Assembly: GCA_964398185.1 (NCBI GenBank)
Contig: CAYNML010000003.1
Coordinates: 16,303 to 80,302 of the forward strand
Length of the DNA stretch: 64,000 bases
Source: an uncultured Anaerolineae bacterium
Lineage (GTDB): Bacteria; Chloroflexota; Anaerolineae; Fen-1058
Direction of reading: 5' to 3'
Below are positions 1 to 64,000 of the stretch, piece after piece. A model generated the notes under the pieces. The model was given only the letters and a program-made list of their open reading frames with translations. It did no database searches and was not told where the DNA came from. Made by a program: the position numbers and the translations under genes. Each line of letters starts with the position of its first letter. The first letter of the stretch is position 1.

Positions 1-45
1 ATTCCCGCCGTTACGCCTTACGTTTTACGCCTTACGTTTTAGTCT
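1..45. repeat. partial arm of an iterated-word palindrome (TTACGCCTTACGTTTTACGCCTTACG), same word family as the element at 8763-8830
   Basis: It nearly matches the right arm TTACGCATTACGTTTTACGCATTACG at 8800-8827. The window starts inside it. It may instead be coding, because frame 0 is open through it. Confidence 0.4.
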
Positions 46-95
46 TCGTACCTGCTCTGCTGATCGGCGCAGTCTGGTGGCTGCGCAACCTCAGC

Positions 96-698
96 GTGTA
101 TGGCGGCTTCGATGTGCTGGGCTTGGCGCGGCACAATGCCATCGTCGTCGGGCAGCCGACGACCGCGCAGTGGCTGATCGATTACGGCGCAAGTGGTCTC
201 TTGCAGCGCTTCTTTACCACCACCTATCGATCGTTCTGGGGGCAGTTCGGTTGGATGTCCACGCCTCTGCCCGATCGAGATTACCTGCTGCTTGGCGGGT
301 TGAGCATCGTCGCGTTGATCGGTTGGGTGTGGTGGCTGGCTGCAAAAAGAAAGTCGCCGAAGTCAACACAACAACCGTATGGTGGTTTACTGCTGTCATT
401 GTTGTTTGTGCTCACCGTCGGTGGTTATCTGTACTACAACGTGACCTTTGTGCAGCATCAGGGACGTTATCTCTTTCCGGCGCTGATCCCGATCGGGCTG
501 GCGTTCGCGATCGGGTGGTGGCAGGTGCTGGATAAGATCAAGAGCCTGATGGCGCGACCACTCGCGCGATCAACACGCGACTGGACGCCGTGGCTCGATC
601 AGGCGCAGTTGATCATCTTCGCTTTGATCTTCATTTACCTGGCGCGGCTCGATCTCGTCGCTTTGCAGCGTTACATTGTCCCATCTCTGTCGCCGTGA
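96..698 (+). CDS. polytopic membrane protein resembling the C-terminal TM region of a GT-C glycosyltransferase; it may be a 5'-partial gene continuing upstream of the window (frame open to position 1)
   Basis: GTG start at 96 with no SD. The translation is hydrophobic and W/F/L-rich. Its stop TGA (696-698) overlaps the ATG of the downstream GT39 gene (ATGA coupling). Confidence 0.5.
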   Translation: MYGGFDVLGLARHNAIVVGQPTTAQWLIDYGASGLLQRFFTTTYRSFWGQFGWMSTPLPDRDYLLLGGLSIVALIGWVWWLAAKRKSPKSTQQPYGGLLLSLLFVLTVGGYLYYNVTFVQHQGRYLFPALIPIGLAFAIGWWQVLDKIKSLMARPLARSTRDWTPWLDQAQLIIFALIFIYLARLDLVALQRYIVPSLSP

Positions 699-2659
699 TG
701 CGCTCCTTCCCTCATTCTCTCCGCCTCAAGATGAAACGCTGGCTCCCCATTCTTCTCATACTGTTTCTGGCCGCGCTGCTGCGCCTCGTGGCGCTGCCCG
801 GTGTGCCGCCCGGCCTGCAGCACGACGAGGTCTTTCACGGCCACGATGCGGTGACAGTGCTGCTGGGCTACCGCCCGCTGTACTTCACCTCGAACGCGGG
901 TAACGAGCCGCTCTTCATTTACCTGATGTCGCTGACGGTGGGCGTGTTCGGGCACAATGCGTGGGGCATCCGTTTGGCCGCCGTGATCTGCGGCTTGCTC
1001 ACCGTGCTCTTCACGTATCTGTGGATTCGACGCGCTTATAACGATCGTGCAGCGTTGATCGCCTCGGCGTTGCTGGCCGTGAGTTTCTGGCCGATCTTCC
1101 TGAGCCGCGTGGGACTGCGCGCCGCTTCTGTGCCGCTGATGGCGGCGCTCTCGGCATGGTTGTTGTTTGAAGCATTGCAGCGCCAGCAGCGACGCTGGTT
1201 TGTGCTGGCGGGCATTGCGCTGGGCGTGGCGCTGTACACCTATCCCGCCGCGCGCACGCTGCCCATCGTTTACGTTTTATTCTTTACGTTTTACTCTTTG
1301 CTGATTCGAAAACTGGATCGTTCACTCCTCATCACACTCGTGACCGCGCTCATCGTCGTGACGCCGCTGGCATACACCATCACCACGCTGCCGGAAGCCG
1401 ATGTGCGGTTGCAGCAGCTCGGCGGACCGGTGCAGGAGGCGCTCACCGGCAACGTTGAGCCAGTGCTGCGTTACACCGTGGCAACCCTGGGCATGTTCAA
1501 CGTCGCGGGCGATCCGATCGCGCGTTATAACCTGCCGGGGCGACCAGTTTTTGATCTGATCACAGGGATTTTGTTTCTACTCGGATTGCTGATCGCCCTT
1601 CGCCGTTGGCGCGAACCGCGCAACTTCTTCGCGTTGATCTGGCTCCCGATCGGTTTGCTGCCCTCGATGCTCAGCGATTCCGCGCCGTCGTTCCTGCGCG
1701 CCAGCGCCTCATTGCCGGTGGCGTTTTTGTTCCCGGCGCTGGCGCTTGATTGGCTGTTGGCGCGCATCACGCAAAGGCGCAGTCAGCTGATCGGTTATGC
1801 GCTGATCGGCGGTTTGATCGTTTTCACGGGGGCGCTGACCGTCCGCGATTACTTCTTTGTGTGGCCTAATCGATCGGATGTGCGCGAGGTCTATCGTTCT
1901 GATTTGATGGAAGCCGCGCAATGGATCGAAACACAGGCCAGCGCGCAACCGATCGTGGTGGCGGCCACCAATCCGCGCGATCTCGATCCGTTCCTGTTCG
2001 ATTTTCAGCTGACGGGTGATCGGGAAATCAAGTGGATCGATCGGGCGTTTGCCGTGGTCTTTCCCAATCAGCCAGCGAAATTGATCTCGCCCGCCTATTC
2101 GCCAATCGATCCGCAGCTGCGCGATCGGTTTTTGGGACAGCCGTCGTTCGTGGCAAAGTCCGCAGACGGATCGATCGCGTTTGAGGTGTACGATCTCGCG
2201 CCGTACACGCCATCGCCCGCGAACACTACTGCGACAACCGATCGCGCAGGTGAACTGACCGTGCCGATCGATGTGAATCACACACTGGAGTTTCTAGGCT
2301 ACGACGCGCCGTCGCGCACGCAGCCTGGCGAGGTGCTGCCGTTGACGTTGTACTGGCGCGTGAAGCAGGATGTCGCCGCACAGCAATTGCCATTGTCGCT
2401 GTTCGTGCATCTGCTTAACGAACAAGGCGAATTCGTTGCCGGGCGCGATCTGCTGGCCTTTCCCACGGCCGGCTGGCGCGACGGCGATGTGTGGCTTCAG
2501 CAAAATGATGTGCCGCTGCCCGCCGATTTGAAAGCGGGCGCCTATCGCCTGGAAATTGGCGCGTATTCGCAAGCCGACGGATCGCGCTGGCGCGTGGTCG
2601 ATGCGCAGGGGAACGATGCGGGAGATCGGCTGTTGCTGAATGAGATGGAAGTCAAATGA
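698..2659 (+). CDS. glycosyltransferase family 39 (PMT/ArnT-like, PMT_2) membrane protein with a C-terminal soluble domain
   Basis: The N-terminal TM bundle carries the first-loop DE motif (LQHDEVFHG) and PLYFTSNAGNEPLFIYLMSL, typical of GT39/ArnT-like enzymes. The C-terminal ~120 aa (LEFLGYD...FVHLLN...GAYRLEIGAY) is shared with the genes at 24891 and 34419. The longer ORF from 590 was rejected in favour of the ATG at 698 coupled to the upstream stop. Confidence 0.8.
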   Translation: MRSFPHSLRLKMKRWLPILLILFLAALLRLVALPGVPPGLQHDEVFHGHDAVTVLLGYRPLYFTSNAGNEPLFIYLMSLTVGVFGHNAWGIRLAAVICGLLTVLFTYLWIRRAYNDRAALIASALLAVSFWPIFLSRVGLRAASVPLMAALSAWLLFEALQRQQRRWFVLAGIALGVALYTYPAARTLPIVYVLFFTFYSLLIRKLDRSLLITLVTALIVVTPLAYTITTLPEADVRLQQLGGPVQEALTGNVEPVLRYTVATLGMFNVAGDPIARYNLPGRPVFDLITGILFLLGLLIALRRWREPRNFFALIWLPIGLLPSMLSDSAPSFLRASASLPVAFLFPALALDWLLARITQRRSQLIGYALIGGLIVFTGALTVRDYFFVWPNRSDVREVYRSDLMEAAQWIETQASAQPIVVAATNPRDLDPFLFDFQLTGDREIKWIDRAFAVVFPNQPAKLISPAYSPIDPQLRDRFLGQPSFVAKSADGSIAFEVYDLAPYTPSPANTTATTDRAGELTVPIDVNHTLEFLGYDAPSRTQPGEVLPLTLYWRVKQDVAAQQLPLSLFVHLLNEQGEFVAGRDLLAFPTAGWRDGDVWLQQNDVPLPADLKAGAYRLEIGAYSQADGSRWRVVDAQGNDAGDRLLLNEMEVK

Positions 2660-2690
2660 GGCAAGCCGGCGATGCAGCAGATTGACAACA

Positions 2691-2724
2691 GATAAACGGT
2701 TGCTCCATCAGGCATCCGTTTATC
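2691..2724. terminator. hairpin GATAAACGG-N16-CCGTTTATC between convergent genes (no U-tract)
   Basis: 9-bp perfect inverted repeat, 31 nt after the stop of the GT39 gene and 86 nt after the stop of the minus-strand gene ending at 2810. Confidence 0.45.
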
Positions 2725-2809
2725 CGCTGACGATTCGTTGCCTCGATCCCCTTGAAACACTTAGCGGGCCTTTTCGTAACATGGCCACGGGATGATCGGG
2801 AATGACGGC

Positions 2810-3376
2810 CTACTTCCGCGCAAATATTTTCGCCACTATGCCGACAATCACATACAACAACCCCAGCCCAATCAACCCGAACTTGATCGTCGCGCAGATC
2901 TGCGCAATCTGCGGATAAGGCGCGACATTGTTGCCGAGCAGTACAGTGAACAACGCTAGGTTCTCGATCGCGTCAAAGATGGCCGCAAGCCACAAGCCCC
3001 ACGCCAGCAGCACGCCGCTGCTGTGCCACGTCTTGTGCCGCAGCGCAGTGGCCGCCAGGAGGCACGCCAAAGCGATCGTGGTGGAGTACACCGGCATGTA
3101 CAGATAATCGAAGCCGAGGCTGAACCCCGCGCGGATGCGATCGGTGTCAGTCCACGCGTCGATGATCGCCTGCGCGTTGTCCACGCTGCCCGCCAGTTCG
3201 AAATCGACGATGGTGGGCGTCCCACCTTCGGTGGGCGTCCCACCTTCGGTGGGCTGCGCCGGGCCGATGAAGCGGAACGCGAACGTGATCAGCAGCGTGG
3301 CGACGAGCAGTGGTACAAACACGCGCACGCGCTGGTCTGACGGAAGGGCGTTGAGCGGATGAGTGAGTCGGGTCAT
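2810..3376 (-). CDS. hypothetical small membrane protein with a tandem PTEGGT repeat
   Basis: Hydrophobic ORF. The ATG at 3376 overlaps the TGA stop of the upstream radical SAM gene (ATGA), so the two are translationally coupled. The longer ORF to 3397 was rejected. Confidence 0.55.
   Translation of the reverse strand: MTRLTHPLNALPSDQRVRVFVPLLVATLLITFAFRFIGPAQPTEGGTPTEGGTPTIVDFELAGSVDNAQAIIDAWTDTDRIRAGFSLGFDYLYMPVYSTTIALACLLAATALRHKTWHSSGVLLAWGLWLAAIFDAIENLALFTVLLGNNVAPYPQIAQICATIKFGLIGLGLLYVIVGIVAKIFARK
3213..3254. repeat. 2.3 copies of the 18-nt direct repeat GTGGGCGTCCCACCTTCG inside the CDS (encodes PTEGGTPTEGGT)
   Basis: direct inspection; each unit is itself internally palindromic (GGTGGG..CCCACC). 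Confidence 0.7.
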
Positions 3377-4860
3377 GATTGGACGTGATGTTCGCACACC
3401 GTGCGGAAGTGATAGCCGTAAATCGCCAGCGTGACCGCCATCGTGATCAGCTTGGGCCGATGAAACAGCGTCCAGAAGAATAACTTCCAGTATTGCACCC
3501 GCTCGCGGCCGATGATGCCCAGGCGCACGATCGAGCGGAAGAAAGCCATCAATTGCTGGAAGTTCGGCGCAGCGCGCACGACTTGCGTCGGCTGATATTC
3601 CTGCAAGAAGGTCTTGACGCGCTGATAATAGTGGCGCGGCGTGTAGAGGTGCTGCAGGATGTGTTGATAACCTGCGCGCAGCGTTTCCAGATTCATGCGC
3701 GGAATGATGTTGGTGGTACCGTCCACGTTGTCGCCCGACGATTGTTCGTTGAGACGGCCTTCGCCCTTCAAGCGCTCGTAGAGGCCCGTGCCGGGCGGCG
3801 CTTGCAGCAGGCCCACCATCGCCGTGACGATGCCGCTCTTCTGAATGAAATCGATCTGCCGCTGGAAGATGGACGGCGTATCGCTGTCAAAGCCGACGAT
3901 GAACCCGGCCTGCACCTGGATGCCCGCGCGCTGAATGCGCTTCACGTCTTCCACCAGATCGCGCTTGAGGTTCTGCTTCTTGCTGCATTCGGCCAGGCCC
4001 GATTCGTCGGGCGTTTCGATGCCGATGAAGACCACGGTGAACCCGGCGGCCGCCATCAGCTGCAATAGCTCGTCGTCGTCGGCCATGTTGATCGAGGCCT
4101 CGGTCTGGAACGTAATGCCGAGTTTGTCTTTGCGCCATTCGATCAGCGCGGGCAGCAGCTCGGTCTTGAGCAGGCGCTTGTTGCCGATGAGGTTGTCGTC
4201 GACGAACAGGACACTGCTGCGCCAGCCCAGTTCGTACATCCGATCGAGCTCGGCGATGATCTGCGCCACGCGCTTGGTGCGCGGGCGATGGCCCAGCAGC
4301 GCCGTCACATTGCAGAAGTCGCAATTGAAGGGGCAGCCGCGCGAGAACTGGAGGCTCAACAGGGCGTACCGCTTGAGGTCAGCCAGTTCCCACAGCGGGA
4401 TGGGCGTCTGATCCATGTCGGCGAAGTCGGCGGTGGTGTAGGTGTGCTGCGCGCAGCCCTGCGCCAGATCGTTGAGAAAAGCGGGCAGCGTCAACTCGCC
4501 TTCATTTAAGATGAAGTGATCGACGACGTCTTCATACAGCTCCGGCTGCAGGGTGAAGAGCGGCCCGCCCGCCACGACCTTCACGCCCGCGGCGTGGCAG
4601 CGCTCGAGCACTTCCCGCGCCGATTGGCGCTGCACGGCCATGCCGCTGATGAACACGTAGTCGGCCCACGCTAAATCTTCATCACGCAGTTGGCGCGTGT
4701 TAAGATCGACCAGGCGCTTGTTCCACTCCGCGGGCAGCATCGCCGCGACGGTCAACAGGCCCAGCGGCGGCGCGATCGATTTCTTGCGGATGAACTTGAG
4801 GGCATAGCGAAAACTCCAGAAGGTGTCGGGGAACTCGGGATAGATCAACAGGATGTTCAT
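3373..4860 (-). CDS. B12-binding domain-containing radical SAM protein (class B, DUF4070-type C-terminus)
   Basis: N-terminal B12-binding-like region (ILLIYPEFPDTFWSF...PPLGLLTVAA), CxxxCxxC cluster motif (SRGCPFNCDFCNV) and a long C-terminal extension. Confidence 0.85.
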   Translation of the reverse strand: MNILLIYPEFPDTFWSFRYALKFIRKKSIAPPLGLLTVAAMLPAEWNKRLVDLNTRQLRDEDLAWADYVFISGMAVQRQSAREVLERCHAAGVKVVAGGPLFTLQPELYEDVVDHFILNEGELTLPAFLNDLAQGCAQHTYTTADFADMDQTPIPLWELADLKRYALLSLQFSRGCPFNCDFCNVTALLGHRPRTKRVAQIIAELDRMYELGWRSSVLFVDDNLIGNKRLLKTELLPALIEWRKDKLGITFQTEASINMADDDELLQLMAAAGFTVVFIGIETPDESGLAECSKKQNLKRDLVEDVKRIQRAGIQVQAGFIVGFDSDTPSIFQRQIDFIQKSGIVTAMVGLLQAPPGTGLYERLKGEGRLNEQSSGDNVDGTTNIIPRMNLETLRAGYQHILQHLYTPRHYYQRVKTFLQEYQPTQVVRAAPNFQQLMAFFRSIVRLGIIGRERVQYWKLFFWTLFHRPKLITMAVTLAIYGYHFRTVCEHHVQS

Positions 4861-4967
4861 GGCGCTTGCTCCGTTCTGAGATGCTCACGGCGGCTAAGAT
4901 CGCGGCCAACGGTCGGCTGGCAGATTGATCGGTTCGACAACGCGCGGGTGGGGTTGAGCGCAACGTT

Positions 4968-4976
4968 TGGTATTAT
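4968..4976 (+). promoter_or_regulatory. candidate extended -10 element TGgTATTAT upstream of the PHP phosphatase gene
   Basis: sequence match only; lies in the divergent intergenic region 4861-5045. Confidence 0.3.
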
Positions 4977-5045
4977 ACTTGCATTCCAAGACAACGTCAG
5001 TCGATATGTGGGCCACCGCCGCCCGCGTCAGAAAGAGTCGAATTC

Positions 5046-5840
5046 ATGTATCCACACGATTATCATCTGCATTCCAATTTTTCGTGCGATTGCCAGGCGT
5101 CGATCGTCGAGCAGTGCCTCGGCGCGATCCGGCAGGGTTTGCCGGAAATCGGCGTGACCGATCATTTCGATCTGCACCCCGGCGATGAGTGCGCCGGTTT
5201 CTTCCGCCCGATCGAATGGGCCGCCGAACTCGATCGAGCCCGCCGCGAATTCGAGGGACGCCTCATCGTCCGCGCCGGGATCGAACTGGGCGAGCCGCAC
5301 ATCTATCAAGCCGAGTGTCAGGCTGTGCTCGCCAGTTACCCGTTCGACTACGCGCTGGGATCGCTGCACTGGGTGGGTGATGAGATCATTTTCGATCCGC
5401 ATTACTTCCGCCGCTCGCCGGATGAAGCCTACGGCCTGTTCTTCGAGGAACTGGAGCGCATGACGCGCGTGGGCGGCTTCGATGTGCTAAGTCACTTCGA
5501 TGTGGTCGTGCGCGTAGGAGCGCCGCACTACGGCGGGTACGATCCGCGCCGCTACGAAGAGGTGATCCGCGCGGTGCTGCAGAACTGCATCGAGCGCGGC
5601 ATCGCGCTGGACCTCAATACGCAGGGCCTGCGCAATCGCTGCCAGCTGCTGACGCCGGGCGTGGAGATCTTGACGTGGTATCGTGAGCTGGGCGGCGAGC
5701 GTGTCACGCTTGGCTCGGACGCGCATTCGCCGGACGTCATCGCCGCGAATTTCGATCTGGCGATCGAGGCGTTGCAGGCTGCCGGATTGAAGTACGTGAC
5801 GCAGTTTGAGCAGAGAACGGCGAGACTGCTAGCGATATAG
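5046..5840 (+). CDS. histidinol-phosphatase, PHP family (HisJ/HisK type)
   Basis: PHP metal-binding motifs (YHLHSNFSCD, GVTDHFD, ...GSDAHS) in a 264-aa product. Confidence 0.65.
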   Translation: MYPHDYHLHSNFSCDCQASIVEQCLGAIRQGLPEIGVTDHFDLHPGDECAGFFRPIEWAAELDRARREFEGRLIVRAGIELGEPHIYQAECQAVLASYPFDYALGSLHWVGDEIIFDPHYFRRSPDEAYGLFFEELERMTRVGGFDVLSHFDVVVRVGAPHYGGYDPRRYEEVIRAVLQNCIERGIALDLNTQGLRNRCQLLTPGVEILTWYRELGGERVTLGSDAHSPDVIAANFDLAIEALQAAGLKYVTQFEQRTARLLAI

Positions 5841-5841
5841 G

Positions 5842-6639
5842 CTATTCTTCATCCGCCACCGGCAAGCGCAGCGTGAGCTGTGTATATGCCCCGGCCGCGG
5901 CTAGCAGATACCCCGCTAAGTAAGCCATATCTGACACCACGCTGAGGAGATTAGCGCCGGTGGCATAAGTGCCGCTCCAGGTGCCGTACGAGAAAGCCAG
6001 CCCCCCGACCGCAAACATCAGAATGCTGCTGACCAGGTAGACCCAGGGCCGCGCCACCAACCCGCCGCCCAGGTACACCAGCGACAACACGGCGAGGAAA
6101 GCCACGCCCAGGTTGCCGATGAGGTAATACGCGCCGATGAGGAGCTGCATGATGACAACCTCGCCCGGATGGGAGAGGATGTACTCCAGGGACAACAGCA
6201 GCACGCTGAACAATATACCAAGGTAGGCTGCCAGTATCAGCAGCTTCTGGCGCCGGCTGAGCTGAACGTGCAGCGCGCGATAATGCAGCACCAGGCTCGC
6301 CAGCATCGGCAGAAAGCCAATGCCCCATGAAACATCGACGACGGAGGGATACGGCTGCGGCTGGCGCAGCACGTGATAGACGATCCAGAGCGACTCGGAG
6401 AATGTCAGCACCATCAGCCCCGCGCTTAACAGCAGCCAGACGTAGCGCGAGCTTGCGCCCGGCTCAAATGTCCGGGCGGCTTTCAGCGTCAAGAGTGACG
6501 CCAGCAAGGCCGAGGCGGCAAAAGCAACATGCGTTAGATAAAGCAGGACCTCACTGCCGCCGGGCTGCCAGATGGTCCAGGCGAGGTACACTGCCAATAG
6601 GCCGATAATTGCGGCCGGAATAAGCCGGTCCCTTTTCAT
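5842..6639 (-). CDS. hypothetical polytopic membrane protein
   Basis: multi-TM hydrophobic ORF; ATG at 6639 with GGGGAGA SD preferred over TTG at 6660. Confidence 0.5.
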   Translation of the reverse strand: MKRDRLIPAAIIGLLAVYLAWTIWQPGGSEVLLYLTHVAFAASALLASLLTLKAARTFEPGASSRYVWLLLSAGLMVLTFSESLWIVYHVLRQPQPYPSVVDVSWGIGFLPMLASLVLHYRALHVQLSRRQKLLILAAYLGILFSVLLLSLEYILSHPGEVVIMQLLIGAYYLIGNLGVAFLAVLSLVYLGGGLVARPWVYLVSSILMFAVGGLAFSYGTWSGTYATGANLLSVVSDMAYLAGYLLAAAGAYTQLTLRLPVADEE

Positions 6640-6667
6640 GCGCGCGTATCTCCCCACCAATTATAAT

Positions 6668-7087
6668 TCATGCGGCGCCAATAATCCGATACTGGGAATT
6701 AATCCGGGCCAGATCAGGCGGCAGATTTGTCAGCGTGGCGGCTAACGTCGCTTTCAACAGCGGCTCACCCAGAATCTGGCGGGCCAACTTCTGCGCGTAC
6801 TGCGCGTACGCCAGATAGACGGACGCCAATACCCTGGCATCGACGTCCGGGATGCGGCGCCGCAGCTCGCTTAGGTCAGCCAACCCGGTCAGCACACTCC
6901 AGCCGTGCTGCCGCGCATGCAGATTGAGTTGCTGCGCAAACTGATCGGCCAACGGTCGACCGCCCGTGCGCGCGATTGCTTCCATGAGCCGGGTGATGAA
7001 CAGCGTGAACAATAGACTCAACTCGGCGCACAACAGCTCGTTGGCGCCGGCTGAATCAGCAGGCTCATTTATGGATGAGGATACCAT
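6668..7087 (-). CDS. hypothetical protein
   Basis: 139-aa ORF with plausible codon usage, no recognisable domain. Confidence 0.4.
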   Translation of the reverse strand: MVSSSINEPADSAGANELLCAELSLLFTLFITRLMEAIARTGGRPLADQFAQQLNLHARQHGWSVLTGLADLSELRRRIPDVDARVLASVYLAYAQYAQKLARQILGEPLLKATLAATLTNLPPDLARINSQYRIIGAA

Positions 7088-7205
7088 ATCGATATTATAG
7101 ATAGGTCAGGTTGGCTGACGGTTGAAAACACCGCTGTCAACCGCCGATCTTTCCCCGTTCCCCTCTGTGCCAGGCCTCGGCCAAATTTGATGTACAATTC
7201 GCGGC

Positions 7206-8783
7206 ATGAAACTCAGCCAGCTGGTCGCGGCTTTGCCTTCGCTGGACACGCTGCCGCACATCGATCCCGACATCACGCTCATCACCACCGATTCGCGCCA
7301 GGTCATCCCCGGCGCGCTGTTCGTCGCCTATCCCGGCGTCGCGGTCGATGGGCATCGCTTCATCGCGGACGCGCTGCAGCGCGGGGCGGCTGCCATTGTC
7401 GGTGAACGTGAATTTGCCGAGGTCAATCAGCACTCAACCCTCACCCTTCAACAATATCTGCGGGTGCGTGATGGCCGCGAGGCCTTCGCCTGGCTTAACG
7501 CCGCGTGGTACGGCTTCCCGGCGCGCCGGTTGATCATGATTGGCGTGACAGGCACCGACGGCAAAACGACCACGAGCAATCTCATTCATTCCATTTTAAC
7601 GACAGCCGGTATCAAAGCGGGCTTGATCAGCACCGTCAACGCCGTCATCGGCGAGCGCGTATTGGACACCGGCCTGCACACCACGACGCCCGATGCCAAC
7701 GACGTGCAGCGCTACCTCGCAGAGATGGTGGCCGCGGGCATGACTCACTGCGTGCTGGAGACCACTTCGCACGGTCTGGCGCAGCAGCGCGTCACCGGCT
7801 GCGAGTTCGACCTGGCCGTCGTCACCAACATCACCCACGAACACCTCGACGTACACGGCTCGCTGGCAGCATATCGCGCGGCGAAAGGGCTGTTGTTCAC
7901 CTCGCTGGCCGCTTCACACGACAAGGGCCTGCGCAAGGCCGCCATCCTTAACAACGACGACTCGTCCAATGTTTATCTGCGCGATTGGATTGAGCGATCA
8001 GCGCAGGGCGCCTGCCGTCCGGAAATCATTACCTATGCGATCAAGCAGCCCGCGCACTGGAATGCCTTCGACATCGATTATCGCGCTGATGCGATCCACT
8101 TCACGGCGATCGGCGCCGGCCGCTCGATCGAGATCGCCACGCCGCTGGTGGGCGAATACAATGTCTCGAATTGTCTTGCCGCCATCGCCGCTGCGGTTGA
8201 TGGCCTCGGCGTTGATCCACAGGCCGCCCGATCGGGGATCGCAGCCCTCAAAGGCATTCCCGGCCGCATGGAGCGTCTCGACGAGGGCCAGAACTTCACC
8301 GCGCTTGTCGATTTCGCGCACACGCCCAACGCCCTCGATCGCGCCATCGCCGCCGCGCGCACCATGACCGACGGGCAGGTGATCGTCGCCTTTGGGTGCG
8401 CGGGCCTGCGCGATCGCGAGAAGCGCACCTTGATGGGCGAAGTGGCCGGTCGGGCTGCCGATAAAATCATCGTGACCGCCGAAGACCCGCGCACCGAATC
8501 GCTGGACGCGATCATGGCCGTCACCGCGCAGGCCCTGATCGCGCAGGGGCGCGTGGAAGGCGTCGATTTCTGGCGCGTGCCCGACCGGGGTGAAGCGCTG
8601 GCCTTTGCCTGCTCGCTCGCCAAAGCGGGCGATGTGGTCGTGGCTTGCGGCAAAGGCCACGAGCAGTCCATGTGTTTTGGCGACATTGAATATCCGTGGG
8701 ATGATCGGGAAGCGATGCGCGCCGCGCTGCGGGGACAACCCTTAAAGACTCTACCAACGGCCAACGTAAAGCGTAAGGCGTAA
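7206..8783 (+). CDS. murE: UDP-N-acetylmuramoyl-L-alanyl-D-glutamate--2,6-diaminopimelate ligase
   Basis: Mur ligase motifs (GVTGTDGKTTT, DLAVVTNITHEHLD, C-terminal domain). A TACAAT -10-like hexamer ends 8 nt before the ATG, so the mRNA may be leaderless. Confidence 0.9.
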   Translation: MKLSQLVAALPSLDTLPHIDPDITLITTDSRQVIPGALFVAYPGVAVDGHRFIADALQRGAAAIVGEREFAEVNQHSTLTLQQYLRVRDGREAFAWLNAAWYGFPARRLIMIGVTGTDGKTTTSNLIHSILTTAGIKAGLISTVNAVIGERVLDTGLHTTTPDANDVQRYLAEMVAAGMTHCVLETTSHGLAQQRVTGCEFDLAVVTNITHEHLDVHGSLAAYRAAKGLLFTSLAASHDKGLRKAAILNNDDSSNVYLRDWIERSAQGACRPEIITYAIKQPAHWNAFDIDYRADAIHFTAIGAGRSIEIATPLVGEYNVSNCLAAIAAAVDGLGVDPQAARSGIAALKGIPGRMERLDEGQNFTALVDFAHTPNALDRAIAAARTMTDGQVIVAFGCAGLRDREKRTLMGEVAGRAADKIIVTAEDPRTESLDAIMAVTAQALIAQGRVEGVDFWRVPDRGEALAFACSLAKAGDVVVACGKGHEQSMCFGDIEYPWDDREAMRAALRGQPLKTLPTANVKRKA

Positions 8784-8830
8784 AACGTAACAGGCCCATT
8801 ACGCATTACGTTTTACGCATTACGCATCAT
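8763..8830. repeat. iterated-word palindrome (AACGTAAAGCGTAAGGCGTAAAACGTAA / TTACGCATTACGTTTTACGCATTACGC) spanning the murE stop and the murE-GT2 spacer
   Basis: The left arm encodes the last codons of murE (KRKA*) and places TAA in all three frames. The right arm is the inverted complement. GC is low relative to the genome. Confidence 0.7.
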
Positions 8831-8842
8831 TTTTCACTCATC

Positions 8843-9796
8843 ATGCTGGATCTCGCCATCATCATCGTCAACTACAACGTCTGCGATCTGCTCCGCGAGT
8901 GCCTCACGTCCGTCTATGCCAGCACCGGCCTTGCCTTCGCGGTATGCGTCGTCGATAACGCTTCGCCCGATGACAGCGCCGCCATGGTGGCGCGCGAATT
9001 TCCGCAGGCGCACCTCATCCGCAACACGGAGAATATGGGCTACGCGGCAGCGAACAACCTGGGACTGCGCTATTTTGGATTTACCGATCGGGGATCAGAG
9101 ATCTGGTCTCAGGGATCGGACGCTGGCGATCAACCCCACATCCAACATCCGACCTCTAACATCCCCCGCTATGCGCTGCTCTTGAATCCTGATACAGTGG
9201 TGCCGCCCGACGCTTTGGCGCGAATGATCCAGCTCATGGACGATCATCCGGACTTTGGCGTGAGCGGCCCCAAGCTGGTGCGCCGCGACGGCTCGCTCGA
9301 TCTGGCCTGCCGGCGCGGCTTCCCCTCCGTGGAAGTCTCCTTTTGGCGTTTGACGAAATTGAGTAAAATATTCCCCCGCAGCCGGCGCTTCGGACGTTAC
9401 AACATGACCTACCTCGATCCCGATCAACCCGCGGAGATCGATTCCGTGGTGGGCGCATTCATGCTCGTACGGCGCGAGGCAATTGCGCAAGCGGGCCTGC
9501 TGGATGAGATCTTCTGGATGTATGGTGAAGACCTCGATTGGGCGTACCGCATCAAGCAGCGCGGCTGGAAAGTGTACTATTACCCGGCGGTCGTCGTCAC
9601 GCACGTCAAGCGCGCGTCCAGCAGCCAGGACAATGCGGGCGCGGCCAAAGCGCAGTACGAATTCGATCGCGCCATGTGGCTGTTCTATCGCAAGCACTAT
9701 CAGGCCAGCACGCCGCGTCTGGTCGATTGGCTGGTGAAGTTCGGACTGGGCTTGAAGGGCGGCGCGCCGCTGAAAGCTGAGATGAAGCAGAAGTAA
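8843..9796 (+). CDS. glycosyltransferase family 2
   Basis: GT-A fold motifs (IIVNYNVCDLL, VVDNASPDD, NMGYAAANNLG). Confidence 0.8.
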   Translation: MLDLAIIIVNYNVCDLLRECLTSVYASTGLAFAVCVVDNASPDDSAAMVAREFPQAHLIRNTENMGYAAANNLGLRYFGFTDRGSEIWSQGSDAGDQPHIQHPTSNIPRYALLLNPDTVVPPDALARMIQLMDDHPDFGVSGPKLVRRDGSLDLACRRGFPSVEVSFWRLTKLSKIFPRSRRFGRYNMTYLDPDQPAEIDSVVGAFMLVRREAIAQAGLLDEIFWMYGEDLDWAYRIKQRGWKVYYYPAVVVTHVKRASSSQDNAGAAKAQYEFDRAMWLFYRKHYQASTPRLVDWLVKFGLGLKGGAPLKAEMKQK

Positions 9797-11208
9797 TGAA
9801 GAATAGTCGTGTCCGCACGTTATCCACCCTCGCGTTGATCAGCGCCGACACGGTGCTGATCACTGTGGCGTTTCTCATCGCGTACGGCATCCGCTGGGAA
9901 TCGACGCAGCTCGACCCCGGCATCAAGCTGGCCCCGTTCGGCGACTATCTGGGTTTGTTGATCGTCCAGATCGTTGCGATTGTGACAGTGATGTTCTGGG
10001 CGCGGTTGTACCATCAGGCGCGCGCCGTCTCGCGCGTCGACGAGTTTTACGGCGTGTTCGGCGCGGTTTCGATTGGCATGATGATGTCCGTCGCCATCTC
10101 GACGCTGCTCTTCAAGAACCTGGAGTTCGACTTCCCCCGCACGCTCATCATCTATTCGTGGCTGCTGACCATCATCCTGGTCATGGTCGGGCGGCTGGTG
10201 TATCACGCCGTGCAGTGGCGCTTGCAGGCGCGCGGCATGGGCCGCGAAAAAGTGCTCATCGTCGGCACCGGCGACACCGGCAAACTGGTGCTGGAGAAGA
10301 TCAAAGGCTCGCCGCACCTGGGCTATGAGGTGATCGGTTTCGTGCACAAGAACGGCGAGACCGAACCGGACAACGTGCTGGGTGTCCCGGTGCTGGGCAA
10401 TGCCGAAGATCTGCCGCGCCTGATCGACGAACGGCAGATCGACGAAGTGATCATCGCGCTGCCGGAAGCGTCCGACGAAGAAATGCTGGGGCTGATCTCC
10501 AAATGCTCGAAGGCGTCACTCAGCATCAAGGTCTTCCCGGACGTGTTCCAGATCATCGCCACGCAGGTCACCATCGACGATCTGGGCGGGCTGCCGCTGT
10601 TGAGCGTGCGCGATGTGCGCCAACACGGCTGGCGGTTGACGGTGAAGCGCCTCATGGATGTGACGCTCAGCGCGATCGGACTGGTGCTGATCTCGCCGCT
10701 GCTGTTCATCACGGCCATCTTGATCAAACTCGAATCGCCCGGCCCGGCGTTCTACGTGCAGGAGCGCATGGGCCTGGATGCCAAGCCGTTCAAGATGATC
10801 AAACTGCGCTCCATGCGCCAGGACGCCGAAGCCAACGGCCCCGGCTGGACGGTGGAAAACGATCCGCGCCGCACCAAGCTGGGCACGTTTATCCGCAAGA
10901 CCAACGTAGACGAACTGCCGCAGTTGATCAATATTTTGATCGGCGATATGAGCCTGGTCGGGCCGCGTCCCGAGCGCCCGGTCTACGTCGAACAATTCCG
11001 CCGCACCATTCCGCGCTACATGGAGCGTCACAAAGAAAAAGCCGGCCTCACCGGCTGGGCGCAGGTCAACGGCCTGCGCGGCGATACCTCCATCAGCGAA
11101 CGGACCAAGTACGATCTGTGGTATATCGAAAATTGGTCGCTGCTGCTGGACATCAAGATTCTCATCCGCACGGCGCTGCGGATGTTTACCGACAAAAACG
11201 CGTACTAA
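9796..11208 (+). CDS. polyprenyl-phosphate sugar phosphotransferase (WbaP/WcaJ-type bacterial sugar transferase with N-terminal TM/Rossmann region)
   Basis: The C-terminal catalytic domain is conserved (KMIKLRSM, DELPQLINILIGDMSLVGPRPERP, GLTGWAQVNG). The start overlaps the GT2 stop (ATGA). Confidence 0.85.
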   Translation: MKNSRVRTLSTLALISADTVLITVAFLIAYGIRWESTQLDPGIKLAPFGDYLGLLIVQIVAIVTVMFWARLYHQARAVSRVDEFYGVFGAVSIGMMMSVAISTLLFKNLEFDFPRTLIIYSWLLTIILVMVGRLVYHAVQWRLQARGMGREKVLIVGTGDTGKLVLEKIKGSPHLGYEVIGFVHKNGETEPDNVLGVPVLGNAEDLPRLIDERQIDEVIIALPEASDEEMLGLISKCSKASLSIKVFPDVFQIIATQVTIDDLGGLPLLSVRDVRQHGWRLTVKRLMDVTLSAIGLVLISPLLFITAILIKLESPGPAFYVQERMGLDAKPFKMIKLRSMRQDAEANGPGWTVENDPRRTKLGTFIRKTNVDELPQLINILIGDMSLVGPRPERPVYVEQFRRTIPRYMERHKEKAGLTGWAQVNGLRGDTSISERTKYDLWYIENWSLLLDIKILIRTALRMFTDKNAY

Positions 11209-11242
11209 TTTCATCTCTAACGCATTTCTATTACCCCTATGC

Positions 11243-11272
11243 TTGACATGATTATAAAGCGTGGGTTATAAT
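11243..11272 (+). promoter_or_regulatory. sigma-A-type promoter of the hrcA operon (TTGACA, 17-nt spacer, TATAAT)
   Basis: TTGACA at 11243-11248 and TATAAT at 11267-11272 in an AT-rich tract, immediately upstream of CIRCE. Confidence 0.7.
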
Positions 11273-11286
11273 TTACACGTCATAAA

Positions 11287-11313
11287 TTAGCACTCTTGCC
11301 ACGAGAGTGCTAA
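11287..11313 (+). promoter_or_regulatory. CIRCE operator (TTAGCACTC-N9-GAGTGCTAA), the HrcA binding site
   Basis: perfect match to the CIRCE consensus, 18 nt upstream of the hrcA ATG. Confidence 0.9.
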
Positions 11314-11331
11314 TTACTTGACAGGAAAATT

Positions 11332-12387
11332 ATGGCTGAATTGACCTCTCGACAGCAATTGATTTTGGGGTTGGTCATTCGCGAGTACGTTGCCAGTGAG
11401 ACGGAAAACGAGGACGGCACGCGCCGCGTTCAGCCGGTGGGTTCCAAAGGACTGGTCGAGCGCTACAACCTGGACATCTCGCCTGCGACCATCCGCAATG
11501 AGCTGGCCAGGCTGGAAGAGCAAGGCTACCTCACTCACCCCCACACCTCGGCGGGGCGCATTCCCACGGATTCGGGCTATCGCTATTTCGTCGAAACGCT
11601 GATGGGTGATGTCGATCTGTCGGCGGAAGAGCAGCGCACCATCGTGCACCAGTTCCATCAGGCGCGCCTCGATCTGGATCAATGGATGAAGCTGGCCGCG
11701 TCGGTGCTGGCGCGCACCTCGGGCAGCGTATCCATCGTCACGCCGCCGCGCGCGGCGGAAGCACGGCTGAAGCACATTCAGTTGATCTCAACGCAGGGCC
11801 GCTTGGTGCTGTTGATCCTCGTGTTCATGGACGGCGCGGTGAAGCAGGAAATGTTGACGCTGGCCGATCCCTTGACGCAGCCCGATCTGGACATCGTCTC
11901 GACCAAGCTGAACGCGGCCTTCAACAACCGCACCGCGGCGGACATCAAATCACGCCGATCGGATCTCTCGGCCCTGGAGGCCGACGTGCTGGCGCGTGTG
12001 GTGGAGATCATGAGCCGCGCCGATCAGTGGGCGGCCGCCGATGTTTACCGCGATGGCTTGAGCGAGGTGCTGCGCAAGCCGGAATTTGAAGATCGCGAAT
12101 CAGCCGAAGGGCTGTTGAAGGTTTTTGAAGAACGATCGCTGCTGGAAGATGTGCTCAGCACCGCGCTGAATCCCGCCGTCAACGGCGTGCAGGTCGTCAT
12201 CGGCAGTGAAGGCCGGTGGGCCGAGCTGCACGATTGCAGCCTGGTACTGTCACGCTACGGCGTCGCGGATCGCGCTACCGGCGCGGTCGGCGTGGTCGGG
12301 CCGACGCGCATGCCGTACGGCCGGACCATTTCCGCTGTGCGCTACGTCTCAGTGCTGATGACCAATCTGATCTCGGATATTTTCTAG
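11332..12387 (+). CDS. hrcA: heat-inducible transcription repressor HrcA
   Basis: HrcA family similarity (N-terminal wHTH region RQQLILGLVIREYV); operon context with grpE-dnaK-dnaJ and CIRCE. Confidence 0.9.
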   Translation: MAELTSRQQLILGLVIREYVASETENEDGTRRVQPVGSKGLVERYNLDISPATIRNELARLEEQGYLTHPHTSAGRIPTDSGYRYFVETLMGDVDLSAEEQRTIVHQFHQARLDLDQWMKLAASVLARTSGSVSIVTPPRAAEARLKHIQLISTQGRLVLLILVFMDGAVKQEMLTLADPLTQPDLDIVSTKLNAAFNNRTAADIKSRRSDLSALEADVLARVVEIMSRADQWAAADVYRDGLSEVLRKPEFEDRESAEGLLKVFEERSLLEDVLSTALNPAVNGVQVVIGSEGRWAELHDCSLVLSRYGVADRATGAVGVVGPTRMPYGRTISAVRYVSVLMTNLISDIF

Positions 12388-12389
12388 CC

Positions 12390-13034
12390 ATGACCAAGAA
12401 AGCTAATCGCATCGCCAAACGCATTCACGTGAAGGATAAGAATCAAGTGAGCTCGCCGGCTGAAGTTGTCAACGAGACTGCAGAAATTCAGGCGCAAGCC
12501 GCACACCTCGCCGAACTTGAAAGCAAGGTGGCCGAGTTAGAAACTCAGGCCGCGGATTTGTCGGCGCAAGTTCAGGAAGCGCAAACTGAACGCGATCAAT
12601 TGAAAGCGCAGGCTGCCGAGAACCTGGACGGTTGGCAGCGCGCGCGCGCCGAATTCGCCAACTACAAGCGCCGCATCGAGGCGGAGCGAACCGAACTGAC
12701 GGCCAGCGCCGGCGCCGAAGCGTTAAAACGCGTGCTGCCCGCCGTGGACGACTTTGAGCGTGCGATGCAGACGCTGCCGGATGACCTGAAGGACAATCCG
12801 TGGGTCAACGGTGTGGCGATGGTGCAGCGCAAGTTGAATGCAGCACTGGAGCAGTCGGGCATTACACCGATCGCGATCACTCCCGGCGATCCCTTTGACC
12901 CCGCCGTGCACGAAGCGATCACGCACGAAGATTCCGATCACTTCGGCAGCGAGCAGATCATCGGCGAAGTACAGCGCGGGTACAAGATCGGCGATCGGGT
13001 GTTGCGCCCCGCGATGGTCAGGGTTGCGCGGTAG
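12390..13034 (+). CDS. grpE: nucleotide exchange factor GrpE
   Basis: GrpE coiled-coil plus C-terminal domain. The ATG at 12390 lies 2 nt after the hrcA stop. The longer ORF from 12216 was rejected. Confidence 0.9.
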
Positions 13035-13117
13035 GGGGCGATCCGCATGTCGACCCGTTTCTGGGCGAACCGACAGATTCGTCCCAACAATTAGAATTCA
13101 TTCAACGGAGAAAAATC

Positions 13118-15025
<1,908 letters not shown>

Positions 15026-15032
15026 CGAAATG

Positions 15033-15114
15033 TTCAATGATCAATTTTCAATGATCAATGCGTGGTTCGCCCCATCGGTCATTGGTCGTTGATCATTGGT
15101 CATTGATCATTGAG
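15033..15114. repeat. long imperfect palindrome of TGATCAAT/ATTGATCA words in the dnaK-dnaJ spacer
   Basis: CAATGATCAATTTTCAATGATCAATG faces CATTGGTCGTTGATCATTGGTCATTGATCATTG; low GC; starts 8 nt after the dnaK stop. Confidence 0.65.
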
Positions 15115-15122
15115 AACTGTTC

Positions 15123-16277
15123 ATGGCAAGCAGCAAGCGCGATTACTATGAAGTGCTGGGGGTTTCCAAAGGTTCCGGCGCGGATGATATCAAGCGGGCC
15201 TACCGCAAACTGGCGCGGCAGTATCATCCCGACGTGAACAAGTCGCACGACGCCGAGGCGAAGTTCAAAGAACTGAACGAAGCATACGAGGTGCTGTCGG
15301 ACGACAATAAGCGCGCCGCTTACGATCGCTTCGGGCATGCGGCGGTTGACGGCAGCGGCATGGGCGCGGGCGCAGGCGGCTTTGGCGACTTTACCGGCTT
15401 TGGCGGCATGGGCGGCTTCGACGACATCCTCGACGGGTTGTTTGGTTTCGGCCGGCAGCGCTCGTCGGCGGCGCGGCGCACGCCCCGGCGTGGAGCCGAT
15501 CTGCGCTATGACATGACGATTACGTTCGAGGAGGCGGCGTTCGGCCTGGAGCGTGAGGTGGAAGTGGCGCGCTATGAACTATGCTCGCGCTGCGCGGGCA
15601 AGGGCGCCGAGCCGGGCACGACGCCCAAGCGGTGCAGCACGTGCAACGGTACCGGCGAAGTGCGGCATGTACAGCAGTCGATCCTAGGATCGCTGGTGAA
15701 CGTGACGACGTGCCCCACCTGCCGCGGTGAAGGCGAGACCATCTCGATGCCGTGCAGTCAATGCCGCGGCAACAAGAAGGTGCGCGTCACGCGGCGCTTG
15801 AACGTGAAGGTGCCGCCCGGCGTCGATACCGGCACGCAGATCCGCCTGGCGGGTGAAGGTGAGTTGGGCGAGTTTGGCGGCCCGTCCGGCAACTTGTACG
15901 TGGTGCTCAATGTCAAGCCGCATCAGTTTTTCCGCCGCCGTGAAGACGACGTGGTGATGGAGGTGCAGGTCAACGTGGCGCAGGCCGCGCTGGGCGATGA
16001 GATCGTGGTGCCGACACTGGACGGCGACGAGTCGATCAGCATTCCGGCGGGCACGCAGACCGGCCGCGTCATCTCGATTAAGGGCAAAGGCATTCCGCAT
16101 CTGCGGCGGCAGGGCCGTGGCGATCAGCTGGTGGTGGTGCAGGTCGCCATCCCGACGAATCTTTCCAGCGAACAGCGCCGCCTGATGCAGGAACTGGCCA
16201 AGACGCTGGGCAAGGAAGTGATTCCGCAAAGTGAGAAGGGGTTCATCGACAAGTTGAAGGATTTGTTTACGGTGTAG
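15123..16277 (+). CDS. dnaJ: molecular chaperone DnaJ
   Basis: J domain (YYEVLGV...HPD), G/F-rich linker and four CxxCxGxG zinc-finger repeats. Confidence 0.95.
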   Translation: MASSKRDYYEVLGVSKGSGADDIKRAYRKLARQYHPDVNKSHDAEAKFKELNEAYEVLSDDNKRAAYDRFGHAAVDGSGMGAGAGGFGDFTGFGGMGGFDDILDGLFGFGRQRSSAARRTPRRGADLRYDMTITFEEAAFGLEREVEVARYELCSRCAGKGAEPGTTPKRCSTCNGTGEVRHVQQSILGSLVNVTTCPTCRGEGETISMPCSQCRGNKKVRVTRRLNVKVPPGVDTGTQIRLAGEGELGEFGGPSGNLYVVLNVKPHQFFRRREDDVVMEVQVNVAQAALGDEIVVPTLDGDESISIPAGTQTGRVISIKGKGIPHLRRQGRGDQLVVVQVAIPTNLSSEQRRLMQELAKTLGKEVIPQSEKGFIDKLKDLFTV

Positions 16278-16293
16278 GGATCAGCTGATCAGG

Positions 16294-16325
16294 AACGCCG
16301 ATCGGACAGGATCGGCGTTTTTGTT
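16294..16325 (+). terminator. intrinsic terminator after dnaJ (AACGCCGATC-GGACAG-GATCGGCGTT + TTTTT)
   Basis: 10-bp stem, 6-nt loop, followed by a T-run. Confidence 0.7.
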
Positions 16326-16335
16326 GCGAGGCACA

Positions 16336-17283
16336 ATGTCCGTAAATCACCAATCAGAAATCCAAAATCCAAAGTCGAATCAGTGGCTTGAGGTCTGCGT
16401 CATGACCGAAGCCGAGACCGCCGAGGCTGTCTCGGAAGTGATGAGCCGCGCTGCGCCCAACGGCGTGGCGATCGAGCAGATTGCGCGCGATATTCAACTC
16501 GGCGCGGATGAAGGCGCGGCGGCGCAGCTGGAGCCGATCGTGGCGGTGCGCGCCTACCTGCCGCTGGAAGACGATGTTGAGACGAAGCGCCGCCAGATTG
16601 AAGAAGGACTGTGGCACTTAAGCCGCATTGTACATATGCCTGAGCCGACGTTCCGCGTGGTCGCCGAAAGCGATTGGGCCAATGCGTGGAAAGAGCACTA
16701 TCACGTGGTGCACCTGGGCGAGCGGTTTGTGATCAAGCCGACGTGGCGCGAGTACGCCGCACAGCCCGGCGAGATCGTGATGGAACTCGATCCGGGGATG
16801 GCGTTTGGCACGGGACTGCATCCGACGACGCAGATGTGCCTGGCGGCGCTTGAGAAGTACGCGCAGCCCGACATGCACACGCTCGATCTTGGCGCCGGCT
16901 CGGGCATCCTGGCGATTGGCGCGGCGCTGCTGGGCGTCAAGTCGATCGTGGGCATCGACAATGATCCGCTGGCGGTGAAGGTGGCCGCCGAGAACGCCGC
17001 ACTGAATCGCGTGGAGCAGCAGATCGCCGTCGAGTTGGGATCGCTGGAAGAGGCGGCCAGGCAAACTTACGACTTGATCATCGTCAACATTCTGGCGCGC
17101 GTGATCATCGGGATGTGCGAAGCCGGTCTGGGGCGCGTGGTCCGATCGGGCGGGCTGGCGATCTTCGCGGGGTTGATCGATACGCAGGAATACGGCGTGC
17201 GCGAGGCGTTGCAGACGCAGGGGCTGACGGTGATCGATCGGTTGCAGGAAAAAGACTGGGTGTGCTTGATCGCGAGGAAATGA
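16336..17283 (+). CDS. prmA: ribosomal protein L11 methyltransferase PrmA
   Basis: N-terminal W-E-V motif region and SAM-binding motif (LDLGAGSGILAIGA). The start was chosen after the dnaJ terminator; a TTG at 16321 would overlap the T-run. Confidence 0.8.
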   Translation: MSVNHQSEIQNPKSNQWLEVCVMTEAETAEAVSEVMSRAAPNGVAIEQIARDIQLGADEGAAAQLEPIVAVRAYLPLEDDVETKRRQIEEGLWHLSRIVHMPEPTFRVVAESDWANAWKEHYHVVHLGERFVIKPTWREYAAQPGEIVMELDPGMAFGTGLHPTTQMCLAALEKYAQPDMHTLDLGAGSGILAIGAALLGVKSIVGIDNDPLAVKVAAENAALNRVEQQIAVELGSLEEAARQTYDLIIVNILARVIIGMCEAGLGRVVRSGGLAIFAGLIDTQEYGVREALQTQGLTVIDRLQEKDWVCLIARK

Positions 17284-17343
17284 TCCACGAATCCCCACGA
17301 ATAATCACTTCGTGAAGATCGTGTGCATTCGTGGATCGCGGTT

Positions 17344-17616
17344 CTAGAACTCGGCCGCGGGCTGGCTGGGGCTGCGGAAGCGATAGGTGATGCGGCCCTT
17401 GGTCAGGTCGTAGGGCGACATCTCCACCTTGACGCGGTCGCCCAGCAGAATGCGAATGTAGTAGCGGCGCATCTTGCCCGACAGGTAGCCCATGACCGTG
17501 TGGCCGTTTTCCAGCTTGACGGTGAACATGGTGTTGGGCAGCGCCTCCACCACCACGCCTTCCACTTCCACCTTTTCTTCCTTCGCCTTCACAGTGCTGT
17601 CTTTGTGCTGCTTCAT
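17344..17616 (-). CDS. infA: translation initiation factor IF-1 with N- and C-terminal extensions
   Basis: Core [66 protein letters not shown] is a clear IF-1 S1-like fold. The ATG at 17616 has an AAGGAG SD. An in-frame GTG at 17592 would give a canonical-length product. Confidence 0.85.
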
Positions 17617-17639
17617 ACACGCTCCTTGTTTTTGCGCTC

Positions 17640-17672
17640 AAAAAGGGCGCAAGCCTGCACGGTCTTGCGCCC
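17640..17672 (-). terminator. intrinsic terminator-like hairpin (GGGCGCAAG-N10-CTTGCGCCC + UUUUU) 24 nt upstream of the infA start codon
   Basis: seen on the minus strand; could terminate the upstream S51-peptidase gene or act as a leader attenuator for infA. Confidence 0.6.
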
Positions 17673-17797
17673 TGTCAACAACGGATTACAAATCAGCGAG
17701 TGACGCGCGATAGCATCCGACCTTGTTTGCGAGAGTGGCCCCGTGCAACGCTCGTTAGTATACCCGATTGACCAACCCCGGTCAAATGACGATCATC

Positions 17798-19906
17798 CTA
17801 TTTTCGACGGCGACCGAGCACCAGCACGAGCACGAAGAAGACTACGGCGGCCCCGATCGTGATCGGCAGCACCGGCAGCACCTGGCCGGTGGAGGTTGTG
17901 CCGAAGGGCGGCGGCGTGGGCGTGGGCGTGGGTGACGGCGTGCTCGTGGGTGTGCCCGTGGGCGTGGGCGTGGCCGTGGCCGTGGCCGTGGGCAGCGGAG
18001 TCGGCGTGTGCGTCGGCGTGCCGGTGGGCGCCGGCGTGGGCGTGTGGGTAGGCAGCGCGGGCGTGGCGACAGGCGTCGGGACGACACGGGTATCTGCCAC
18101 GGCCGGGCGAACCGGATCGCCCGGCACGAAAACGTCCAGCAGGCCGTTGGCGATGACGAGACCGTTGTTGGTGCCCAGCTCCAGCACGGCGTTCCGCAGA
18201 TCGAGCGCAAAAACTACGTTCTCGCCCAGCGTCCGTGCGCCATCCCGTGTGATCTCCAGGGCGGTGTCTTGCGTCAGGCCAAAGGCGACCGCGGCCGGAT
18301 CGTTGTAGGCCAGCGAGAACAGCCGCCCCCAGCGATTGTCATTCAGCACCTGCGGCTCGACGGTGATGTCGAGCAGGCCCAGCCCTGCGACGAGGTTGGT
18401 CGTGCCCTGCAAGAACGATTTCTGCACGGCAAACTCGGCTTCGTCCGGGTCGGCGGGCGTGGGGCTGTGCGCCGAGTACGATCGGCCGACGACGGCCGCG
18501 CCGCCGTTGTCGGCCAGCAGCGGCAAGCCGTTGGCCCACGCGGTCTTGACGGCTTCCAATCGGCTGACTTCCACCTTCGATTGATCTTTGGCGATCAAGA
18601 GCAGGCCCGTTACATCGGCCGGGATGGTCAGCGCTTCATCCTGATCGAGGACGACGGCGATTTGCGAAGGTGCGCCCAGCGCGGCCGCATATTGGTCGGC
18701 CATGACCTGCGCCGAACTTTGTGAAGGGAAGCCAGCGGCCACGATCAAGATTTTGGCTTGGTCGCCGCCGGCCAGCTTGACAAAGCGCTTGAAGATGGCG
18801 TTGTCGTCCAGCGACTCGCTGAGATCGCCGGCCAGGATCAGCGGCCCGGCGCGGCGGGGCAGGGTCAACGCCCGGAAGTCGCGCGCGATTCTGGTGCGGG
18901 GCGGCTGGGCCTTGTTTCCGATCGACATCACGCGCTTATCCAGATCATACGTGAACTGGCCGGGCGCCAACAACTGCACCAGCACGTTGCGCAGGCGCAG
19001 TAGATTGTTTGGCGACGAGTACGTCACGCCGTCGGCCGCGTGGTACGTTTCTGCATCGAGAATGGTGGTGGTGTACAGACCAAAGACGTCCTGCAGTTGG
19101 GTCTCGTCGTAGACATTGACGCCGGTGTAGGCGTCGACGCCGATGCCGACGTGCGGCACATCGGCGCGCGTGACGGCATTAAGCAGGCGGCCCAACCGGT
19201 TGAGCTGGAAAAAGTGTTGATCGAGAATGGCATCCTTGATCGAAAAGAGCAGGCCGTGTTGTTCGGGTGTGTTCCACACTTCGCTGGCCTTGAATTGCAG
19301 GGAGTTGGCGGCCTCAAAGCCCGGCCTGTAGCCGGCCAGCATGGCCGCCGATTGGATGCCGCCGCCGCCGCTGGTGCCCGCCACGATAACGCCGTTTTCG
19401 TACGAGGTGGTCAGCGCCTGCTCCAGCGGCGTGCCGCTCAAGACTTCCATGGCCACCGTTTGATCGCCGCCCAGCACAAAGATGGCGGACAGATCGTTGG
19501 CGAAGTATTTCAGCGACTTGGGATCAGCCGCGTCGCTGCGGGTGAAGATGGGCGCCAGGGTGGCGGTGCAGGTGTAGTCTGCCGGGGCGGCGCGCTTGCA
19601 GGCTTCTTCAATCTGGAAACGGCGCTCTTCGGCGGCGCTCAAATAGGCGGCGCGCTCAGCGCCGCTGATGGTTTGGGCGTTGGCGGCGGACGCCACCGGC
19701 AGCACCAGAATGTTGACCTGTTTGTCTTTGGCGTTGGCCACGGCTTCTTTGGAGAAGCCGGCATAGATATCGGAGTAACCACCGCCGATGGGGATGAGGT
19801 GCTCGATCGGTTGGGGTTGGGCCGCCGTGGGCAGCCCGCTGACGAACACGCCAAGGATGATCACTACAATCGCCAGGAGTCGCAACAATCGATAGGATCG
19901 GGACAT
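17798..19906 (-). CDS. secreted, membrane-anchored protein with two peptidase S51 (cyanophycinase/dipeptidase E-like) domains, a PT-rich linker and a C-terminal TM + RRRK tail
   Basis: Signal-peptide-like N-terminus after the ATG at 19906 (GAGG SD). Two class-I glutamine-amidotransferase-like S51 repeats (VLPVASA...GTSGGGG; ILIVAAGFPSQ...). C-terminal PTPTPT linker and hydrophobic anchor. Confidence 0.6.
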   Translation of the reverse strand: MSRSYRLLRLLAIVVIILGVFVSGLPTAAQPQPIEHLIPIGGGYSDIYAGFSKEAVANAKDKQVNILVLPVASAANAQTISGAERAAYLSAAEERRFQIEEACKRAAPADYTCTATLAPIFTRSDAADPKSLKYFANDLSAIFVLGGDQTVAMEVLSGTPLEQALTTSYENGVIVAGTSGGGGIQSAAMLAGYRPGFEAANSLQFKASEVWNTPEQHGLLFSIKDAILDQHFFQLNRLGRLLNAVTRADVPHVGIGVDAYTGVNVYDETQLQDVFGLYTTTILDAETYHAADGVTYSSPNNLLRLRNVLVQLLAPGQFTYDLDKRVMSIGNKAQPPRTRIARDFRALTLPRRAGPLILAGDLSESLDDNAIFKRFVKLAGGDQAKILIVAAGFPSQSSAQVMADQYAAALGAPSQIAVVLDQDEALTIPADVTGLLLIAKDQSKVEVSRLEAVKTAWANGLPLLADNGGAAVVGRSYSAHSPTPADPDEAEFAVQKSFLQGTTNLVAGLGLLDITVEPQVLNDNRWGRLFSLAYNDPAAVAFGLTQDTALEITRDGARTLGENVVFALDLRNAVLELGTNNGLVIANGLLDVFVPGDPVRPAVADTRVVPTPVATPALPTHTPTPAPTGTPTHTPTPLPTATATATPTPTGTPTSTPSPTPTPTPPPFGTTSTGQVLPVLPITIGAAVVFFVLVLVLGRRRK
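17885..18075. repeat. low-complexity GGCGTGGGCGTG-type DNA repeats encoding the Pro/Thr linker
   Basis: direct inspection. Confidence 0.6.
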
Positions 19907-20064
19907 GAGAGGGCCTCGCGCACGGAGACAGTCTAATCGAAAGTGGCTGTTTGTCAATTGCCAGTAGTTTGACGAAACCAACTTCATCGGGTACAACCAA
20001 CGTGCGCCCGCACTCGATCGGCTTGCCGCCGGTAGAGTGCGAGTTTTTGTGTGAGGAGTGCCGC

Positions 20065-20817
20065 ATGACTGTTTTGCAAGCCGAGCAAGTAACCAAACAT
20101 TACCGCATGGGCGATGTCATCGTCAGCGCGCTGGATCGCGTGGATTTCAGCGTAACGCGCGGCGAGTTCGTCGCCATCATGGGGCCGTCGGGATCGGGCA
20201 AGTCCACACTGCTGCACCTGCTGGGCGGATTGGATGGGGCGTCGGGCGGCGCGATCACGTTGGCCGAGAAACAACTCTCGACGCTAGACGACAACGCCGT
20301 GACGCTGGTGCGCCGCCGCAACGTGGGCTTCATCTTTCAGTTCTACAACCTGGTGCCCACACTGACGGCGGAGGAAAACATTGCCCTGCCCTTGTTGATC
20401 GATGGGCGCGATGTGAAGAAGTCGCAGGCGAAGATCGACGAACTGCTGGCGCTGGTGGGCTTGAGCGAGCGGCGGCGCCACAAACCCGATCAGCTGAGCG
20501 GCGGCCAACAACAGCGTGTGGCGATTGCGCGGGCGCTGGTGACTGATCCGGACATTGTGCTGGCCGACGAGCCGACGGGCAACCTTGATTCGAAGAGCGG
20601 CAAGGCGATTCTGGAATTGCTGCGCCATTCGTGCGACGAGCTGCATCACACCATCGTGATGGTGACGCACGATGCGTATGCCGCCTCGTATGCCGATCGT
20701 GTGGTGTTCCTCAAGGATGGCCGCCTCGTGCGGCAGCTGCAGCGATCGGACGCGAAAGAGGGCGCGGTGATGCAGGCGATTATGGATGTGATGGGGCATT
20801 TGGAAAGTAACGAGTAA
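20065..20817 (+). CDS. ABC transporter ATP-binding protein (MacB/LolD/DevA-like)
   Basis: Walker [10 protein letters not shown], signature LSGGQQQRV, Walker [12 protein letters not shown]; GAGGAG SD 6 nt upstream. Confidence 0.9.
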
Positions 20818-20870
20818 TGAGTAACGAGTAAGCCGCGTTTTACTCATTACTCGTTACTTGTTACGCGGAA
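20806..20870. repeat. iterated-word palindrome (GTAACGAGTAATGAGTAACGAGTAA / TTACTCATTACTCGTTACTTGTTACG) spanning the ATPase stop and the ATPase-permease spacer
   Basis: the left arm encodes the terminal ESNE* and gives stops in all frames; the right arm is the inverted complement. Confidence 0.7.
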
Positions 20871-20873
20871 ACG

Positions 20874-23483
20874 ATGAGACCTAATAGTTCATTACGCCGT
20901 CTATACGGATTAGCCTTCCGCAACTTGTCGACGCGCAAGACGCGCACGCTGTTGACGGCGCTGGGCATCGTGCTGGGCGTGGCCGTGATCCTGGCGATCA
21001 ACATCGCCAACAGCAGCACGCTGGCGTCGATCAATACGATCTTCGACGAGGCGTCGGGGCTGGCCGATCTGGTGATCGTGCCGTCGAGTTTGACGGGCCA
21101 GGGTTTCAGCGAAGCCGCGTTGGGGCGCGTGAAAGCGATCGCGGGGGTGGAGGCCGCCGTGCCCAGCGTCAGCGCGACGACGCTGCTGGCACAGGACGCC
21201 AAAGGCTGGTCGTTCGACTTCGGGCTGGGCGGCGCCAGCGGCGGCAACAGCCTGTTGTTGTTCGGCATCGATCCGGAGGCCGATCAGCAAGCGCGGCAAT
21301 ACCAGCTGATCGCGGGGCGCTTCTTGAAACCCGGCGAGCGCAGTTATTCTGCCGTGTTCACGCAAGACTATGCCGACGAAAAGAATATCGAAATCGGCAA
21401 GGACGTGGACATTCTGCTGCCCACGGGCGCGGCGACTCTGCGCGCGGTGGGCCTCGTGAAGAAGGACGGGCCGGGCTTGCTGAACAGCGGCGCGGTGGCG
21501 TTTGTGCCGCTGGAGGTAGTGCATGAATTGTTTGCGCGCGGCGGCGAACTGGATCAGATCGATATCGTCGCCACGCCGGAGGCCAGCAGCTCCACGCAAA
21601 AACTGGCGGCCTTGCGTGAAGCGCTGCGCGACAAATTGGGCGGCAAGTTCCTGGTGAACTATCCCGCGCAGCGCGGACAGATCGTGACACAGCAGCTCGC
21701 TTCGTATCAGCAGGGACTGTCGTTCTTCAGCATGATTGCGCTGTTTGTGGGCGGCTTCTTGATCTACAACGCGTTTACCATGACCATCGTCGAGCGCACG
21801 CAGGAGATCGGTTTGCTGCGCGCGCTGGGCGTGTCGCGGCGGCAGGTGCTGCGGCTGGTGATGATCGAAGCGGCGCTGCTCGGCGTGATCGGGTCGATCT
21901 TCGGGGTGATCTTCGGGCTGATCATGGCGCAGGGTTTGATTGCGCTGATGGCGACCATCACGGCCACGGAAATCGTCACGGTCAGCATTCCAGCCGATGG
22001 GTTATTCACGGCCCTGCTGGTCGGCCTGGGCGTCACGCTGATCTCGGCCCTGCTGCCGGCATGGCGCGCGACGCGCATCAGCCCGCTGGCCGCGCTGCGC
22101 ATCAAAGGGCGCGACGATCCGGCCGGCGCGCCGCGCAAGTTGGGCTTTGTGGCAGGCGCCGAGCTTGTGATCGTCGGGATGCTGTTTGTGTATGCGATCC
22201 CGCTGCGCGATGCGGTGGTGTTTCAGGTGGGCAGCCTGGCTGTGTTTGCGATGCTGCTCGGCGCGACGTTGATGGTGCCGGTCTCGCTGGACTTCATGGA
22301 GAAGTTCGCGCGGCCCGTCATCAGCAAGATCTTCGGGCGCGAGGGTATCATCGGGGCGGGCAACATCCAGCGGGCGCGCGGGCGCACCTCGTTGACGGTG
22401 GCGGCGTTGATGGTGGGCGTGTCGATGGTGATCTCAATCGGCGCGATGAGCCGCTCGTTCCAGCAGGACATCGACGCCTGGGTGGACACGTCGGTGGGGG
22501 GCGATCTGATCGTGCGCTCGCCGCTGCATATGCAGATCGAATTTGGATCGCGGCTGGCTTCGCTGGCGGGCGTGGAAGCGGTGACGACGGGTCGTTACTT
22601 CGGCGTGAAGCGCGCCGGCAATACACCCGATGATCTGGCGCTGGTCTTTCAGGCGCTCGATCCGCAGACGTATTGGGAGGTGGCCTCGTTCCAGTTTTCA
22701 GAAGACAAGGAACTGCTGCCGCAGATCAAGGAAGATTTCGCCAACGGCGGGCTGCTGGTCTCGACGACGGTGGCCGATTACTACGATCTGCAGCGCGGCG
22801 ACACGTTTGAGTTGGAGACGCGGCGTGGCGTCCAGTCGTTTCCAGTGGCGGGCATCGTCAGCGATTTCACCGGGCAGGGTTTTGTGCTGAACGGTTCGCT
22901 GGAGACGATGCGACGCTATTTCGCCATCAACGATGTCGATCGGTTCACGCTGAAACTCGCGCCGGGCGCGGACGTGAACGCCGTCAAGCAAGCGATCGAA
23001 GATCAATACGGCGCCAGCCGCCATGTGCAGGTGGAGACCACCGCCGCGTTTCGCGCGCGCATCCGCGAGTTGACCAATCGCGCGTTCGGCCTGTTGGATG
23101 TGCTGGCGTCGATCGGGGTGATTGTGGCCGCGCTGGGCGTGATCAACACGCTGATGATGAACGTGCTGGAACGGCGCAGGGAGATCGGCGCGCTGCGCTC
23201 GATCGGCATGACGCGCGCGCAGATCATCCGCATGATTCTGGCTGAGGCTGGCGCCATGGGTGCCATCGGCGCAGTGTTCGGCATCGGCTTTGGGATCTTG
23301 TTGTCGCGGGTGTTTGTGGAAGGCATGAAGATCATGACGGGCTACCGGCTGGAATTTTCGCTGCCATTTCAGTCGCTGCTGCTGGGCCTGGCGATTGCGC
23401 TGATCGTGTCGCAAGTGGCGGCGCTGTATCCGGCGTGGAAGGGATCGCGCGTGAATATTGTCGAGGCGATCAAGCATGAGTAA
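20874..23483 (+). CDS. ABC transporter permease with two FtsX-like domains (MacB/DevC-type)
   Basis: 869 aa with two 4-TM FtsX modules separated by large extracytoplasmic domains. Confidence 0.85.
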   Translation: MRPNSSLRRLYGLAFRNLSTRKTRTLLTALGIVLGVAVILAINIANSSTLASINTIFDEASGLADLVIVPSSLTGQGFSEAALGRVKAIAGVEAAVPSVSATTLLAQDAKGWSFDFGLGGASGGNSLLLFGIDPEADQQARQYQLIAGRFLKPGERSYSAVFTQDYADEKNIEIGKDVDILLPTGAATLRAVGLVKKDGPGLLNSGAVAFVPLEVVHELFARGGELDQIDIVATPEASSSTQKLAALREALRDKLGGKFLVNYPAQRGQIVTQQLASYQQGLSFFSMIALFVGGFLIYNAFTMTIVERTQEIGLLRALGVSRRQVLRLVMIEAALLGVIGSIFGVIFGLIMAQGLIALMATITATEIVTVSIPADGLFTALLVGLGVTLISALLPAWRATRISPLAALRIKGRDDPAGAPRKLGFVAGAELVIVGMLFVYAIPLRDAVVFQVGSLAVFAMLLGATLMVPVSLDFMEKFARPVISKIFGREGIIGAGNIQRARGRTSLTVAALMVGVSMVISIGAMSRSFQQDIDAWVDTSVGGDLIVRSPLHMQIEFGSRLASLAGVEAVTTGRYFGVKRAGNTPDDLALVFQALDPQTYWEVASFQFSEDKELLPQIKEDFANGGLLVSTTVADYYDLQRGDTFELETRRGVQSFPVAGIVSDFTGQGFVLNGSLETMRRYFAINDVDRFTLKLAPGADVNAVKQAIEDQYGASRHVQVETTAAFRARIRELTNRAFGLLDVLASIGVIVAALGVINTLMMNVLERRREIGALRSIGMTRAQIIRMILAEAGAMGAIGAVFGIGFGILLSRVFVEGMKIMTGYRLEFSLPFQSLLLGLAIALIVSQVAALYPAWKGSRVNIVEAIKHE

Positions 23484-23485
23484 GT

Positions 23486-23560
23486 GGTTGTTGGTTGTTG
23501 GTTGTCGGTCGTTGGTTGTTGGTTGTTGGTAGTTGGTTATGCACAGCGACCAACAATCGC
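23486..23560. repeat. GGTTGTT heptamer microsatellite (about 8 units) followed by an inverted ACCAACAA segment
   Basis: direct inspection; starts 3 nt after the permease TAA, ends 10 nt before the HlyD start. Confidence 0.7.
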
Positions 23561-23569
23561 AGTGGAGGG

Positions 23570-24793
23570 ATGATGAAAGGCAAACAGATCTTTGGACTTA
23601 TTGTAGGGGTGATCGCTTTGAGCGCGATCGGGTTCTTGGGCTATCAGCGCTTTCTGGCGCCCGAACCGACGGCGACACCAACGCCCGTCGCGGCGGCGAA
23701 AGTCGAGGCTGATGTCGTTTCGGCGCAGGGCTTCGTGGCGCCGCAGCGCAGTAGCGAGCTGGCATTCCGATCGGGCGGGCGCGTGACGGAGGTGTTGATT
23801 GCCGAGGGCGATCAGGTCACGCAGGGCCAGGCGCTCATCCGCTTGCAGGCTGATCAATGGCAGGCGGCGGTGGCGCAGGCGCAGGCTGTGCTTGATCTGG
23901 CCAAGGCGAATCTCGATCAGGTGAAACAAGGCGCGCGAGCGGAAGACATTTCCGCGGCGGAAGCGCAGGTGCAAGCCGCCGAAGCGCAGGCGAAAGCGGC
24001 CGCGGCGGAACGCAATCGCTTGACGGGCGGCGCGACGGATGCGGCTATCGCCGCGGCCCAGGCGCGTCTGTCGGCGGCGCTGGTGGAGCAGAAGGTGGCG
24101 CAAGATGCGTATGACAAAGTGACGCAATGTGTGACGGTCAACGGCAACGAAGTGTGCCCGGGCCTCGGCACGCCCGAAGAGCAGGCGCGCGCGAGTCTGG
24201 CGGCGGCGAATGAAGCCGTGAACGCCGCGCGCAAAGCCTTGACCGAAGCCACGCGCGGATCGAGCCAGCAGGTGCAGGCCGCGCAGGCGAATGTGGCGGC
24301 GGCGCAGGCGCAGATCGATATGGCGCGGGCGCAGCTCGAGCGGGTGAAGGCGGGCGCAACCTCGGCGCAGATCGCAGCGGCAGACGCGGGTGTGGCTCAG
24401 GCCGAGGCGGGCTTGCAAGCCGCGCAGGCCGCGTTGAACGAAGCCACGTTGATCGCGCCGTTCGCCGGGACGATCGCGCAGATCGACACGGAAGCGGGGC
24501 AGGTCGTGGGGCCGGGCGTGCCGATCGTGAGCATGGCCGATCTCAACGCGTGGGTGATCGAGACGGACGATCTGAGCGAGGTCGATGTGATCAACGTGCA
24601 GCCCGATCAAGCAGTGACGATCACCCTGGATGCGCTGCCCGGCGTAAAGTTGAACGGTAAGGTGCTGGCCATCATGCCGAAGGCGCAGACCAAGCGCGGC
24701 GATGTGACGTACACCGTCAAGATTGCGATCGAGAATCCTGATCCGCGTTTGAAGTGGGGGATGACGGGGCAGGTGGAAATCCAGGTGCGGTAG
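23570..24793 (+). CDS. HlyD-family periplasmic adaptor / membrane fusion protein
   Basis: N-terminal TM, long Ala/Gln coiled-coil, C-terminal beta-barrel (IAPFAGTIAQI...). GGAGGG SD; ATG at 23570 preferred over the ORF from 23495. Confidence 0.8.
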   Translation: MMKGKQIFGLIVGVIALSAIGFLGYQRFLAPEPTATPTPVAAAKVEADVVSAQGFVAPQRSSELAFRSGGRVTEVLIAEGDQVTQGQALIRLQADQWQAAVAQAQAVLDLAKANLDQVKQGARAEDISAAEAQVQAAEAQAKAAAAERNRLTGGATDAAIAAAQARLSAALVEQKVAQDAYDKVTQCVTVNGNEVCPGLGTPEEQARASLAAANEAVNAARKALTEATRGSSQQVQAAQANVAAAQAQIDMARAQLERVKAGATSAQIAAADAGVAQAEAGLQAAQAALNEATLIAPFAGTIAQIDTEAGQVVGPGVPIVSMADLNAWVIETDDLSEVDVINVQPDQAVTITLDALPGVKLNGKVLAIMPKAQTKRGDVTYTVKIAIENPDPRLKWGMTGQVEIQVR

Positions 24794-24890
24794 TGCGATA
24801 GTGCGGCAGTCTTGTAGTCAGGTAGTCGAAGCCCCGTCGGCTGGAGAAGTCGGCGGGGCCTTATTATGCTGGCCGGTCATTCCCGCGCGC

Positions 24891-27800
24891 TTATGGCCTG
24901 ATGGCTTCCGTGAGAACCACGCGCTGCTGCGCGGCATCGATCGCGTGTGTGCCGCTGACGGGCAGGCGGCCGGCGGGCTCATACAACCCGATCGCGATGC
25001 GGTATTCACCCGGCGGCACATTCGCCAGCGGAATGAGCAACGTCTCGGTGATCACTTCGTTCGCGATCCAGCGCGAGGTGGGATAGGCGTTGTGGCGCGG
25101 CATGGCGTCCCACTGCGCGACGATGGTCTCGGTGGCCGGATCAAAGATGTGCGCGAAGACTTTGTAGTTGCGGGTGATATCGCGCCGCGCCTGCCACGCC
25201 AGATCGATCTGCAGCGTATCGCCCTCGCGTTTCAGATCGTAACCCAGCAATTGAATCTGATCCCCGAAGACCGCATCGAGCGGCTGAGACATGGTCGGTG
25301 CGTTGAAGTTGCGGGCGGGCGGCTCGATGGCGCGCCACGCGTGCGGATCAAGATGAATGCCGTCGATGGTCGTGCGGCCCACTTCTGCTTGCGAGGCGAC
25401 ACGATAGAGGATCACGTCGAGCGCATAGACTTGATCGCGCGGGAGATCGGCGGGCAGATCGAGTGTGTATGCGTCGTTAAGCGTGCCCGGCTGCCACGCG
25501 CTGGTCGGCTGAAAGCCATAGCCGGGCTGCGTATCGAGTGAAGTCCAGACTTTGCCAGAAGAATCGTGCAGCCGCAGCGAGATGCCGTAGTTCGCATCTG
25601 TCACACCAGAGATCGCCCACTGCAGCAGCACGTCGAGACGATCCAGATCATGCAGTTGCGTTTGCACTGCCGCGAGTCCGATGTTGGGCGTGAGCGATCC
25701 GAATTGGGGTGAGGTGGGCTCGTCGGAATGCTTGATCCAGATCGGCGCGAGGAACTGAGTATCATCGCCTACTTGCACCGACACGTAGTACATGCCGGTG
25801 GGTAAGGCGTAGGGCACATGTAATGTCACTCTGTTCTGCCCGTTCTGTACAGGCGTAACCGTCTGTGTGATCGGACTCGGCCCGCCGAACAGATGCGTGG
25901 ACGGTGCAACGAGCGAGACGGTGGCGCTTACCTCCGCCGACGAAGCAATGCTCCACTCCATGTCTACTTCTACGCTGCCCGTATCTGGCGCAAAGCGTGC
26001 CTCAGACTTCATCAGACTGATGTCGTCACGAAAAGCATAACCGCCCGGATTGTGATGCAGCCACGGCTTGCTGACGAAGTCCATCGTTAGGTCGCGCGCC
26101 TCAGCGGACACCGCATAAACGTGCTGTGCCACGGCGATGAAGAGACCGTATCCAAAAACGATCAACGCGGCCCACCACACATTGCGAGACGGAATCAAAT
26201 GGCGCAGATCAACATCCAGACCGTTCGTGTCACGATAAAAGCGAATCAACAAGAAGACGGTAAGTACCGCCAGTGTGATGAGCGAGACAGCTTCGCCAAC
26301 GGTGCGGAGGAGCGTATTACTCAACCACACGTCGAGACGGTCTCCGCCGTTCCGGGTTACATCCACTTGTACATAGCCCAGATCGGGCGCGGCGCGAGCG
26401 GGTATGTCCGCGCCATTTTGATAAGCCCGCCAGATCGGCCAGTAAATGATCGGCAAATTAAGGGTGGCCGTTTCCGATTGAGTGCGCACGCTCCACGTTT
26501 GCCAAGTGGCGCCCCATTGAGACTGCATGGAATCTACAGAGCCAGCAGAAACGATCGGGCGGAGAAGAATCGCCGTTGGATCGATCAACAGCGGCCCGGT
26601 GTGCGGTCGCGGGATCAGCGTGCGCGGCAGATACTCGGCGCGGATCGTTGTGCCGATGTTGCCGGTGAACGCTTCGTACAGCTGCAACCGTTGGGGCGTG
26701 ATCTCATCCGATCGGATGGGCAAGTAATCGGGGCGCAGGGTGAACAGCATTGACGCGACGAGGATCAATCCAACCGGCACAGCCACACGCGCCGGACGCG
26801 TGACAACCAGCGCTAGATACCCAATCGTCAACGAGGTGAACAACGCCTGAATCGACAGGAAGCGCCACGGGAATTGTGTGTACGATAGCAGCGGCAGCGT
26901 GTCCCACAACGGTTTGGACAACGGCGTGATCATGAACGTGGACAACGCCAGCCCGATCAGCACGAAGAGGCGGAACGAACTTGAATCCGTTTTAACGGAT
27001 TTGTCTTGAGCAGCGACCGAATTCATTCGGTCGCGTTTCCACGTCACGATCAAGGCAATGAGGCCCGCCACTGTCCCGATCGCTTGCACCAGCCCCATCG
27101 CAAACGGCGAATTCGATCCGGGCGCGGTCGTAATCGCGTAGTCGAAGCCGATCGAGTTTTGGATCAGGTTCGCCGCCCGGAAGTGTTCGGCATAGTTGAA
27201 GTAGCCCGTCGTCTGCACAGCGCCGACTTGCGTCAGGCTCGCTTCGCCCAAAGCAGGCAGCCAGAAGAACGCGGACAGCGCGAAGGCAAGCAGAAGTCCA
27301 GCGCCAATGCCAAGGATGGTGCGCCCCACTGGGAAGCTTGGCACTGTTACGTGTTGCGTATTGCGTATTAACCACGCACCACGCACTACGCCATACGTGA
27401 TGACGAACGGCGAGAAGATCAGCGCCGAGATGTTGTGCGTGAGAATCAAGCCGCCGTAAGACAGCGCCAGCAGCGGCCAATTGCGGGCGGAATCAAAGAT
27501 GCGATCGATCGACCACAAGATGAGCGGATAGAAGATGAACGCGTAGAACTCGCTCAGCGAATCGCCGCGCACGTAGACGTTGACCAGGTGAAATGGCGCA
27601 TAGAGGTAAGCGACCGCCGCCAGCCACGCCGCCCAACGAGTAGTGAAATGCCGCCGTGCCCAGCCGTACAGCGCGAAGCCCGCGCACACGAAGCCCAGCG
27701 TCTGCACGATCTTGATCGAGGTGAGCAGATCGAAGCCGAGGAAGTTGAAAATCGCCGCAAAGTAATACGGCAGCGCAGCATAGAAGTTAAAAAAGGGATA

Positions 27801-28058
27801 GCCCAGGCCGTAAGCCGCGTCAGGCATCCACCGCATGGGGAAAACGCCCTCGCGCAGGTTCGCCATCAATTGATGCAAGCGGAAAAACAAGAAGGGACTA
27901 TCGCCGCCGCCGCGCGTATTGACGAGTCCCGGCCCGGTCCACAACGGCAGCGCGGCCAGCAGCGCCGCAAGCAAAAGCGTCAGACCGATCCAGGGGATCG
28001 ATCTGACGCTTGCGCGAAAACCCGATTGAGGTTGTACGGCAGAAGCGGCGTTGGTCAC
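24891..28058 (-). CDS. large polytopic membrane protein, PTPS-related/YfhO-like putative GT-C glycosyltransferase with a C-terminal soluble domain
   Basis: N-terminal motif GGGDSPFLFFRLHQLMANLREGVFPMRWMPDAAYGLGYPFFNFYAALPYY typical of 6-pyruvoyl-tetrahydropterin-synthase-related membrane proteins. More than 12 TM segments. C-terminal domain (QLLGYD...FAHIFD...GEYRIAIGLYE) shared with both GT39 proteins. GTG start. Confidence 0.65.
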   Translation of the reverse strand: MTNAASAVQPQSGFRASVRSIPWIGLTLLLAALLAALPLWTGPGLVNTRGGGDSPFLFFRLHQLMANLREGVFPMRWMPDAAYGLGYPFFNFYAALPYYFAAIFNFLGFDLLTSIKIVQTLGFVCAGFALYGWARRHFTTRWAAWLAAVAYLYAPFHLVNVYVRGDSLSEFYAFIFYPLILWSIDRIFDSARNWPLLALSYGGLILTHNISALIFSPFVITYGVVRGAWLIRNTQHVTVPSFPVGRTILGIGAGLLLAFALSAFFWLPALGEASLTQVGAVQTTGYFNYAEHFRAANLIQNSIGFDYAITTAPGSNSPFAMGLVQAIGTVAGLIALIVTWKRDRMNSVAAQDKSVKTDSSSFRLFVLIGLALSTFMITPLSKPLWDTLPLLSYTQFPWRFLSIQALFTSLTIGYLALVVTRPARVAVPVGLILVASMLFTLRPDYLPIRSDEITPQRLQLYEAFTGNIGTTIRAEYLPRTLIPRPHTGPLLIDPTAILLRPIVSAGSVDSMQSQWGATWQTWSVRTQSETATLNLPIIYWPIWRAYQNGADIPARAAPDLGYVQVDVTRNGGDRLDVWLSNTLLRTVGEAVSLITLAVLTVFLLIRFYRDTNGLDVDLRHLIPSRNVWWAALIVFGYGLFIAVAQHVYAVSAEARDLTMDFVSKPWLHHNPGGYAFRDDISLMKSEARFAPDTGSVEVDMEWSIASSAEVSATVSLVAPSTHLFGGPSPITQTVTPVQNGQNRVTLHVPYALPTGMYYVSVQVGDDTQFLAPIWIKHSDEPTSPQFGSLTPNIGLAAVQTQLHDLDRLDVLLQWAISGVTDANYGISLRLHDSSGKVWTSLDTQPGYGFQPTSAWQPGTLNDAYTLDLPADLPRDQVYALDVILYRVASQAEVGRTTIDGIHLDPHAWRAIEPPARNFNAPTMSQPLDAVFGDQIQLLGYDLKREGDTLQIDLAWQARRDITRNYKVFAHIFDPATETIVAQWDAMPRHNAYPTSRWIANEVITETLLIPLANVPPGEYRIAIGLYEPAGRLPVSGTHAIDAAQQRVVLTEAIRP

Positions 28059-28143
28059 GCTGAGCCTCTACTGCGAAACCGAGTCTCTCCAGCGCCGATC
28101 GGTGTACGCGGCAGTCCGCAGAAACCCGGTTTTACACGGTGCT

Positions 28144-28701
28144 TTACGCGCTGCGCGCGCGGCGCAGAATGCTGTACGCCAGGAAACCGGCTGCGCCCAG
28201 CACGCCGATACCCAGCACGCCCAGCGCGATGCGCCCGATGGTCGACATGCCGCCCGTGCTGCCAGCGGTCGCCTGATTGTTCTCCGGTTGCGCGCCCAGA
28301 TTCACGCCGTAATTGATCTCGTACTGTGCGCCGCTGGCCAACGGCACAGCCCACTGCCCTGAAGTCGTCACCTGGCCCTTGACCTTGTTCACATCGGGTC
28401 GGGCTTGCACGGTGTACTGGCCCACCGCCAGATTCCCAAAGCAGTAGGCTTGATCAACTTCCGTGCCGTCGGTGCGATAGCTGGCCAGCCGGCCTGTTTC
28501 ATTGGACAGGATGAACGTGACATTGGCCAACAGCGGTTCATCGGGTGGCGTGTAGGTGCCGTCGCCATTAACATCGTTAAAAGCGCGCACGCAGATTTCG
28601 CCCACGCCTTGCGGCCATGGCGCGGCGGCCTGCGCGGCCGGCAAGCCTGCCAGCAAGGATGTGGCGACAACCAGCAAACTGATCCAGCGTATGAAGCGCA
28701 T
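28144..28701 (-). CDS. secreted SdrD-B-like (Cna-B-type) domain protein with a C-terminal TM anchor
   Basis: signal peptide; ICVRAFNDVNGDGTYTPPDEPLLANVTF...YCFGNLAVGQYTV; C-terminal Gly-rich TM + RRARSA. Confidence 0.6.
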   Translation of the reverse strand: MRFIRWISLLVVATSLLAGLPAAQAAAPWPQGVGEICVRAFNDVNGDGTYTPPDEPLLANVTFILSNETGRLASYRTDGTEVDQAYCFGNLAVGQYTVQARPDVNKVKGQVTTSGQWAVPLASGAQYEINYGVNLGAQPENNQATAGSTGGMSTIGRIALGVLGIGVLGAAGFLAYSILRRARSA

Positions 28702-28725
28702 GATGCGGTTCCTCTCTGCCTGAAG

Positions 28726-30276
28726 TTAGGCGCGCCGGCGCGCGATGACGAAGGCGCCGATGACGCCCGCCGCCAGCAGCAGCACCAATCCGCCGATGCC
28801 GGCCAGAATGCCGCCGATGTTCGATCCTCCGCCCGACGAGCTGCTGGATGATTCGCTGCCGCTGGTCGTGGTGGTGGCGCCTTCACCCGAGCGGCTGCCG
28901 AAGTCGATGCTGACCCTGGCGCCGGCTGACAGGGGCACACTCCACCGCTCGTCCGAGGTGGCCGTGGTATTGGGCGCGGGCTGCACGGCAATGCTGTAGC
29001 TGCCCGGCTTCAAATCACTCAGGCAGTGGGCGTCTGCGGCGTCGGTGGACACGTGCTCGGTCACCGTGGCGCCATCACCATCGATTACGGTGAACGTGGC
29101 GCCAGCGACTGGCCCTTCACCGGGATCGCGCAGCGCATCGGCGTTGACATCTTCATAGGCAAACAGGCACAATGTGGCCAGATTTGACGCGGCTGCTACC
29201 TCTGTCGCCGCTGCCGTCGGGGGCACGGCGGGTTCCGTCTGTGGCGTCGCAGCGACCGGCGCTTGCGGCGTTTCTGCCGACGGCTGTGCGGGGGCCGAGG
29301 TGGCGGTGGGCTGCGGCGCAGCCGTGGGCTGCGGGGCAGTGGAACCCGCGCCGCCTTTGATGATGATCTTCTGCCCGATCGAGAGAATTGACTGCGCGTT
29401 CAAGCCGTTCAACGCGTAGATGGTATCCAACGGCACATTGTATTGGAACGACAGTCCAAACAACGTGTCGCCGGCCACGACCGTATGCACGATGGCGCCG
29501 GTCGCATCGGGTTGTACCGCGGGCTGCGGCGGCGTGGTGGCCTGCGGTTGCGGCTGTGGCTGCGCGGCTGTGGTTGGCTGCGCCGTAGGCTGCGCGCCCA
29601 GAATCACCAGCTCAGCCTGATCCCACCACGCATCCAGGTGGATGGCGCCGGAACCGCGCCAGTCGTTGCGCGTGAACACCACTACCTTGCCAGCGGCCCC
29701 CACGGTGCCTTCCGTGCACAGCTGCCCCCAGGTATCATGTGGATTCCCCGCAGCCGACCACTTGATGTTGGGATTGTCCCAGTTGGCATCCCCCTCCAGA
29801 AAAATACCGACTTGCGAACGGCCATTCATGGCAGTAACTGACGGGTCGCCTTTGCCGTAGTCCCTGTTCTGGGCGTACAGGCGCGAGTGGGCGCAGAAGC
29901 GGACTTGCGACCCGGCCGGGATGCCGCCGACCGCCTGCGACCAACCCCCAATCCACGGGTCATACTGGCGGCCAATATGGGCCGAAGCATCGCCCTCCAG
30001 AACCAGCTCCGGGTACGCTCCAGAAGGATTGGTCTCGGCGCTGAAATCGGGGTTCAGCGCGTACTGCAATTCTGAAGCATTGTTCGGTTTCTCAATGATC
30101 TGGAACCAGCGGCCCCAACCGGTGGGCTGTTTGTTGCTGTCCGTGTAGGGCAGGTTCATGCCCGGATTTTGCAGCAGGTTGCCAGACTGAGCTTGCAAGA
30201 CAGCCGGTGCGACGGCCAGCGCCGCAGCGATCAGCGCCAGCACACTGCCCCAGATGATCAACTTCTTGATGTTCAT
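28726..30276 (-). CDS. surface protein: signal peptide, CBM4/9-like domain, LysM, PT/PQ linker, SdrD-B-like domain, C-terminal TM anchor
   Basis: NLLQNPGMN... start of a CBM_4_9-like beta-sandwich; LysM (IVHTVVAGDTLFGLSFQYNVPLDTIYALNGL); LCLFAYEDVNADALRD...; C-terminal ...ARRRA. Confidence 0.65.
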   Translation of the reverse strand: MNIKKLIIWGSVLALIAAALAVAPAVLQAQSGNLLQNPGMNLPYTDSNKQPTGWGRWFQIIEKPNNASELQYALNPDFSAETNPSGAYPELVLEGDASAHIGRQYDPWIGGWSQAVGGIPAGSQVRFCAHSRLYAQNRDYGKGDPSVTAMNGRSQVGIFLEGDANWDNPNIKWSAAGNPHDTWGQLCTEGTVGAAGKVVVFTRNDWRGSGAIHLDAWWDQAELVILGAQPTAQPTTAAQPQPQPQATTPPQPAVQPDATGAIVHTVVAGDTLFGLSFQYNVPLDTIYALNGLNAQSILSIGQKIIIKGGAGSTAPQPTAAPQPTATSAPAQPSAETPQAPVAATPQTEPAVPPTAAATEVAAASNLATLCLFAYEDVNADALRDPGEGPVAGATFTVIDGDGATVTEHVSTDAADAHCLSDLKPGSYSIAVQPAPNTTATSDERWSVPLSAGARVSIDFGSRSGEGATTTTSGSESSSSSSGGGSNIGGILAGIGGLVLLLAAGVIGAFVIARRRA

Positions 30277-30375
30277 GGTGTTACTTCTCCTTTGGATGTT
30301 AGCCGCAATTATAAACCATTTTGCGCGTGCGTCCGGGGTGGAACCACGGCGGGAAATGACGGGGTGATTGACAGG

Positions 30376-31923
30376 CTACAGCCAGGCATAGCGCCGGCGG
30401 CGGCGCAGCCAGATGACCAGGCCGATCAGCCCGGCGGCGCCCACCAACAGCCCGATCAAGAGTGCCACGTCCTCGATCGGGAAACGGTTCAACGCGGCCC
30501 GATCGATCTGCACACCAAGCGGCACGGCGACGATGGCATCGCTGGGCAGCGAGATGGACCAGCGCAGCTGTTGGGTTGCCACATAACCGATCGGGAGACT
30601 GATCAGCATCCGATAGGTGGTGGCGGGCAAGCCGGTGAAGCACGTCTCATGGCTGGCTGCCTCCAGCTGCGCATCAGCCACCACTTCATCCTGCGCATTC
30701 ACTACCTGCACCTGCAGCCCGGCTACTGGCAGCGGCGTTTCACCGGCCAGGAACAGCCCGTTGGCGTCGCTGTCGGCAAACGTGCGCAGGCAAATCGAGC
30801 CCCGCCCGGATCCGGTGCTGCCGCCGGTCGTCACAAAGGGATTGCCCGTCGATGGCTGAGCGGGGACCTGCGGCTTGGCCTCTGGCAAGGCGATGATCAA
30901 CTCGCGGCCCAACTCAATGCGCGAATCGGGCTTCAAGCCGTTCAGTGCCATGATCTGATCGACCGGCACCCCGTATTGCAGCGCCAGCGCGAACAGCGTG
31001 TCACCCGGCTTGACGATGTGTACAATGCGGCCGCCGTTGCTGGCCGTCGACTTGCTCTCAACTGCCACCATGGCCGGAGCCGGGTTCACAGTCACCGGCG
31101 CGCTGAAGCCGCCGCCCAGCGCAACCAGCTCGGCGTCGTCCAGATACATATCGTTGTGCTGCATGGGATTCTCGGGACGGGAGTAGGTGAACACGGTGAC
31201 CTTATTGGAACGCGCCACGGCCTGCACCTCGTACCGCTCGAACTTGTCGTAGACATCCTTCTCCGCCGACCAGACAACGTCCTTGCTCCACGGATCCGTG
31301 CCCCCCGTCGGATCGATGCCGATCTTCATGTGCATGCCGGTCTGGCCGAAGGAGAAATGCGGATTGGGCTGCAATCCATGCAGCTTGGTGGCCGACCAGG
31401 CGTGCATGTAAATGCTGAAGCGCAGCGCCATGCCGGGGCGCACATTCTCCACCACCTGGTAGACGCCGCCTTCGTGCACGCTCCAGAAGGTGAAGTACTT
31501 TTGCGAGTTCTCGCCGCTGCGGATGCGCGGCGGATCTTGCAGACTGCCGCGGGTGTCCCGGTATTCCGGCATATGCCACGCGACACAACCGTCCGGCGCT
31601 TTAGGGCTGCAGTAGTTGGGGTAAGTCTGATAATAATCCGGGGAGCTGGCATCCTCGTTGGGCGGCTGCCACCACGCCGACCACCCGTCGGCCATCATAA
31701 CGCTTTGCCACGGGCGCGACGGCAGCGGTCCATCACACGGTACGGCAATCCACGGCTTGCCGCCGGGAAAGCTGCAGCGTACTTTGTAGTCGCCTTCAAA
31801 GCCGGGGTTTTCCAGCAAGTTTCCGGACTGGGCATGGAGGCGGGTCAGCGGCAGCCACGCTGCCCCCAGGGCGATGATCAACCCTGCGATTAAGATTTTC
31901 GCCAGCGCCTGCTGCTTCATCAT
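30376..31923 (-). CDS. surface protein paralog: CBM4/9-like, LysM, SdrD-B-like, TM anchor
   Basis: same architecture (NLLENPGFEG; IVHIVKPGDTLFALALQYGVPVDQIMALNGL; ICLRTFADSDANG; ...WLRRRRRYAWL). Start at the MMKQQ signal peptide (31923), not the ORF start at 32145. Confidence 0.65.
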   Translation of the reverse strand: MMKQQALAKILIAGLIIALGAAWLPLTRLHAQSGNLLENPGFEGDYKVRCSFPGGKPWIAVPCDGPLPSRPWQSVMMADGWSAWWQPPNEDASSPDYYQTYPNYCSPKAPDGCVAWHMPEYRDTRGSLQDPPRIRSGENSQKYFTFWSVHEGGVYQVVENVRPGMALRFSIYMHAWSATKLHGLQPNPHFSFGQTGMHMKIGIDPTGGTDPWSKDVVWSAEKDVYDKFERYEVQAVARSNKVTVFTYSRPENPMQHNDMYLDDAELVALGGGFSAPVTVNPAPAMVAVESKSTASNGGRIVHIVKPGDTLFALALQYGVPVDQIMALNGLKPDSRIELGRELIIALPEAKPQVPAQPSTGNPFVTTGGSTGSGRGSICLRTFADSDANGLFLAGETPLPVAGLQVQVVNAQDEVVADAQLEAASHETCFTGLPATTYRMLISLPIGYVATQQLRWSISLPSDAIVAVPLGVQIDRAALNRFPIEDVALLIGLLVGAAGLIGLVIWLRRRRRYAWL

Positions 31924-31958
31924 TTGCCGTTCTCTGATACTTGATCCCCGCACCTTGA

Positions 31959-34268
31959 TCAACCGATCCCGGCATTTCCCCGCCGCTGCCGATAGATCAA
32001 CACACCGATACCGCCCGCGACCAAAGCGGCCAGCGCCAGCCCGATTGCGCCTTCGCCGCCCGACGCAGGTACTGCTTCCTGCCCGCTGATCCGGCTGCCA
32101 AAATTCACCGATGCAGTGGTGCCCTGCCCCAGGATCACGCTCCAACGCTGATCAGAAGTAGGTTCCGTGCCCGGCGCCGGTTCCACCGCCACCAGATACT
32201 CCCCAGGCGTCAGGCTTGTAAAGCAATGCGGCTCGCTCAGCCCGTCGGAATTGTATGACACGATCGGTTGGCCGGATCGTTCGGAAATCTGGAACAGGGT
32301 GTCTTTCACCAGCTCTTCGCTGCGCCCCAGCACGCCATCTGCGTTGACATCGTTAAAGGCGCGCACGCAGATCTGCGTTTTGCCGGTCGGCTCCATCAGC
32401 GCCACGGCCGTGGCCGGCAACGAGGTGGCCGTGGGTACGGGCGCTGACGCGTTCTCTTGCGGCGCGGGCGTGGCGGTCACGGCCGGCGCCGCTGCGATGA
32501 CCAGCTCTTGCCCCACGCGAATGAGCGAGTCCTTGGTCAGGCCGTTCAACCGCAAAATCTCGTCCATCGCCACGTTATATTGCAGCGCCAGACCGAAGAC
32601 CGTATCGCCCGCCTTGACGACGTGTACGATCGCTCCATTGGGACGCGGCAGCGCGGTGGGCGCGGGACCGGCATTGACGACTGAGGCCGGTTGTTGCCCT
32701 GCCGGCTGAGCGACAACCGGTTGCGCCGGCGCCGGCTGCACGACACCGGACGCATCGATGATCACCAGCTCGGCGTCGTCCACGTACACATCATTGTGCT
32801 TCTTCGCCAGCTGCGGCATGCTGTGCGTAAAGACCGTTACCTTGTCGCACTGCGCTGTGGCCCGCACCTCGTAATATCCAAACTCATCGTAGGAGTCATG
32901 CTCTGGACTCCAGACGACGTTGGGGCTCCACGGATCTTCGCCGCCGCACGGATCGATGCCGACCTTCATGTGCATGTTGGTTTGTCCCGACGACAGGAAC
33001 GTCGCGGGATCATCGTCGCGCATGTCCTGATTGGACGACCACGCGTGCATCCACGCGCTGAAGCGCAAGACGCTGCCCGCGGGCACCGCCACGGTCTGCA
33101 TCACGCCCGCCTGGTGCACGCTCCAGAAAGTGAAATACTTCTGTGAATTTTTGCCGCTGTGAATGCGCGGCGGTCCGGACACCACGCCTTTGGTATCACG
33201 ATATTCCGGATTGTGCCACGCGACGCAGTTCTCCGGCGCATTGCTATAGCAGTTGTTGGGGTGATCAGAATAGAAATTTGGATCGCCGCTATTCGTGTTG
33301 GGCGGATACCACCACGCTTTCCAGCCGATCGGCACCTGCACCGTATCCCAGCGAATGTACTCACGTTTGCCGTCAACCTTGCGCAGGTCCAGACCTTCGC
33401 ACGAAATATGATTCCACGGCACATCATTGGCGCGGCTGCACGGAATGTACAATTGACCCTCAAAGCCGCCGTTCGTTAACAGGTTCTGACCCAGCGCCAC
33501 GCTGATGGGCGTGGGCGGCAGCGCTGTGGCGGGCAGCGGCGTGGCCGTGGGGTATGACGCCTGCGCGGTGGCCGCGGCATTGCCGCTCAACGCTTCCAGC
33601 GCCACATCGTCCCAGTACACCTCGTTTTTGCGGCGCGCATCATCCGGCGCGGCATACAAGAATACAGTGACTTGCGCACTCTGCGCGCGCGCATAGACGC
33701 TGAACTGCTGCCACGAATCCAGCGCGTCGGCTTCACCCGACCAGACGACGCGCGCATCGTAGGGATTGGTACCGCCCCACGGATCGAGGCCGATGCGCAA
33801 GTGCATCTGCGTGCCGCCGTTGGACACATTCTGCGGCTGCTCGGACTGCGACGACCAGCTCTGCCCAAAGGCCGTCAAGTGCAGATCGCTGCCGGGCGTC
33901 ACGGCCACCTGCTGATACACCCCGGCCACATACGTGCCGAAATATTGAAAAATGCGCTGCGCGTTGCCCCCGCTGTGAATGCGATGATCGCACACAGCGC
34001 CGCACGGCGCGCTGGCGATGAAGTCGGGATGATTGTAGGACCACTCGGGTGAACCGGCCGGTCGCGGAATCCACCAGGCGGTCCAGCCTTGTCCCACGCT
34101 GGTCTGGCCGTCTTGCGTCACGAAGGCTCCCTCAAAACCGGGGTTCGTGATCAAGTTGCCGGCCGGGCGCGGGGCCGCCAATCCTTGTGTCGCCTGCGTC
34201 TGCTGCGGCGCCAACGCCAACGCCGCCAGCGCCAACAGGCCCAACGCCATCCATCTTTTCCACGGCAT
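31959..34268 (-). CDS. surface protein paralog with two CBM4/9-like domains, LysM, SdrD-B-like, TM anchor
   Basis: NLITNPGFEG and NLLTNGGFEG modules; LysM IVHVVKAGDTVFGLALQYNVAMDEILRLNGL; ICVRAFNDVNADG; C-terminal TM + RQRRG. Confidence 0.65.
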   Translation of the reverse strand: MPWKRWMALGLLALAALALAPQQTQATQGLAAPRPAGNLITNPGFEGAFVTQDGQTSVGQGWTAWWIPRPAGSPEWSYNHPDFIASAPCGAVCDHRIHSGGNAQRIFQYFGTYVAGVYQQVAVTPGSDLHLTAFGQSWSSQSEQPQNVSNGGTQMHLRIGLDPWGGTNPYDARVVWSGEADALDSWQQFSVYARAQSAQVTVFLYAAPDDARRKNEVYWDDVALEALSGNAAATAQASYPTATPLPATALPPTPISVALGQNLLTNGGFEGQLYIPCSRANDVPWNHISCEGLDLRKVDGKREYIRWDTVQVPIGWKAWWYPPNTNSGDPNFYSDHPNNCYSNAPENCVAWHNPEYRDTKGVVSGPPRIHSGKNSQKYFTFWSVHQAGVMQTVAVPAGSVLRFSAWMHAWSSNQDMRDDDPATFLSSGQTNMHMKVGIDPCGGEDPWSPNVVWSPEHDSYDEFGYYEVRATAQCDKVTVFTHSMPQLAKKHNDVYVDDAELVIIDASGVVQPAPAQPVVAQPAGQQPASVVNAGPAPTALPRPNGAIVHVVKAGDTVFGLALQYNVAMDEILRLNGLTKDSLIRVGQELVIAAAPAVTATPAPQENASAPVPTATSLPATAVALMEPTGKTQICVRAFNDVNADGVLGRSEELVKDTLFQISERSGQPIVSYNSDGLSEPHCFTSLTPGEYLVAVEPAPGTEPTSDQRWSVILGQGTTASVNFGSRISGQEAVPASGGEGAIGLALAALVAGGIGVLIYRQRRGNAGIG

Positions 34269-34354
34269 ATTCTGCTTTGACTCCCCGAAATTTCCTGCTG
34301 CTCAAGTATACTCGATCGAACGTCATACCCCTAAATCTTCATGACCGTCGCTCA

Positions 34355-34397
34355 TCGACCGCGTCCGCGCGGTCGACTCACACCGCGCGGACGCGGT
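34355..34397 (-). terminator. nested GC-rich palindrome (TCGACCGCGTCCGCGCGGTCGA; ACCGCGTCCGCGCGGT vs ACCGCGCGGACGCGGT) downstream of the GT39 gene
   Basis: perfect 15-bp inverted repeat plus self-palindromic left arm; no U-tract. Confidence 0.45.
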
Positions 34398-34418
34398 GTG
34401 AGAGCGTTGCGGCAATGA

Positions 34419-36464
34419 TCACGGCCCGATCGCGCCCGGCCCTTCATCTGCGGCGCCGCCCAGCAAGAGCGCCTGCTCGATCACCGGCGGCGTCGCTTCG
34501 CTCACGTTCACGCGCTGGTTCGTGGCCCGATCGTATAACCCCAGCTCGATCAGCAGCTGCGCCCGATCGGCCTGGGGCGGCACATCGATGAGGCGTTCAT
34601 CGATGATCACATCGCCCGGCCGCCACAACCGCAGCGGAAAGAAACCGCCGCCGCTGTCACCGTCGGCCGTGCTCACCACTTGCTTCACGTTCAACAGGTG
34701 CACGAAGAAGGTCTGATCAGACGCGATCGGCCGATCGGTTTGCCACAGTGTGCGCAGCCGCCAGTGCGTCTCGTCCACGGCCTCGACCGAATGGCCCAGC
34801 AAGCGCAGACCGTTTTCGAACTGCGCTTCGGCTTGCAGCGGCGCGCCGTCGAGCGGCTCGGTGCGCACGACGAGGTATCCCGTGTGCGGCTGCGGATCGA
34901 GATCGCCTTTGGCCGGCGGCCCGGCCTCGACCTGCACGCGCACCGGCACGGTGAGCGACGACAACGCCTGCGACCAGTCAGTATAGGGCCACAGAAACAA
35001 CGTGGCAGACTGGGTCGCGTCGAGCTGCGGCGCCATCTCAGCGGGAATGGGGATGTATCCGCCGCCGATCAGAAACGGCACGCTGGCCCAGTCGCGCGCG
35101 AACCGATCGGCGACATAGATCTGGCGGCCTTCACGGCGATCAGTGCGCGCCTCACGCGCCAACTGGACTCCGGCGTCTTCAAACATGAACGCCGTGGCGG
35201 GATTGACGGCATACGCGCTGTAATCGCGGATGGTCCACGCGGCCCCGACGATCAACACCGCGATAACGACGCCGTAACTCAAAACACGCTGGCCCCGCAC
35301 CTTCAGCCACTGCGCCAGTGTTTCGAGACCGATGGCGGGCACGATCAGCGCCACGGGCAGCACACCCACGGCGCGCAAAAAGTGCGGCGCGTCTTCGGCC
35401 AGAATCGTGGGCAGCAGCATGATCGGGATCCAGATCAACACGAACAGACTGGCCAGCTTCGACAATGGCGGCAGGCGCGGTGCAAAGCGCAGGTCAGGGC
35501 CGGGGCGCAGAAAATCGGGCAGCGGCTTGTACGGCGGAGGCGTCGGCCCCAACGCCGCGATGATTAAGCGGATCAAGCCCCACGCGAAGAAGATCACCAG
35601 GATCGGATCGAACACCGGGCGATAGGGCACATTGTGGCGTGCGATGCCGTCGCCGCGCCAGAAGAACATGCCCACCGCGGCGGCCACGCTGCGCCCCAGC
35701 GAGCCGAGCGGGTCGCCGTGACTGATCGCGGGGTTGAAGATCGACACGTCGCCGGGGCGGCCCATCACCATCTCCCACTGCGTCAAGGCGGTGATGATCA
35801 GCGGCAGCGCCACGACCAGCGTCGTGATCGTAAAAATGATCAGATTGCGCCACGGCAAGGTTTTGCGCCGCGTGAAGAGCAGGATGATCAACATCACGAT
35901 CAATGCCAGCGGCGTGAAGCGGCTGGCGAGATAGGTGTAGAACGACAAGCCGTAAACGATACCTGCGCTGATCCAGTGCAGCACGCGGCCCGATCGATAC
36001 GCCTGCACGCCCAGGCCGATCGACAGCGCGATGAATAACGGCAATGTTCCGGCGCGGAAACCGATCAGACTGAGATGAATCGGCCACAAGGTGATTGTGG
36101 CAATTGCGGCTGTGAGCAGGCCCACGCGCCGCCCGAACAACTCGCGCGCCATGAAGTACGCGGCGGGAATCAGCAGCGTGCCGACGATGGCGGCGGGCAG
36201 ACGCACCGCATACACACTGCGCCCCAGCCAGCCGATGCTCCACGCCATGAAGTAAATGAACAGCGGCTCGCGCCCGTTGTTGGCCGCAAAATACAGCGGT
36301 CGATCGCCGCCCAGCACGCGCAGCGCATCGAGGCCGTAATAAGCTTCATCGTGATACAGACCCGGCGGCCACGCGCCCAATTCGTAGAAGCGCACTGCGC
36401 CGGCGATCAGCATCAGCGCCAGCACCGGCCACCATTCCAGAAAGATGTTGCGAAGTGTTCTCAT
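34419..36464 (-). CDS. glycosyltransferase family 39 (PMT/ArnT-like) membrane protein with a C-terminal soluble domain
   Basis: LYHDEAYYG first-loop DE motif, PLYFAANNGREPLFIYFMAW, more than 10 TM; C-terminal domain FVHLLNVKQ...LLIELGLYD shared with 698..2659 and 24891..28058. Start at ATG 36464 (MRTLRN); the ORF could extend to 36593. Confidence 0.75.
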   Translation of the reverse strand: MRTLRNIFLEWWPVLALMLIAGAVRFYELGAWPPGLYHDEAYYGLDALRVLGGDRPLYFAANNGREPLFIYFMAWSIGWLGRSVYAVRLPAAIVGTLLIPAAYFMARELFGRRVGLLTAAIATITLWPIHLSLIGFRAGTLPLFIALSIGLGVQAYRSGRVLHWISAGIVYGLSFYTYLASRFTPLALIVMLIILLFTRRKTLPWRNLIIFTITTLVVALPLIITALTQWEMVMGRPGDVSIFNPAISHGDPLGSLGRSVAAAVGMFFWRGDGIARHNVPYRPVFDPILVIFFAWGLIRLIIAALGPTPPPYKPLPDFLRPGPDLRFAPRLPPLSKLASLFVLIWIPIMLLPTILAEDAPHFLRAVGVLPVALIVPAIGLETLAQWLKVRGQRVLSYGVVIAVLIVGAAWTIRDYSAYAVNPATAFMFEDAGVQLAREARTDRREGRQIYVADRFARDWASVPFLIGGGYIPIPAEMAPQLDATQSATLFLWPYTDWSQALSSLTVPVRVQVEAGPPAKGDLDPQPHTGYLVVRTEPLDGAPLQAEAQFENGLRLLGHSVEAVDETHWRLRTLWQTDRPIASDQTFFVHLLNVKQVVSTADGDSGGGFFPLRLWRPGDVIIDERLIDVPPQADRAQLLIELGLYDRATNQRVNVSEATPPVIEQALLLGGAADEGPGAIGP

Positions 36465-36516
36465 GGTTGTTCTCTTGCCAAAGCGCGAAAAGTATAACAC
36501 AATAGGCCGCACAATT

Positions 36517-36553
36517 CCCTCCCCCGCTTCGATTTTCAGGAGCGGGGGGAGGG
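36517..36553. promoter_or_regulatory. strong GC hairpin CCCTCCCCCGCT-N12-AGCGGGGGGAGGG in the divergent GT39/GT4 promoter region
   Basis: 12/13-bp inverted repeat with one bulge, 30 nt upstream of the GT4 ATG; candidate operator or 5'-UTR structure. Confidence 0.4.
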
Positions 36554-36582
36554 TCGGGGTGGGGGTGAGGTTGCACGTCGTC

Positions 36583-37719
36583 ATGCTTTCCAAAGCGCTG
36601 GTGATCGGCGCTTATCACAGCAAGCTCAAGCACATCGCCGCGCAGCCCGACGTGCGGCTCACGGCCCTCGTACCGCCCAGCTGGCGCGACGAGCGCGGCG
36701 AGTTGAAACTGGAACGCACCACGGGCGATGGCTACGACTTGATCGTCACGCCGCTGCGCTTCAATGGCAACTTTCACCTGCACTATTATCCGCAGCTCGA
36801 TCGTTTGTTGCAGCAGCTCCAGCCCGACCTGGTGCACATCGACGAAGAACCCTACAATCTGGCGACGTTTCTCGCCCTGCGATCCGCGCGTCGTCTCGGC
36901 GCACGCGCAATCTTCTTCAGCTGGCAGAATTTGCGGCGATCGTACCCGCCGCCGTTTCGCTGGTTCGAGCACTACACCCTGCAACACGCTGCCGCCGGCA
37001 TCGTGGGCAATGCAGATGCGGAACAGGTGTGGCGCGTCAAAGGCTATCGCGGCCCGTTGACGGTGATTCCGCAAGTGGGCGTTGAGCCGGAGGTGTTGAA
37101 GCCTCTGGATCGAAACCGGGATTCTACGACTGAACCTTCTCGCCATTCAAATGGAAGAATCCCGGTTGCTACGTTTGTCGTCGGCTACGCGGGGCGCTTT
37201 GTTGAAGAGAAAGGAATTGATGTGCTGCTGCACGCGCTGCACGATCTCGATGGCAACTGGCAGGCTGAGCTGGTAGGCAGCGGTCCGGATCACACCCGAT
37301 TGGCTGAGCTGGCCCAACGGTTGCAGATCGCCGATCGGGTGCGGTTTCTGCCGTGGAGGCCCTCCGCGCAAATGGTCGACTATTATCGATCGCTGAACGT
37401 GCTGGTCCTGCCCTCGCGCAGTCGATCGAATTGGAAAGAGCAGTTCGGGCGCGTGCTGGTGGATGCCATGGCCTGCGGCGTCCCCGTCATCGGCTCCACG
37501 TGCGGCGAGATTCCCCACGTCATCGGCGACGCGGGGTTGATCTTCCCCGAAGGTGATACGACGGCCCTGCGCGATCAGCTGCGCAGATTGCAGAACGATG
37601 CCGCACTCTGCCGCGATCTCGCGCAGCGCGGACGCCAGCGCGTGCTGGAGCGCTTCACGCAGGAGCAGATTGCGCGGCAGACGGTTGCGGTATATCAAAA
37701 CGTAATGCGTACTGTGTAA
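36583..37719 (+). CDS. glycosyltransferase family 4 (GT-B, group 1)
   Basis: C-terminal GT4 motifs (VLPSRSRSNWKEQFGRVLVDAMACGVPVIGS); GGTGAGG SD; start at 36583 rather than 36445. Confidence 0.8.
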   Translation: MLSKALVIGAYHSKLKHIAAQPDVRLTALVPPSWRDERGELKLERTTGDGYDLIVTPLRFNGNFHLHYYPQLDRLLQQLQPDLVHIDEEPYNLATFLALRSARRLGARAIFFSWQNLRRSYPPPFRWFEHYTLQHAAAGIVGNADAEQVWRVKGYRGPLTVIPQVGVEPEVLKPLDRNRDSTTEPSRHSNGRIPVATFVVGYAGRFVEEKGIDVLLHALHDLDGNWQAELVGSGPDHTRLAELAQRLQIADRVRFLPWRPSAQMVDYYRSLNVLVLPSRSRSNWKEQFGRVLVDAMACGVPVIGSTCGEIPHVIGDAGLIFPEGDTTALRDQLRRLQNDAALCRDLAQRGRQRVLERFTQEQIARQTVAVYQNVMRTV

Positions 37720-37760
37720 AAGCGAAGCACCTGTTACGTTTCACGCAGTACGCTTTACTC
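37703..37760. repeat. iterated-word palindrome (CGTAATGCGTACTGTGTAAAAGCG / CGCTTTAC..GCAGTACG..TTACG) spanning the GT4 stop and the GT4-GT4 spacer
   Basis: the left arm encodes the terminal NVMRTV* of the first GT4 and carries TAA in multiple frames. Confidence 0.6.
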
Positions 37761-37761
37761 T

Positions 37762-37770
37762 TGGTATAAT
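37762..37770 (+). promoter_or_regulatory. extended -10 element TGgTATAAT ending 6 nt before the ATG of the second GT4 (candidate leaderless transcript)
   Basis: perfect TGnTATAAT; no SD between it and the ATG at 37777. Confidence 0.4.
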
Positions 37771-37776
37771 CGCCGC

Positions 37777-38934
37777 ATGACTCAGTCAGCGCCACACGTT
37801 GCGATCAGCGCGCCCTTGCTGGCGCCAGTGGGCAGTTATCGCAGCGCAGGCATTCACACGTACATTCAACATTCGCTGCAACATCTGTCGGAGGCCGATC
37901 CGGATGTGCGCCTGACGTTGTTCACCGCACATCCACCGGCGGGACTGCCAAAAGCGATCGAGGTGCAGCGGCCGCGCTGGAACACCGATCGGCCTGCGTT
38001 ACGAATTTTGTGGGAGCAGTTGGCGCTGCCATCGGCGGTGCGGCGCGCTCAAGCCGCTGTCTTGCATGCCACGGCCTTCGTGGCCCCGATCGTTCAGACG
38101 CGCCCGACGGTCATCACGATCTACGACGTGAGCTTCGCGCTGTATCCGCAGCTCTTTCGCGGCTTCAATCAGACGTATTTGCGAGCGGGCACACGCTGGT
38201 CAGCGCCGCACGCACAGCGCCTCATCACGATCTCGGAGTGTGCGCGACGCGATGTGCACCGTTTGTACGGTGTGCCGCTCGATCGGATCACGGTGGCTTA
38301 TCCGGGCGTGGACGAAGCGCTGGGACCGGGTGATCCTGAGCGGGTTGAAGAATTTCGCCGCGCGAAAGATCTGCCGGAGAAGTTTGTGTTGTATCTGGGC
38401 ACGCTGGAACCGCGCAAGAATCTGGCAATGCTGGTGCGCGCGTTCGCGCAGCTGAAACGCGAATGCCCCGACGCGGTGCTGGTGCTGGCGGGCGGCCTCG
38501 GCTGGCTGGCGGATGACATCTTTGCGACCATTGAAGCGTGCGGTGTGCAAGACAGCGTGCGGCTGCCGGGCTTCGTGGCCGCAGAAGAGAAAGCGCTGTG
38601 GTATGCAGCGGCCACGGCGTTTGTGTTCCCGTCAATCTATGAAGGCTTTGGTATGCCGCCGCTGGAGGCGCTGGCCTGCGGCACGCCGGTGATTGCGTCG
38701 AATGCGGCGTCACTGCCGGAAGTGGTGGGCGAAGCCGGCCTGCTGCTCGCGCCCGATGACGTGCGCGGCTGGACGGCAGCGCTCAAGCGCGTCTGGATCG
38801 ATGCAGCCTATCGGGCTGAGTTGGCCGATCGGGGCGTGAGACAGGCGCAGCAATTCACGTGGCAAGCCACCTCCCGCCAGATCGCCCAAACCTATCGTGA
38901 CTTGATCATTGCTCACAAAGTCCCCGCAGCGTAG
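37777..38934 (+). CDS. glycosyltransferase family 4 (GT-B, group 1)
   Basis: EX7E-type C-terminal motif region (FVFPSIYEGFGMPPLEALACGTPVIAS). Confidence 0.8.
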   Translation: MTQSAPHVAISAPLLAPVGSYRSAGIHTYIQHSLQHLSEADPDVRLTLFTAHPPAGLPKAIEVQRPRWNTDRPALRILWEQLALPSAVRRAQAAVLHATAFVAPIVQTRPTVITIYDVSFALYPQLFRGFNQTYLRAGTRWSAPHAQRLITISECARRDVHRLYGVPLDRITVAYPGVDEALGPGDPERVEEFRRAKDLPEKFVLYLGTLEPRKNLAMLVRAFAQLKRECPDAVLVLAGGLGWLADDIFATIEACGVQDSVRLPGFVAAEEKALWYAAATAFVFPSIYEGFGMPPLEALACGTPVIASNAASLPEVVGEAGLLLAPDDVRGWTAALKRVWIDAAYRAELADRGVRQAQQFTWQATSRQIAQTYRDLIIAHKVPAA

Positions 38935-38971
38935 CGAAGCGGGATTGATCATTGTTCATTGCTCATTGTCT

Positions 38972-40396
38972 ATGTCTCGCTTTCCACGTTGGCTCATCCC
39001 GGCCGTGATACTCAGCGACATGGTGCTGATCAATGCCGCATTTCTGCTGGCCTATGAAGTCCGTTATCGCTGGCAGCTCTTCCGCCCGGTCGAGCCGGAG
39101 TTCGACAATCCCATCGATGTGTATTACCCGTTCATGCTGGTGCTGACGATCTTGTTGATCGCCGCGTACAAGATCGACAATGTCTATGTACCCCGGCGGC
39201 TGGGGATGTGGCTCGATCAGATGTCGCGCATCGTGCGCAGCACCATGATCGCCATGCTGATCATGATTGGCATCACCTTCATCTATCAGCCGTTCTTCTA
39301 TTCGCGGTTGATCTACCTGTACGCTACGATTTTGATCATCGCGCTGCTGGGGCTGGGACGGCTGCTGTGGGGCGTGGTGCTGGGCCAGCTGCGGGCGCGC
39401 GGCATTGGCGTATCGCGCGTGCTGATTGTGGGCGCAGGCGACGTGGGCCGCATGGTGATCCGCACCGTCATGGCGCAGCCGGAGTTCGGCTATCGCATCA
39501 TGGCGCTGGTGGATGATCATGTGGAGACGAGCGCGTTGTCGATCGGGCCGGTGCCAATGATCGAAGGGACACGGCGCCTGCCGCAGATCGTTGCGGAGAA
39601 GCACATCGACGAAGTGATCGTCACGCTGCCGTGGACGGACCACCAGCGCATCCTGGATATTTTTCAACTGTGCGAGAGTCTGGGCGTGCGGGCGCGCACC
39701 GTCCCCGATCTGTTCCAGCTGAGTTTGAACCGCGTGGATGTGGAGGACCTGGGCGGCGTGCCGGTGATTGGCTTGAAGCCGGCCTCGATTCGCGGCGCAA
39801 ACTTGATCGTGAAACGCATCATGGATGTGGTGCTGGGCAGCCTGATGCTGCTGATCGCTTCGCCGCTGATGATCATCTCGGCGCTGGCGATTAAGTTGGA
39901 TTCGCCAGGCCCGATCATCTTCCGGCAAAAGCGCGTGGGCGCGCGCGGCCAGGAGTTTGTGTTGTTTAAGTTCCGCTCCATGCGCGAAGGCGCGGACGAA
40001 GAGAAGGAACGGCTGCTGGATCTTAATGAAATGCAGGGGCCGTTGTTCAAGATGCGTTCGGATCCGCGCACCACGCGCGTGGGACGTTTCCTGCGCCGCT
40101 TGAGCCTGGATGAGCTGCCGCAGTTGTTCAACGTGCTGCGCGGCGAGATGAGTCTGGTGGGGCCGCGCCCGCACACCTCGGCGGAAGTGGCGCAGTATCA
40201 GAGCTGGCAGCGGCAGGTGCTGGAAGCGCCGCCCGGCTTGACGGGACTGGCGCAGGTGTCAGGTCGCAGCCAGTTGAGCTTCGACGAGCAGTGCCTGCTG
40301 GACATTTACTACATCGAGAATTGGTCGCCGGCACTGGACATCAAGATTCTGCTGCGCACGGTGCCGAAGGCGTTATCGGGTGAAGGGGCGTACTAA
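38972..40396 (+). CDS. polyprenyl-phosphate sugar phosphotransferase (WbaP/WcaJ-type), paralog of 9796..11208
   Basis: same conserved C-terminal catalytic motifs (FKFRSM, DELPQLFNVLRGEMSLVGPRP, GLTGLAQVSG); start at the ATG 38972 (MSRFPRW). Confidence 0.85.
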   Translation: MSRFPRWLIPAVILSDMVLINAAFLLAYEVRYRWQLFRPVEPEFDNPIDVYYPFMLVLTILLIAAYKIDNVYVPRRLGMWLDQMSRIVRSTMIAMLIMIGITFIYQPFFYSRLIYLYATILIIALLGLGRLLWGVVLGQLRARGIGVSRVLIVGAGDVGRMVIRTVMAQPEFGYRIMALVDDHVETSALSIGPVPMIEGTRRLPQIVAEKHIDEVIVTLPWTDHQRILDIFQLCESLGVRARTVPDLFQLSLNRVDVEDLGGVPVIGLKPASIRGANLIVKRIMDVVLGSLMLLIASPLMIISALAIKLDSPGPIIFRQKRVGARGQEFVLFKFRSMREGADEEKERLLDLNEMQGPLFKMRSDPRTTRVGRFLRRLSLDELPQLFNVLRGEMSLVGPRPHTSAEVAQYQSWQRQVLEAPPGLTGLAQVSGRSQLSFDEQCLLDIYYIENWSPALDIKILLRTVPKALSGEGAY

Positions 40397-40415
40397 GTTG
40401 AGCGGAGGCAAGCGA

Positions 40416-41108
40416 ATGGCGATTGAAACAGGTATGATCGAATTTCCCATCAACGCGCACACTGCGCCGGGGTATCTGGCGCAGCCGACGGACGGGCAAG
40501 CACATCCGGGCGTGGTGGTGATTCAGGAATGGTGGGGGCTGGTGCCGCACATCAAGGATGTCGCTGAGCGTTTCGCGCGCGCGGGCTTTGTGGCTTTGGC
40601 GCCCGATCTGTATCACGGCGAGGCGGCCGATGAACCCGATGAGGCGCGCAAGCTGGCGATGGCGCTGGATGCCCATCGCGCCGTGCAGGAGATCGCCGCG
40701 GCGGCGCGCTATCTGAAGAAGATGTCGCACGTCGCGCCGCAGAGGGTGGGGGTGGTGGGCTGGTGCATGGGCGGCGGGTTGTCGCTCTCGACGGCGGCAA
40801 ATCACGCTGATCTGATCGGCGCGGCGGTGGTGTTCTACGGGCGGCCGTTGACCGCCAGCGATACGGCTAGACTGCAAGTGCCGGTGCTGGGCTTGTATGC
40901 CGAGCACGATCACGGTATTCCGGTCGAAGCGGTGCAGGCCTTTGAAGCCGAGATGAAGAAGCAGCACGTGCCGCATGAAGTCCACATCTATCCTGGCGCG
41001 TCGCATGCCTTCTTCAATGACACGCGGCCGCAGATCTATCAGGCGGAGGCGGCGCAGGATGCCTGGCAGAAGACGCTGGCCTGGTTCAGAACGTACTTGA
41101 TCGATTAA
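40416..41108 (+). CDS. dienelactone hydrolase family protein
   Basis: alpha/beta hydrolase with the nucleophile elbow GWCMGG and the DLH-like order (VVIQEWWGL...); GGAGG SD. Confidence 0.75.
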   Translation: MAIETGMIEFPINAHTAPGYLAQPTDGQAHPGVVVIQEWWGLVPHIKDVAERFARAGFVALAPDLYHGEAADEPDEARKLAMALDAHRAVQEIAAAARYLKKMSHVAPQRVGVVGWCMGGGLSLSTAANHADLIGAAVVFYGRPLTASDTARLQVPVLGLYAEHDHGIPVEAVQAFEAEMKKQHVPHEVHIYPGASHAFFNDTRPQIYQAEAAQDAWQKTLAWFRTYLID

Positions 41109-41117
41109 GTGATCTCG

Positions 41118-41412
41118 ATGAGCGAACGAGCGGAGACATTGGCGGGGCTGCTCGCTAGTCTGCCAAACGATCAACGCGCGGCGGTCGGCACGCGCGATCG
41201 AGGACACGGCGCTGCGCGCGGCGGTGTTGATCGATCTGCTGGCGGCCGGTGACACGCGGGGCGAGTTGTTGACCGATGCGCTGGCGGTCGCCGAGGCGAT
41301 TGAGGATGCCGAGACACGGGCCGAGACATTGAGCCAGCTCATTGCCTATCGGGCGGTGGAAGACCGGAAGGCGGTGGCACGCGCCGTGCTGGACCTGCTG
41401 CTGCCCGAATAA
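41118..41412 (+). pseudogene. small Ala/Glu-rich repeat protein apparently split by a +1 frameshift near 41185-41200
   Basis: frame 0 (MSERAETLAGLLASLPNDQRAA...) and frame 1 (...RAIEDTALRAAVLIDLLAAG...ETLSQLIAYRAVEDRKA) carry the same repeat motif and join into one 98-aa ORF if one base is added. Confidence 0.3.
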
Positions 41413-41434
41413 GCGTTCAGTCTGCTGATCAAAA

Positions 41435-41474
41435 CAGCCGACCGTGCTCGCTAGCGAGCGCGGTCGGCTGGGTG
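41435..41474. terminator. bidirectional intrinsic terminator (CAGCCGACCG-palindromic loop-CGGTCGGCTG) flanked by AAAA/TTTT
   Basis: 10-bp perfect stem, loop itself palindromic (GCTCGCTAGCGAGC); serves the convergent small ORF and the response regulator. Confidence 0.7.
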
Positions 41475-41491
41475 TTGTGTGGTGGCGTGAA

Positions 41492-42184
41492 CTACATCTG
41501 GCCGGTTTCCAGGCGATAGCCGTAGTTGCGCACGGTGCGAATCAACTGCGGATGCGCCGGATCGACTTCCAACTTGCGGCGCAGGAACCAGATGTAGCGG
41601 CGCACGTAGCCGCTGTCGATGCCGCGCAGCGCGCCCCACACCGTTTCGCGCAAGCGCGCTTCGGAGACGGCTGTGTTGGCGTTTTCCACCAGGCATTGCA
41701 GCAGGCGAAATTCAGTGGGGGTCAGATCGATCTGCCGTTCGCCGCGGGTGACCTGCCGCCGATCGAGATCGATGACCAGTTCGCCAAAGGCGTAATGGCG
41801 CTGCGCATTGGACTGGCGGGCCTTCTCCGCCCGATTGAGCACGGCCTCAATCCGGGCATTCAATTCCATCAGGCTGAAGGGCTTGGTCACGTAGTCGTCA
41901 ATGCCCAGGTTGAAACCGCGCAGCTTATCCACTTCGCTGTCTTTGGCCGTGACCATGATCAACGGCACATCGGAGAGTTCGCGCACACGCGCCGCCATTT
42001 CCCAACCGTCCATGCCCGGCATCATGATGTCCAGCAGGATCAGATTGGGGCGTTCGTTGAAGAGCGCGCGCAAGCCTTCAATGGCCGAGGCCGCTGTGAG
42101 CGGCATGTAGCCCGCTTCGCGCAGCGCGGTGGCGAGCAGTCGCACGATGTCGGGATCGTCATCAACGATCAGGATCTTCTTCAT
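41492..42184 (-). CDS. OmpR-family response regulator (receiver + winged-helix), no cognate kinase adjacent
   Basis: receiver motifs (ILIVDDDPD, LILLDIMMPGMDG, receiver Lys in TAKD) and the C-terminal OmpR/PhoB wHTH. Confidence 0.9.
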   Translation of the reverse strand: MKKILIVDDDPDIVRLLATALREAGYMPLTAASAIEGLRALFNERPNLILLDIMMPGMDGWEMAARVRELSDVPLIMVTAKDSEVDKLRGFNLGIDDYVTKPFSLMELNARIEAVLNRAEKARQSNAQRHYAFGELVIDLDRRQVTRGERQIDLTPTEFRLLQCLVENANTAVSEARLRETVWGALRGIDSGYVRRYIWFLRRKLEVDPAHPQLIRTVRNYGYRLETGQM

Positions 42185-42262
42185 AGCCGGCGGCTCCCGT
42201 CTGGCAAGCCAGGTGCACCATGTGCGCTACAGACTGAAACAAGATTTTGACTGACCTTCAGT

Positions 42263-42289
42263 AAAAAAAGGCCGCACGCAAGCGCGGCC
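42263..42289 (-). terminator. intrinsic terminator after the beta-helix gene (GGCCGCGC-TTGC-GTGCGGCC + TTTTTTT on minus strand)
   Basis: 8-bp stem with one mismatch, followed by a 7-nt U-run. Confidence 0.75.
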
Positions 42290-42402
42290 ATGAGTTGTTG
42301 GGACGTGGCTGAGGGTCAGGCGCAATTATAGCCAGTCCCGCGTTTACCTGCAACCAGCTGATCAGTCCCAGCCGATGTCAGCGCATCCGCTGGGACATGC
42401 CA

Positions 42403-44565
42403 TCAACGGCGGCGGATCACCGGCATGAAAATCTTGAAGTCCGAAATCTCCGGCACAACCAGCACCCAGCGGTTGAGCGAGCCGCTGGCGGCGCCGGCGT
42501 TGCAGACTTCCAGTCGCCAGGTACCATTGATGCTGACGCCGACAAAGCGCTGCAACGGGGTGGTGGGCTTGTACGTGTTTTCGTAGAATGGCGAAGCAGT
42601 ACTCTGATTGCCCGCCGGCACGATTTGCGCGGCGCTGTCGTCGAATAACGTGTCCAGGTCCTGGCCGCTGTTGGCGGCTGGCCCAAGCAAATAGGCCGAG
42701 CGGTAGTTGGGCGCCAGCAAACGGACGGTCAGGCTGCCCCGATCGCCATAGGTGAGATTGACGCCGGTCAGCAGGCGGCCGACGGCGAACTGATCGCCGA
42801 TGGGAAGCAAGCTGGTGATGCACTGGCCTGCGCCGATATCGATGGGACTGGGGTTGGAATAGCCGGCGATTTCATAGGCGCCGCGATCACAGATGTCAAA
42901 CTGCGGCCGGGCGATGCTGCGCTGATCGATGGTCAGCGGGCAGGGGACAACGGCGGTGTCCTGCGCCGGGCTGCCGAAGCCGATCGCGCGGGTGAGCGAG
43001 TTGCCGCCGTTATCGCGCAGCGGACCTAACTGCGGATCCGTGTTGATCAGATCGTTGGCTTGCGCGAAGCCGCAGGTGTTACCGCTGTCGACGTTATGGT
43101 TCGCTGAGGTGATGCTGCCGCTGCAGGCAGCGCCGGTGCTTTGCACCAGCAGGGAATTACTTACCGTCACGTTCCCGCCCGCGCGATTAAGCGCCGGGGC
43201 GCTGTTGTAACTGATGGTGCTGAATTGGATGGTGAGCGTGCCGCTCATGTTGTGCACGGCGCCGCCCGCCGCCGCGGTATTGTTGCTGATGGTCGCATTG
43301 GTCAGCTGCGCCGTGTTGGCATTGTACAAGCCGCCGCCCTGAAGGGAGGTGGCCGCGTTGTAGAGCAGCGAACTGCGCGTAACGGTGAGCACGCCCAGGT
43401 TGCCGATGCCGCCGCCTCGTGCGGCGGCGGTGGTGTTGCTGAGCACGCTGCTATTTTCCAGGTACAGGCGGCCAGCGTCAGAGTTATACAACCCGCCGCC
43501 GGTGTCGTCCGCCAGGTTGTTGCGCACCGTCAGATCGGTCAAGGTGGCAGTGCCATTGTTGAAGAGGGCGCCGCCGGTATTGATGGAGTGGTTGGCCTGA
43601 AAGGTGACATCGTTTAGGGTCACGTGTGCGGAGGCTTTGTTATAGATGCCGCCGCCGCTAACGAGGGCCAGGTTGCCAGAGATCAGCGAGCCGCTGCTAA
43701 TGAGGATGCCCTCGTTGTAGATGCCGCCGCCGTCGGTTCCGATTGCGCGGTTGCCGCTGACGACGCTGTTCACAAGCGTGGTGCGTCCGTTCACGCTGCG
43801 GTTATAAATGCCGCCGCCGTATTCACCGATCGTTTTGTTGTCGGCAACGAGGCTGTTGGTCAGTGTGAGGACATTGATGGTGCTGATGCCGCCGCCGCGT
43901 TGTGCTTCGTTATTGCTCACGGTGACGTTGATCAGATCAGCGAAGCCGGTATTCCACATGGCGCCGCCTTCGCTGGTGCCCGTCGTGCTGGCGTTATTGC
44001 TGCGCAGCATGACGTTGGTCAGTTTCAGGACGCCCTGGTTGAAGATGCCGCCACCAAACGACGCCGTGTTGCTAAGAATGTTGCTGTTGGTCAGCGTCAG
44101 GTAAATGTTGTCCTCGGTGGCGATGCCGCCGCCCGGCTGATCGGACTGGCCGCGCTGGATCGTGACGTTGGCGATGTCGACCGTCATGGACGGCAGGCTT
44201 TCTCGTTGAATCGACAAGACCTGATAGAGGTCGTTGCCGTCCAGGAAAGTGGTGCTGACCGATTCACCGTTGAGCGTGAGGTTGCGATCGATAATGGTCA
44301 GTTGTTCGATATAGGTGCCAGCGGCGATATTGATGATGTCGCCGGACGCGGCGCGATCAATGGCGATCTGAATGTGCTGGCAAGGCTGCTGGGGCGTGGT
44401 ACAGGGGTTAGAGTCGTTGCCGGTGACGGCGACGTACCAGTTTACGGCCGCGGGCGCTGAAGCGCTGGCGCGCGGCAGCGCCGCCCAGGTCACTAACAAC
44501 AATCCGGCAACAACCAGCCGGAGTACGGGGGTGGCGCTTGGCCGGAGAATGGATGGTGTATTCAT
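42403..44565 (-). CDS. secreted right-handed parallel beta-helix repeat protein with a C-terminal proprotein-convertase P-domain-like module
   Basis: signal peptide; many GGGIYN/GGAI-type beta-helix rungs; C-terminal GSLTVRLLAPNY...GTWRLEVCNAG...RWVLVV resembles a P-domain. Start at the ATG 44565 (GAGG SD) rather than the TTG at 44577. Confidence 0.65.
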   Translation of the reverse strand: MNTPSILRPSATPVLRLVVAGLLLVTWAALPRASASAPAAVNWYVAVTGNDSNPCTTPQQPCQHIQIAIDRAASGDIINIAAGTYIEQLTIIDRNLTLNGESVSTTFLDGNDLYQVLSIQRESLPSMTVDIANVTIQRGQSDQPGGGIATEDNIYLTLTNSNILSNTASFGGGIFNQGVLKLTNVMLRSNNASTTGTSEGGAMWNTGFADLINVTVSNNEAQRGGGISTINVLTLTNSLVADNKTIGEYGGGIYNRSVNGRTTLVNSVVSGNRAIGTDGGGIYNEGILISSGSLISGNLALVSGGGIYNKASAHVTLNDVTFQANHSINTGGALFNNGTATLTDLTVRNNLADDTGGGLYNSDAGRLYLENSSVLSNTTAAARGGGIGNLGVLTVTRSSLLYNAATSLQGGGLYNANTAQLTNATISNNTAAAGGAVHNMSGTLTIQFSTISYNSAPALNRAGGNVTVSNSLLVQSTGAACSGSITSANHNVDSGNTCGFAQANDLINTDPQLGPLRDNGGNSLTRAIGFGSPAQDTAVVPCPLTIDQRSIARPQFDICDRGAYEIAGYSNPSPIDIGAGQCITSLLPIGDQFAVGRLLTGVNLTYGDRGSLTVRLLAPNYRSAYLLGPAANSGQDLDTLFDDSAAQIVPAGNQSTASPFYENTYKPTTPLQRFVGVSINGTWRLEVCNAGAASGSLNRWVLVVPEISDFKIFMPVIRRR

Positions 44566-44633
44566 ACTTGGCCTCAACGGACAGGATGTGAGAGTGACTG
44601 TGTGCCGGCAACCCGTGAGAGCCGGCTTTGCGC

Positions 44634-45704
44634 TCAGCGTCGAATCAGCGGCAGGAAAATGTGCTCGCCCAATCTAAGCAGCGTAGCCGCCAATATAACG
44701 TTGTTGTTTTCGGCAGACTCGACGTTCAAGCCCTGGCTGCCGCCCAGAGCATCAACCAGCAAGTAGATGTCGTGCCGGCCGTTGACGGGGTTGAGATCGT
44801 GCTCGGCGGTGAAGATGACGGTTTGGCCCGGCAGTACCGGGGACAGCGGATTCGTGGTAGAGATGCCACACGACGATTCGGGAATCATGCTGCACCAGCT
44901 ATCCGTCAAGTCCAACGGCCCGGCAGGCGGCAAGAAGGGCGCAATACGATCATAGAGATTGATGTAAGGCGGCGCCCAAGCCGTCATAGGCCCGTTGTTA
45001 CGGATTGTGGCTGTGACGTAGATGTGATCGTTCTGGCTGCGCACGGTTGCGGTGAAGATCTCCAAGTCGGGTCTGGTCAAAACGGGTGGCACCAGCCTTG
45101 GATCCCACAGCCAGGTTGACGCGTTAAAGCGATAACGTTGGTCCGAATCCACTTCAGGGACCACATCCCAGGAAATGGCGCCGGGTGTGGTGGCCGTGGG
45201 CGCGAAGCCGCTGGTGCCTACATACGTATAGGGGTCAGCAAAAGTGAGCGTTCCCAGGTAACGGTATGGCTGATTGTTGCTGGCGGCTTGCGTGATCAAG
45301 ATTTGACTGCCGAAACGCAGGGCGCGCTGGCCGGTTTTGTATTCGTAGTAGAGATTGGCCTGTGGACCGGTGATGATCAGCGTCGGGCCGGGATCGATGC
45401 GGTAGTAGGTGATGGGCAGCGCCACGCTGATCTCATAAGCATCGGACGGCAGTGGAATGTCAAACGTGTAGGAGATGACTTGATCAAGGGTTCGAAACTG
45501 CCAGCGTGAAATCAGCCCCGGCGTCAACGCGACGGTTGAGGTATACACCGTAATTGTGACGATGCGCGTATAGGTGTAGTCAGGCCGGGCTGGCGCTTGT
45601 CTGCTGTGGTTGGATCGGGGTGAAGAGTAAACGGCGCCGGCCAGGAGCAGTAGCGCCACGCCGGCTACGAGAAACACCGTGGTCAGATGGAGCATTCGTC
45701 TCAT
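44634..45704 (-). CDS. hypothetical secreted protein (CARDB-like beta-sandwich region)
   Basis: N-terminal signal anchor; IYVTATIRNNGPMTAW resembles CARDB; otherwise unassigned. Confidence 0.45.
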   Translation of the reverse strand: MRRMLHLTTVFLVAGVALLLLAGAVYSSPRSNHSRQAPARPDYTYTRIVTITVYTSTVALTPGLISRWQFRTLDQVISYTFDIPLPSDAYEISVALPITYYRIDPGPTLIITGPQANLYYEYKTGQRALRFGSQILITQAASNNQPYRYLGTLTFADPYTYVGTSGFAPTATTPGAISWDVVPEVDSDQRYRFNASTWLWDPRLVPPVLTRPDLEIFTATVRSQNDHIYVTATIRNNGPMTAWAPPYINLYDRIAPFLPPAGPLDLTDSWCSMIPESSCGISTTNPLSPVLPGQTVIFTAEHDLNPVNGRHDIYLLVDALGGSQGLNVESAENNNVILAATLLRLGEHIFLPLIRR

Positions 45705-45829
45705 AGTTCACCTGGGGTACAGGCAAGGACAATCGCGTTTCAAGGCACAGAATAACACTGGCGGGCGAACGCGCCTGTCACATGCACAAGCTCGCTGCCC
45801 GCCAGTGTACTACTGAATGGCCGATTTGA

Positions 45830-47887
45830 TCAACAGTCGTTTCCGCACGAGGTCGCGGTCGGTGACGGTGACGGCGTCCGGGTGGGCGTCCGCGACGGTG
45901 TCGGCGAAAGCGTCCGGGTGGGCGTCCGGGTGGGCGTCCGCGTCCAGGTCGGTGACGGCGTCAGCGTGTTGGTCGGCGTCCATGTGCGCGTCGGCGTTTG
46001 TGTGCGCGTCGGCGTCAGCGTGTTGGTCGGCGTGCGCGACGGGGTCAACGTGATCGTCGGTGTGTTGGTGCGCGACGGGGTCAACGTGATCGTCGGCGTC
46101 CGGGTGCGCGTCGGTGTCACGGTGCGCGTCGGCGTCTGCGTAATCGTCGGCGTGCGCGTCACCGTGGGCGTGCGCGACGGCGTCGGCGTAATCGTTGGCG
46201 TCGCCGTCCGCGTGGACGTGGGCGTGAAGGTCGGCGTCGGCGGCAAGAACCGGATCGTCCGCTGAATGCGCGTGTACTGCCGGTGCGGATCGTTGTCGCG
46301 CGCGCGCATGGTGATGGTGTATGTGGTATTGGCCGTGATGGGCGACCCGTTGGGCCAGGCATAGGCGCTGATGGCGTTGCACGTGGTGCCGTTGTCGCCG
46401 CCGAGACACCAAGGCGCAGAATTTTCTGTTTGAGAATAGATGGGCGCGCCGCCGCTGGGGTCATAGACGGCAAAGTAGACCTGGGTGATATTGCTTTCCG
46501 CTGCGGCGGGCGCGGGCGGGCCGTCGCGCGCAATCGCTTCCACTGTGAAGGTGGTGCTGGTCACTTGCGAAAGCATATTGGGTGTAACGATAGGGCCGTA
46601 GCGCCCACGCAAATCGAGTTGGCAGGTCAGATTGCCCACGGTGTAATCCAGGTGAATGATCCAGTCCCGGCCATGACGATAGATCTGATCGGCCGAACCG
46701 CGCAGGCTGGCGGTGAAGTCGAGCATAAAGTAGCCGTTGGTGCCGGTATCGATCACAAAGTTGCCCAAATTGTCGGTGAACGAGCTGCCCAGGTTGAGCG
46801 CGCGATTGGCAGGATCGAGAAAAGTCGCTCCGCTCCACTGGTAGTTGTCAAAAGTCACACTCGGGTTGGCAACGACTTCATCATGCCAGATGCTGGTTGG
46901 ATCGGCCGAACCAGGCCAGCTCACCGTGGCGGACGTCAGGCCAATCGTGTAGTTGGAACTGGTATTGATCAGGTAGGCAGACACCTTGTCGTTGGCGCTG
47001 CTCGTCATGAATAGATTTTCGTTCGCGTCATAGCCCAACATTTCGCAGCTCGGCGTGGGCGTGTTGGTGGGCGTGATCGTGCGCGTCGGTGTGCGCGTCG
47101 GTGTGCGTGTGGGCGTGTTGGTCGGCGTATTGGTCGGCGTATGTGTATAGGTCGGCGTCGGCGTATCGGTCGGCGTGCTGGTCGGCGTGTCGGTGGGCGT
47201 GTGCGTGAAGGTCGCCGTCGGTCCCATGATGGTGGGCGGCAGACCCTGAATACGGACTGTGCGGTACTTCTCCACGATCATCTCGCGCCGTGCGATCAGC
47301 GGCACCCAGTCGGCGATGGCGCGCAGCGGGGTGATGAGCGGGTGATCAAACAAGACCGTAATCGTCACACGATCGCCTGGTCCGCCCGCATCTTCTTGTT
47401 TGGTTTCCGTGTTGAACAAGACGCAGCGCGGATGTGGCGTGGTGGACGTACCGCCATAGGGATTTTCCCGGTAGGAGAATTTGGGATCGCCGTTTTCGTC
47501 CAGCCGGCTGCTGCAGATCACAGTATCGATGAAGCTGCGGGCATCACGGGGTGCTGTGTAGTCCACCAGAATGCCGTTGGCCGCGCCTTTCGCAATGTCC
47601 TCGATCGTCAGCAGACGAGCGTAGTCTTCAGCTGGCTCGCGCACTGTCGGATCGCTGCTGTTGCAGGCGGCCGTGCAGTAGGCTTCGCTGAACTCGCCCG
47701 TGACGGCATAGCGCACGGCTTCGCGCGCCGAGTTTTCGACGATGAGCCAGGCGGAGAACAGGCGCGCGACTTCGATCAGGAGCATCAGGAGCAACAACAG
47801 CACCGGCAGGATCAGCGCGAACTCAACCAGCGCCTGACCCCGGCTGCGCCGCCGCGATGCGAATCGAGAATGCGAATGTGTCTTCAT
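45830..47887 (-). CDS. TadE-like (class III signal peptide/pseudopilin-type) protein with two Thr-Pro repeat regions and a central beta-rich domain
   Basis: N-terminus RGQALVEFALILPVLLLLLMLLIEVARLFSAW matches the TadE-like consensus; about 57-aa and about 140-aa (T/S/R)PT repeat tracts. Confidence 0.6.
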   Translation of the reverse strand: MKTHSHSRFASRRRSRGQALVEFALILPVLLLLLMLLIEVARLFSAWLIVENSAREAVRYAVTGEFSEAYCTAACNSSDPTVREPAEDYARLLTIEDIAKGAANGILVDYTAPRDARSFIDTVICSSRLDENGDPKFSYRENPYGGTSTTPHPRCVLFNTETKQEDAGGPGDRVTITVLFDHPLITPLRAIADWVPLIARREMIVEKYRTVRIQGLPPTIMGPTATFTHTPTDTPTSTPTDTPTPTYTHTPTNTPTNTPTRTPTRTPTRTITPTNTPTPSCEMLGYDANENLFMTSSANDKVSAYLINTSSNYTIGLTSATVSWPGSADPTSIWHDEVVANPSVTFDNYQWSGATFLDPANRALNLGSSFTDNLGNFVIDTGTNGYFMLDFTASLRGSADQIYRHGRDWIIHLDYTVGNLTCQLDLRGRYGPIVTPNMLSQVTSTTFTVEAIARDGPPAPAAAESNITQVYFAVYDPSGGAPIYSQTENSAPWCLGGDNGTTCNAISAYAWPNGSPITANTTYTITMRARDNDPHRQYTRIQRTIRFLPPTPTFTPTSTRTATPTITPTPSRTPTVTRTPTITQTPTRTVTPTRTRTPTITLTPSRTNTPTITLTPSRTPTNTLTPTRTQTPTRTWTPTNTLTPSPTWTRTPTRTPTRTLSPTPSRTPTRTPSPSPTATSCGNDC
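45833..46255. repeat. about 420 nt of imperfect tandem repeats (period about 18-36 nt) encoding the C-terminal TPTxTxTPT tract
   Basis: direct inspection (GGCGTCCGGGTGGGCGTC..., GGCGTCAGCGTGTTGGTC...). Confidence 0.75.
47048..47221. repeat. tandem repeats encoding the central TPTDTPTSTPT...TPTRTPTRTPT tract
   Basis: direct inspection. Confidence 0.7.
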
Positions 47888-47922
47888 AAGTCTTCCACCC
47901 ATCCAGCAGTGTATCAAGGCCG

Positions 47923-49572
47923 CTAGCCCGAAATGCGCGTGAAGATGCGCCCCGCAATTTCCAGGAAAATGCGTTCCAGCCCATCGGCGTCAGGGGCATA
48001 GTAATAGTTGCCACATTGGATGCCCAACGCGGCATCATCGCCCCGGCCATCCGGATCAATCTTGGTTGTGTTATTGCGGTTGTTGTTGGGATCCAGACAC
48101 GGGCCGGTATCGAGCCGCCCATCATCACCCACATCGGCGACGTAGCGGAGCAACTGCTCGCCGGCATCCGGATCACCGTACTGCGGATCCGGACTGGTGC
48201 AAATCGCCGGCGCTCCGCCTGTTGGCGGCGTATAATTACCCGTCAAGCACACCGAGTTCCTGCCCAACGCGATGGTGTACACCAACACCCCTGCTGAACC
48301 GGCGCTGGGGTATAGATCTGGATCCAACCCCAACACATCGGCGAAATCGCGGGCGTAATCGTCCGAATCATAAAGCTGCGACGGATCCGAGTCCTTGTGG
48401 CGGGAATTCACATCGGCGTCACGGCACTTGAGCCGCGTGGTACGTTCTGACAGCGGGCAAATGCCATACTGCGGATCTGACCAGGGAATAGTGCCATAGG
48501 CCGAAGTGCGATTTGCCGGGCCGTCCACGAGCACGATCGTCACCCAGAGCGAGTCAGCACGATAGGGACTGGCCAGGCCAAACTCATCGTGCGCCCGAAT
48601 CAGTCCCGCACCGATGTTACTGGAGCCGCACTTCCACTTGTCCTCGGCAGGCGTCCCTGAGTTGCAGAGAACGTGACCGGTCGGGTTGGGCTGTGACGCA
48701 TTCGACGGTGGGACATACACATCCATGTTGTTGATGGCCGTTAAGGCATCGACCAGTTGATACCCCATCGGGAACAGGCGCTCGGCATTTTCGTTGAACG
48801 TAATCAACCCGATCCGATCGTAGTTCTGATACAGGCGCTGAATGAAGGCAATGGCGGCTTCTTTGGTCTTGCGGAACGGCTGGCAAATGCCGCGCGTCAA
48901 GCCCGGATAATTCGGATCGGGCGCGGTGGCTACCCCATTGCAGCCGCCGGCCGGAATCACGACACCATTCTCCAACGTGCCGCCGTTCAGGCAGGCATAC
49001 ATGTCATTGATCTTGTTCTGACTGCAATTGCTCCGCCACGGTTCCGGCAGTTGGTCGAAACTGTAAGCTTGTGACTCTGAGTTGTCCAGTACCAGCACGG
49101 CGTCTACTGAAGCGGCCTCGGAGATATTCGTACCGGCCACTTCAACAGCCGGGACACCCACGATTCCCAGGAAAAGCATGGGGACATGGGCAGTGGCTAC
49201 CACGCGCACCAGCTTGCGCTGCGGTTCGCCCGGATCTGGACACAAATCGGGATTGTGCACTGACGGGAGACCCAGACTGCACGTCTCTACCGTCACCGAC
49301 GGTGTGGGAATACCGTGCGAAACCACCAGTTCATGAGCGGCCTTCACAATCTTGTCAGCCGTGGCGCCACGCTTAAACTGCGCTGTCGCCGCCAGGCCGG
49401 CCGCATCGACGGCGCGGCGCAGCTCGCCGCGCACCACGAAGACGCGGGCCACATCGACGACAATGCCGGTAAAGGCCAGCAACATGATGAAGCCCATCGC
49501 AATCAAGACAATCGCTTGTCCGCGCTGCGGGGCGGAAGTTGTATCCATGGAATGAGTTGTTTTTTTCTTCAT
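47923..49572 (-). CDS. TadG-like protein: N-terminal Tad pseudopilin-like segment plus von Willebrand factor A domain
   Basis: RGQAIVLIAMGFIMLLAFTGIVVDVARVF (TadE/G-like N-terminus); MIDAS-like DxSxS (VLVLDNSES); many Cys. Confidence 0.65.
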   Translation of the reverse strand: MKKKTTHSMDTTSAPQRGQAIVLIAMGFIMLLAFTGIVVDVARVFVVRGELRRAVDAAGLAATAQFKRGATADKIVKAAHELVVSHGIPTPSVTVETCSLGLPSVHNPDLCPDPGEPQRKLVRVVATAHVPMLFLGIVGVPAVEVAGTNISEAASVDAVLVLDNSESQAYSFDQLPEPWRSNCSQNKINDMYACLNGGTLENGVVIPAGGCNGVATAPDPNYPGLTRGICQPFRKTKEAAIAFIQRLYQNYDRIGLITFNENAERLFPMGYQLVDALTAINNMDVYVPPSNASQPNPTGHVLCNSGTPAEDKWKCGSSNIGAGLIRAHDEFGLASPYRADSLWVTIVLVDGPANRTSAYGTIPWSDPQYGICPLSERTTRLKCRDADVNSRHKDSDPSQLYDSDDYARDFADVLGLDPDLYPSAGSAGVLVYTIALGRNSVCLTGNYTPPTGGAPAICTSPDPQYGDPDAGEQLLRYVADVGDDGRLDTGPCLDPNNNRNNTTKIDPDGRGDDAALGIQCGNYYYAPDADGLERIFLEIAGRIFTRISG

Positions 49573-49615
49573 AAGTCAATCGCTACCTGTTCAGATCTCT
49601 TGAGTGCCGGGCTTA

Positions 49616-50335
49616 TTACGGTCCCAAGCTGGGCGGCGCGGCCGAAGGCAGTGGCATCATCGTGTAAGCGTGCATCACGACTTCTTGCGGCAGAATGGGC
49701 ATGCCGGGCGGAACCAGCCCCAGGAACTGATGATGGTGCCGATAGATTTCGACAATCACCAGGCCCGTCGCGGGGCTGTCGGGGCTGTTGGCCAACATCG
49801 CCTCCACCGCCTCGGTCGAAAAGCGCGAAGATGCGGCCTGGCAGCCGTTCTTGGTGATGTGCGTGCAATACGACCAGCCTTGATCGTCAGACGTTACCAA
49901 GCCATCGCAATTGTTTGGCAAATAGGCAGGCCCATGGGGCGGACAAGTCTGCGGAAAACGCGCCACCACGTTCCCGGTCGCATCAACTGTAAAGGCCGAC
50001 ACGACGATGTCGTCGGTGAGATCGTTGAACGAGATCCCGAAAATGTTCTGTTTGGCCAGGCACGCGGCTTGATGGTAGAAGTTGTCGTCGCATTTCTGGC
50101 TTGGTTCCAGTGCCAGAATCAAGTCGCCGTCGGCAGCATAGCGAGCCGCTTCGCGGGTAGCGTCCAGAATGGTGAGGTAATCGTTGAAATATTTGCCGAC
50201 CTCCAGCGTCCCGGCCATGATCAACAGTAGAATGGGAAACGCCAGGGCCATTTCCACCATGCTCTGTCCACGCTCACGATGCGGCTTGCGACGGCTGCTC
50301 AATTGGCGTAATTTTTGGATAATTTGATCTTGCAT
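49616..50335 (-). CDS. TadE-like protein
   Basis: RGQSMVEMALAFPILLLIMAGTLEVGKYF; AAGAGG SD before the ATG at 50335. The longer ORF to 50407 would run into the promoter-like AT-rich region. Confidence 0.6.
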   Translation of the reverse strand: MQDQIIQKLRQLSSRRKPHRERGQSMVEMALAFPILLLIMAGTLEVGKYFNDYLTILDATREAARYAADGDLILALEPSQKCDDNFYHQAACLAKQNIFGISFNDLTDDIVVSAFTVDATGNVVARFPQTCPPHGPAYLPNNCDGLVTSDDQGWSYCTHITKNGCQAASSRFSTEAVEAMLANSPDSPATGLVIVEIYRHHHQFLGLVPPGMPILPQEVVMHAYTMMPLPSAAPPSLGP

Positions 50336-50405
50336 GGCAATTTGCCTCTTGCCAGATATTGTAGAACCCATGTTCGTTTCCGTTGAAACATTCTTTCCAC
50401 ATAGC

Positions 50406-50414
50406 ACTATACCA
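50406..50414 (-). promoter_or_regulatory. candidate extended -10 (TGgTATAGT on minus strand) inside the AT-rich island 50336-50534
   Basis: sequence match; the region is about 42% GC against about 65% for the genome. Confidence 0.3.
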
Positions 50415-50534
50415 CCATCACGACAGAATATCTTTAGGATTTAGGTCACTATTGAGGGTGAAACTGAAAACGGGGAACGGTCTTATGACACAATCAAGAC
50501 AAATTGCAGCTCGGCTACGGATAGGGAATTTGTA

Positions 50535-51233
50535 CTAGTGGATGGTTGTGACCAATTCTTCGCCAAAGCGGGCGCCGTCAGGCATGATAGCCCCTGTCAG
50601 ATTGGCATCGGTCAAAGTTACGTCGCTGTGAAAAATGCCACGCAGATTGGCGCCCGTGAAGTTGGTACCTTCGATCGAGGTGTGGCTGAGATCCGCATTG
50701 CTGAGGTTGGCATAGGACAGATCGGCCCCGCGCAGATCGCTGTGGCGCAGATCACTGCCGCTGAGATCTGCGCCGCTCAAGTTAGCCGAGGTGAAGTCGC
50801 AGCTAGCCAGCTTGGCGAAGGCCAGATTGACGCCGTTGCCGCTGGCGCCGCGCCAATACGCTTCATTAGCGATGACCTCGCTCAGCTTGGCAAAGGTTAG
50901 CTGGGCGTTGGCCAGGTTCGCGCCGGCCAGGATGCAGGCGTTCAACACCGCTTCCTTGAGATTGGCGCCCGTCAGATCGACGCCGCTGAGATTCGCGCGC
51001 ACCGCGCGGGCGCGACTGAGATTGGCCCCAATCAAAACGGCTCCGGTCAGATCGGCTTCGGTTAGATCGGCCAGGCTGAGATCGGCGTGGCCCAGCTTGG
51101 TGTTGCGCAAGTTCGCATGGCGCAAATCGATTTCGGCCAGATCCAGCTCGGTGAGATCAAGCCCGCTCAAGCGTGGTCGTTCGCCGGCGCTGATCAGGGC
51201 CAGCAGCAATTCTTTGCGTGTCAGCTCAGCCAT
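50535..51233 (-). CDS. pentapeptide repeat protein
   Basis: continuous A(D/N)LxG-type pentapeptide repeats (ANLSGADLSGSDLRHSDLRGADLSYANLSNADLSH). Confidence 0.85.
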   Translation of the reverse strand: MAELTRKELLLALISAGERPRLSGLDLTELDLAEIDLRHANLRNTKLGHADLSLADLTEADLTGAVLIGANLSRARAVRANLSGVDLTGANLKEAVLNACILAGANLANAQLTFAKLSEVIANEAYWRGASGNGVNLAFAKLASCDFTSANLSGADLSGSDLRHSDLRGADLSYANLSNADLSHTSIEGTNFTGANLRGIFHSDVTLTDANLTGAIMPDGARFGEELVTTIH

Positions 51234-51505
51234 CAGACATCCCTGCTTGTTTGAAGAGTTGCTTCCATTATAAATACAAGATCGTCTCAGGGGCAAGGGA
51301 TGCAACCGAACGGTAATGCAACCTTAACCCTGAAGTGTTGGAGTATAATCGATTATGGTACAGGCGTTTGCCTGATGTTCTTCACTCGTCTTCAAGACGC
51401 ATCGTCGCGACGCATCGTCGAGCAATCGTCAGCCAGGCGTTGCTTGCGCGTAGGCTGGCGCGGAACACATTCGCTGCACACAGCGTTATCATAGGAGAGT
51501 TCACC

Positions 51506-52360
51506 ATGCGGCATTCGTTTGTCTCTACTCAGCGTTCGTGGTTGGTGTGGCTGGCGTTGGCGGCTATGTTGCTGGCGACCCTGGCCTGCGGTTTTGAAGG
51601 CGGCGCGTTTGGCTCCACCCCCACACCGGCGGCCAACCGGGTTGTGCTTCCCAACGTAGGCGGAGCACCGTCCGGCTCGGCAGCTGCGCCAGATCTAGCG
51701 CAAGCTCCGGTCGAGGGGATTCTGATTATATCGCCGCAGCCCGGCCAGGGCGCGCGCGGCACACTGCGGATTGAGGGCTTGAGCGATCTGGCGCTGGCGC
51801 AGCAGCTCAACGTCGTGGTACGCGATGCGGCCGGCACGGTCATCGGCGCAGCCCGACCGGCCACTCAAGCCCCGGCGGACCAACGCAGTTCATTTGCCGC
51901 CGAGGTTGCCATTCCGGCCGAGATCGCGCCACAGGCCGGTCGCGTGCAGGTCTATGCCGTTTCACCGGGGAACAACGCCGTCACGCACCTCGCCTCGGTC
52001 GAGGTCGAACTGAACAGCGACAAGCAAATCAAGGCCGCCCCGATCGATCCGCAAACGCCCGAGGCCATCGCCATGATCTTCCCCAGCCCCAACGCGGAAT
52101 TGAAAGGCGTGGCGCGCGTGGCCGCCGCGACGATGCTAGGCCCCAAGATCGTCATCGAAGTGATCGATGCCAACAATCAGAGCGTAGGCCGCGTGGAGCA
52201 GACCGTCGAGCTGACCGCCGGCTCGCCGGGACAAGTAATGGCCGAAGTGCCGATCAAAGTTTTAACCGCCGGGCCGGGCCGCGTGCTGGTGTATGCCGTC
52301 AATGCGCGCGACGGTGCGACGGAGCATTTGAGTTCTGTGGAAGTGAATCTCGTTCCGTAA
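51506..52360 (+). CDS. secreted/lipoprotein candidate with two Ig-like (Gmad2-like) repeats
   Basis: signal peptide ending LLATLAC; two about 90-aa repeats ending VQVYAVSPGNNAVTHLASVEVEL / VLVYAVNARDGATEHLSSVEVNL; AGGAGAG SD. Confidence 0.5.
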   Translation: MRHSFVSTQRSWLVWLALAAMLLATLACGFEGGAFGSTPTPAANRVVLPNVGGAPSGSAAAPDLAQAPVEGILIISPQPGQGARGTLRIEGLSDLALAQQLNVVVRDAAGTVIGAARPATQAPADQRSSFAAEVAIPAEIAPQAGRVQVYAVSPGNNAVTHLASVEVELNSDKQIKAAPIDPQTPEAIAMIFPSPNAELKGVARVAAATMLGPKIVIEVIDANNQSVGRVEQTVELTAGSPGQVMAEVPIKVLTAGPGRVLVYAVNARDGATEHLSSVEVNLVP

Positions 52361-52430
52361 AGCGTGCTGCGTGCAACGTAATGCGTAAAACGCAACAACC
52401 GTTATAACGCTGCATGTTTTACGCTTCACA
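52361..52430. repeat. iterated-word palindrome (GCGTGC..GTAATGCGTAAAACGC / GCATGTTTTACGCTTCACACGC) in the lipoprotein-A2M spacer
   Basis: begins at the TAA stop; GCGTAAAAC faces GTTTTACGC. Confidence 0.55.
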
Positions 52431-52445
52431 CGCAAAGGAGTTGTC

Positions 52446-55400
52446 ATGACTACCGCCAATCCGCCGCGTTCCTCCAATCGCACACCGTTGATCATCGTGG
52501 CTGTCGTCGCCGTCCTTGCGCTGATCGCGGGCGGCGTGTTCCTGGCAACCCGCAAGTCGCCGGAAAAGGTCGTGCAGGAACTGGTGGCGCAGCTGCCGCC
52601 CTTCGTGATCGATCGCGCGCCCGCGCGCGGCGAAGAGCAGGGCACCGAAGCGCCCATCACGCTCTCCTTCGACAAGCCGATGGATCGCGCCTCGGTCGAG
52701 CAGGCGTTTGAGATCACGCCCCGGGTGAGCGGTGCGTTCAAGTGGAATGGCGACAACACGCAAGTGTCGTTCGTGCCGACGGGCGAGGGGTTTGCGCGCG
52801 GCGAAGTGTACAGTGTCAACGTGCTGACCACGGCGCTGGCCGCCAACGGGATGATGCTGGGCCAGCCGCTGCAATTCACCTTCAAGGCCGTGGGCTTTCT
52901 GGCTGTGACGCAGGTGATGCCCGCCGACGCTGCGGAAGGCGTCGATCCCGATACCGACATCACGGTGATGTTCAATCGCCCCGTCGTGCCGCTGGCGCCG
53001 ATCGAGGAACAGGCAAATCTCCCGCAGCCGCTGGTGCTCGATCCGCCGGCGCCAGGTAAAGGCGAATGGATCAACACGTCGATCTATGTGTTCCGCCCGG
53101 ATGATCGCTTGCAGTCCGGCATCAAGTACACCGCCAAAATCCCGGCGGGCTTGCAAGATCCGTTGGGCGCGGAACTGCGTGAAGATGTGGTGTGGTCATT
53201 CACGACGATGACGCCGCAGGTGATCGCCACCGGGCCGACGGACGGCGAGAGCGATGTGTGGCTCGATCGATCAATCCAGGTGGTCTTCAGCCAGCCGATG
53301 AATCATGCCAGCGTTGAGAGCCTCTTCTCGCTGCGGCAGGGATCGCCCGATGGGCCGCCAGTGCCGGGCGCCTTTACGTGGGTCACCTCGACTATGGTGA
53401 ACGATATGCTGCCGATGGGCATGAGCGGGATGATGACGGCGCCGCAGTTGGGCGGCGGACGCGCTTCGTTCCTGGCGGAGACGCTGATCTTCTCGCCGAC
53501 CGATCTGCTGGCGCGCGAGACGCCGTATTTCGTGAAACTGGCCGCAGGCGCGCAGGGCGCCAGCGGCGGGCTGCCCATGCCGTATGACTTCCAGTGGTCG
53601 TTCACGACGGTGAAACCACTGTATGTCATCCGCACCGATCCGGTCGATGGCGGCAGCGCCGCGCCCTACGCCTCGATGGACATCTACTTCTCCGCGCCGG
53701 TGGATGAGAAGACGCTGCAATACGTCACCACCTCAGCGGAGATTTCCCCGACGAACGTGTACACCTACTACAGCGACTACGACAATCGCTACGTTTACGG
53801 CTTTGGGCCGGGGCCGTCGGGCGAGTATCAAGTGACCATCGGGGCGCAGGTAGCCGATCGGTGGGGGCAGCCGCTCGGCGCCGATCAAGTGATCAACTTC
53901 CGCACGCGCCCGCTGCCGCCGGAGCAGTGGTTCGACGTGCCGGGCCGCTTCGGCGTGTACGGCAACTACACTGACACCGTGATCTATGCGCGCTATCGCA
54001 ATGTGTCGCAGCTGGACTTGGAGCTGTATCAAGTGTCGCTGGCGGAGTTCGCCTATCTCATCGGGCCAGAATCGTGGTCACGCTGGGATCAGGCGGTGCC
54101 CGTCAACGGGCCGCCGGTGCGCGTGTGGAGCGTGCCGGTCAATAAGCCGCTGAACGAAGCGGGCTTGATTCGCATTCCGGTGGAGAGCGATGCGGGCGGC
54201 GTGTTACCTACGGGCATCTACCTGATCCGCGTCACCTCGCCAGAGCAGCAGCAGAATGATTACGGCGGTATCACGCGCCACTTGATGGTGGTGTCTGATA
54301 ACAATGTCACTTTGAAAGCTGCCGATAAAGAAGGGCTGGTGTGGGCCACGAATCTCCAATCGGGTCTTGAGACCGCCGGAGTCCCGATCAGCATTTACGA
54401 TCCGGATTTCAATCGCTTGTCAGCGGGCGCGACGGATCAAGCAGGTCTATATCGATACGATGTTGAAGCGCAGCGCGATCCCAATATCAGCTTGATGGCC
54501 GTGCTGGGTGACTATGGCGGGCCGTTTGGCGTGGCGGTCAGCGATTGGAACGCAGGCATCGCGCCGTGGGACTTTGGGGTGTATGCCAATTACTACGCCA
54601 GCGTGTACAACGCTTATCTCTACACCGATAAACCGATCTATCGACCGGGGCAGACCGTGCACATCAAAGGCATTGTGCGCATTGAAGACGATGCGCGCTA
54701 TGCGATTGATCCGAATCTGAAGTTGATCGATGTGTTGATCTACGACGCGCAGGGCAAGCAGGTGTACACCGGCACACAGGCGTTGAATGATTTCGGCGCC
54801 TTCAACTTTGATTTTGATCTCGATGAAGAAGCGGCGCTGGGCGGCTATTCGATACAAGCGCAGATTCCGGTGCGCTATCCGGGGCAGGATGTGCCGATCG
54901 TGCAGTATTACAACGGCAATTTCGTGGTGGCCGAATATCGTCGGCCGGAGTTCCAGGTGACGGTGACCGCGGCACAGGACGAAGTGCTGCAAGGCGAAAC
55001 CATCGACGTGGAAGTGGAGGCGAGTTACTTCTTCGGCGGCGCGGTGGGCAATGCGCCCGTCAACTGGTCGGCGGTTGCCAGCGATTACTATTTCGATCGT
55101 TACGACGGGCCGGGCTATTACGATTGGAACGACATCGACTACAGCGGCATTTATGATTCGTCGCGCGGCGGATTGATCGCTTCCGGCGAAGGCCAGACCG
55201 ACGCGCAGGGCAAGTTCAAGATCAGCCTGCCCGCCCAGCTCGACGAGAAGACCGGCAGCCAGACGTTCAACATCGAAGCGGCCGTGACTGATCTCAACGG
55301 GCAGTACGTGGCGAATCGCGTCAGTGTGATCGTACACCAGGGCGAATACTACATCGGCGTTGCGCCCGTCGATTACGTGGGCACGGCGGGCCAGCCCATG

Positions 55401-58400
55401 GACTTCAATCTGCTCACGGTCGATTGGCAGGGCGATGCGATCGGGAACAAGAATCTCGACATCGTGTTCTACCAGCGCGAGTGGTTCAACGTGCAGGAAC
55501 AGGACGACTTCGGCAACATCATGTGGACATGGTCGTTCAGCGATACGGCAGTGTTCACGACGACGGCCACCACTGGTACAGCCGGCAAAGGCATTACGTC
55601 GTTCACGCCGCCCAACGGCGGTGAATATCGCGTGGTGGCGCGCGGCGTCGATGGCAAGAACAACAAGATTTCGTCGGCGACTTACGTGTGGGTGTCGAGC
55701 GAAGAGTACGTGTCGTGGCGGCAGGACAACAACGATCGCATCTCGCTGGTGGCGGACAAGAAGGAATACACGCCCGGCGACGTGGCGAAGATTCTGATCC
55801 CGTCGCCGTATCAGGGGCAGGTGCGCGCGCTAATCACCACCGAGCGCGGCCGCATCCTCGATCAACGGGTGATCACACTCCAGACCAACAGCGATGTGAT
55901 CGAGATTCCCATCACCCCGGCGCTGGCGCCCAATGCCTTCGTGTCGGTCGTCCTCGTCAAGGGCGTCGATCAAAACGATCTCGCGCCGTCGTTCAAGATC
56001 GGTTACGCCTCGTTCAAGGTGAATCGCGCCGCGCAGGAACTGTATATCACGCTGACCCCCGATCGCGATCCCCAGACCGAGCACTATGCGCCGCGCGACA
56101 CGGTGACGTACACCGTGCAGATCGAGAATTACGCGGGCGAGCCGGTGCAGGCGGAAACGTCGCTGGCGATGGTCGATCTGGCGGTGCTCTCGCTGCTCGA
56201 TCGGTTGAACGTGCCCATCGCGGATCACTTCTACGGCGAGCGCGGCCTGGGCATTCGCACCGGCATCTCGCTGGTGTACTCGGTCGATCGCATCAACGTG
56301 AAGCTGGCAGAAGAAGCCAAGGGCGGCGGCGGCGGCGCCGATGCGGCCGGCGGCTTCAGCGTGCGCGGCGATTTCCGCGACACGGCCTTCTGGAAGGCTG
56401 ATGTGACGACGGATGCCAACGGCCTCGCGACGGTGTCGTTCACGCTGCCGGATAACCTGACCACATGGCGCATGTCGGCGATTGCGATCACGAAGGACGG
56501 ACTCGTCGGCGAAGGCCAATCGGAAATTAGAAGCACGAAGGACTTGCTCATCCGCCCGGTGACGCCGCGCTTCATGATCGTCGGCGATCAACTCAACATG
56601 GCGGCTGTCGTCAACAACAATACAAGCAATGACATCACGGCGGACGTGTCGCTGGAAGGCACGGGCATCACCATCGACAACGGACAGGTGAAGCAGAGCG
56701 TGACCGTTCCGGCGGGCGGCGCGGTGCGCGTGGACTGGCCGGTGACGGTGCTGGATGCGGAGTATGCCGATCTCACCTTCAGCGTGCGCGGCGGCGGCTT
56801 GCAGGATGCGAGCAAGCCCACGGCGGGTCTGCCGCCCGATCAGCATCTGCCCATCTACAAGTACAGCACACCGGACACCACCGCGACGAGCGGCAACGTG
56901 ACGAAAGAAGATCCGGTGCGCACGGAAGTCATCGTGCTGCCCAAAGCGATCGATACGACGCAGGGCGATCTGAAAGTGCAGATCGATCCGTCGCTGGCCG
57001 CCGGTTCGACGGAAGGCTTGAAGTACCTGGAGCACTATCCATATGAATGCACGGAACAGACGGTGAGCCGCTTCCTGCCGAACGTGTTGACCTATCGGGC
57101 GTTGAAGGACCTGACTCTGTCCGAGCCGGAGTTGGAAGAAAAACTCGAGCGGCTGGTGCGCTTTGGCGTGCAGCGGCTCGCCAATCAGCAGCACGTCGAC
57201 GGCGGCTGGGGCTGGTGGGTGACGGACAAGTCGAATATGCAAGTGACCACCTATGTGATGTTCGGCTTGATCAAGGCGCGGCAGGCGGGCTTCGCGGTTG
57301 AGCAGACGATGCTCGACCACGGCCTCAACTACTTGATCAGCAACTTGCAGCCGACCACGTCGCTCGCTACGCCGTGGAAAGCGAATCAACAGGCGTACAC
57401 GCTCTATGTGCTGGCCGAAGCCGGCAAGCCGCAGAACAGCGCGTTGATCTCGCTGTATGACGACAAGCGCGCGCTGCTGGGCAACTATGGCAAGGCGTTG
57501 CTGGCGCTGGGCCTGAACCTCGCGCAGCCTAATGACAAATCTCGCGTCAACACACTCATGAGCGACATCGTGAGCCAGGCCAAGACCAGCGCTACCGGCG
57601 TGCACTGGGAAGAGCAGGATGTGTACTGGGGCACGTGGGAAACCGATCTGCGTTCGACGGCGACGGTGCTGGACGCTTTTGCGCTGCTCGATCCCAAGAA
57701 TCCGCTCGCGCCCAACGTGGTGCGCTGGCTGATGAATTCACGTATCGAAGGCCGTTGGGCTTCGACACAAGAGACCGCGTGGACATTGATCGGTTTCACC
57801 GACTGGATGCTCGCCACCGGCGAACTCACGCCCGACTATTCGTGGGCGCTGAAGTTGAACGACGCCGTCGTCGGCACGGGCACGGCCACCAGCGAGAACG
57901 TGCGGCAATCGGCGATTATCACAAAGTCGATCAGTGAGTTAAATGTGCCGGTGAATGTGTTGACGTTCGAGCGTAAAGCAGCAGAAGGCCAATCGGGCGA
58001 CGGGATGATGTACTACTCGGCTTACCTGCGCGCGTATCAACCAGTGACGGGTGTGCAGTCGCTGTCGCGCGGCATCGTGATCGGGCGGCAGTATTACGAT
58101 CAAGGCGATGCGTGCTTCAAGCCGTTGAAGCCGGGCGAGAAGGCCATCCCTTGCACGCCGGTCACGACGGCGAAGGTGGGCGATACGCTGGTCGTGAAGT
58201 TGAGCATCGTCGCGCCGACCGATCTGTACTACGTGCTCGTCGAGAGTCCGCTGCCCGCCGGGATGGAAGCGGTGGACACCAGCCTCAAGACCACGTCGCA
58301 GATCGCGGAAGGACCAGAGTTCGGCCCGGCGAATCAACCGTACACGTTTTACGGCGGCTGGGGCTGGTGGTGGTTCACGCACACCGAACTCCGCGACGAG

Positions 58401-58571
58401 AAGGTGGCGCTGTTCGCGTCGTATCTGCCGCAGGGCACGTATGAGTACACGTACCAAATCCGCGCGGGGCTGGATGGCACCTACAACGTGCTGCCCGCGC
58501 GCGCCGAGCAGATGTACTTCCCGGAGGTGTTCGGCAGAAGTGATGGGGAGCAGTTTGTGATTGAGAGGTGA
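52446..58571 (+). CDS. alpha-2-macroglobulin family protein with an intact thioester (CTEQ), membrane-anchored, 2041 aa
   Basis: thioester motif YPYECTEQTVSRFLPNV; macroglobulin/TED region (GGWGWW..., NMQVTTYVMFGL); N-terminal TM anchor and Ig-like (SbsA-type) domains; AAGGAG SD. Confidence 0.8.
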   Translation: MTTANPPRSSNRTPLIIVAVVAVLALIAGGVFLATRKSPEKVVQELVAQLPPFVIDRAPARGEEQGTEAPITLSFDKPMDRASVEQAFEITPRVSGAFKWNGDNTQVSFVPTGEGFARGEVYSVNVLTTALAANGMMLGQPLQFTFKAVGFLAVTQVMPADAAEGVDPDTDITVMFNRPVVPLAPIEEQANLPQPLVLDPPAPGKGEWINTSIYVFRPDDRLQSGIKYTAKIPAGLQDPLGAELREDVVWSFTTMTPQVIATGPTDGESDVWLDRSIQVVFSQPMNHASVESLFSLRQGSPDGPPVPGAFTWVTSTMVNDMLPMGMSGMMTAPQLGGGRASFLAETLIFSPTDLLARETPYFVKLAAGAQGASGGLPMPYDFQWSFTTVKPLYVIRTDPVDGGSAAPYASMDIYFSAPVDEKTLQYVTTSAEISPTNVYTYYSDYDNRYVYGFGPGPSGEYQVTIGAQVADRWGQPLGADQVINFRTRPLPPEQWFDVPGRFGVYGNYTDTVIYARYRNVSQLDLELYQVSLAEFAYLIGPESWSRWDQAVPVNGPPVRVWSVPVNKPLNEAGLIRIPVESDAGGVLPTGIYLIRVTSPEQQQNDYGGITRHLMVVSDNNVTLKAADKEGLVWATNLQSGLETAGVPISIYDPDFNRLSAGATDQAGLYRYDVEAQRDPNISLMAVLGDYGGPFGVAVSDWNAGIAPWDFGVYANYYASVYNAYLYTDKPIYRPGQTVHIKGIVRIEDDARYAIDPNLKLIDVLIYDAQGKQVYTGTQALNDFGAFNFDFDLDEEAALGGYSIQAQIPVRYPGQDVPIVQYYNGNFVVAEYRRPEFQVTVTAAQDEVLQGETIDVEVEASYFFGGAVGNAPVNWSAVASDYYFDRYDGPGYYDWNDIDYSGIYDSSRGGLIASGEGQTDAQGKFKISLPAQLDEKTGSQTFNIEAAVTDLNGQYVANRVSVIVHQGEYYIGVAPVDYVGTAGQPMDFNLLTVDWQGDAIGNKNLDIVFYQREWFNVQEQDDFGNIMWTWSFSDTAVFTTTATTGTAGKGITSFTPPNGGEYRVVARGVDGKNNKISSATYVWVSSEEYVSWRQDNNDRISLVADKKEYTPGDVAKILIPSPYQGQVRALITTERGRILDQRVITLQTNSDVIEIPITPALAPNAFVSVVLVKGVDQNDLAPSFKIGYASFKVNRAAQELYITLTPDRDPQTEHYAPRDTVTYTVQIENYAGEPVQAETSLAMVDLAVLSLLDRLNVPIADHFYGERGLGIRTGISLVYSVDRINVKLAEEAKGGGGGADAAGGFSVRGDFRDTAFWKADVTTDANGLATVSFTLPDNLTTWRMSAIAITKDGLVGEGQSEIRSTKDLLIRPVTPRFMIVGDQLNMAAVVNNNTSNDITADVSLEGTGITIDNGQVKQSVTVPAGGAVRVDWPVTVLDAEYADLTFSVRGGGLQDASKPTAGLPPDQHLPIYKYSTPDTTATSGNVTKEDPVRTEVIVLPKAIDTTQGDLKVQIDPSLAAGSTEGLKYLEHYPYECTEQTVSRFLPNVLTYRALKDLTLSEPELEEKLERLVRFGVQRLANQQHVDGGWGWWVTDKSNMQVTTYVMFGLIKARQAGFAVEQTMLDHGLNYLISNLQPTTSLATPWKANQQAYTLYVLAEAGKPQNSALISLYDDKRALLGNYGKALLALGLNLAQPNDKSRVNTLMSDIVSQAKTSATGVHWEEQDVYWGTWETDLRSTATVLDAFALLDPKNPLAPNVVRWLMNSRIEGRWASTQETAWTLIGFTDWMLATGELTPDYSWALKLNDAVVGTGTATSENVRQSAIITKSISELNVPVNVLTFERKAAEGQSGDGMMYYSAYLRAYQPVTGVQSLSRGIVIGRQYYDQGDACFKPLKPGEKAIPCTPVTTAKVGDTLVVKLSIVAPTDLYYVLVESPLPAGMEAVDTSLKTTSQIAEGPEFGPANQPYTFYGGWGWWWFTHTELRDEKVALFASYLPQGTYEYTYQIRAGLDGTYNVLPARAEQMYFPEVFGRSDGEQFVIER

Positions 58572-58617
58572 TCAGGGATCAGGGATCAGGTAACGAGTAA
58601 TCAGTAACGAATAAAGC
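58569..58617. repeat. tandem GATCAGG units followed by TAACGAGTAATCAGTAACGAATAA (stops in all three frames) directly after the A2M stop
   Basis: direct inspection. Confidence 0.6.
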
Positions 58618-58653
58618 GAAGTCCGGTCTTGGGGAAACTTGAGATCGGACTTC
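58618..58653. terminator. bidirectional hairpin GAAGTCCGGTC-N14-GATCGGACTTC shared by convergent A2M and phosphoesterase genes
   Basis: 11-bp stem with one mismatch; T-rich tracts on both sides. Confidence 0.65.
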
Positions 58654-58654
58654 T

Positions 58655-59125
58655 TCATTTGTCGGCAACTTTCAACTCGATGATCTTGGGTTCCAATCCG
58701 CGTGCTGTAACGCGGATGACGGCCACGCTAACCGGCAGATGAAAGCGGCGCGGGCCGGCGCTGCCGGGGTTGAGGTACAACACGCCGCGTTTCGTTTCGA
58801 TGACAGGTTTGTGCGAATGGCCGCTGATGACGGCGGCGATGTCATGCACGTCGGGCGTGAGACCGAGTTGATTCAGATCGTGCAGCACGAAGATCAGATG
58901 TTGATCGATCTGCACACGTTCAGTATAAGGTAGGGCGCGCGCCCATTCTTCGCGATCAGTGTTGCCGCGCACCACAAACACCGGCGCGATCTGGCGCAGA
59001 TCATCCAGAATGTCGCGGCGGCCCACATCGCCCGCGTGGATGATCACATCGGCGCCGCGCAAAGCCCTCACCGCCTCGGGGCGCAAGACACCGTGTGTGT
59101 CAGAAATTACGCCGATGGTTTTCAT
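58655..59125 (-). CDS. metallophosphoesterase (YfcE/MJ0936-family phosphodiesterase)
   Basis: GVISDTHG, GDVG, GNTD, GHSH metal-binding motifs. Confidence 0.85.
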   Translation of the reverse strand: MKTIGVISDTHGVLRPEAVRALRGADVIIHAGDVGRRDILDDLRQIAPVFVVRGNTDREEWARALPYTERVQIDQHLIFVLHDLNQLGLTPDVHDIAAVISGHSHKPVIETKRGVLYLNPGSAGPRRFHLPVSVAVIRVTARGLEPKIIELKVADK

Positions 59126-59163
59126 GATCTATGATGCGCTCATCTTCCCTGGGAGCCGCGCAC

Positions 59164-59217
59164 ATGAATGATAACACCATCCTCGTCTTCGCCCGCAACG
59201 GCCTGGGCGCTGCGTGA
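59164..59217 (+). pseudogene. 17-codon remnant of the 5' end of a dsrE-like gene (MNDNTILVFARNGLGAA*), a diverged duplicate of the start of 60123..60464
   Basis: about 79% identity over about 76 nt, including 23 nt upstream of the ATG, to 60098-60173. Confidence 0.4.
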
Positions 59218-59230
59218 GGCAGGCCAACCA

Positions 59231-59259
59231 AAAACGCGAGCCAGCTTGACTCGCGTTTT
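59231..59259. terminator. bidirectional intrinsic terminator AAAACGCGAG-N9-CTCGCGTTTT
   Basis: 10-bp stem flanked by an A-run and a T-run; downstream of hepT on the minus strand. Confidence 0.65.
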
Positions 59260-59294
59260 CATTGCGCCGCTTGCTGATCACCTCTGGTCATGCG

Positions 59295-59690
59295 TTACGC
59301 TTTGATGCGTGTCTGCCAATCATCTGCGATTATCTGATACACCGCCTCGGCTGCTCGTAGTGGATCATAAGCATCGGCCTCGACTATCTGTGGCATATCA
59401 CCAGGATAACGCGCCTCCACAGCCCAGACCGAGAGCGCGTACAGATTGGGAAAAGTCGCTTTCACCTGCCAGTCAGGTGGCACGATTTCGCGCAGGCGGT
59501 CCAGATCGTGCGTGAAGGGGAACTCGACTTCAAGCAAAACCAGTACAGCCTTAAGGGCCTTTTCGGCAGCCTGTTGCGCCAGGAAACACACCTGTCGCGG
59601 GTAATGATCAGGATCACGCAACAAGGCGTTGGCGGCATCCAGATCAGAGCGGGCATAAGCCAGCCACCGTCTTGATTCAGGGACGTTCAT
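59295..59690 (-). CDS. hepT: HEPN-domain toxin (HepT-like)
   Basis: HEPN fold with the Rx4-6H-like motif region; overlaps the upstream MNT gene by 14 nt. Confidence 0.8.
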   Translation of the reverse strand: MNVPESRRWLAYARSDLDAANALLRDPDHYPRQVCFLAQQAAEKALKAVLVLLEVEFPFTHDLDRLREIVPPDWQVKATFPNLYALSVWAVEARYPGDMPQIVEADAYDPLRAAEAVYQIIADDWQTRIKA

Positions 59691-60009
59691 AGATCACTTT
59701 CCCTTCTCTTAAGGCGGGGCGCAGCACGTCGCCGATGATGTTCCCTCGTGCAACTATTTCCTCAGGCGTGGTGACGATGATGTCCTTGCTGGCCGGCAAG
59801 TCGCTTAGCGCATTGCCAATGCGCACCGCGACCTGTCGTTTATTTTCCACGTAAGGCAGAACCACCAGCAAGTCAATATCACTGTCCGGGCGCGCATCGC
59901 CGCGCGCCCACGAGCCGAACAGGATGATGCGCAGCGGATCGAACTGCCGCGCGATGCGCCGGACAGCTTCAGCGAGGCATTCGGGTTGCGTGACGGGTGA
60001 CACGGTCAT
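59677..60009 (-). CDS. mntA: minimal nucleotidyltransferase antitoxin (MntA-like)
   Basis: NTase motif ILFGSWARGDARPDSDIDLLV; paired and overlapping with the HEPN gene. Confidence 0.8.
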   Translation of the reverse strand: MTVSPVTQPECLAEAVRRIARQFDPLRIILFGSWARGDARPDSDIDLLVVLPYVENKRQVAVRIGNALSDLPASKDIIVTTPEEIVARGNIIGDVLRPALREGKVIYERP

Positions 60010-60122
60010 GGGTGTGCCTTGCTGTCTATTTTACCTCACTCGCGGCGCACTGCCAGAATGCACAACGGCGGATCGCCAGGCGGTGGTTTATAATTCCCTC
60101 ATCCTCTCTCGGAGCCACACAC

Positions 60123-60464
60123 ATGAATAATACTACCATCCTCGTCTTCACCCGCACTGGAATGGGCGAGGCGCCCGCCGAGTTGCAGCAGAAACTCGCC
60201 GTGAAGTTCTTGCAACTTAACCTCGACGCCAACACGCTGCCCGCCAAGATTCTGTTTTACACCGACGGCGTGAAACTTGCGTGTGAGGGATCGCCCGTCA
60301 TCGGTGAATTGGAAGCCATGAAAGATCGCGGCGTGGAGTTGATCTTGTGCAGCACGTGTCTTGACTACTTCAATCTGCGCGACAGAGTGCAGGTCGGCAT
60401 CATCGGCGGCATGCCGGACATCATCGAGGCGTTGAGCATCGCGGGGAAAGTCATCAGCCTGTAA
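60123..60464 (+). CDS. DsrE/DsrF/TusD-like family protein
   Basis: 113-aa Rossmann-like protein (TILVFTRTGMGEAP...ILCSTCLDYF) with the conserved Cys region. Confidence 0.55.
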   Translation: MNNTTILVFTRTGMGEAPAELQQKLAVKFLQLNLDANTLPAKILFYTDGVKLACEGSPVIGELEAMKDRGVELILCSTCLDYFNLRDRVQVGIIGGMPDIIEALSIAGKVISL

Positions 60465-60658
60465 GCGCTCAAGCAACCGGGTTTCTGCAACCCGGCCTTG
60501 ATTCCAGGCAGATTGGAAAAACCCGGTTCCTGCGAACAATCCTGCGCGCTGCTTCGTGTTCTTCGTGGATCAAAATCAATCCGTGTAATCTGGGTGCATC
60601 CGTGCCCAAAAAAACGAGCCGACCTCAGAGCGAGATCGGCTCGCGGCGTTATTCCACT

Positions 60659-61075
60659 TCAGGGCGTGACAGTTGCCAAACGTGCCACGTCGCCCCCGGC
60701 ATTCGTGTGATACTCGTACTGCTGGCCGTTGGCCTCCAGGATCACACGATAACCCGGCGTGATCACCAGCGCGCACATGATGCCGGGGGTCTCGATGCCC
60801 AGGCAGGCATTGGGCCAGTCCACTGCCTCCACGCTCGCCACCGTAATCGCGCTCGCTGCAATAGTCAACCGCGCCGCCAGATCGTTAAGCGAGTTGGCGA
60901 CGGCGGCCGCCTGTCCAGACGTGCTCGCGTCGCCGCCGGGATTGAGCGGGCTGGGTGGAACGGTGGGCAGCACGCTCGGCGGGCTAGTTGGAACGATCGG
61001 GGCGGTTGAGGGCGCGCCGCACGCTGCCAGCAGCAGCGTTGCCAACAGCACAAGCCTCAGCAGTTTTGATTTCAT
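60659..61075 (-). CDS. hypothetical lipoprotein
   Basis: signal peptide MKSKLLRLVLLATLLLAAC with lipobox LAAC; AAGGAG SD; start at 61075 rather than 61126. Confidence 0.6.
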   Translation of the reverse strand: MKSKLLRLVLLATLLLAACGAPSTAPIVPTSPPSVLPTVPPSPLNPGGDASTSGQAAAVANSLNDLAARLTIAASAITVASVEAVDWPNACLGIETPGIMCALVITPGYRVILEANGQQYEYHTNAGGDVARLATVTP

Positions 61076-61177
61076 GGTTCGTTCTCCTTCACGCGCAATC
61101 ATAAGCCAGGTTGACAGGCGCTTCAACCGCTTAACCGCAAGGGTGATCGACCCGCGCGCAGCAAAACGCGGCGAAGA

Positions 61178-61441
61178 TTATTCGCCGCGCGGGGGTTTGG
61201 CCGGCTGATCGGGCGTTGGTTTCTTGCGCCGTTGTTCGCCCAGGCTGGCCGACAAGCCCAGCAGCGCCCCGCCGATGGTGCCCAGGATCAACTCCCACGT
61301 TGGGGTAGGCTGACCGCTGAAAACGGAGAACAGCAGCGCGACCACTGCGCCGGAGATCGCGCCCAGCACCACAATCGCTACACGCTTCCAGCCCGTCAGG
61401 CGGCCATACACATTATCAGAAGAAGGAGGTTGTTCAGACAT
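61178..61441 (-). CDS. hypothetical small membrane protein
   Basis: two predicted TM helices; weak SD. Confidence 0.4.
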   Translation of the reverse strand: MSEQPPSSDNVYGRLTGWKRVAIVVLGAISGAVVALLFSVFSGQPTPTWELILGTIGGALLGLSASLGEQRRKKPTPDQPAKPPRGE

Positions 61442-61580
61442 AGGCTTTCACCAAAAGTATACCATTACACGGGCCGTGATGCTTAGTACCAGGGTTTGAC
61501 AGTGGTTTGCACTTCACTTTTCATACGCAACATGCTATACTACCTCACGCAAGTTTCCCGCAGAGTGTGCCAGCGGCGAG

Positions 61581-61850
61581 ATGGTGATCATGACATCTTC
61601 ACCAACTTCACAAGAGGATCGTGCGTGGGCCGAGCGCTTGCAGCGCTGGGGATTGAGTGAGGTTACGCCACTCCTCGCTGAAGTGCTGCGTCCCTTTGGC
61701 GCGATCGGCGGCCAACTGTTGATGCTGGCTTCGCCGCTGGTAACCACATTCCTCAGTGCGGAGCGGCTCGATCAGCTTGTCGAGACCCTGGATGATCCGG
61801 AGCGGCTGGATCAAATCCTGCGCCGTCTGGATCACGAGGCCGAACGATGA
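61581..61850 (+). CDS. hypothetical protein
   Basis: preceded by TGcTATACT extended -10-like element (61533-61541); stop overlaps the next start (ATGA). Confidence 0.4.
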   Translation: MVIMTSSPTSQEDRAWAERLQRWGLSEVTPLLAEVLRPFGAIGGQLLMLASPLVTTFLSAERLDQLVETLDDPERLDQILRRLDHEAER

Positions 61851-62605
61851 ACTTGAATCAGATCATCACTGACTTCGGCGGCCTGCTGCTGTTGATTGTG
61901 TTTGGCGTGCTGGCTCCCGTGTTCTTGATCTTATTCCGCGGCGGGCGCCTCCGACCTCGCTTCCGCGCCATCCCGGCTTTCAGATTGCTGCGCGGGCAGA
62001 TGGGCCGGGCGATCGAATCCGGGCGCGATCTGCACGTCTCGATCGGCGCCGGCGGCGTCAGCGGCGATGATGCCGCGACCACGCTGGCGGGCCTGGCCAT
62101 CGCCGAATACCTGGCCGACGAAGCGGCCGCCAGCGGCATCGCGCCCATCGTCACCACATCTGATCCCACCAGCGCGCTGCTGGCCGAAGATGCCGTGCGG
62201 CGACCCTACACCCGCCAGGGCAATCTCAACGAATTTCCGCGCGGCGCGGCGCGACTACCCGCTTTGAATTCCACGCAATATGCCGCCGCCACCATGGACT
62301 TGCTCAATCACGAGCCGGTGTTGACCAACATCATGTCCGGCGCGTTCGGCGTCGAAGCCGCCTTGATCGATCAAGCGGCCAATAACCATGATCTGCCGCA
62401 GCTGTTCGGCGGATCTGATCCGCGCGCGCTGGCGGTGATGAGCACCTCGACCGATCAGATCTTGATGGGCGAGGAGATGTACGCGGCCAAGGCGTATCTG
62501 CGCGCCCAGCCGCCGCATCTGGCGACCCTGCGCGCCGCCGATGTGCTGCGCATGGTGATTGCGGTCTTGATCGTGCTGGCCTTTTTCATCGGACTGCTAT
62601 CGTGA
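61847..62605 (+). CDS. hypothetical membrane protein
   Basis: N- and C-terminal TM segments; translationally coupled to 61581..61850. Confidence 0.45.
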   Translation: MNLNQIITDFGGLLLLIVFGVLAPVFLILFRGGRLRPRFRAIPAFRLLRGQMGRAIESGRDLHVSIGAGGVSGDDAATTLAGLAIAEYLADEAAASGIAPIVTTSDPTSALLAEDAVRRPYTRQGNLNEFPRGAARLPALNSTQYAAATMDLLNHEPVLTNIMSGAFGVEAALIDQAANNHDLPQLFGGSDPRALAVMSTSTDQILMGEEMYAAKAYLRAQPPHLATLRAADVLRMVIAVLIVLAFFIGLLS

Positions 62606-62614
62606 GGCGTTGAC

Positions 62615-63253
62615 GTGAGACGAATTTTCACCAGCACTGCGCCCACCATCATCACCGGCATCGCCGGGTTGATCGTGCTGCTGAGCTACATCTTTCCCGC
62701 CGAGGTGCTGGTGCAGCTGCGCGCCATCCTGATCAACATCGCCGTCATTGTGGCGGGCATGGCGCTGCTGCTGGGGTTCTTCCGGTTGCTGAGTTTTCAT
62801 CTGCGGCGGGTGCAGCAGCGCAAGAACGGCTACAGTGCGCTGGCGCTGATCGTGGCGCTGATCGTGTTTGTCGCGCTGGCTGTTGAACGGGTGTTGACGT
62901 TGAATGCGCCTCAGCCGGCGGCCTTGCCTGTGACTAACTTGATCTTCAACGCCATCATTGCGCCGATTCAATCTTCGCTGGGCGCGCTGCTGGCGATCTT
63001 CCTGGGTGCAGCCGCGTTCCGCATGGCGCAGCGCCGCCGCACGTGGGGCACGTTGTGGTTTCTGCTCTCGGCCGTTGTCGTGCTGCTGACGCAGATTCCG
63101 GTTTCGCCGGACAGCGTACTGCTGCCCGTGCGGCAATTGATCGACGCGCTGGCCCTGGGCGGCCTGCGCGGCTTGTTGTTGGGCGTTGCGTTGGGTACTT
63201 TGGCGGTCGCGTTCCGCGTCTTGCTGGCGATCGATCGACCGCAGGGTGAATGA
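62615..63253 (+). CDS. hypothetical polytopic membrane protein
   Basis: GTG start 9 nt after the previous stop; 5-6 TM. Confidence 0.45.
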   Translation: MRRIFTSTAPTIITGIAGLIVLLSYIFPAEVLVQLRAILINIAVIVAGMALLLGFFRLLSFHLRRVQQRKNGYSALALIVALIVFVALAVERVLTLNAPQPAALPVTNLIFNAIIAPIQSSLGALLAIFLGAAAFRMAQRRRTWGTLWFLLSAVVVLLTQIPVSPDSVLLPVRQLIDALALGGLRGLLLGVALGTLAVAFRVLLAIDRPQGE

Positions 63254-63270
63254 ACGGATCAGTCTGATCT

Positions 63271-64000
63271 ATGATTTATTGTCCCGGATGTGGCACCGCC
63301 AATCGCGACGGCTCGCGTTTCTGCAATGAGTGTGGCACCAAGCTGCCCACCATGACCAGTGCGCTGTGCCCCACGTGCGGCATGCCCAATCCTCCCCACA
63401 GCCTGTTCTGCGAGAAATGCGGCACGCGTCTCACCGCCTCGCTGGCCGAAGAACCGGCAGCGCCGGAAGTTCCCGCCCCGGCGGCCTTCGTGCCCAAGGG
63501 TCTGTCACTGCCCACCAAAACGACGACCGAGCTGGAGTCTGCTGCCGCAGCGCCCGCCCCTGTCGAAGCGCCGCCGCCGGCTGAATCCGCCAGGCCCGTG
63601 GAAGAAGAACTGCCCGACTGGATGCAAGTGGTCCAATCGGCTGTGGCCGGCACCTCTGAGTTGGACATCGAAAAGGTGACAGCGGCCAGCGGCGCTGCCG
63701 ACGCCGAACCGGAGGAAGTGCCAGCCTGGCTGGCCGAGCTCGGCATCAAACAATCTGGCCCGCTCAAGAAATCACCCACCGATGAACTGCTGCCGGAATG
63801 GGCGCAGCGGTTGCGCACCATGCCCGAATTGGCTCAGCCGCCTGAGCCAGACGAAGAAGTCCCCGACTGGCTGAAGACGCTTGGCACTACCGGCCAACTG
63901 CCGTCCATGAGCGAAATGCCCGCGGCAGCGGCTCTTCCGCCAAACACTGCTGCGCCGCTTGAAGCGGCCGCTGTCACGGCGGCTGAACCGGCCGCGGAAG
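63271..64000 (+). CDS. 3'-partial CDS: double zinc-ribbon N-terminus followed by Pro/Ala-rich region with repeated EE(V/L)PDW(L/M) motifs
   Basis: MIYCPGCGTANRDGSRFCNECGTKLP...CPTCGMPNPPHSLFCEKCGTRL. The frame is open to the window end, so it is absent from the six-frame table, which lists a different frame (63359-63679) and the antisense 63276..63821. Confidence 0.55.
   Translation, partial: MIYCPGCGTANRDGSRFCNECGTKLPTMTSALCPTCGMPNPPHSLFCEKCGTRLTASLAEEPAAPEVPAPAAFVPKGLSLPTKTTTELESAAAAPAPVEAPPPAESARPVEEELPDWMQVVQSAVAGTSELDIEKVTAASGAADAEPEEVPAWLAELGIKQSGPLKKSPTDELLPEWAQRLRTMPELAQPPEPDEEVPDWLKTLGTTGQLPSMSEMPAAAALPPNTAAPLEAAAVTAAEPAAE

Follow-up and report, generated by a model that had tools for sequence, protein, structure and literature searches.

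In Caulobacter, the vWA minor pilin CpaL is found at the tip of the Tad pilus (PMC12607857). Myxococcus has four interchangeable Tip clusters, three of which are located apart from the kil core (PMC12075869). With respect to Chloroflexota, Tad pili have been observed on a Caldilineae isolate (10.1101/2025.08.19.671072), and tad core clusters of Anaerolineales (pilA-cpaB-cpaE-cpaF-tadB-tadC) have been published that carry no pseudopilin genes (PMC4877987). Pseudopilin genes should therefore be found at other genomic sites.

The locus described here was found in a 64-kb stretch of Anaerolineae DNA (the window). Five co-directional minus-strand genes (42403-50335) are situated downstream of a 199-bp spacer of 42% GC and extend to a strong terminator (Table 1). 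The first three encode a small TadE, a TadG fused to a vWA domain and a large modular TadE, and they are followed by genes for two secreted non-pilin proteins. This triad probably represents the minor-pilin tip or initiation complex of a Tad (type IVc) pilus, with the motor, platform, Flp pilin and peptidase encoded elsewhere in the genome. The preliminary description grouped six genes. The coordinates and strand of all six are borne out by the sequence and by JGI gene calls, but only five lie 3′ of the spacer and the pentapeptide gene lies 5′ of it.

Table 1. Positions of genes and sequence elements in the window
Feature	Position	Strand	Basis or detail
Pentapeptide gene	50535-51233	minus	Pfam Pentapeptide 1e-47
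AT-rich intergenic spacer, 199 bp, 42.2% GC; promoter region and ~65-nt 5′ UTR	50336..50534	minus	GC measured, conserved blocks
Conserved 17-nt box TGACCTAAATCCTAAAG	50432..50448	minus	~20 nt upstream of the -10 element
Extended -10 TGgTATAGT	50406..50414	minus	Sequence; cross-species alignment
Small TadE-type minor pilin, 239 aa	49616..50335	minus	Pfam TadE 5.5e-13; JGI gene call
TadG/CpaL-type minor pilin fused to vWA domain	47923..49572	minus	Pfam Tad + VWA_2
Large modular TadE-type minor pilin, 685 aa	45830..47887	minus	Pfam TadE 4.6e-14
Secreted non-pilin protein, 353 aa	44634..45695	minus	Homologues, AF2 model, CARDB fold match
Codons of tail HIFLPLIRR (353-aa protein)	44637..44663	minus	C-terminus
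Secreted beta-helix protein, 720 aa	42403..44565	minus	Pfam P_proprotein 7.7e-7; NCBIfam choice_anch_Q
Codons of tail KIFMPVIRRR (beta-helix protein)	42406..42435	minus	C-terminus
Intrinsic terminator	42263..42289	minus	8-bp stem, 7 G-C pairs, loop TTGC, T7
OmpR-type response regulator	41492..42184	minus	Pfam Response_reg + Trans_reg_C

The spacer had been described as an AT-rich island of about 42% GC that stands out from a 65% background. The first value holds, but the background of the window is 61.4%, and other promoter spacers within it are equally low in GC (35.8% and 41.2%). That the cluster is driven from this region is supported by a footprint: an alignment of seven species shows conserved blocks, which include the 17-nt box and the -10 core GGTATA.T, the latter invariant. 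The extended -10 had been noticed earlier and is indeed present; a sigma-70 scan missed it because it has no -35 match. No Rfam family matches the spacer. The box TGACCTAAATCCTAAAG has a single match in the window with up to three mismatches allowed, and one copy is found 5′ of the triad in each of five related loci (L007, L008, L009, L012 and L014). A related box, TGACAAATCCTTA, is at the equivalent position in eight more distant loci. The conserved box is a candidate transcription-factor site, and its combination with an extended -10 in the spacer is a new observation. At the other end of the cluster, the predicted strong terminator was found as a minus-strand hairpin, GGCCGCGC-TTGC-GTGCGGCC (stem 42289-42270), followed by T7. 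The OmpR-type gene lies directly past this terminator, and its product is a possible regulator of the operon. About 20 related loci have two-component genes next to the triad.

The three TadE/TadG-type N-termini reported initially are all present. Pfam models score above cut-off in each case: TadE with 52.7 and 49.2 bits in the two TadE proteins (cut-off 22.9), and Tad (PF13400) with 28.4 bits (cut-off 22.3) and VWA_2 with 28.1 bits (cut-off 27) in TadG-vWA. The small TadE starts at an ATG at 50335 with AAGAGG just 5′ of it, and its leader ends in RERG/QSMVEM (the slash marks the cleavage point); that of TadG-vWA ends in QRG/QAIVLI. The cleavage motif [RK]-G/Q-x-x-V-E-[FLM] is present in 102 of 103 TadE homologues, and G/Q-A-[IL]-[VI] in all 73 TadG homologues. 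Both TadE paralogues have a conserved Glu+5.

The MIDAS motif of the vWA domain is intact (DNSES), and D163 and S165 are invariant in the family alignment. Conserved as well is the C-terminal end of TadG, FTR[IL][ST]x, with T545 and R546 invariant. An AF2 model of TadG-vWA (pLDDT 77) consists of a helix (16-67), a small sheet and the vWA domain. In Foldseek it is matched best by vWA adhesins of pilus tips, namely PitA, the modular pilin PilB of S. sanguinis and Mfa5, and this supports an adhesion role, as first suggested. It should be pointed out that two properties of TadG speak against a tip complex: it has no Glu at +5, and the AF2 monomer ends in a helix and not in the beta-strand of CpaL.

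The large TadE was said to carry about 200 aa of TPT repeats and a cysteine-terminated beta-rich domain. The repeats are there, but as two Pro/Thr tracts (47050-47202 and 45860-46242, about 180 aa in total) on both sides of the beta-rich domain, and the terminal CGNDC comes after the second tract and not at the end of the domain. The order is thus pilin module (to ~225), first linker, beta-rich domain (~291-551), second linker and CGNDC. The pilin module is kept in 72-74 of 75 loci and the central domain in 11 only; the displayed domain differs between lineages. In orthologues the linkers reach several hundred residues and a CxDC terminus is conserved. This pairing of Pro/Thr linkers with a CxDC end is a new observation.

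The two downstream proteins would be accessories of this clade, produced from one operon with the triad. The 353-aa protein has two beta-sandwich domains (AF2, pLDDT 77.7) and only 39 homologues, found on contigs equal in size to those of TadG homologues. It had been termed CARDB-like, which the Pfam model does not sustain (15.8 bits, cut-off 22.7); by fold, the C-terminal domain weakly resembles CARDB 3idu (TM 0.63). The beta-helix protein contains PMP-like repeats, a choice-of-anchor Q domain (NCBIfam choice_anch_Q, 56 bits, cut-off 25) and, as previously proposed, a P-domain (P_proprotein, 29.6 bits, cut-off 21).

Both proteins have in common a tail, h-[YF]-[LM]-P-h-h-R-R, that is also found in non-pilin PKD-vWA paralogues of TadG. 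The tail is unstructured in the model of the 353-aa protein, where L351 and P352 are invariant among homologues, and KIFMPVIRRR is conserved among orthologues of the beta-helix protein. This motif is previously undescribed, and it may dock the two proteins at the pilus tip. Another explanation is that the downstream genes are unrelated neighbours and that the tail serves generally in Chloroflexota for envelope anchoring or sorting and has no tie to pili, the operon merely co-expressing surface proteins. On unrelated metagenome contigs, 39 long secreted ORFs have the ending [FY]LP[LV][IV]RR, and neither a TadE nor a TadG gene could be detected near them. PKD-vWA proteins with the tail have their genes apart from triads (L010 and L015), and the choice-of-anchor Q domain points the same way; members of choice-of-anchor families bear varied C-terminal anchors. 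We put this explanation a little short of an even chance. Against it, the motif occurs in 15 of 186 ORFs downstream of triads but in 3 of 638 elsewhere (18-fold; p = 5e-8, uncorrected for phylogeny), and the enriched ORFs come from several lineages and from families that are not homologous to one another. In one further family downstream of the triad the motif is at the mature N-terminus, unlike a processed sorting signal, and, in contrast to LPXTG and PEP-CTERM signals, it has no transmembrane segment. The explanation concerns the accessory genes only, and is compatible with a tip function of the triad.

Flp, CpaF, TadB/C and prepilin peptidase genes had been reported absent from the 64 kb. 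Searches for these, including the A24 peptidase, found no tad core gene and no Flp-like ORF in the window, and the flanks (6.6 kb left and 8.6 kb right; 79 kb of contig in all) contain neither these genes nor a complete tad locus. The locus had been viewed as an orphan that borrows Tad N-termini. However, the data do not support either as an unusual trait; separation of the triad from the tad core is normal for Anaerolineae. The order small TadE, TadG-vWA, large TadE is kept in about 75 of 80 species genomes of this class, nearly always apart from any ATPase or platform gene. An A24 prepilin peptidase adjoins the triad in 32 loci, and in one genome (L039) genes for RcpC/CpaB-like, TadZ (REC + ParA), CpaF (T2SSE 1.2e-62), TadB and TadC come immediately after it. 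Against a pilus tip stand the 79 kb without core genes and the 79 of 80 related loci with no ATPase within 10 kb.

This separation also invites the view that the proteins act without a filament, their N-terminal helices holding them in the membrane and the adhesion domains extending on Pro/Thr linkers long enough, in orthologues, to cross a thick envelope. Such pilus-independent display, in line with the first view of the locus, is unlikely in light of the strictly kept cleavage motif, the Glu+5 of both TadE paralogues and the linkage to A24 peptidase and, in L039, to cpaF-tadBC; moreover, the stoichiometry and order of the three genes fit known tip trimers (PMC12075869, PMC12607857). It is very unlikely that the triad caps a short, T2SS-like Tad piston that pushes Sec-exported proteins with the tail across the outer layers of the envelope and forms no long adhesive fibre: enrichment of such proteins directly 3′ of the triad, the beta-helix or enzyme-like character of many, and cargo engagement by T2SS tip pseudopilins (PMC12918778) would suit a piston, but TadG bears a classic adhesin module, related Chloroflexota show Tad pili (10.1101/2025.08.19.671072), and in metagenomes, three independent cases (four loci) with adequate upstream sequence show no triad near tail proteins.

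Most likely, then, the locus belongs to an adhesive Tad pilus of a filamentous Chloroflexota bacterium, with the triad priming and capping the filament. The prepilins would insert in the membrane, and an A24 (TadV/CpaA-type) peptidase would cleave past the conserved Gly ([RK]-G/Q). The three N-terminal helices would then pack as a heterotrimer that serves as nucleus for Flp polymerisation on the TadA/B/C machine and remains at the filament tip. There, TadG would present its MIDAS vWA domain as an adhesin and possibly a force sensor, and the large TadE would present, on Pro/Thr-rich linkers, a beta-rich domain that varies with lineage.

Known systems resemble the locus in different respects. 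Actinobacterial TadE/TadF/TadG-like pseudopilins (Rv3654c-Rv3655c families) provide the nearest NCBIfam models, TadE_Rv3655c and tadE_like_DECH, and both hosts are considered monoderm; however, every score is under cut-off (16-24 bits versus 40-51), and the actinobacterial proteins are small and encoded within the tad locus. S. sanguinis PilB, the second-best Foldseek match (E = 1.3e-6), likewise has a vWA adhesion module on a pilin module, in a host that is also considered monoderm and without a secretin; the monoderm view of Chloroflexota is given in the Litorilinea preprint (10.1101/2025.08.19.671072). PilB differs in belonging to a type IVa pilus, with a class III signal of PilD type, about 11% identity and another operon context.

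PilY1/PilC and MshQ (PMC12918778) are also large Sec-exported non-pilin proteins encoded directly 3′ of minor pilins, with a short conserved C-terminal peptide (~10 residues) outside the folded domains. The folds here are beta-sandwich/CARDB-like and beta-helix/P-domain and not beta-propeller, and the motif can also be N-terminal or on many proteins away from pilin genes. In addition, only cis complementation (CpaL) is described for Tad systems, and tail docking is a proposal.

Caulobacter crescentus CpaJ/CpaK/CpaL (PMC12607857, PMC12918778) similarly combine a TadG-like MIDAS-vWA minor pilin with two small minor pilins, and the extreme C-terminal residues are kept in both systems. At the sequence level the two share no more than matches to the Pfam Tad and VWA models; no beta-rich domain interrupts the vWA domain here, the C-terminal strand by which CpaL complements its own pilin sheet is a helix in the AF2 monomer, and the triad is outside a tad locus.

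The Myxococcus xanthus Kil Tip (KilL/KilM/KilN, TadE/F/G homologues; PMC12075869) differs in that KilN has an uncharacterised domain where the large subunit here has vWA; a second subunit here contains long Pro/Thr linkers and ends in CxDC, tail-bearing non-pilin genes lie 3′ of the triad, and the host, a filamentous Chloroflexota bacterium, is not predatory. Yet both consist of three co-operonic minor pilins, one of them large and modular, need a prepilin peptidase for maturation, vary in the displayed domain, can stand apart from the core and may occur in several sets per genome. Genomes with two triads, or with an additional TadE-TadE-TadG set, recall the interchangeable Tip clusters of Myxococcus.

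The cluster comprises six same-direction ORFs on the minus strand (42403-51233), with start codons refined by JGI gene calls on identical metagenome contigs (see table). The preliminary description listed the same six genes, ending in a beta-helix/P-domain protein and a strong terminator, and it is accurate except for small points, since the genes, domains, terminator and spacer GC content have now been measured or confirmed. One such point is the background, given as 65% GC; it is 61.4% over the whole window, compared with 42.2% for the 199-bp spacer at 50336-50534. Two further promoter spacers in the window are equally AT-rich. Rfam matched no RNA element, whether in a scan of the entire window with gathering scores as cut-off or in one of the AT-rich island at E <= 1.

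Features of the minor-pilin cluster and its 3′ flank
Feature	Position	Strand	Evidence and remarks
Pentapeptide-repeat protein	50535-51233	-	Pfam Pentapeptide 1e-47, above gathering score
Small TadE-like protein, 239 aa	49616-50335	-	ATG preceded by AAGAGG; Pfam TadE
TadG-like/vWA protein, 549 aa	47923-49572	-	Pfam Tad (PF13400) and VWA_2
Large TadE-like protein, 685 aa	45830-47887	-	Pfam TadE
353-aa secreted non-pilin protein	44634-45695	-	ORF and JGI gene call
720-aa secreted beta-helix protein	42403-44565	-	Pfam P_proprotein 7.7e-7, above gathering score; NCBIfam choice-of-anchor Q
Intrinsic terminator	42289-42263	-	8-bp stem with 7 G-C pairs, then T7; 115 nt past last stop codon
OmpR-type response regulator	41492-42184	-	Just past terminator; two-component genes also beside the triad in related loci L057, L067, L069, L072, L086, L050, L064, L068, L074, L075 and others

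Three consecutive genes, for the small TadE, the TadG-vWA and the large TadE proteins (the triad), encode minor pilins. The TadE, Tad and vWA assignments proposed earlier all lie above Pfam gathering scores. The two TadE proteins match PF07811 at 52.7 and 49.2 bits (cut-off 22.9; E values 4.6e-14 and 5.5e-13), and TadG-vWA matches Tad (PF13400) at 28.4 bits (cut-off 22.3; E 2e-6) and VWA_2 at 28.1 bits (cut-off 27; E 3e-6). A Peptidase_M24 match at the TadG N-terminus is below threshold and spurious. The prepilin-peptidase site G/XXXXE, followed by a hydrophobic helix, reads RG/QALVEF and RG/QSMVEM in the TadE proteins of the window, and the pattern [RK]-G/Q-x-x-V-E-[FLM], with Gln+1 and Glu+5, is found in 102 of 103 TadE homologues. 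All 73 TadG homologues display [RK]-G/Q-A-[IL]-[VI]-[LI]-[IV], without Glu+5.

The MIDAS motif DxSxS of TadG-vWA is intact, as judged by alignment of homologues (D163-N-S165-E-S167). An AF2 model of the monomer (pLDDT 77, pTM 0.73) has a long N-terminal helix (residues 16-67), a small sheet and a vWA fold. Its closest PDB structures, namely PitA, PilB (a modular pilin of S. sanguinis) and Mfa5, are all pilus-tip vWA adhesins. In a TadG/CpaL-type pilin the extreme C-terminus would be a beta-strand that completes the pilin sheet of the same protein; here the last six residues are conserved, but the model places a helix at 529-548 (pLDDT ~73). The large TadE protein has the Pro/Thr repeats and the beta-rich domain that were reported for it, though in a different order, as two Pro/Thr tracts flank the beta-rich domain. 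Its pilin module, which extends to about residue 225, is kept in 72-74 of 75 loci, and the central domain is common to 11 loci; since only the pilin module is conserved, the central domain is regarded as a variable displayed module. A PDB sequence search with this protein gave nothing significant. It ends in CGNDC (45830-45850) after a long Pro/Thr linker. Most orthologues (in loci L006-L086) likewise have C-x(1-5)-[DE]-(G)-C at the C-terminal end after a Pro/Thr linker, e.g. CFDC, CSDC or CPGGGFDC, and about 15 terminate in GGG, PGGG or PAGG in place of the Cys motif.

Alignment of TadG-vWA homologues led to 80 loci from species-representative genomes, in which ORFs were called and clustered. 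All belong to Chloroflexota, with homologues annotated as Anaerolineae, Thermoflexales or Chloroflexota; one locus, L013, from an NCBI MAG labelled Caldilineaceae, is 99% identical to the window over a short stretch. About 75 of the 80 loci have the order small TadE (~220 aa), TadG-vWA (~520 aa), large TadE (420-1390 aa). An A24 prepilin peptidase gene (PF01478) adjoins the triad in 32 of the 80 related loci, and none is present in the window. Tad core genes are beside the triad in one related locus of 80, L039. There the triad is followed directly by genes for an RcpC/CpaB-like protein, TadZ (receiver and ParA domains), CpaF (T2SSE, 1.2e-62), TadB and TadC, and a scan of 1.39 Mb for the T2SSE signature and Walker-A motifs shows a CpaF-type ATPase in L039 alone.

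Pfam and regular-expression scans agree with the earlier statement that Flp, CpaF, TadB/C and the prepilin peptidase are missing from the 64 kb. A complete tad locus just outside the window, which would make the cluster its distal end, was not found within 6.6 kb on its left side or 8.6 kb on its right, and tad core genes are thus absent from 79 kb of this contig. The window takes up positions 111001-175000 of a JGI metagenome contig of 244,697 bp. By Pfam, the other genes of the window encode chaperones, glycosyltransferases, an ABC exporter, LysM/SdrD proteins and an alpha-2-macroglobulin, none of them tad core. A six-frame search for Flp pilins (G-X3-4-E-[YF] and a hydrophobic run) gave no candidates in the window or in any of 86 loci. 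No secretin would be expected, as a monoderm envelope is increasingly ascribed to Chloroflexota (10.1101/2025.08.19.671072). In Leptolinea-type loci, the ORF clusters c52, c34 and c67 beside the triad have the size of tad core genes, but on sequence inspection they look ABC sugar transporter-like. Clusters c5 and c4 of these loci look GlmS- and MurA-like, and the c4 gene of L006 has a Pfam EPSP_synthase match.

The conserved gene order, the A24 linkage and the core linkage in L039 argue, on sequence grounds, that the triad truly belongs to the Tad system and that, in this class, its genes usually stand apart from those of the machine. Separate encoding fits the published Anaerolineales core cluster pilA-cpaB-cpaE-cpaF-tadB-tadC, which is without pseudopilin genes (PMC4877987), and the Tad pili observed on a Caldilineae isolate (10.1101/2025.08.19.671072). 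The preliminary description saw an orphan surface-display or adhesion module with borrowed Tad N-termini. An adhesion module it appears to be; the terms ‘orphan’ and ‘borrowed’ do not survive, given the conservation and linkage of the triad.

The triad probably forms the tip/initiation complex of a Tad pilus, with the genes for motor, Flp pilin and peptidase located elsewhere, a reading adopted because the features of the triad match those of recently described Tad tip complexes. The Myxococcus KilL/M/N proteins, homologues of TadE/F/G, form interchangeable heterotrimeric tips that prime pilus assembly; several of the clusters that encode them are away from the core, and they require a prepilin peptidase (PMC12075869). 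The Caulobacter vWA minor pilin CpaL has been modelled at the tip together with CpaJ and CpaK (PMC12607857). With the domain identity, motifs and synteny observed for the triad, its products would form a trimer located at the tip, and the core machine would lie elsewhere in this genome. The adhesin would then be the vWA domain of the TadG subunit, with the domain of the large TadE displayed as a second module. A second triad, or an additional TadE-TadE-TadG set, is found in nine of the related loci (L023, L009, L045, L055, L059, L062, L065, L070 and L083). Where there are two triads both are complete, in tandem or divergent arrangement; the additional sets have a TadG without vWA and are flanked by the A24 peptidase on one side and the main triad on the other. 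From such arrangements, a single pilus system would seem to have several alternative tip sets.

The island had been proposed to drive the cluster, and alignment of the region 5′ of the small TadE gene in seven species (TadG identity 40-62%) supports this. The sequence GGTATA.T, which is the extended -10 recognized earlier (50414-50406, minus strand), is invariant in the seven species, and a conserved 17-nt box, TGACYTAAATMCTAARG, is situated about 20 nt upstream of it (50432-50448). The box occurs once in the window and once per related locus, at constant position. Because the -10 and the box are conserved, and the box is found in single copy at a fixed place, the operon is predicted to have a regulated promoter of its own in the island. 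A related box, TGACAAATCCTTA(TAAACTCCTTA), with a TGGTAT-type -10 at equal distance, is found in eight more distant loci; these include Thermoflexus-type loci, of which five of six have response-regulator genes just upstream of the triad. The Thermoflexus-type box resembles an 11-nt-spaced direct repeat, AAATCCTTA-TAAACTCCTTA.

Two-component genes (OmpR-type regulators and large sensor proteins) are directly beside the triad in about 20 Anaerolineae loci, and the OmpR-type regulator past the terminator may be the regulator of the operon. An inverted repeat, GTTTC-N4-GAAAC, is present in the 5′ UTR downstream of the -10 (50372-50393, minus strand). It is kept in the four closest species (the window and loci L007, L008 and L011), and could be a regulatory hairpin or could reflect mere relatedness.

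Only the nearest relatives share the upstream pentapeptide gene, which is outside the module. Divergent from the cluster and upstream of it are genes for a Gmad2-domain protein and a 2041-aa bacterial alpha-2-macroglobulin (51566-58571, plus strand); the pair is also beside the triad in L007, L011, L012 and L013, and in L008 only Gmad2 is within the locus. A HEPN/nucleotidyltransferase (MNT-type) toxin-antitoxin-like gene pair is found at 59295-60009 (minus strand). A tandem cluster of four secreted paralogues (28144-34268, minus strand), three with LysM and SdrD_B domains (516, 589 and 769 aa) and one of 185 aa with SdrD_B only, looks like a separate family of cell-wall-binding surface proteins. 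A 648-aa ORF at 13091-15037 (minus strand) matches Pfam NAD-GH (PF10712; 2e-179) and is exactly antisense to dnaK (13118-15025; HSP70 9e-266), which is within an hrcA-grpE-dnaK-dnaJ operon. PF10712 is a known artefact family made up of antisense ORFs of this kind, and the real gene here is dnaK.

The two non-pilin proteins encoded downstream of the triad have Sec-type signal peptides (by inspection) and unrelated folds, and are confined to the closest clade, where the 353-aa protein has 39 homologues, on contigs that agree in length with those of the TadG homologues. Two beta-sandwich domains make up the 353-aa protein. This protein was called CARDB-like, which holds as a likeness of fold for the second domain (3idu, TM 0.63) but not by profile, as the CARDB score (PF07705) is below the gathering score (15.8 versus 22.7 bits). 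The 720-aa protein consists of a PMP-like beta-helix, a choice-of-anchor Q domain (NCBIfam NF041518, residues 514-570; 56 bits against a curated cut-off of 25) and a P-domain. Outside the folded domains, both proteins end in a short tail, HIFLPLIRR in the 353-aa and KIFMPVIRRR in the 720-aa protein. No C-terminal segment of the 353-aa family is better conserved than the tail, in which L351 and P352 are invariant. Among the six-frame ORFs of the window with 100 aa or more, the motif has no other match, and the flanks have no terminal copies, their single match being internal to an ORF.

The tail also ends the orthologous beta-helix proteins, a distant beta-helix protein in L053, and further unrelated neighbours of triads. 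Among the 80 loci, ORFs with the terminal motif make up 15 of 186 that are co-directional and downstream of the triad versus 3 of 638 elsewhere (odds ratio 18.6, Fisher's p 5e-8, with kinship of the loci ignored). In a CarboxypepD_reg-like family, encoded after the triad in about 10 other loci, the motif is just past the signal peptide. Non-pilin PKD-vWA proteins end in ...IYLPVLQKSS and ...VYLPLIRTSP; their vWA module shares 53-63% identity with the one in TadG, and a Sec signal replaces the pilin N-terminus. In these paralogues (L010:6661-12648; P0004, P0037-P0046), PKD repeats and the YLP tail accompany a vWA module that is single or double, and their genes are away from any triad; L010 and L008 are from one MAG.

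A metagenome scan for [FY]LP[LV][IV]RR plus a stop codon gave 105 stretches, which include about 25 unrelated 7-codon matches (on 47%-GC contigs) and TGG read-throughs. Of the long secreted ORFs in the scan, 39 carry the tail, and many of these are beta-helix-like; TadE/TadG were not detected on the contigs of the 39 ORFs, only four of which contigs have at least 4 kb upstream. On the metagenome contig L185 (391-2123), an A24 prepilin peptidase gene is followed directly by that of a 266-aa secreted protein ending in VFLPVVRR. SecF adjoins this pair.

PilY1, PilC and MshQ dock through C-terminal peptides in other type IV filaments, and CpaL in cis (PMC12918778). By analogy, it is conceivable, if somewhat doubtful, that the motif h-[YF]-[LM]-P-[LVI]-[IVL]-[RQK]-[RK] acts as a donor beta-strand which docks non-pilin cargo on the Tad minor-pilin tip in trans. 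The cargo may include the CARDB-like, beta-helix, PKD-vWA and CarboxypepD_reg-like proteins. The tail may instead be a general envelope-attachment motif, as the many examples unlinked to triads would suggest, but its occurrence at either terminus, the lack of a transmembrane segment and the enrichment beside triads favour docking. A classical sorting signal (LPXTG, PEP-CTERM) is rejected, as only about six hydrophobic residues precede the RR. The tail is not covered by Pfam or NCBIfam, with no sorting-domain match at E <= 1, and in the literature the motif led to nothing but frog temporin peptides. Within the literature searched, there is no description of the tail motif, of the CxDC terminus found on the large TadE, or of the conserved promoter box.

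Anaerolineae are dominant filamentous bacteria of anaerobic digesters, activated sludge and sediments, and a role in driving aggregation and floc structure is ascribed to their Tad pili. To our knowledge, published accounts of Anaerolineae Tad systems are limited to the core cluster (pilA-cpaBEF-tadBC). The locus supplies the missing minor-pilin set, a conserved and separately regulated module with lineage-variable displayed domains. If docking is true, Anaerolineae could give one pilus a changeable set of adhesins and enzymes, with the vWA module shown in pilin-fused or in tail-docked form, and this adaptable-tip system would also include the CxDC terminus and the promoter box, which the neighbouring response regulator might read. 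Beta-strand complementation in trans would then extend to Tad pili, for which the cis form alone has been described so far, and the tail would be a simple sequence tag for listing pilus-tip cargo across Chloroflexota. If the tail is a general anchoring motif, it would still represent an undescribed sorting or attachment signal in a phylum with a poorly understood envelope.

The locus is best read as a Tad tip-pilin operon of an Anaerolineae type, a new version of a known system. As in the TadEFG/KilLMN tip complex, there are three co-operonic minor pilins, one of them large and modular, and the TadG protein, with its Tad N-terminus and a vWA domain with MIDAS, is of the TadG/CpaL type. The 353-aa and 720-aa proteins resemble PilY1, PilC and MshQ in being Sec-exported, encoded directly downstream of minor pilins and equipped with a conserved C-terminal peptide of about 10 residues. 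They differ in having no C-terminal beta-propeller, the one consisting of two beta-sandwiches and the other of a beta-helix and P-domain. A docking tail, if real, would be the Tad counterpart of the PilY1/MshQ C-terminal peptide.

Follow-up and report, generated by a model that had tools for sequence, protein, structure and literature searches.

How did a two-gene cassette come to lie between two copies of the beginning of a third gene? The question is raised by a locus of an uncultured Anaerolineae bacterium, analyzed here within a stretch of 64,000 nucleotides (hereafter, the window), in which the genes for a HEPN-domain protein and a minimal nucleotidyltransferase (MNT), a putative toxin and antitoxin, respectively, are bounded on either side by the 5′ end of a DsrE-like gene (dsrE). 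Local alignment of positions 59100-59300 with 60059-60259 yielded one ungapped match of 80 nt (59130-59209 versus 60089-60168, offset 959) with 64 identities; over 59126-59214 (versus 60085-60173) the identity is 69/89, and over the coordinates of a first-pass annotation of the same DNA it is 59/77. The alignment score of 80 compares with a mean of 16.6 (sd 2.3, maximum 30) for 2000 shuffles and with 26 for the best unrelated match in the rest of the window, so that the similarity is far above random expectation. That annotation had correctly recognized a HEPN/MNT cassette between two copies, about 79% identical, of the dsrE start, the left copy ending in a stop after 17 codons. Its repeat of about 76 nt, including 23 nt of upstream sequence, proved real but too short, the true extent being about 86-89 nt: the match begins approximately 11-15 nt further upstream than reported and thereby takes in the dsrE -10 box as well as the Shine-Dalgarno motif, start codon and first 17 codons of the gene.

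The left copy (copy A, 59126..59217, plus strand) is a pseudo-dsrE stub with a degenerate -10 box (TATGAT, 59130-59135), a Shine-Dalgarno GGAG at 59152-59155, an ATG at 59164 and an open reading frame of 17 codons (MNDNTILVFARNGLGAA) closed by a TGA at 59215-59217; the encoded peptide differs at just 2 positions from the N-terminus of the DsrE protein of a relative (locus L010). The right copy (copy B, 60085..60464, plus strand), with TATAAT at 60089-60094, GGAG at 60111-60114 and the ATG at 60123, continues into the intact gene (60123-60464). Its product belongs to the DsrE/DsrF-like family (PF02635, E 2e-7, 31.6 bits versus a gathering threshold of 22.7) and resembles the C-terminal half of YedF, but is not filed as YedF because its TIGR03527 score of 93 bits is under the cut-off of 110. 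More than 25 loci contain orthologues in which the -10 box and leader are conserved, and orthologous dsrE starts from other species can be aligned with copy A as well as with copy B. The 78.8% identity between copies A and B does not exceed that of either copy to the orthologues of other species (75-84%); since this is the divergence seen between different species of the clade, the two copies possibly come from two lineages, and the figure of 79% does not date the insertion, which had been described as old. Pairwise identities over an 85-nt segment (71-84%) do not discriminate which copy is native, and a segment of 80 nt is not long enough to resolve a phylogeny. Copy A, copy B and locus L113 all carry a leader shortened by 1 nt (CA-CATG versus CACCATG in other orthologues), a hint of close relationship between A and B that would fit duplication within the lineage, gene conversion or a closely related donor equally well. 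Compared with locus L009, the copy B segment is 81% identical versus 87-92% for the rest of dsrE; because the leader is non-coding, this difference is only suggestive of a separate history of that segment.

The genes between the two copies are transcribed from the minus strand, with MNT (59677..60009, 110 aa; PF01909, E 4e-12) upstream of HEPN (59295..59690, 131 aa; PF05168, E 1e-17) and a 14-nt overlap at 59677-59690. The two genes form one operon, and their pairing is kept in every homologous locus examined; the proteins may act as toxin and antitoxin. The gene names hepT and mntA, given at first pass, proved too specific. The HEPN protein has no DUF86/HepT match (Pfam at E<=5 gives PF05168 alone, and NCBIfam gives none) and lacks the canonical Rx4-6H (Rx4HxY) RNase motif, reading R94-Y-P-G-D98-M99 instead; the MNT protein scores 38.6 bits against the NCBIfam MntA equivalog, under the cut-off of 60. 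The HEPN protein has 642 homologues at E<=1e-10. In an alignment of 114 homologues, the invariant residues are H61, D62, D64, R67 and R94-Y-P, and a histidine at position 98 is present in only 6. This pattern matches the AF0298-type PF05168 variant, for which it has been noted that ‘D replaces conserved H ... have a conserved H elsewhere’ (Anantharaman et al. 2013, PMC3710099, Table 1). The best matches among solved structures come from HEPN-T (PF05168)/MNT pairs and are the Thermus thermophilus protein TT1696 (1UFB; phmmer E 5e-5) for HEPN and the minimal nucleotidyltransferase 1WOT (phmmer E 2e-5) for MNT, although both are weak. PADLOC returned generic nucleotidyltransferase matches only (PDC-S09, cyclase) and no defined defence system.

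The pair resembles the type VII HepT/MntA (HEPN/MNT) TA systems, represented by SO_3166/SO_3165 of Shewanella (PMC4621449, PMC7641770) and by a system of Legionella (PMC11586414): MNT comes first and HEPN second, the genes overlap and are of similar size, the G-S-x10-D-x-D motif can be read from the MNT translation (GSWARGDARPDSDID), and the module is patchy in distribution and mobile. Unlike in those systems, the HEPN domain is of the PF05168 (HEPN-T) rather than the DUF86/PF01934 type, Rx4HxY is absent (R94 is kept, Asp stands for His, and the invariant His61 lies upstream), the MNT falls under the NCBIfam MntA cut-off, and the toxin and AMPylation roles are putative.

The two genes are part of a larger conserved unit. 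The cassette (59219..60038, minus strand) takes in a hairpin terminator, both genes and the -10 region of MNT (TAAAAT), and at least six different contexts contain it with the same edges and an identity of 77-84%. Its edges, at 59219 and 60036-60038, are the same in six other loci (L089, L090, L171, L175, L177 and L178), and the sequence outside them is unrelated; identity amounts to 82% over 822 nt for L089/L090, 84% for L171, 83% for L175, 80% for L177 and 78% for L178. The cassette has no foreign signature in its composition (GC 55-61% versus 54-64% for the flanks). No terminal inverted repeats are present at its edges, the only palindrome being that of the terminator. At the left joint, the motifs GCAG and AAAC are seen, which are too short to claim microhomology. 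The hairpin (59231..59259), which occurs once in the window, is a probable intrinsic terminator of the MNT-HEPN operon: on the minus strand, a 13-bp stem is followed by UUUUUGG, and the plus-strand stem precedes UUUUCAUU. The palindrome described at first pass is thus genuine, and its reading as a bidirectional terminator is plausible, although a simple terminator scan did not call it; the hairpin may also stop transcription from the stub. The same hairpin pattern follows the RelE stop codon in L091, a locus without HEPN/MNT, and is found in L115. On the other side, a spacer (60039..60088) separates the cassette from copy B and holds the -35-like hexamer of a predicted MNT promoter (60056..60028, minus strand). 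Compared with the sequences upstream of dsrE in 25 relatives, the spacer showed no significant similarity, and a resemblance to L097 noticed by eye was likewise not significant. In relatives, its position is taken by a Phd-ParE/RelE pair (L092/L093/L095) or by a Phd remnant (L097/L171/L175/L178), and a donor lineage with exactly the copy B and spacer of the window was not found.

To the left, the stub is contiguous with the gene of a YfcE-type metallophosphoesterase (MPE; 58655..59125, minus strand; PF12850, 3.6e-33; TIGR00040, 84 bits). The MPE start and the stub ATG are 38 nt apart (36 nt to the corresponding ATG in L113), making a tight divergent pair, and any MPE promoter must therefore be within the dsrE 5′ sequence; no sigma-70-like promoter was detected on the minus strand inside the stub at the thresholds used. 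MPE adjoins dsrE in the window and L113 only: in L011, a uracil-DNA glycosylase-like gene sits between the two, and MPE is absent in L009, L012, L013 and L091. Synteny on both sides of the locus is conserved in relatives, with a gene for an alpha-2-macroglobulin-like protein (A2M) as the left flank and hyp138/hyp87/DUF6754 as the right one, and no recombinase is encoded between these flanks. The entire interval from A2M to dsrE, together with MPE, differs from one relative to the next, and TA modules accumulate in it. Thus, the proposed small accessory island indeed has no integrase, nor does the variable stretch of the window (MPE, stub, HEPN and MNT) encode a transposase, but the variable region is larger than the TA pair.

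Comparison with relatives uncovers both an empty site and other stubs. In L113, A2M is followed by MPE and then by an intact dsrE with a single start and no TA pair, which is the MPE-dsrE junction expected of a relative without the insertion. Window positions 58657-59214 (MPE and copy A) align to L113 878-1429 with 83% identity and positions 60086-60525 (copy B and dsrE) to L113 1344-1783, so that both pieces, 83-84% identical to L113, fall on one continuous stretch and overlap on a single dsrE start. It should be noted that L113 is a low-quality contig in which MPE and dsrE are frameshifted, probably through sequencing errors, and that it could be a revertant which lost the cassette through recombination between the repeats rather than the ancestral state. 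Longer stubs, in the same position and orientation as that of the window, are found in other lineages. L172 and L178 carry about 51-54 clear dsrE codons on the HEPN side, with a common junction, whereas L173/L174 contain a near full-length, frameshifted dsrE pseudogene (approximately 111 codons, 63% aa identity, a deletion of approximately 33 nt) that is identical in two independent assemblies and adjoins the A2M terminator; L173 lacks the hairpin. L178 overlaps L097 with 100% identity over 185 nt, and the joint order is stub, hairpin-HEPN-MNT-Phd remnant and full dsrE. The L178 stub and its upstream sequence are 93-94% identical to L094/L095, but the intact copy has a leader of a different type, and the two copies of this one lineage therefore come from different allelic lineages. 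Finally, the cassette is found without a stub in L089/L090, L175, L176, L177 and the P0014/P0019 contigs, and two contigs of sample 3300075153 have the gene order DUF488-HEPN-MNT-(DsrE). A stub is thus not an obligatory by-product of cassette arrival, and the first-pass reading, in which the TA pair arrived by an insertion or replacement that left this footprint, is retained, given the empty site and the discreteness of the cassette in many contexts.

From the empty site, the discrete cassette, the other stubs and the lack of mobility genes and sites, we infer that copy A is probably a dead remnant of the resident dsrE 5′ end, displaced by an incoming segment that carried the cassette together with its own dsrE. 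The original state would have been dsrE directly beside MPE, arranged as in L113. A segment from a related Anaerolineae lineage, with the hairpin-terminated MNT-HEPN operon upstream of its own dsrE promoter and gene, would then have been joined at its right end by homology, in dsrE or in the conserved genes beyond, and at its left end, just outside the hairpin, by an illegitimate joint inside the resident dsrE. Such one-ended events would belong to the class of homology-facilitated illegitimate recombination, a process that is experimentally established (PMC3240628). The resident 5′ end would thereby have been stranded as a stub, possibly trimmed to 17 codons by further deletion, and the incoming promoter and 5′ end, copy B, would drive the functional gene. 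The order of these events and the mechanism are deduced from their end products. More generally, the clade has a recombination hot spot between A2M and dsrE, where TA modules (HEPN/MNT and Phd/ParE-RelE) and other accessory genes are stacked, truncated and swapped without an integrase or transposase.

Several other histories could produce a repeated gene start. Promoter and dsrE, the latter whole or as its 5′ part, might have been duplicated in tandem in situ, with the cassette between the copies and the left copy decaying and being shortened differently (17 codons are left in the window, about 51-69 in L172/L178 and the full length in L173). The stubs do make a length series at one position and in one orientation, the leader deletion common to copy A, copy B and L113 would follow naturally, and the 15 nt from stop codon to hairpin in the window (TGAGGCAGGCCAACC) are loosely like the L178/L172 junction (TGAGGATCAAAAGC), so that the window stub could come from a longer one by internal deletion. 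We nonetheless regard this history as unlikely: in situ copying does not predict that the leader alleles of L178/L097 differ and that the stub there is so close to L094/L095, the left contexts are lineage-specific (the window stub adjoins MPE, that of L173 the A2M terminator and that of L178 a Phd promoter), copies A and B are no closer to each other than orthologues of different species, and a simple deletion series starting from L173 fails because L173 has no hairpin. Far less credible, and indeed extremely improbable, is a site-specific or transpositional insertion in which the copies represent attL/attR or a long target-site duplication, the recombinase has since been lost and the TA pair is an addictive remnant. 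An accessory cassette flanked by direct repeats fits such a scheme, degraded islands commonly retain TA modules, and an IS110-like transposase is present in the same A2M-dsrE gap of L115. Yet neither an att-like identical core nor a short target-site duplication is present at the locus; the longest identical run between the copies, 15 nt, lies in the middle of the repeat rather than at its end, stub lengths vary by lineage (17, about 51-54 and about 111 codons), at least five other contexts contain the cassette but no repeat, and its edges carry no inverted repeats. A transposon or IS with target-site duplication was accordingly rejected, there being no transposase, a repeat of 86-89 nt at 77-80% identity and stubs of varied lengths, as was an integrase island, for which both a recombinase between the conserved flanks and an identical crossover core at the ends are missing. 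Chance similarity of GC-rich sequence and assembly artefact are practically negligible, considering the alignment score, the alignment of both copies to dsrE starts of other species and the identical arrangement on independent contigs from four samples (three from JGI and one from Logan/SRA).

A different matter is whether the stub, however formed, has been kept because it functions, as MPE promoter and 5′ UTR, as a 17-aa peptide or as an antisense transcript modulating the TA operon. This would be compatible with a recombination scar and would explain why deletions halted at codon 17, where the stub would still supply the MPE promoter and 5′ UTR; the tight divergent layout shared with L113, the intact Shine-Dalgarno sequence, ATG and open frame, and the hairpin that separates the stub from the convergent HEPN gene all agree with it. 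However, no MPE promoter is detectable in the stub, its own -10 box is degraded, a scan of 58500-60700 gave no Rfam match at E<=1, and MPE could be read through from the TA operon, which makes a retained function quite doubtful. A broader proposal, that the dsrE 5′ region and/or the hairpin is a preferred, integrase-independent capture site for TA modules, with the stub kept as a promoter source for its neighbours, appears very unlikely; under it, HEPN/MNT and Phd/ParE modules would have been stacked repeatedly at one gene start across the Anaerolineae clade, the three stub lengths marking independent hits.

The displacement of a resident gene end has parallels among known elements. Genomic islands integrating at att sites of the tRNA/tmRNA type supply a surrogate gene end. 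As there, the incoming DNA at the present locus would bring a new gene end, and the old one would persist as a diverged direct repeat; unlike there, no integrase and no identical core are involved, breakpoints vary among lineages, and the part replaced is the 5′ end and belongs to a protein gene, whereas islands of that type replace an RNA gene at its 3′ end. Another likeness is found in the displaced-remnant mechanism proposed for type VI secretion (T6SS), with the orphan immunity genes and effector 3′ remnants of Vibrio cholerae, and for orphan Rhs/CDI toxin ends (PMC5361080). In both cases, homology would anchor one end of a module and an illegitimate joint the other, a non-functional piece of a resident gene would be left to the side, and arrays and mosaics would grow through repeated events, with no integrase taking part. 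Here, by contrast, the displaced piece, promoter plus 17 codons, comes from the 5′ end of a housekeeping-like gene of the DsrE family rather than from a toxin or immunity gene, the same dsrE gene would serve as the homology anchor, and the cargo is a TA cassette.

Collectively, these results indicate that the stub is most likely an ordinary recombination scar, left where cassettes of uncultured Chloroflexota are repeatedly gained, lost and reshuffled. The novelty of the locus is low, and no open question depends on it; it provides a clean worked example in which an empty site and several intermediate states are all available from metagenomes. Dead gene starts left behind by cassette traffic may be mis-annotated by gene callers. 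The locus also draws attention to an abundant PF05168 HEPN subfamily that lacks the canonical RNase histidine and yet behaves like a mobile putative TA partner, and it illustrates how, in uncultured Chloroflexota, small TA cassettes move about and accumulate with no dedicated mobility genes.

The HEPN/MNT pair is located between a metallophosphoesterase gene (MPE, 58655-59125, minus strand; PF12850, E 4e-33; YfcE subfamily) and a 113-codon DsrE-like gene (60123-60464, plus strand; PF02635, E 2e-7), whose product is similar to the C-terminal half of YedF, with a score of 93 bits that falls short of the 110-bit cut-off. Both genes of the pair are on the minus strand, with HEPN (59295-59690; PF05168, E 1e-17) overlapping MNT (59677-60009; PF01909, E 4e-12). 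Local alignment yielded a single ungapped match between 59130-59209 and 60089-60168 (offset 959; 64 of 80 positions identical), scoring 80. Scores in 2000 shuffles averaged 16.6 and peaked at 30, and the highest unrelated score elsewhere in the window was 26; chance similarity or artefact was excluded as the source of the repeat. Over the longer stretch 59126-59214, the 5′ stub of dsrE (copy A) and the start region of the intact gene (copy B) share 69 of 89 positions. The first element of the repeat is the −10 box, which reads TATGAT in copy A and TATAAT in copy B; also included are the Shine-Dalgarno sequence GGAG and the ATG plus 17 codons. Copy A is closed by a TGA at 59215-59217, and its peptide, MNDNTILVFARNGLGAA, shows two changes relative to the N-terminus in the syntenic genome L010. 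The flanking repeat of dsrE starts and the stop after 17 codons, both reported in the first-pass annotation, are thus confirmed, the repeat being slightly longer than noted.

An empty site was found in the metagenome scan. In this locus (L113), the alpha-2-macroglobulin-like gene (A2M) is followed by MPE on the minus strand, which is joined directly to a single dsrE start on the plus strand. Window 58657-59214 (MPE and copy A) aligns with L113 878-1429 at 83% and window 60086-60525 (copy B and dsrE) with L113 1344-1783 at 84%. Because both alignments overlap on the one dsrE start, the window has, relative to L113, ~871 additional bases (59215-60085) and carries the 86-89-nt start region twice. 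Of the two, copy A remains collinear with MPE: the MPE start codon is 36 nt from the dsrE ATG in L113 and, in the window, 38 nt from that of copy A. The frameshifts in MPE and dsrE of L113 are probably read errors, and the locus could in principle represent a revertant instead of the ancestral state.

The exact window proteins were found on eight contigs, and all four arrangements shown (from four samples) correspond to that of the window. In a scan of species-representative genomes, where the top match of the DsrE-like protein had 88% amino-acid identity, the locus was traced to uncultured Chloroflexota (Anaerolineae/Thermoflexales-like MAGs). Five syntenic genomes (L009-L013) keep the flanks, with A2M on the left and hyp138, hyp87, hyp89, and DUF6754 on the right; each has a single dsrE start, and neither a HEPN/MNT pair nor a second dsrE start was found in any of the five. 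The content of the A2M-dsrE gap is different in each of them, being empty (164 bp) in L012 and comprising a DUF45-like gene fragment in L009, a TA-like pair with MPE and a uracil-DNA glycosylase-like gene in L011, and a RelE-type TA with three other genes in L013. Two metagenome contigs carry RelE-Phd and a CoA-binding protein (L091) or an IS110-like transposase (L115). Given this varying cargo, the gap (window 58572-60122) qualifies as an accessory-gene hot spot, with MPE part of its variable content. The conserved left border is the A2M-like gene (52446-58571, plus strand; 2041 aa; Big_5, MG2, A2M, TED, and bMG10 domains). Its stop is directly followed by short tandem repeats (58572-58612; GATCAGG three times, then GTAACGA/GTAATCA/GTAACGA-like units), similar to a repeat in the related locus L173, and by a strong terminator hairpin (58618-58653).

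Close HEPN homologues are numerous (642 at E ≤ 1e-10). On the contigs encoding them, nucleotide homology to the window starts at 59219-59240 and stops at 60036-60038, which delimits a conserved unit of the hairpin terminator, HEPN, MNT, and the MNT −10 region. Identity within this cassette is 77-84% in L089, L090, L171, L175, L177, and L178, the sequence beyond the edges is unrelated, and the GC content is no different from that of the flanks. The left neighbor is a probable DUF488 gene in L090 (DUF488 is annotated at the matching position on contigs P0014 and P0019), an L009-type DUF45 fragment in L175 (91% to L009), an alcohol dehydrogenase in L176, and an overlapping ORF in L177. On the right, some lineages carry a second TA pair, absent from the window, between MNT and dsrE: according to Pfam, a Phd/YefM antitoxin and a ParE/RelE-family toxin (L092, 177-718; L093, 288-829; L095, 734-1275). 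A Phd remnant precedes dsrE in L097 (550-690), L178 (234-374), and L175 (127-273), the last with a dsrE (1-126) devoid of its first ~64-68 codons; another is present in L171 (56-211). At 1780-1873 of L089, hyp155 directly adjoins the cassette and dsrE is missing altogether, and the window has a unique 50-nt spacer (60039-60088).

The hairpin (59231-59259), a palindrome occurring once in the window, had been described as a bidirectional terminator. On the minus strand it forms a 13-bp stem followed by UUUUUGG; the plus-strand fold is less convincing. The same hairpin is present in loci lacking HEPN/MNT (L091, 2679-2707; L115, 3782-3810). Since it immediately follows the RelE stop in L091, it appears to terminate a composite Phd-RelE-MNT-HEPN island, and it may serve as a shared terminator as well as a recurring edge of recombination.

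Like HepT/MntA, the pair displays the gene order, overlap, and MNT GSx10DxD motif of HEPN/MNT modules. The earlier designation hepT/mntA is nevertheless too specific: the HEPN protein belongs to PF05168, has no DUF86 match, and is from a subfamily without the canonical His of the Rx4-6H RNase motif, reading R94-Y-P-G-D98. With that residue absent and H61, D62, D64, and R67 (His61-Asp-Leu-Asp and Arg67) invariant in 114 HEPN sequences, an alternative active site is suggested for the subfamily; this variant was already noted for HEPN-T (PMC3710099). The nearest solved structures, both from Thermus, are TT1696 (1UFB) and a minimal nucleotidyltransferase (1WOT). Judging from its sequence, the pair would work like a HEPN/MNT module and is a putative toxin-antitoxin.

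At three other loci, the HEPN side of the cassette is flanked by a 5′ fragment of dsrE in the orientation of copy A. In L172 and L178, which have the stub junction sequence in common, it consists of the promoter and ~51-54 clearly recognisable codons and may extend in decayed form to ~codon 69. In L173/L174, it is a near full-length dsrE with a frameshift and a ~33-nt deletion (63% aa identity), situated directly after the A2M terminator and identical in two independent assemblies. The dsrE part missing from L175 is roughly complementary to the L172/L178 stub, a possible sign that some lineage underwent a simple insertion into dsrE around codon 69. Alignment of dsrE starts separates two quite different leader types, CATCTTCTCTCGGAGCC and CACTTTTAGAAACGGAGCC (e.g., L093/L094/L095 versus L009/L010/L097), the switch between them falling close to the Shine-Dalgarno sequence; leader type differs between L172 and L178 despite their common junction.

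The probable origin of the window arrangement is a recombinational insertion with one homologous and one illegitimate end. A donor segment that brought its own dsrE gene and promoter along with the hairpin, HEPN, and MNT would have recombined into the MPE-dsrE locus, joined by homology on the right and by an illegitimate joint within the resident dsrE on the left. The left breakpoint would be either the present one after codon 17 or a deeper one followed by deletion; the 15 nt between the copy A stop and the hairpin are loosely similar to the L178/L172 junction. The arrangement has the pattern of homology-facilitated illegitimate recombination, a process demonstrated by experiment in several bacteria (PMC3240628) and put forward to explain displaced remnants at T6SS and Rhs loci (PMC5361080). 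Duplication in situ with differential decay, a possible but unlikely origin for the window, is contradicted in L178. This single contig bears both flanks and is 100% identical to L097 across a 185-nt overlap, giving the combined order stub, hairpin-HEPN-MNT-Phd remnant, full dsrE. Its stub and upstream sequence, a Phd-type promoter region included, match the dsrE start of L094/L095 at 93-94% identity, whereas the intact copy has a different leader allele; in this lineage, at least, the two copies are thus of different allelic origin and did not arise by in situ duplication.

Within the shared segment, copies A and B are 78.8% identical, compared with 80.7% for A and L113, 77.1% for B and L113, and 83.5% for A and L092/L097. 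By these values, A and B are as far apart as orthologues from separate species, and with so short a segment, identity alone does not tell which copy is native; the coding part is more derived in copy B. A 1-nt leader deletion common to A, B, and L113, and found in no other orthologue, appears to indicate a close relationship between donor and recipient or a conversion event. Retention of the stub for a function, as the MPE promoter, is quite improbable, with none detectable there in a promoter search. Mobility of the att or target-site-duplication type is very hard to reconcile with the lack of a recombinase, repeats without an identical core, inconstant breakpoints, and a cassette often devoid of repeats. 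With the empty site in L113 and the discrete cassette elsewhere, the original interpretation of a footprint of insertion or replacement that brought in the TA pair was essentially right. Collectively, the feature is real and is probably a recombination scar of an ordinary sort, lying next to a mobile TA cassette within a hot spot, all of kinds already known.
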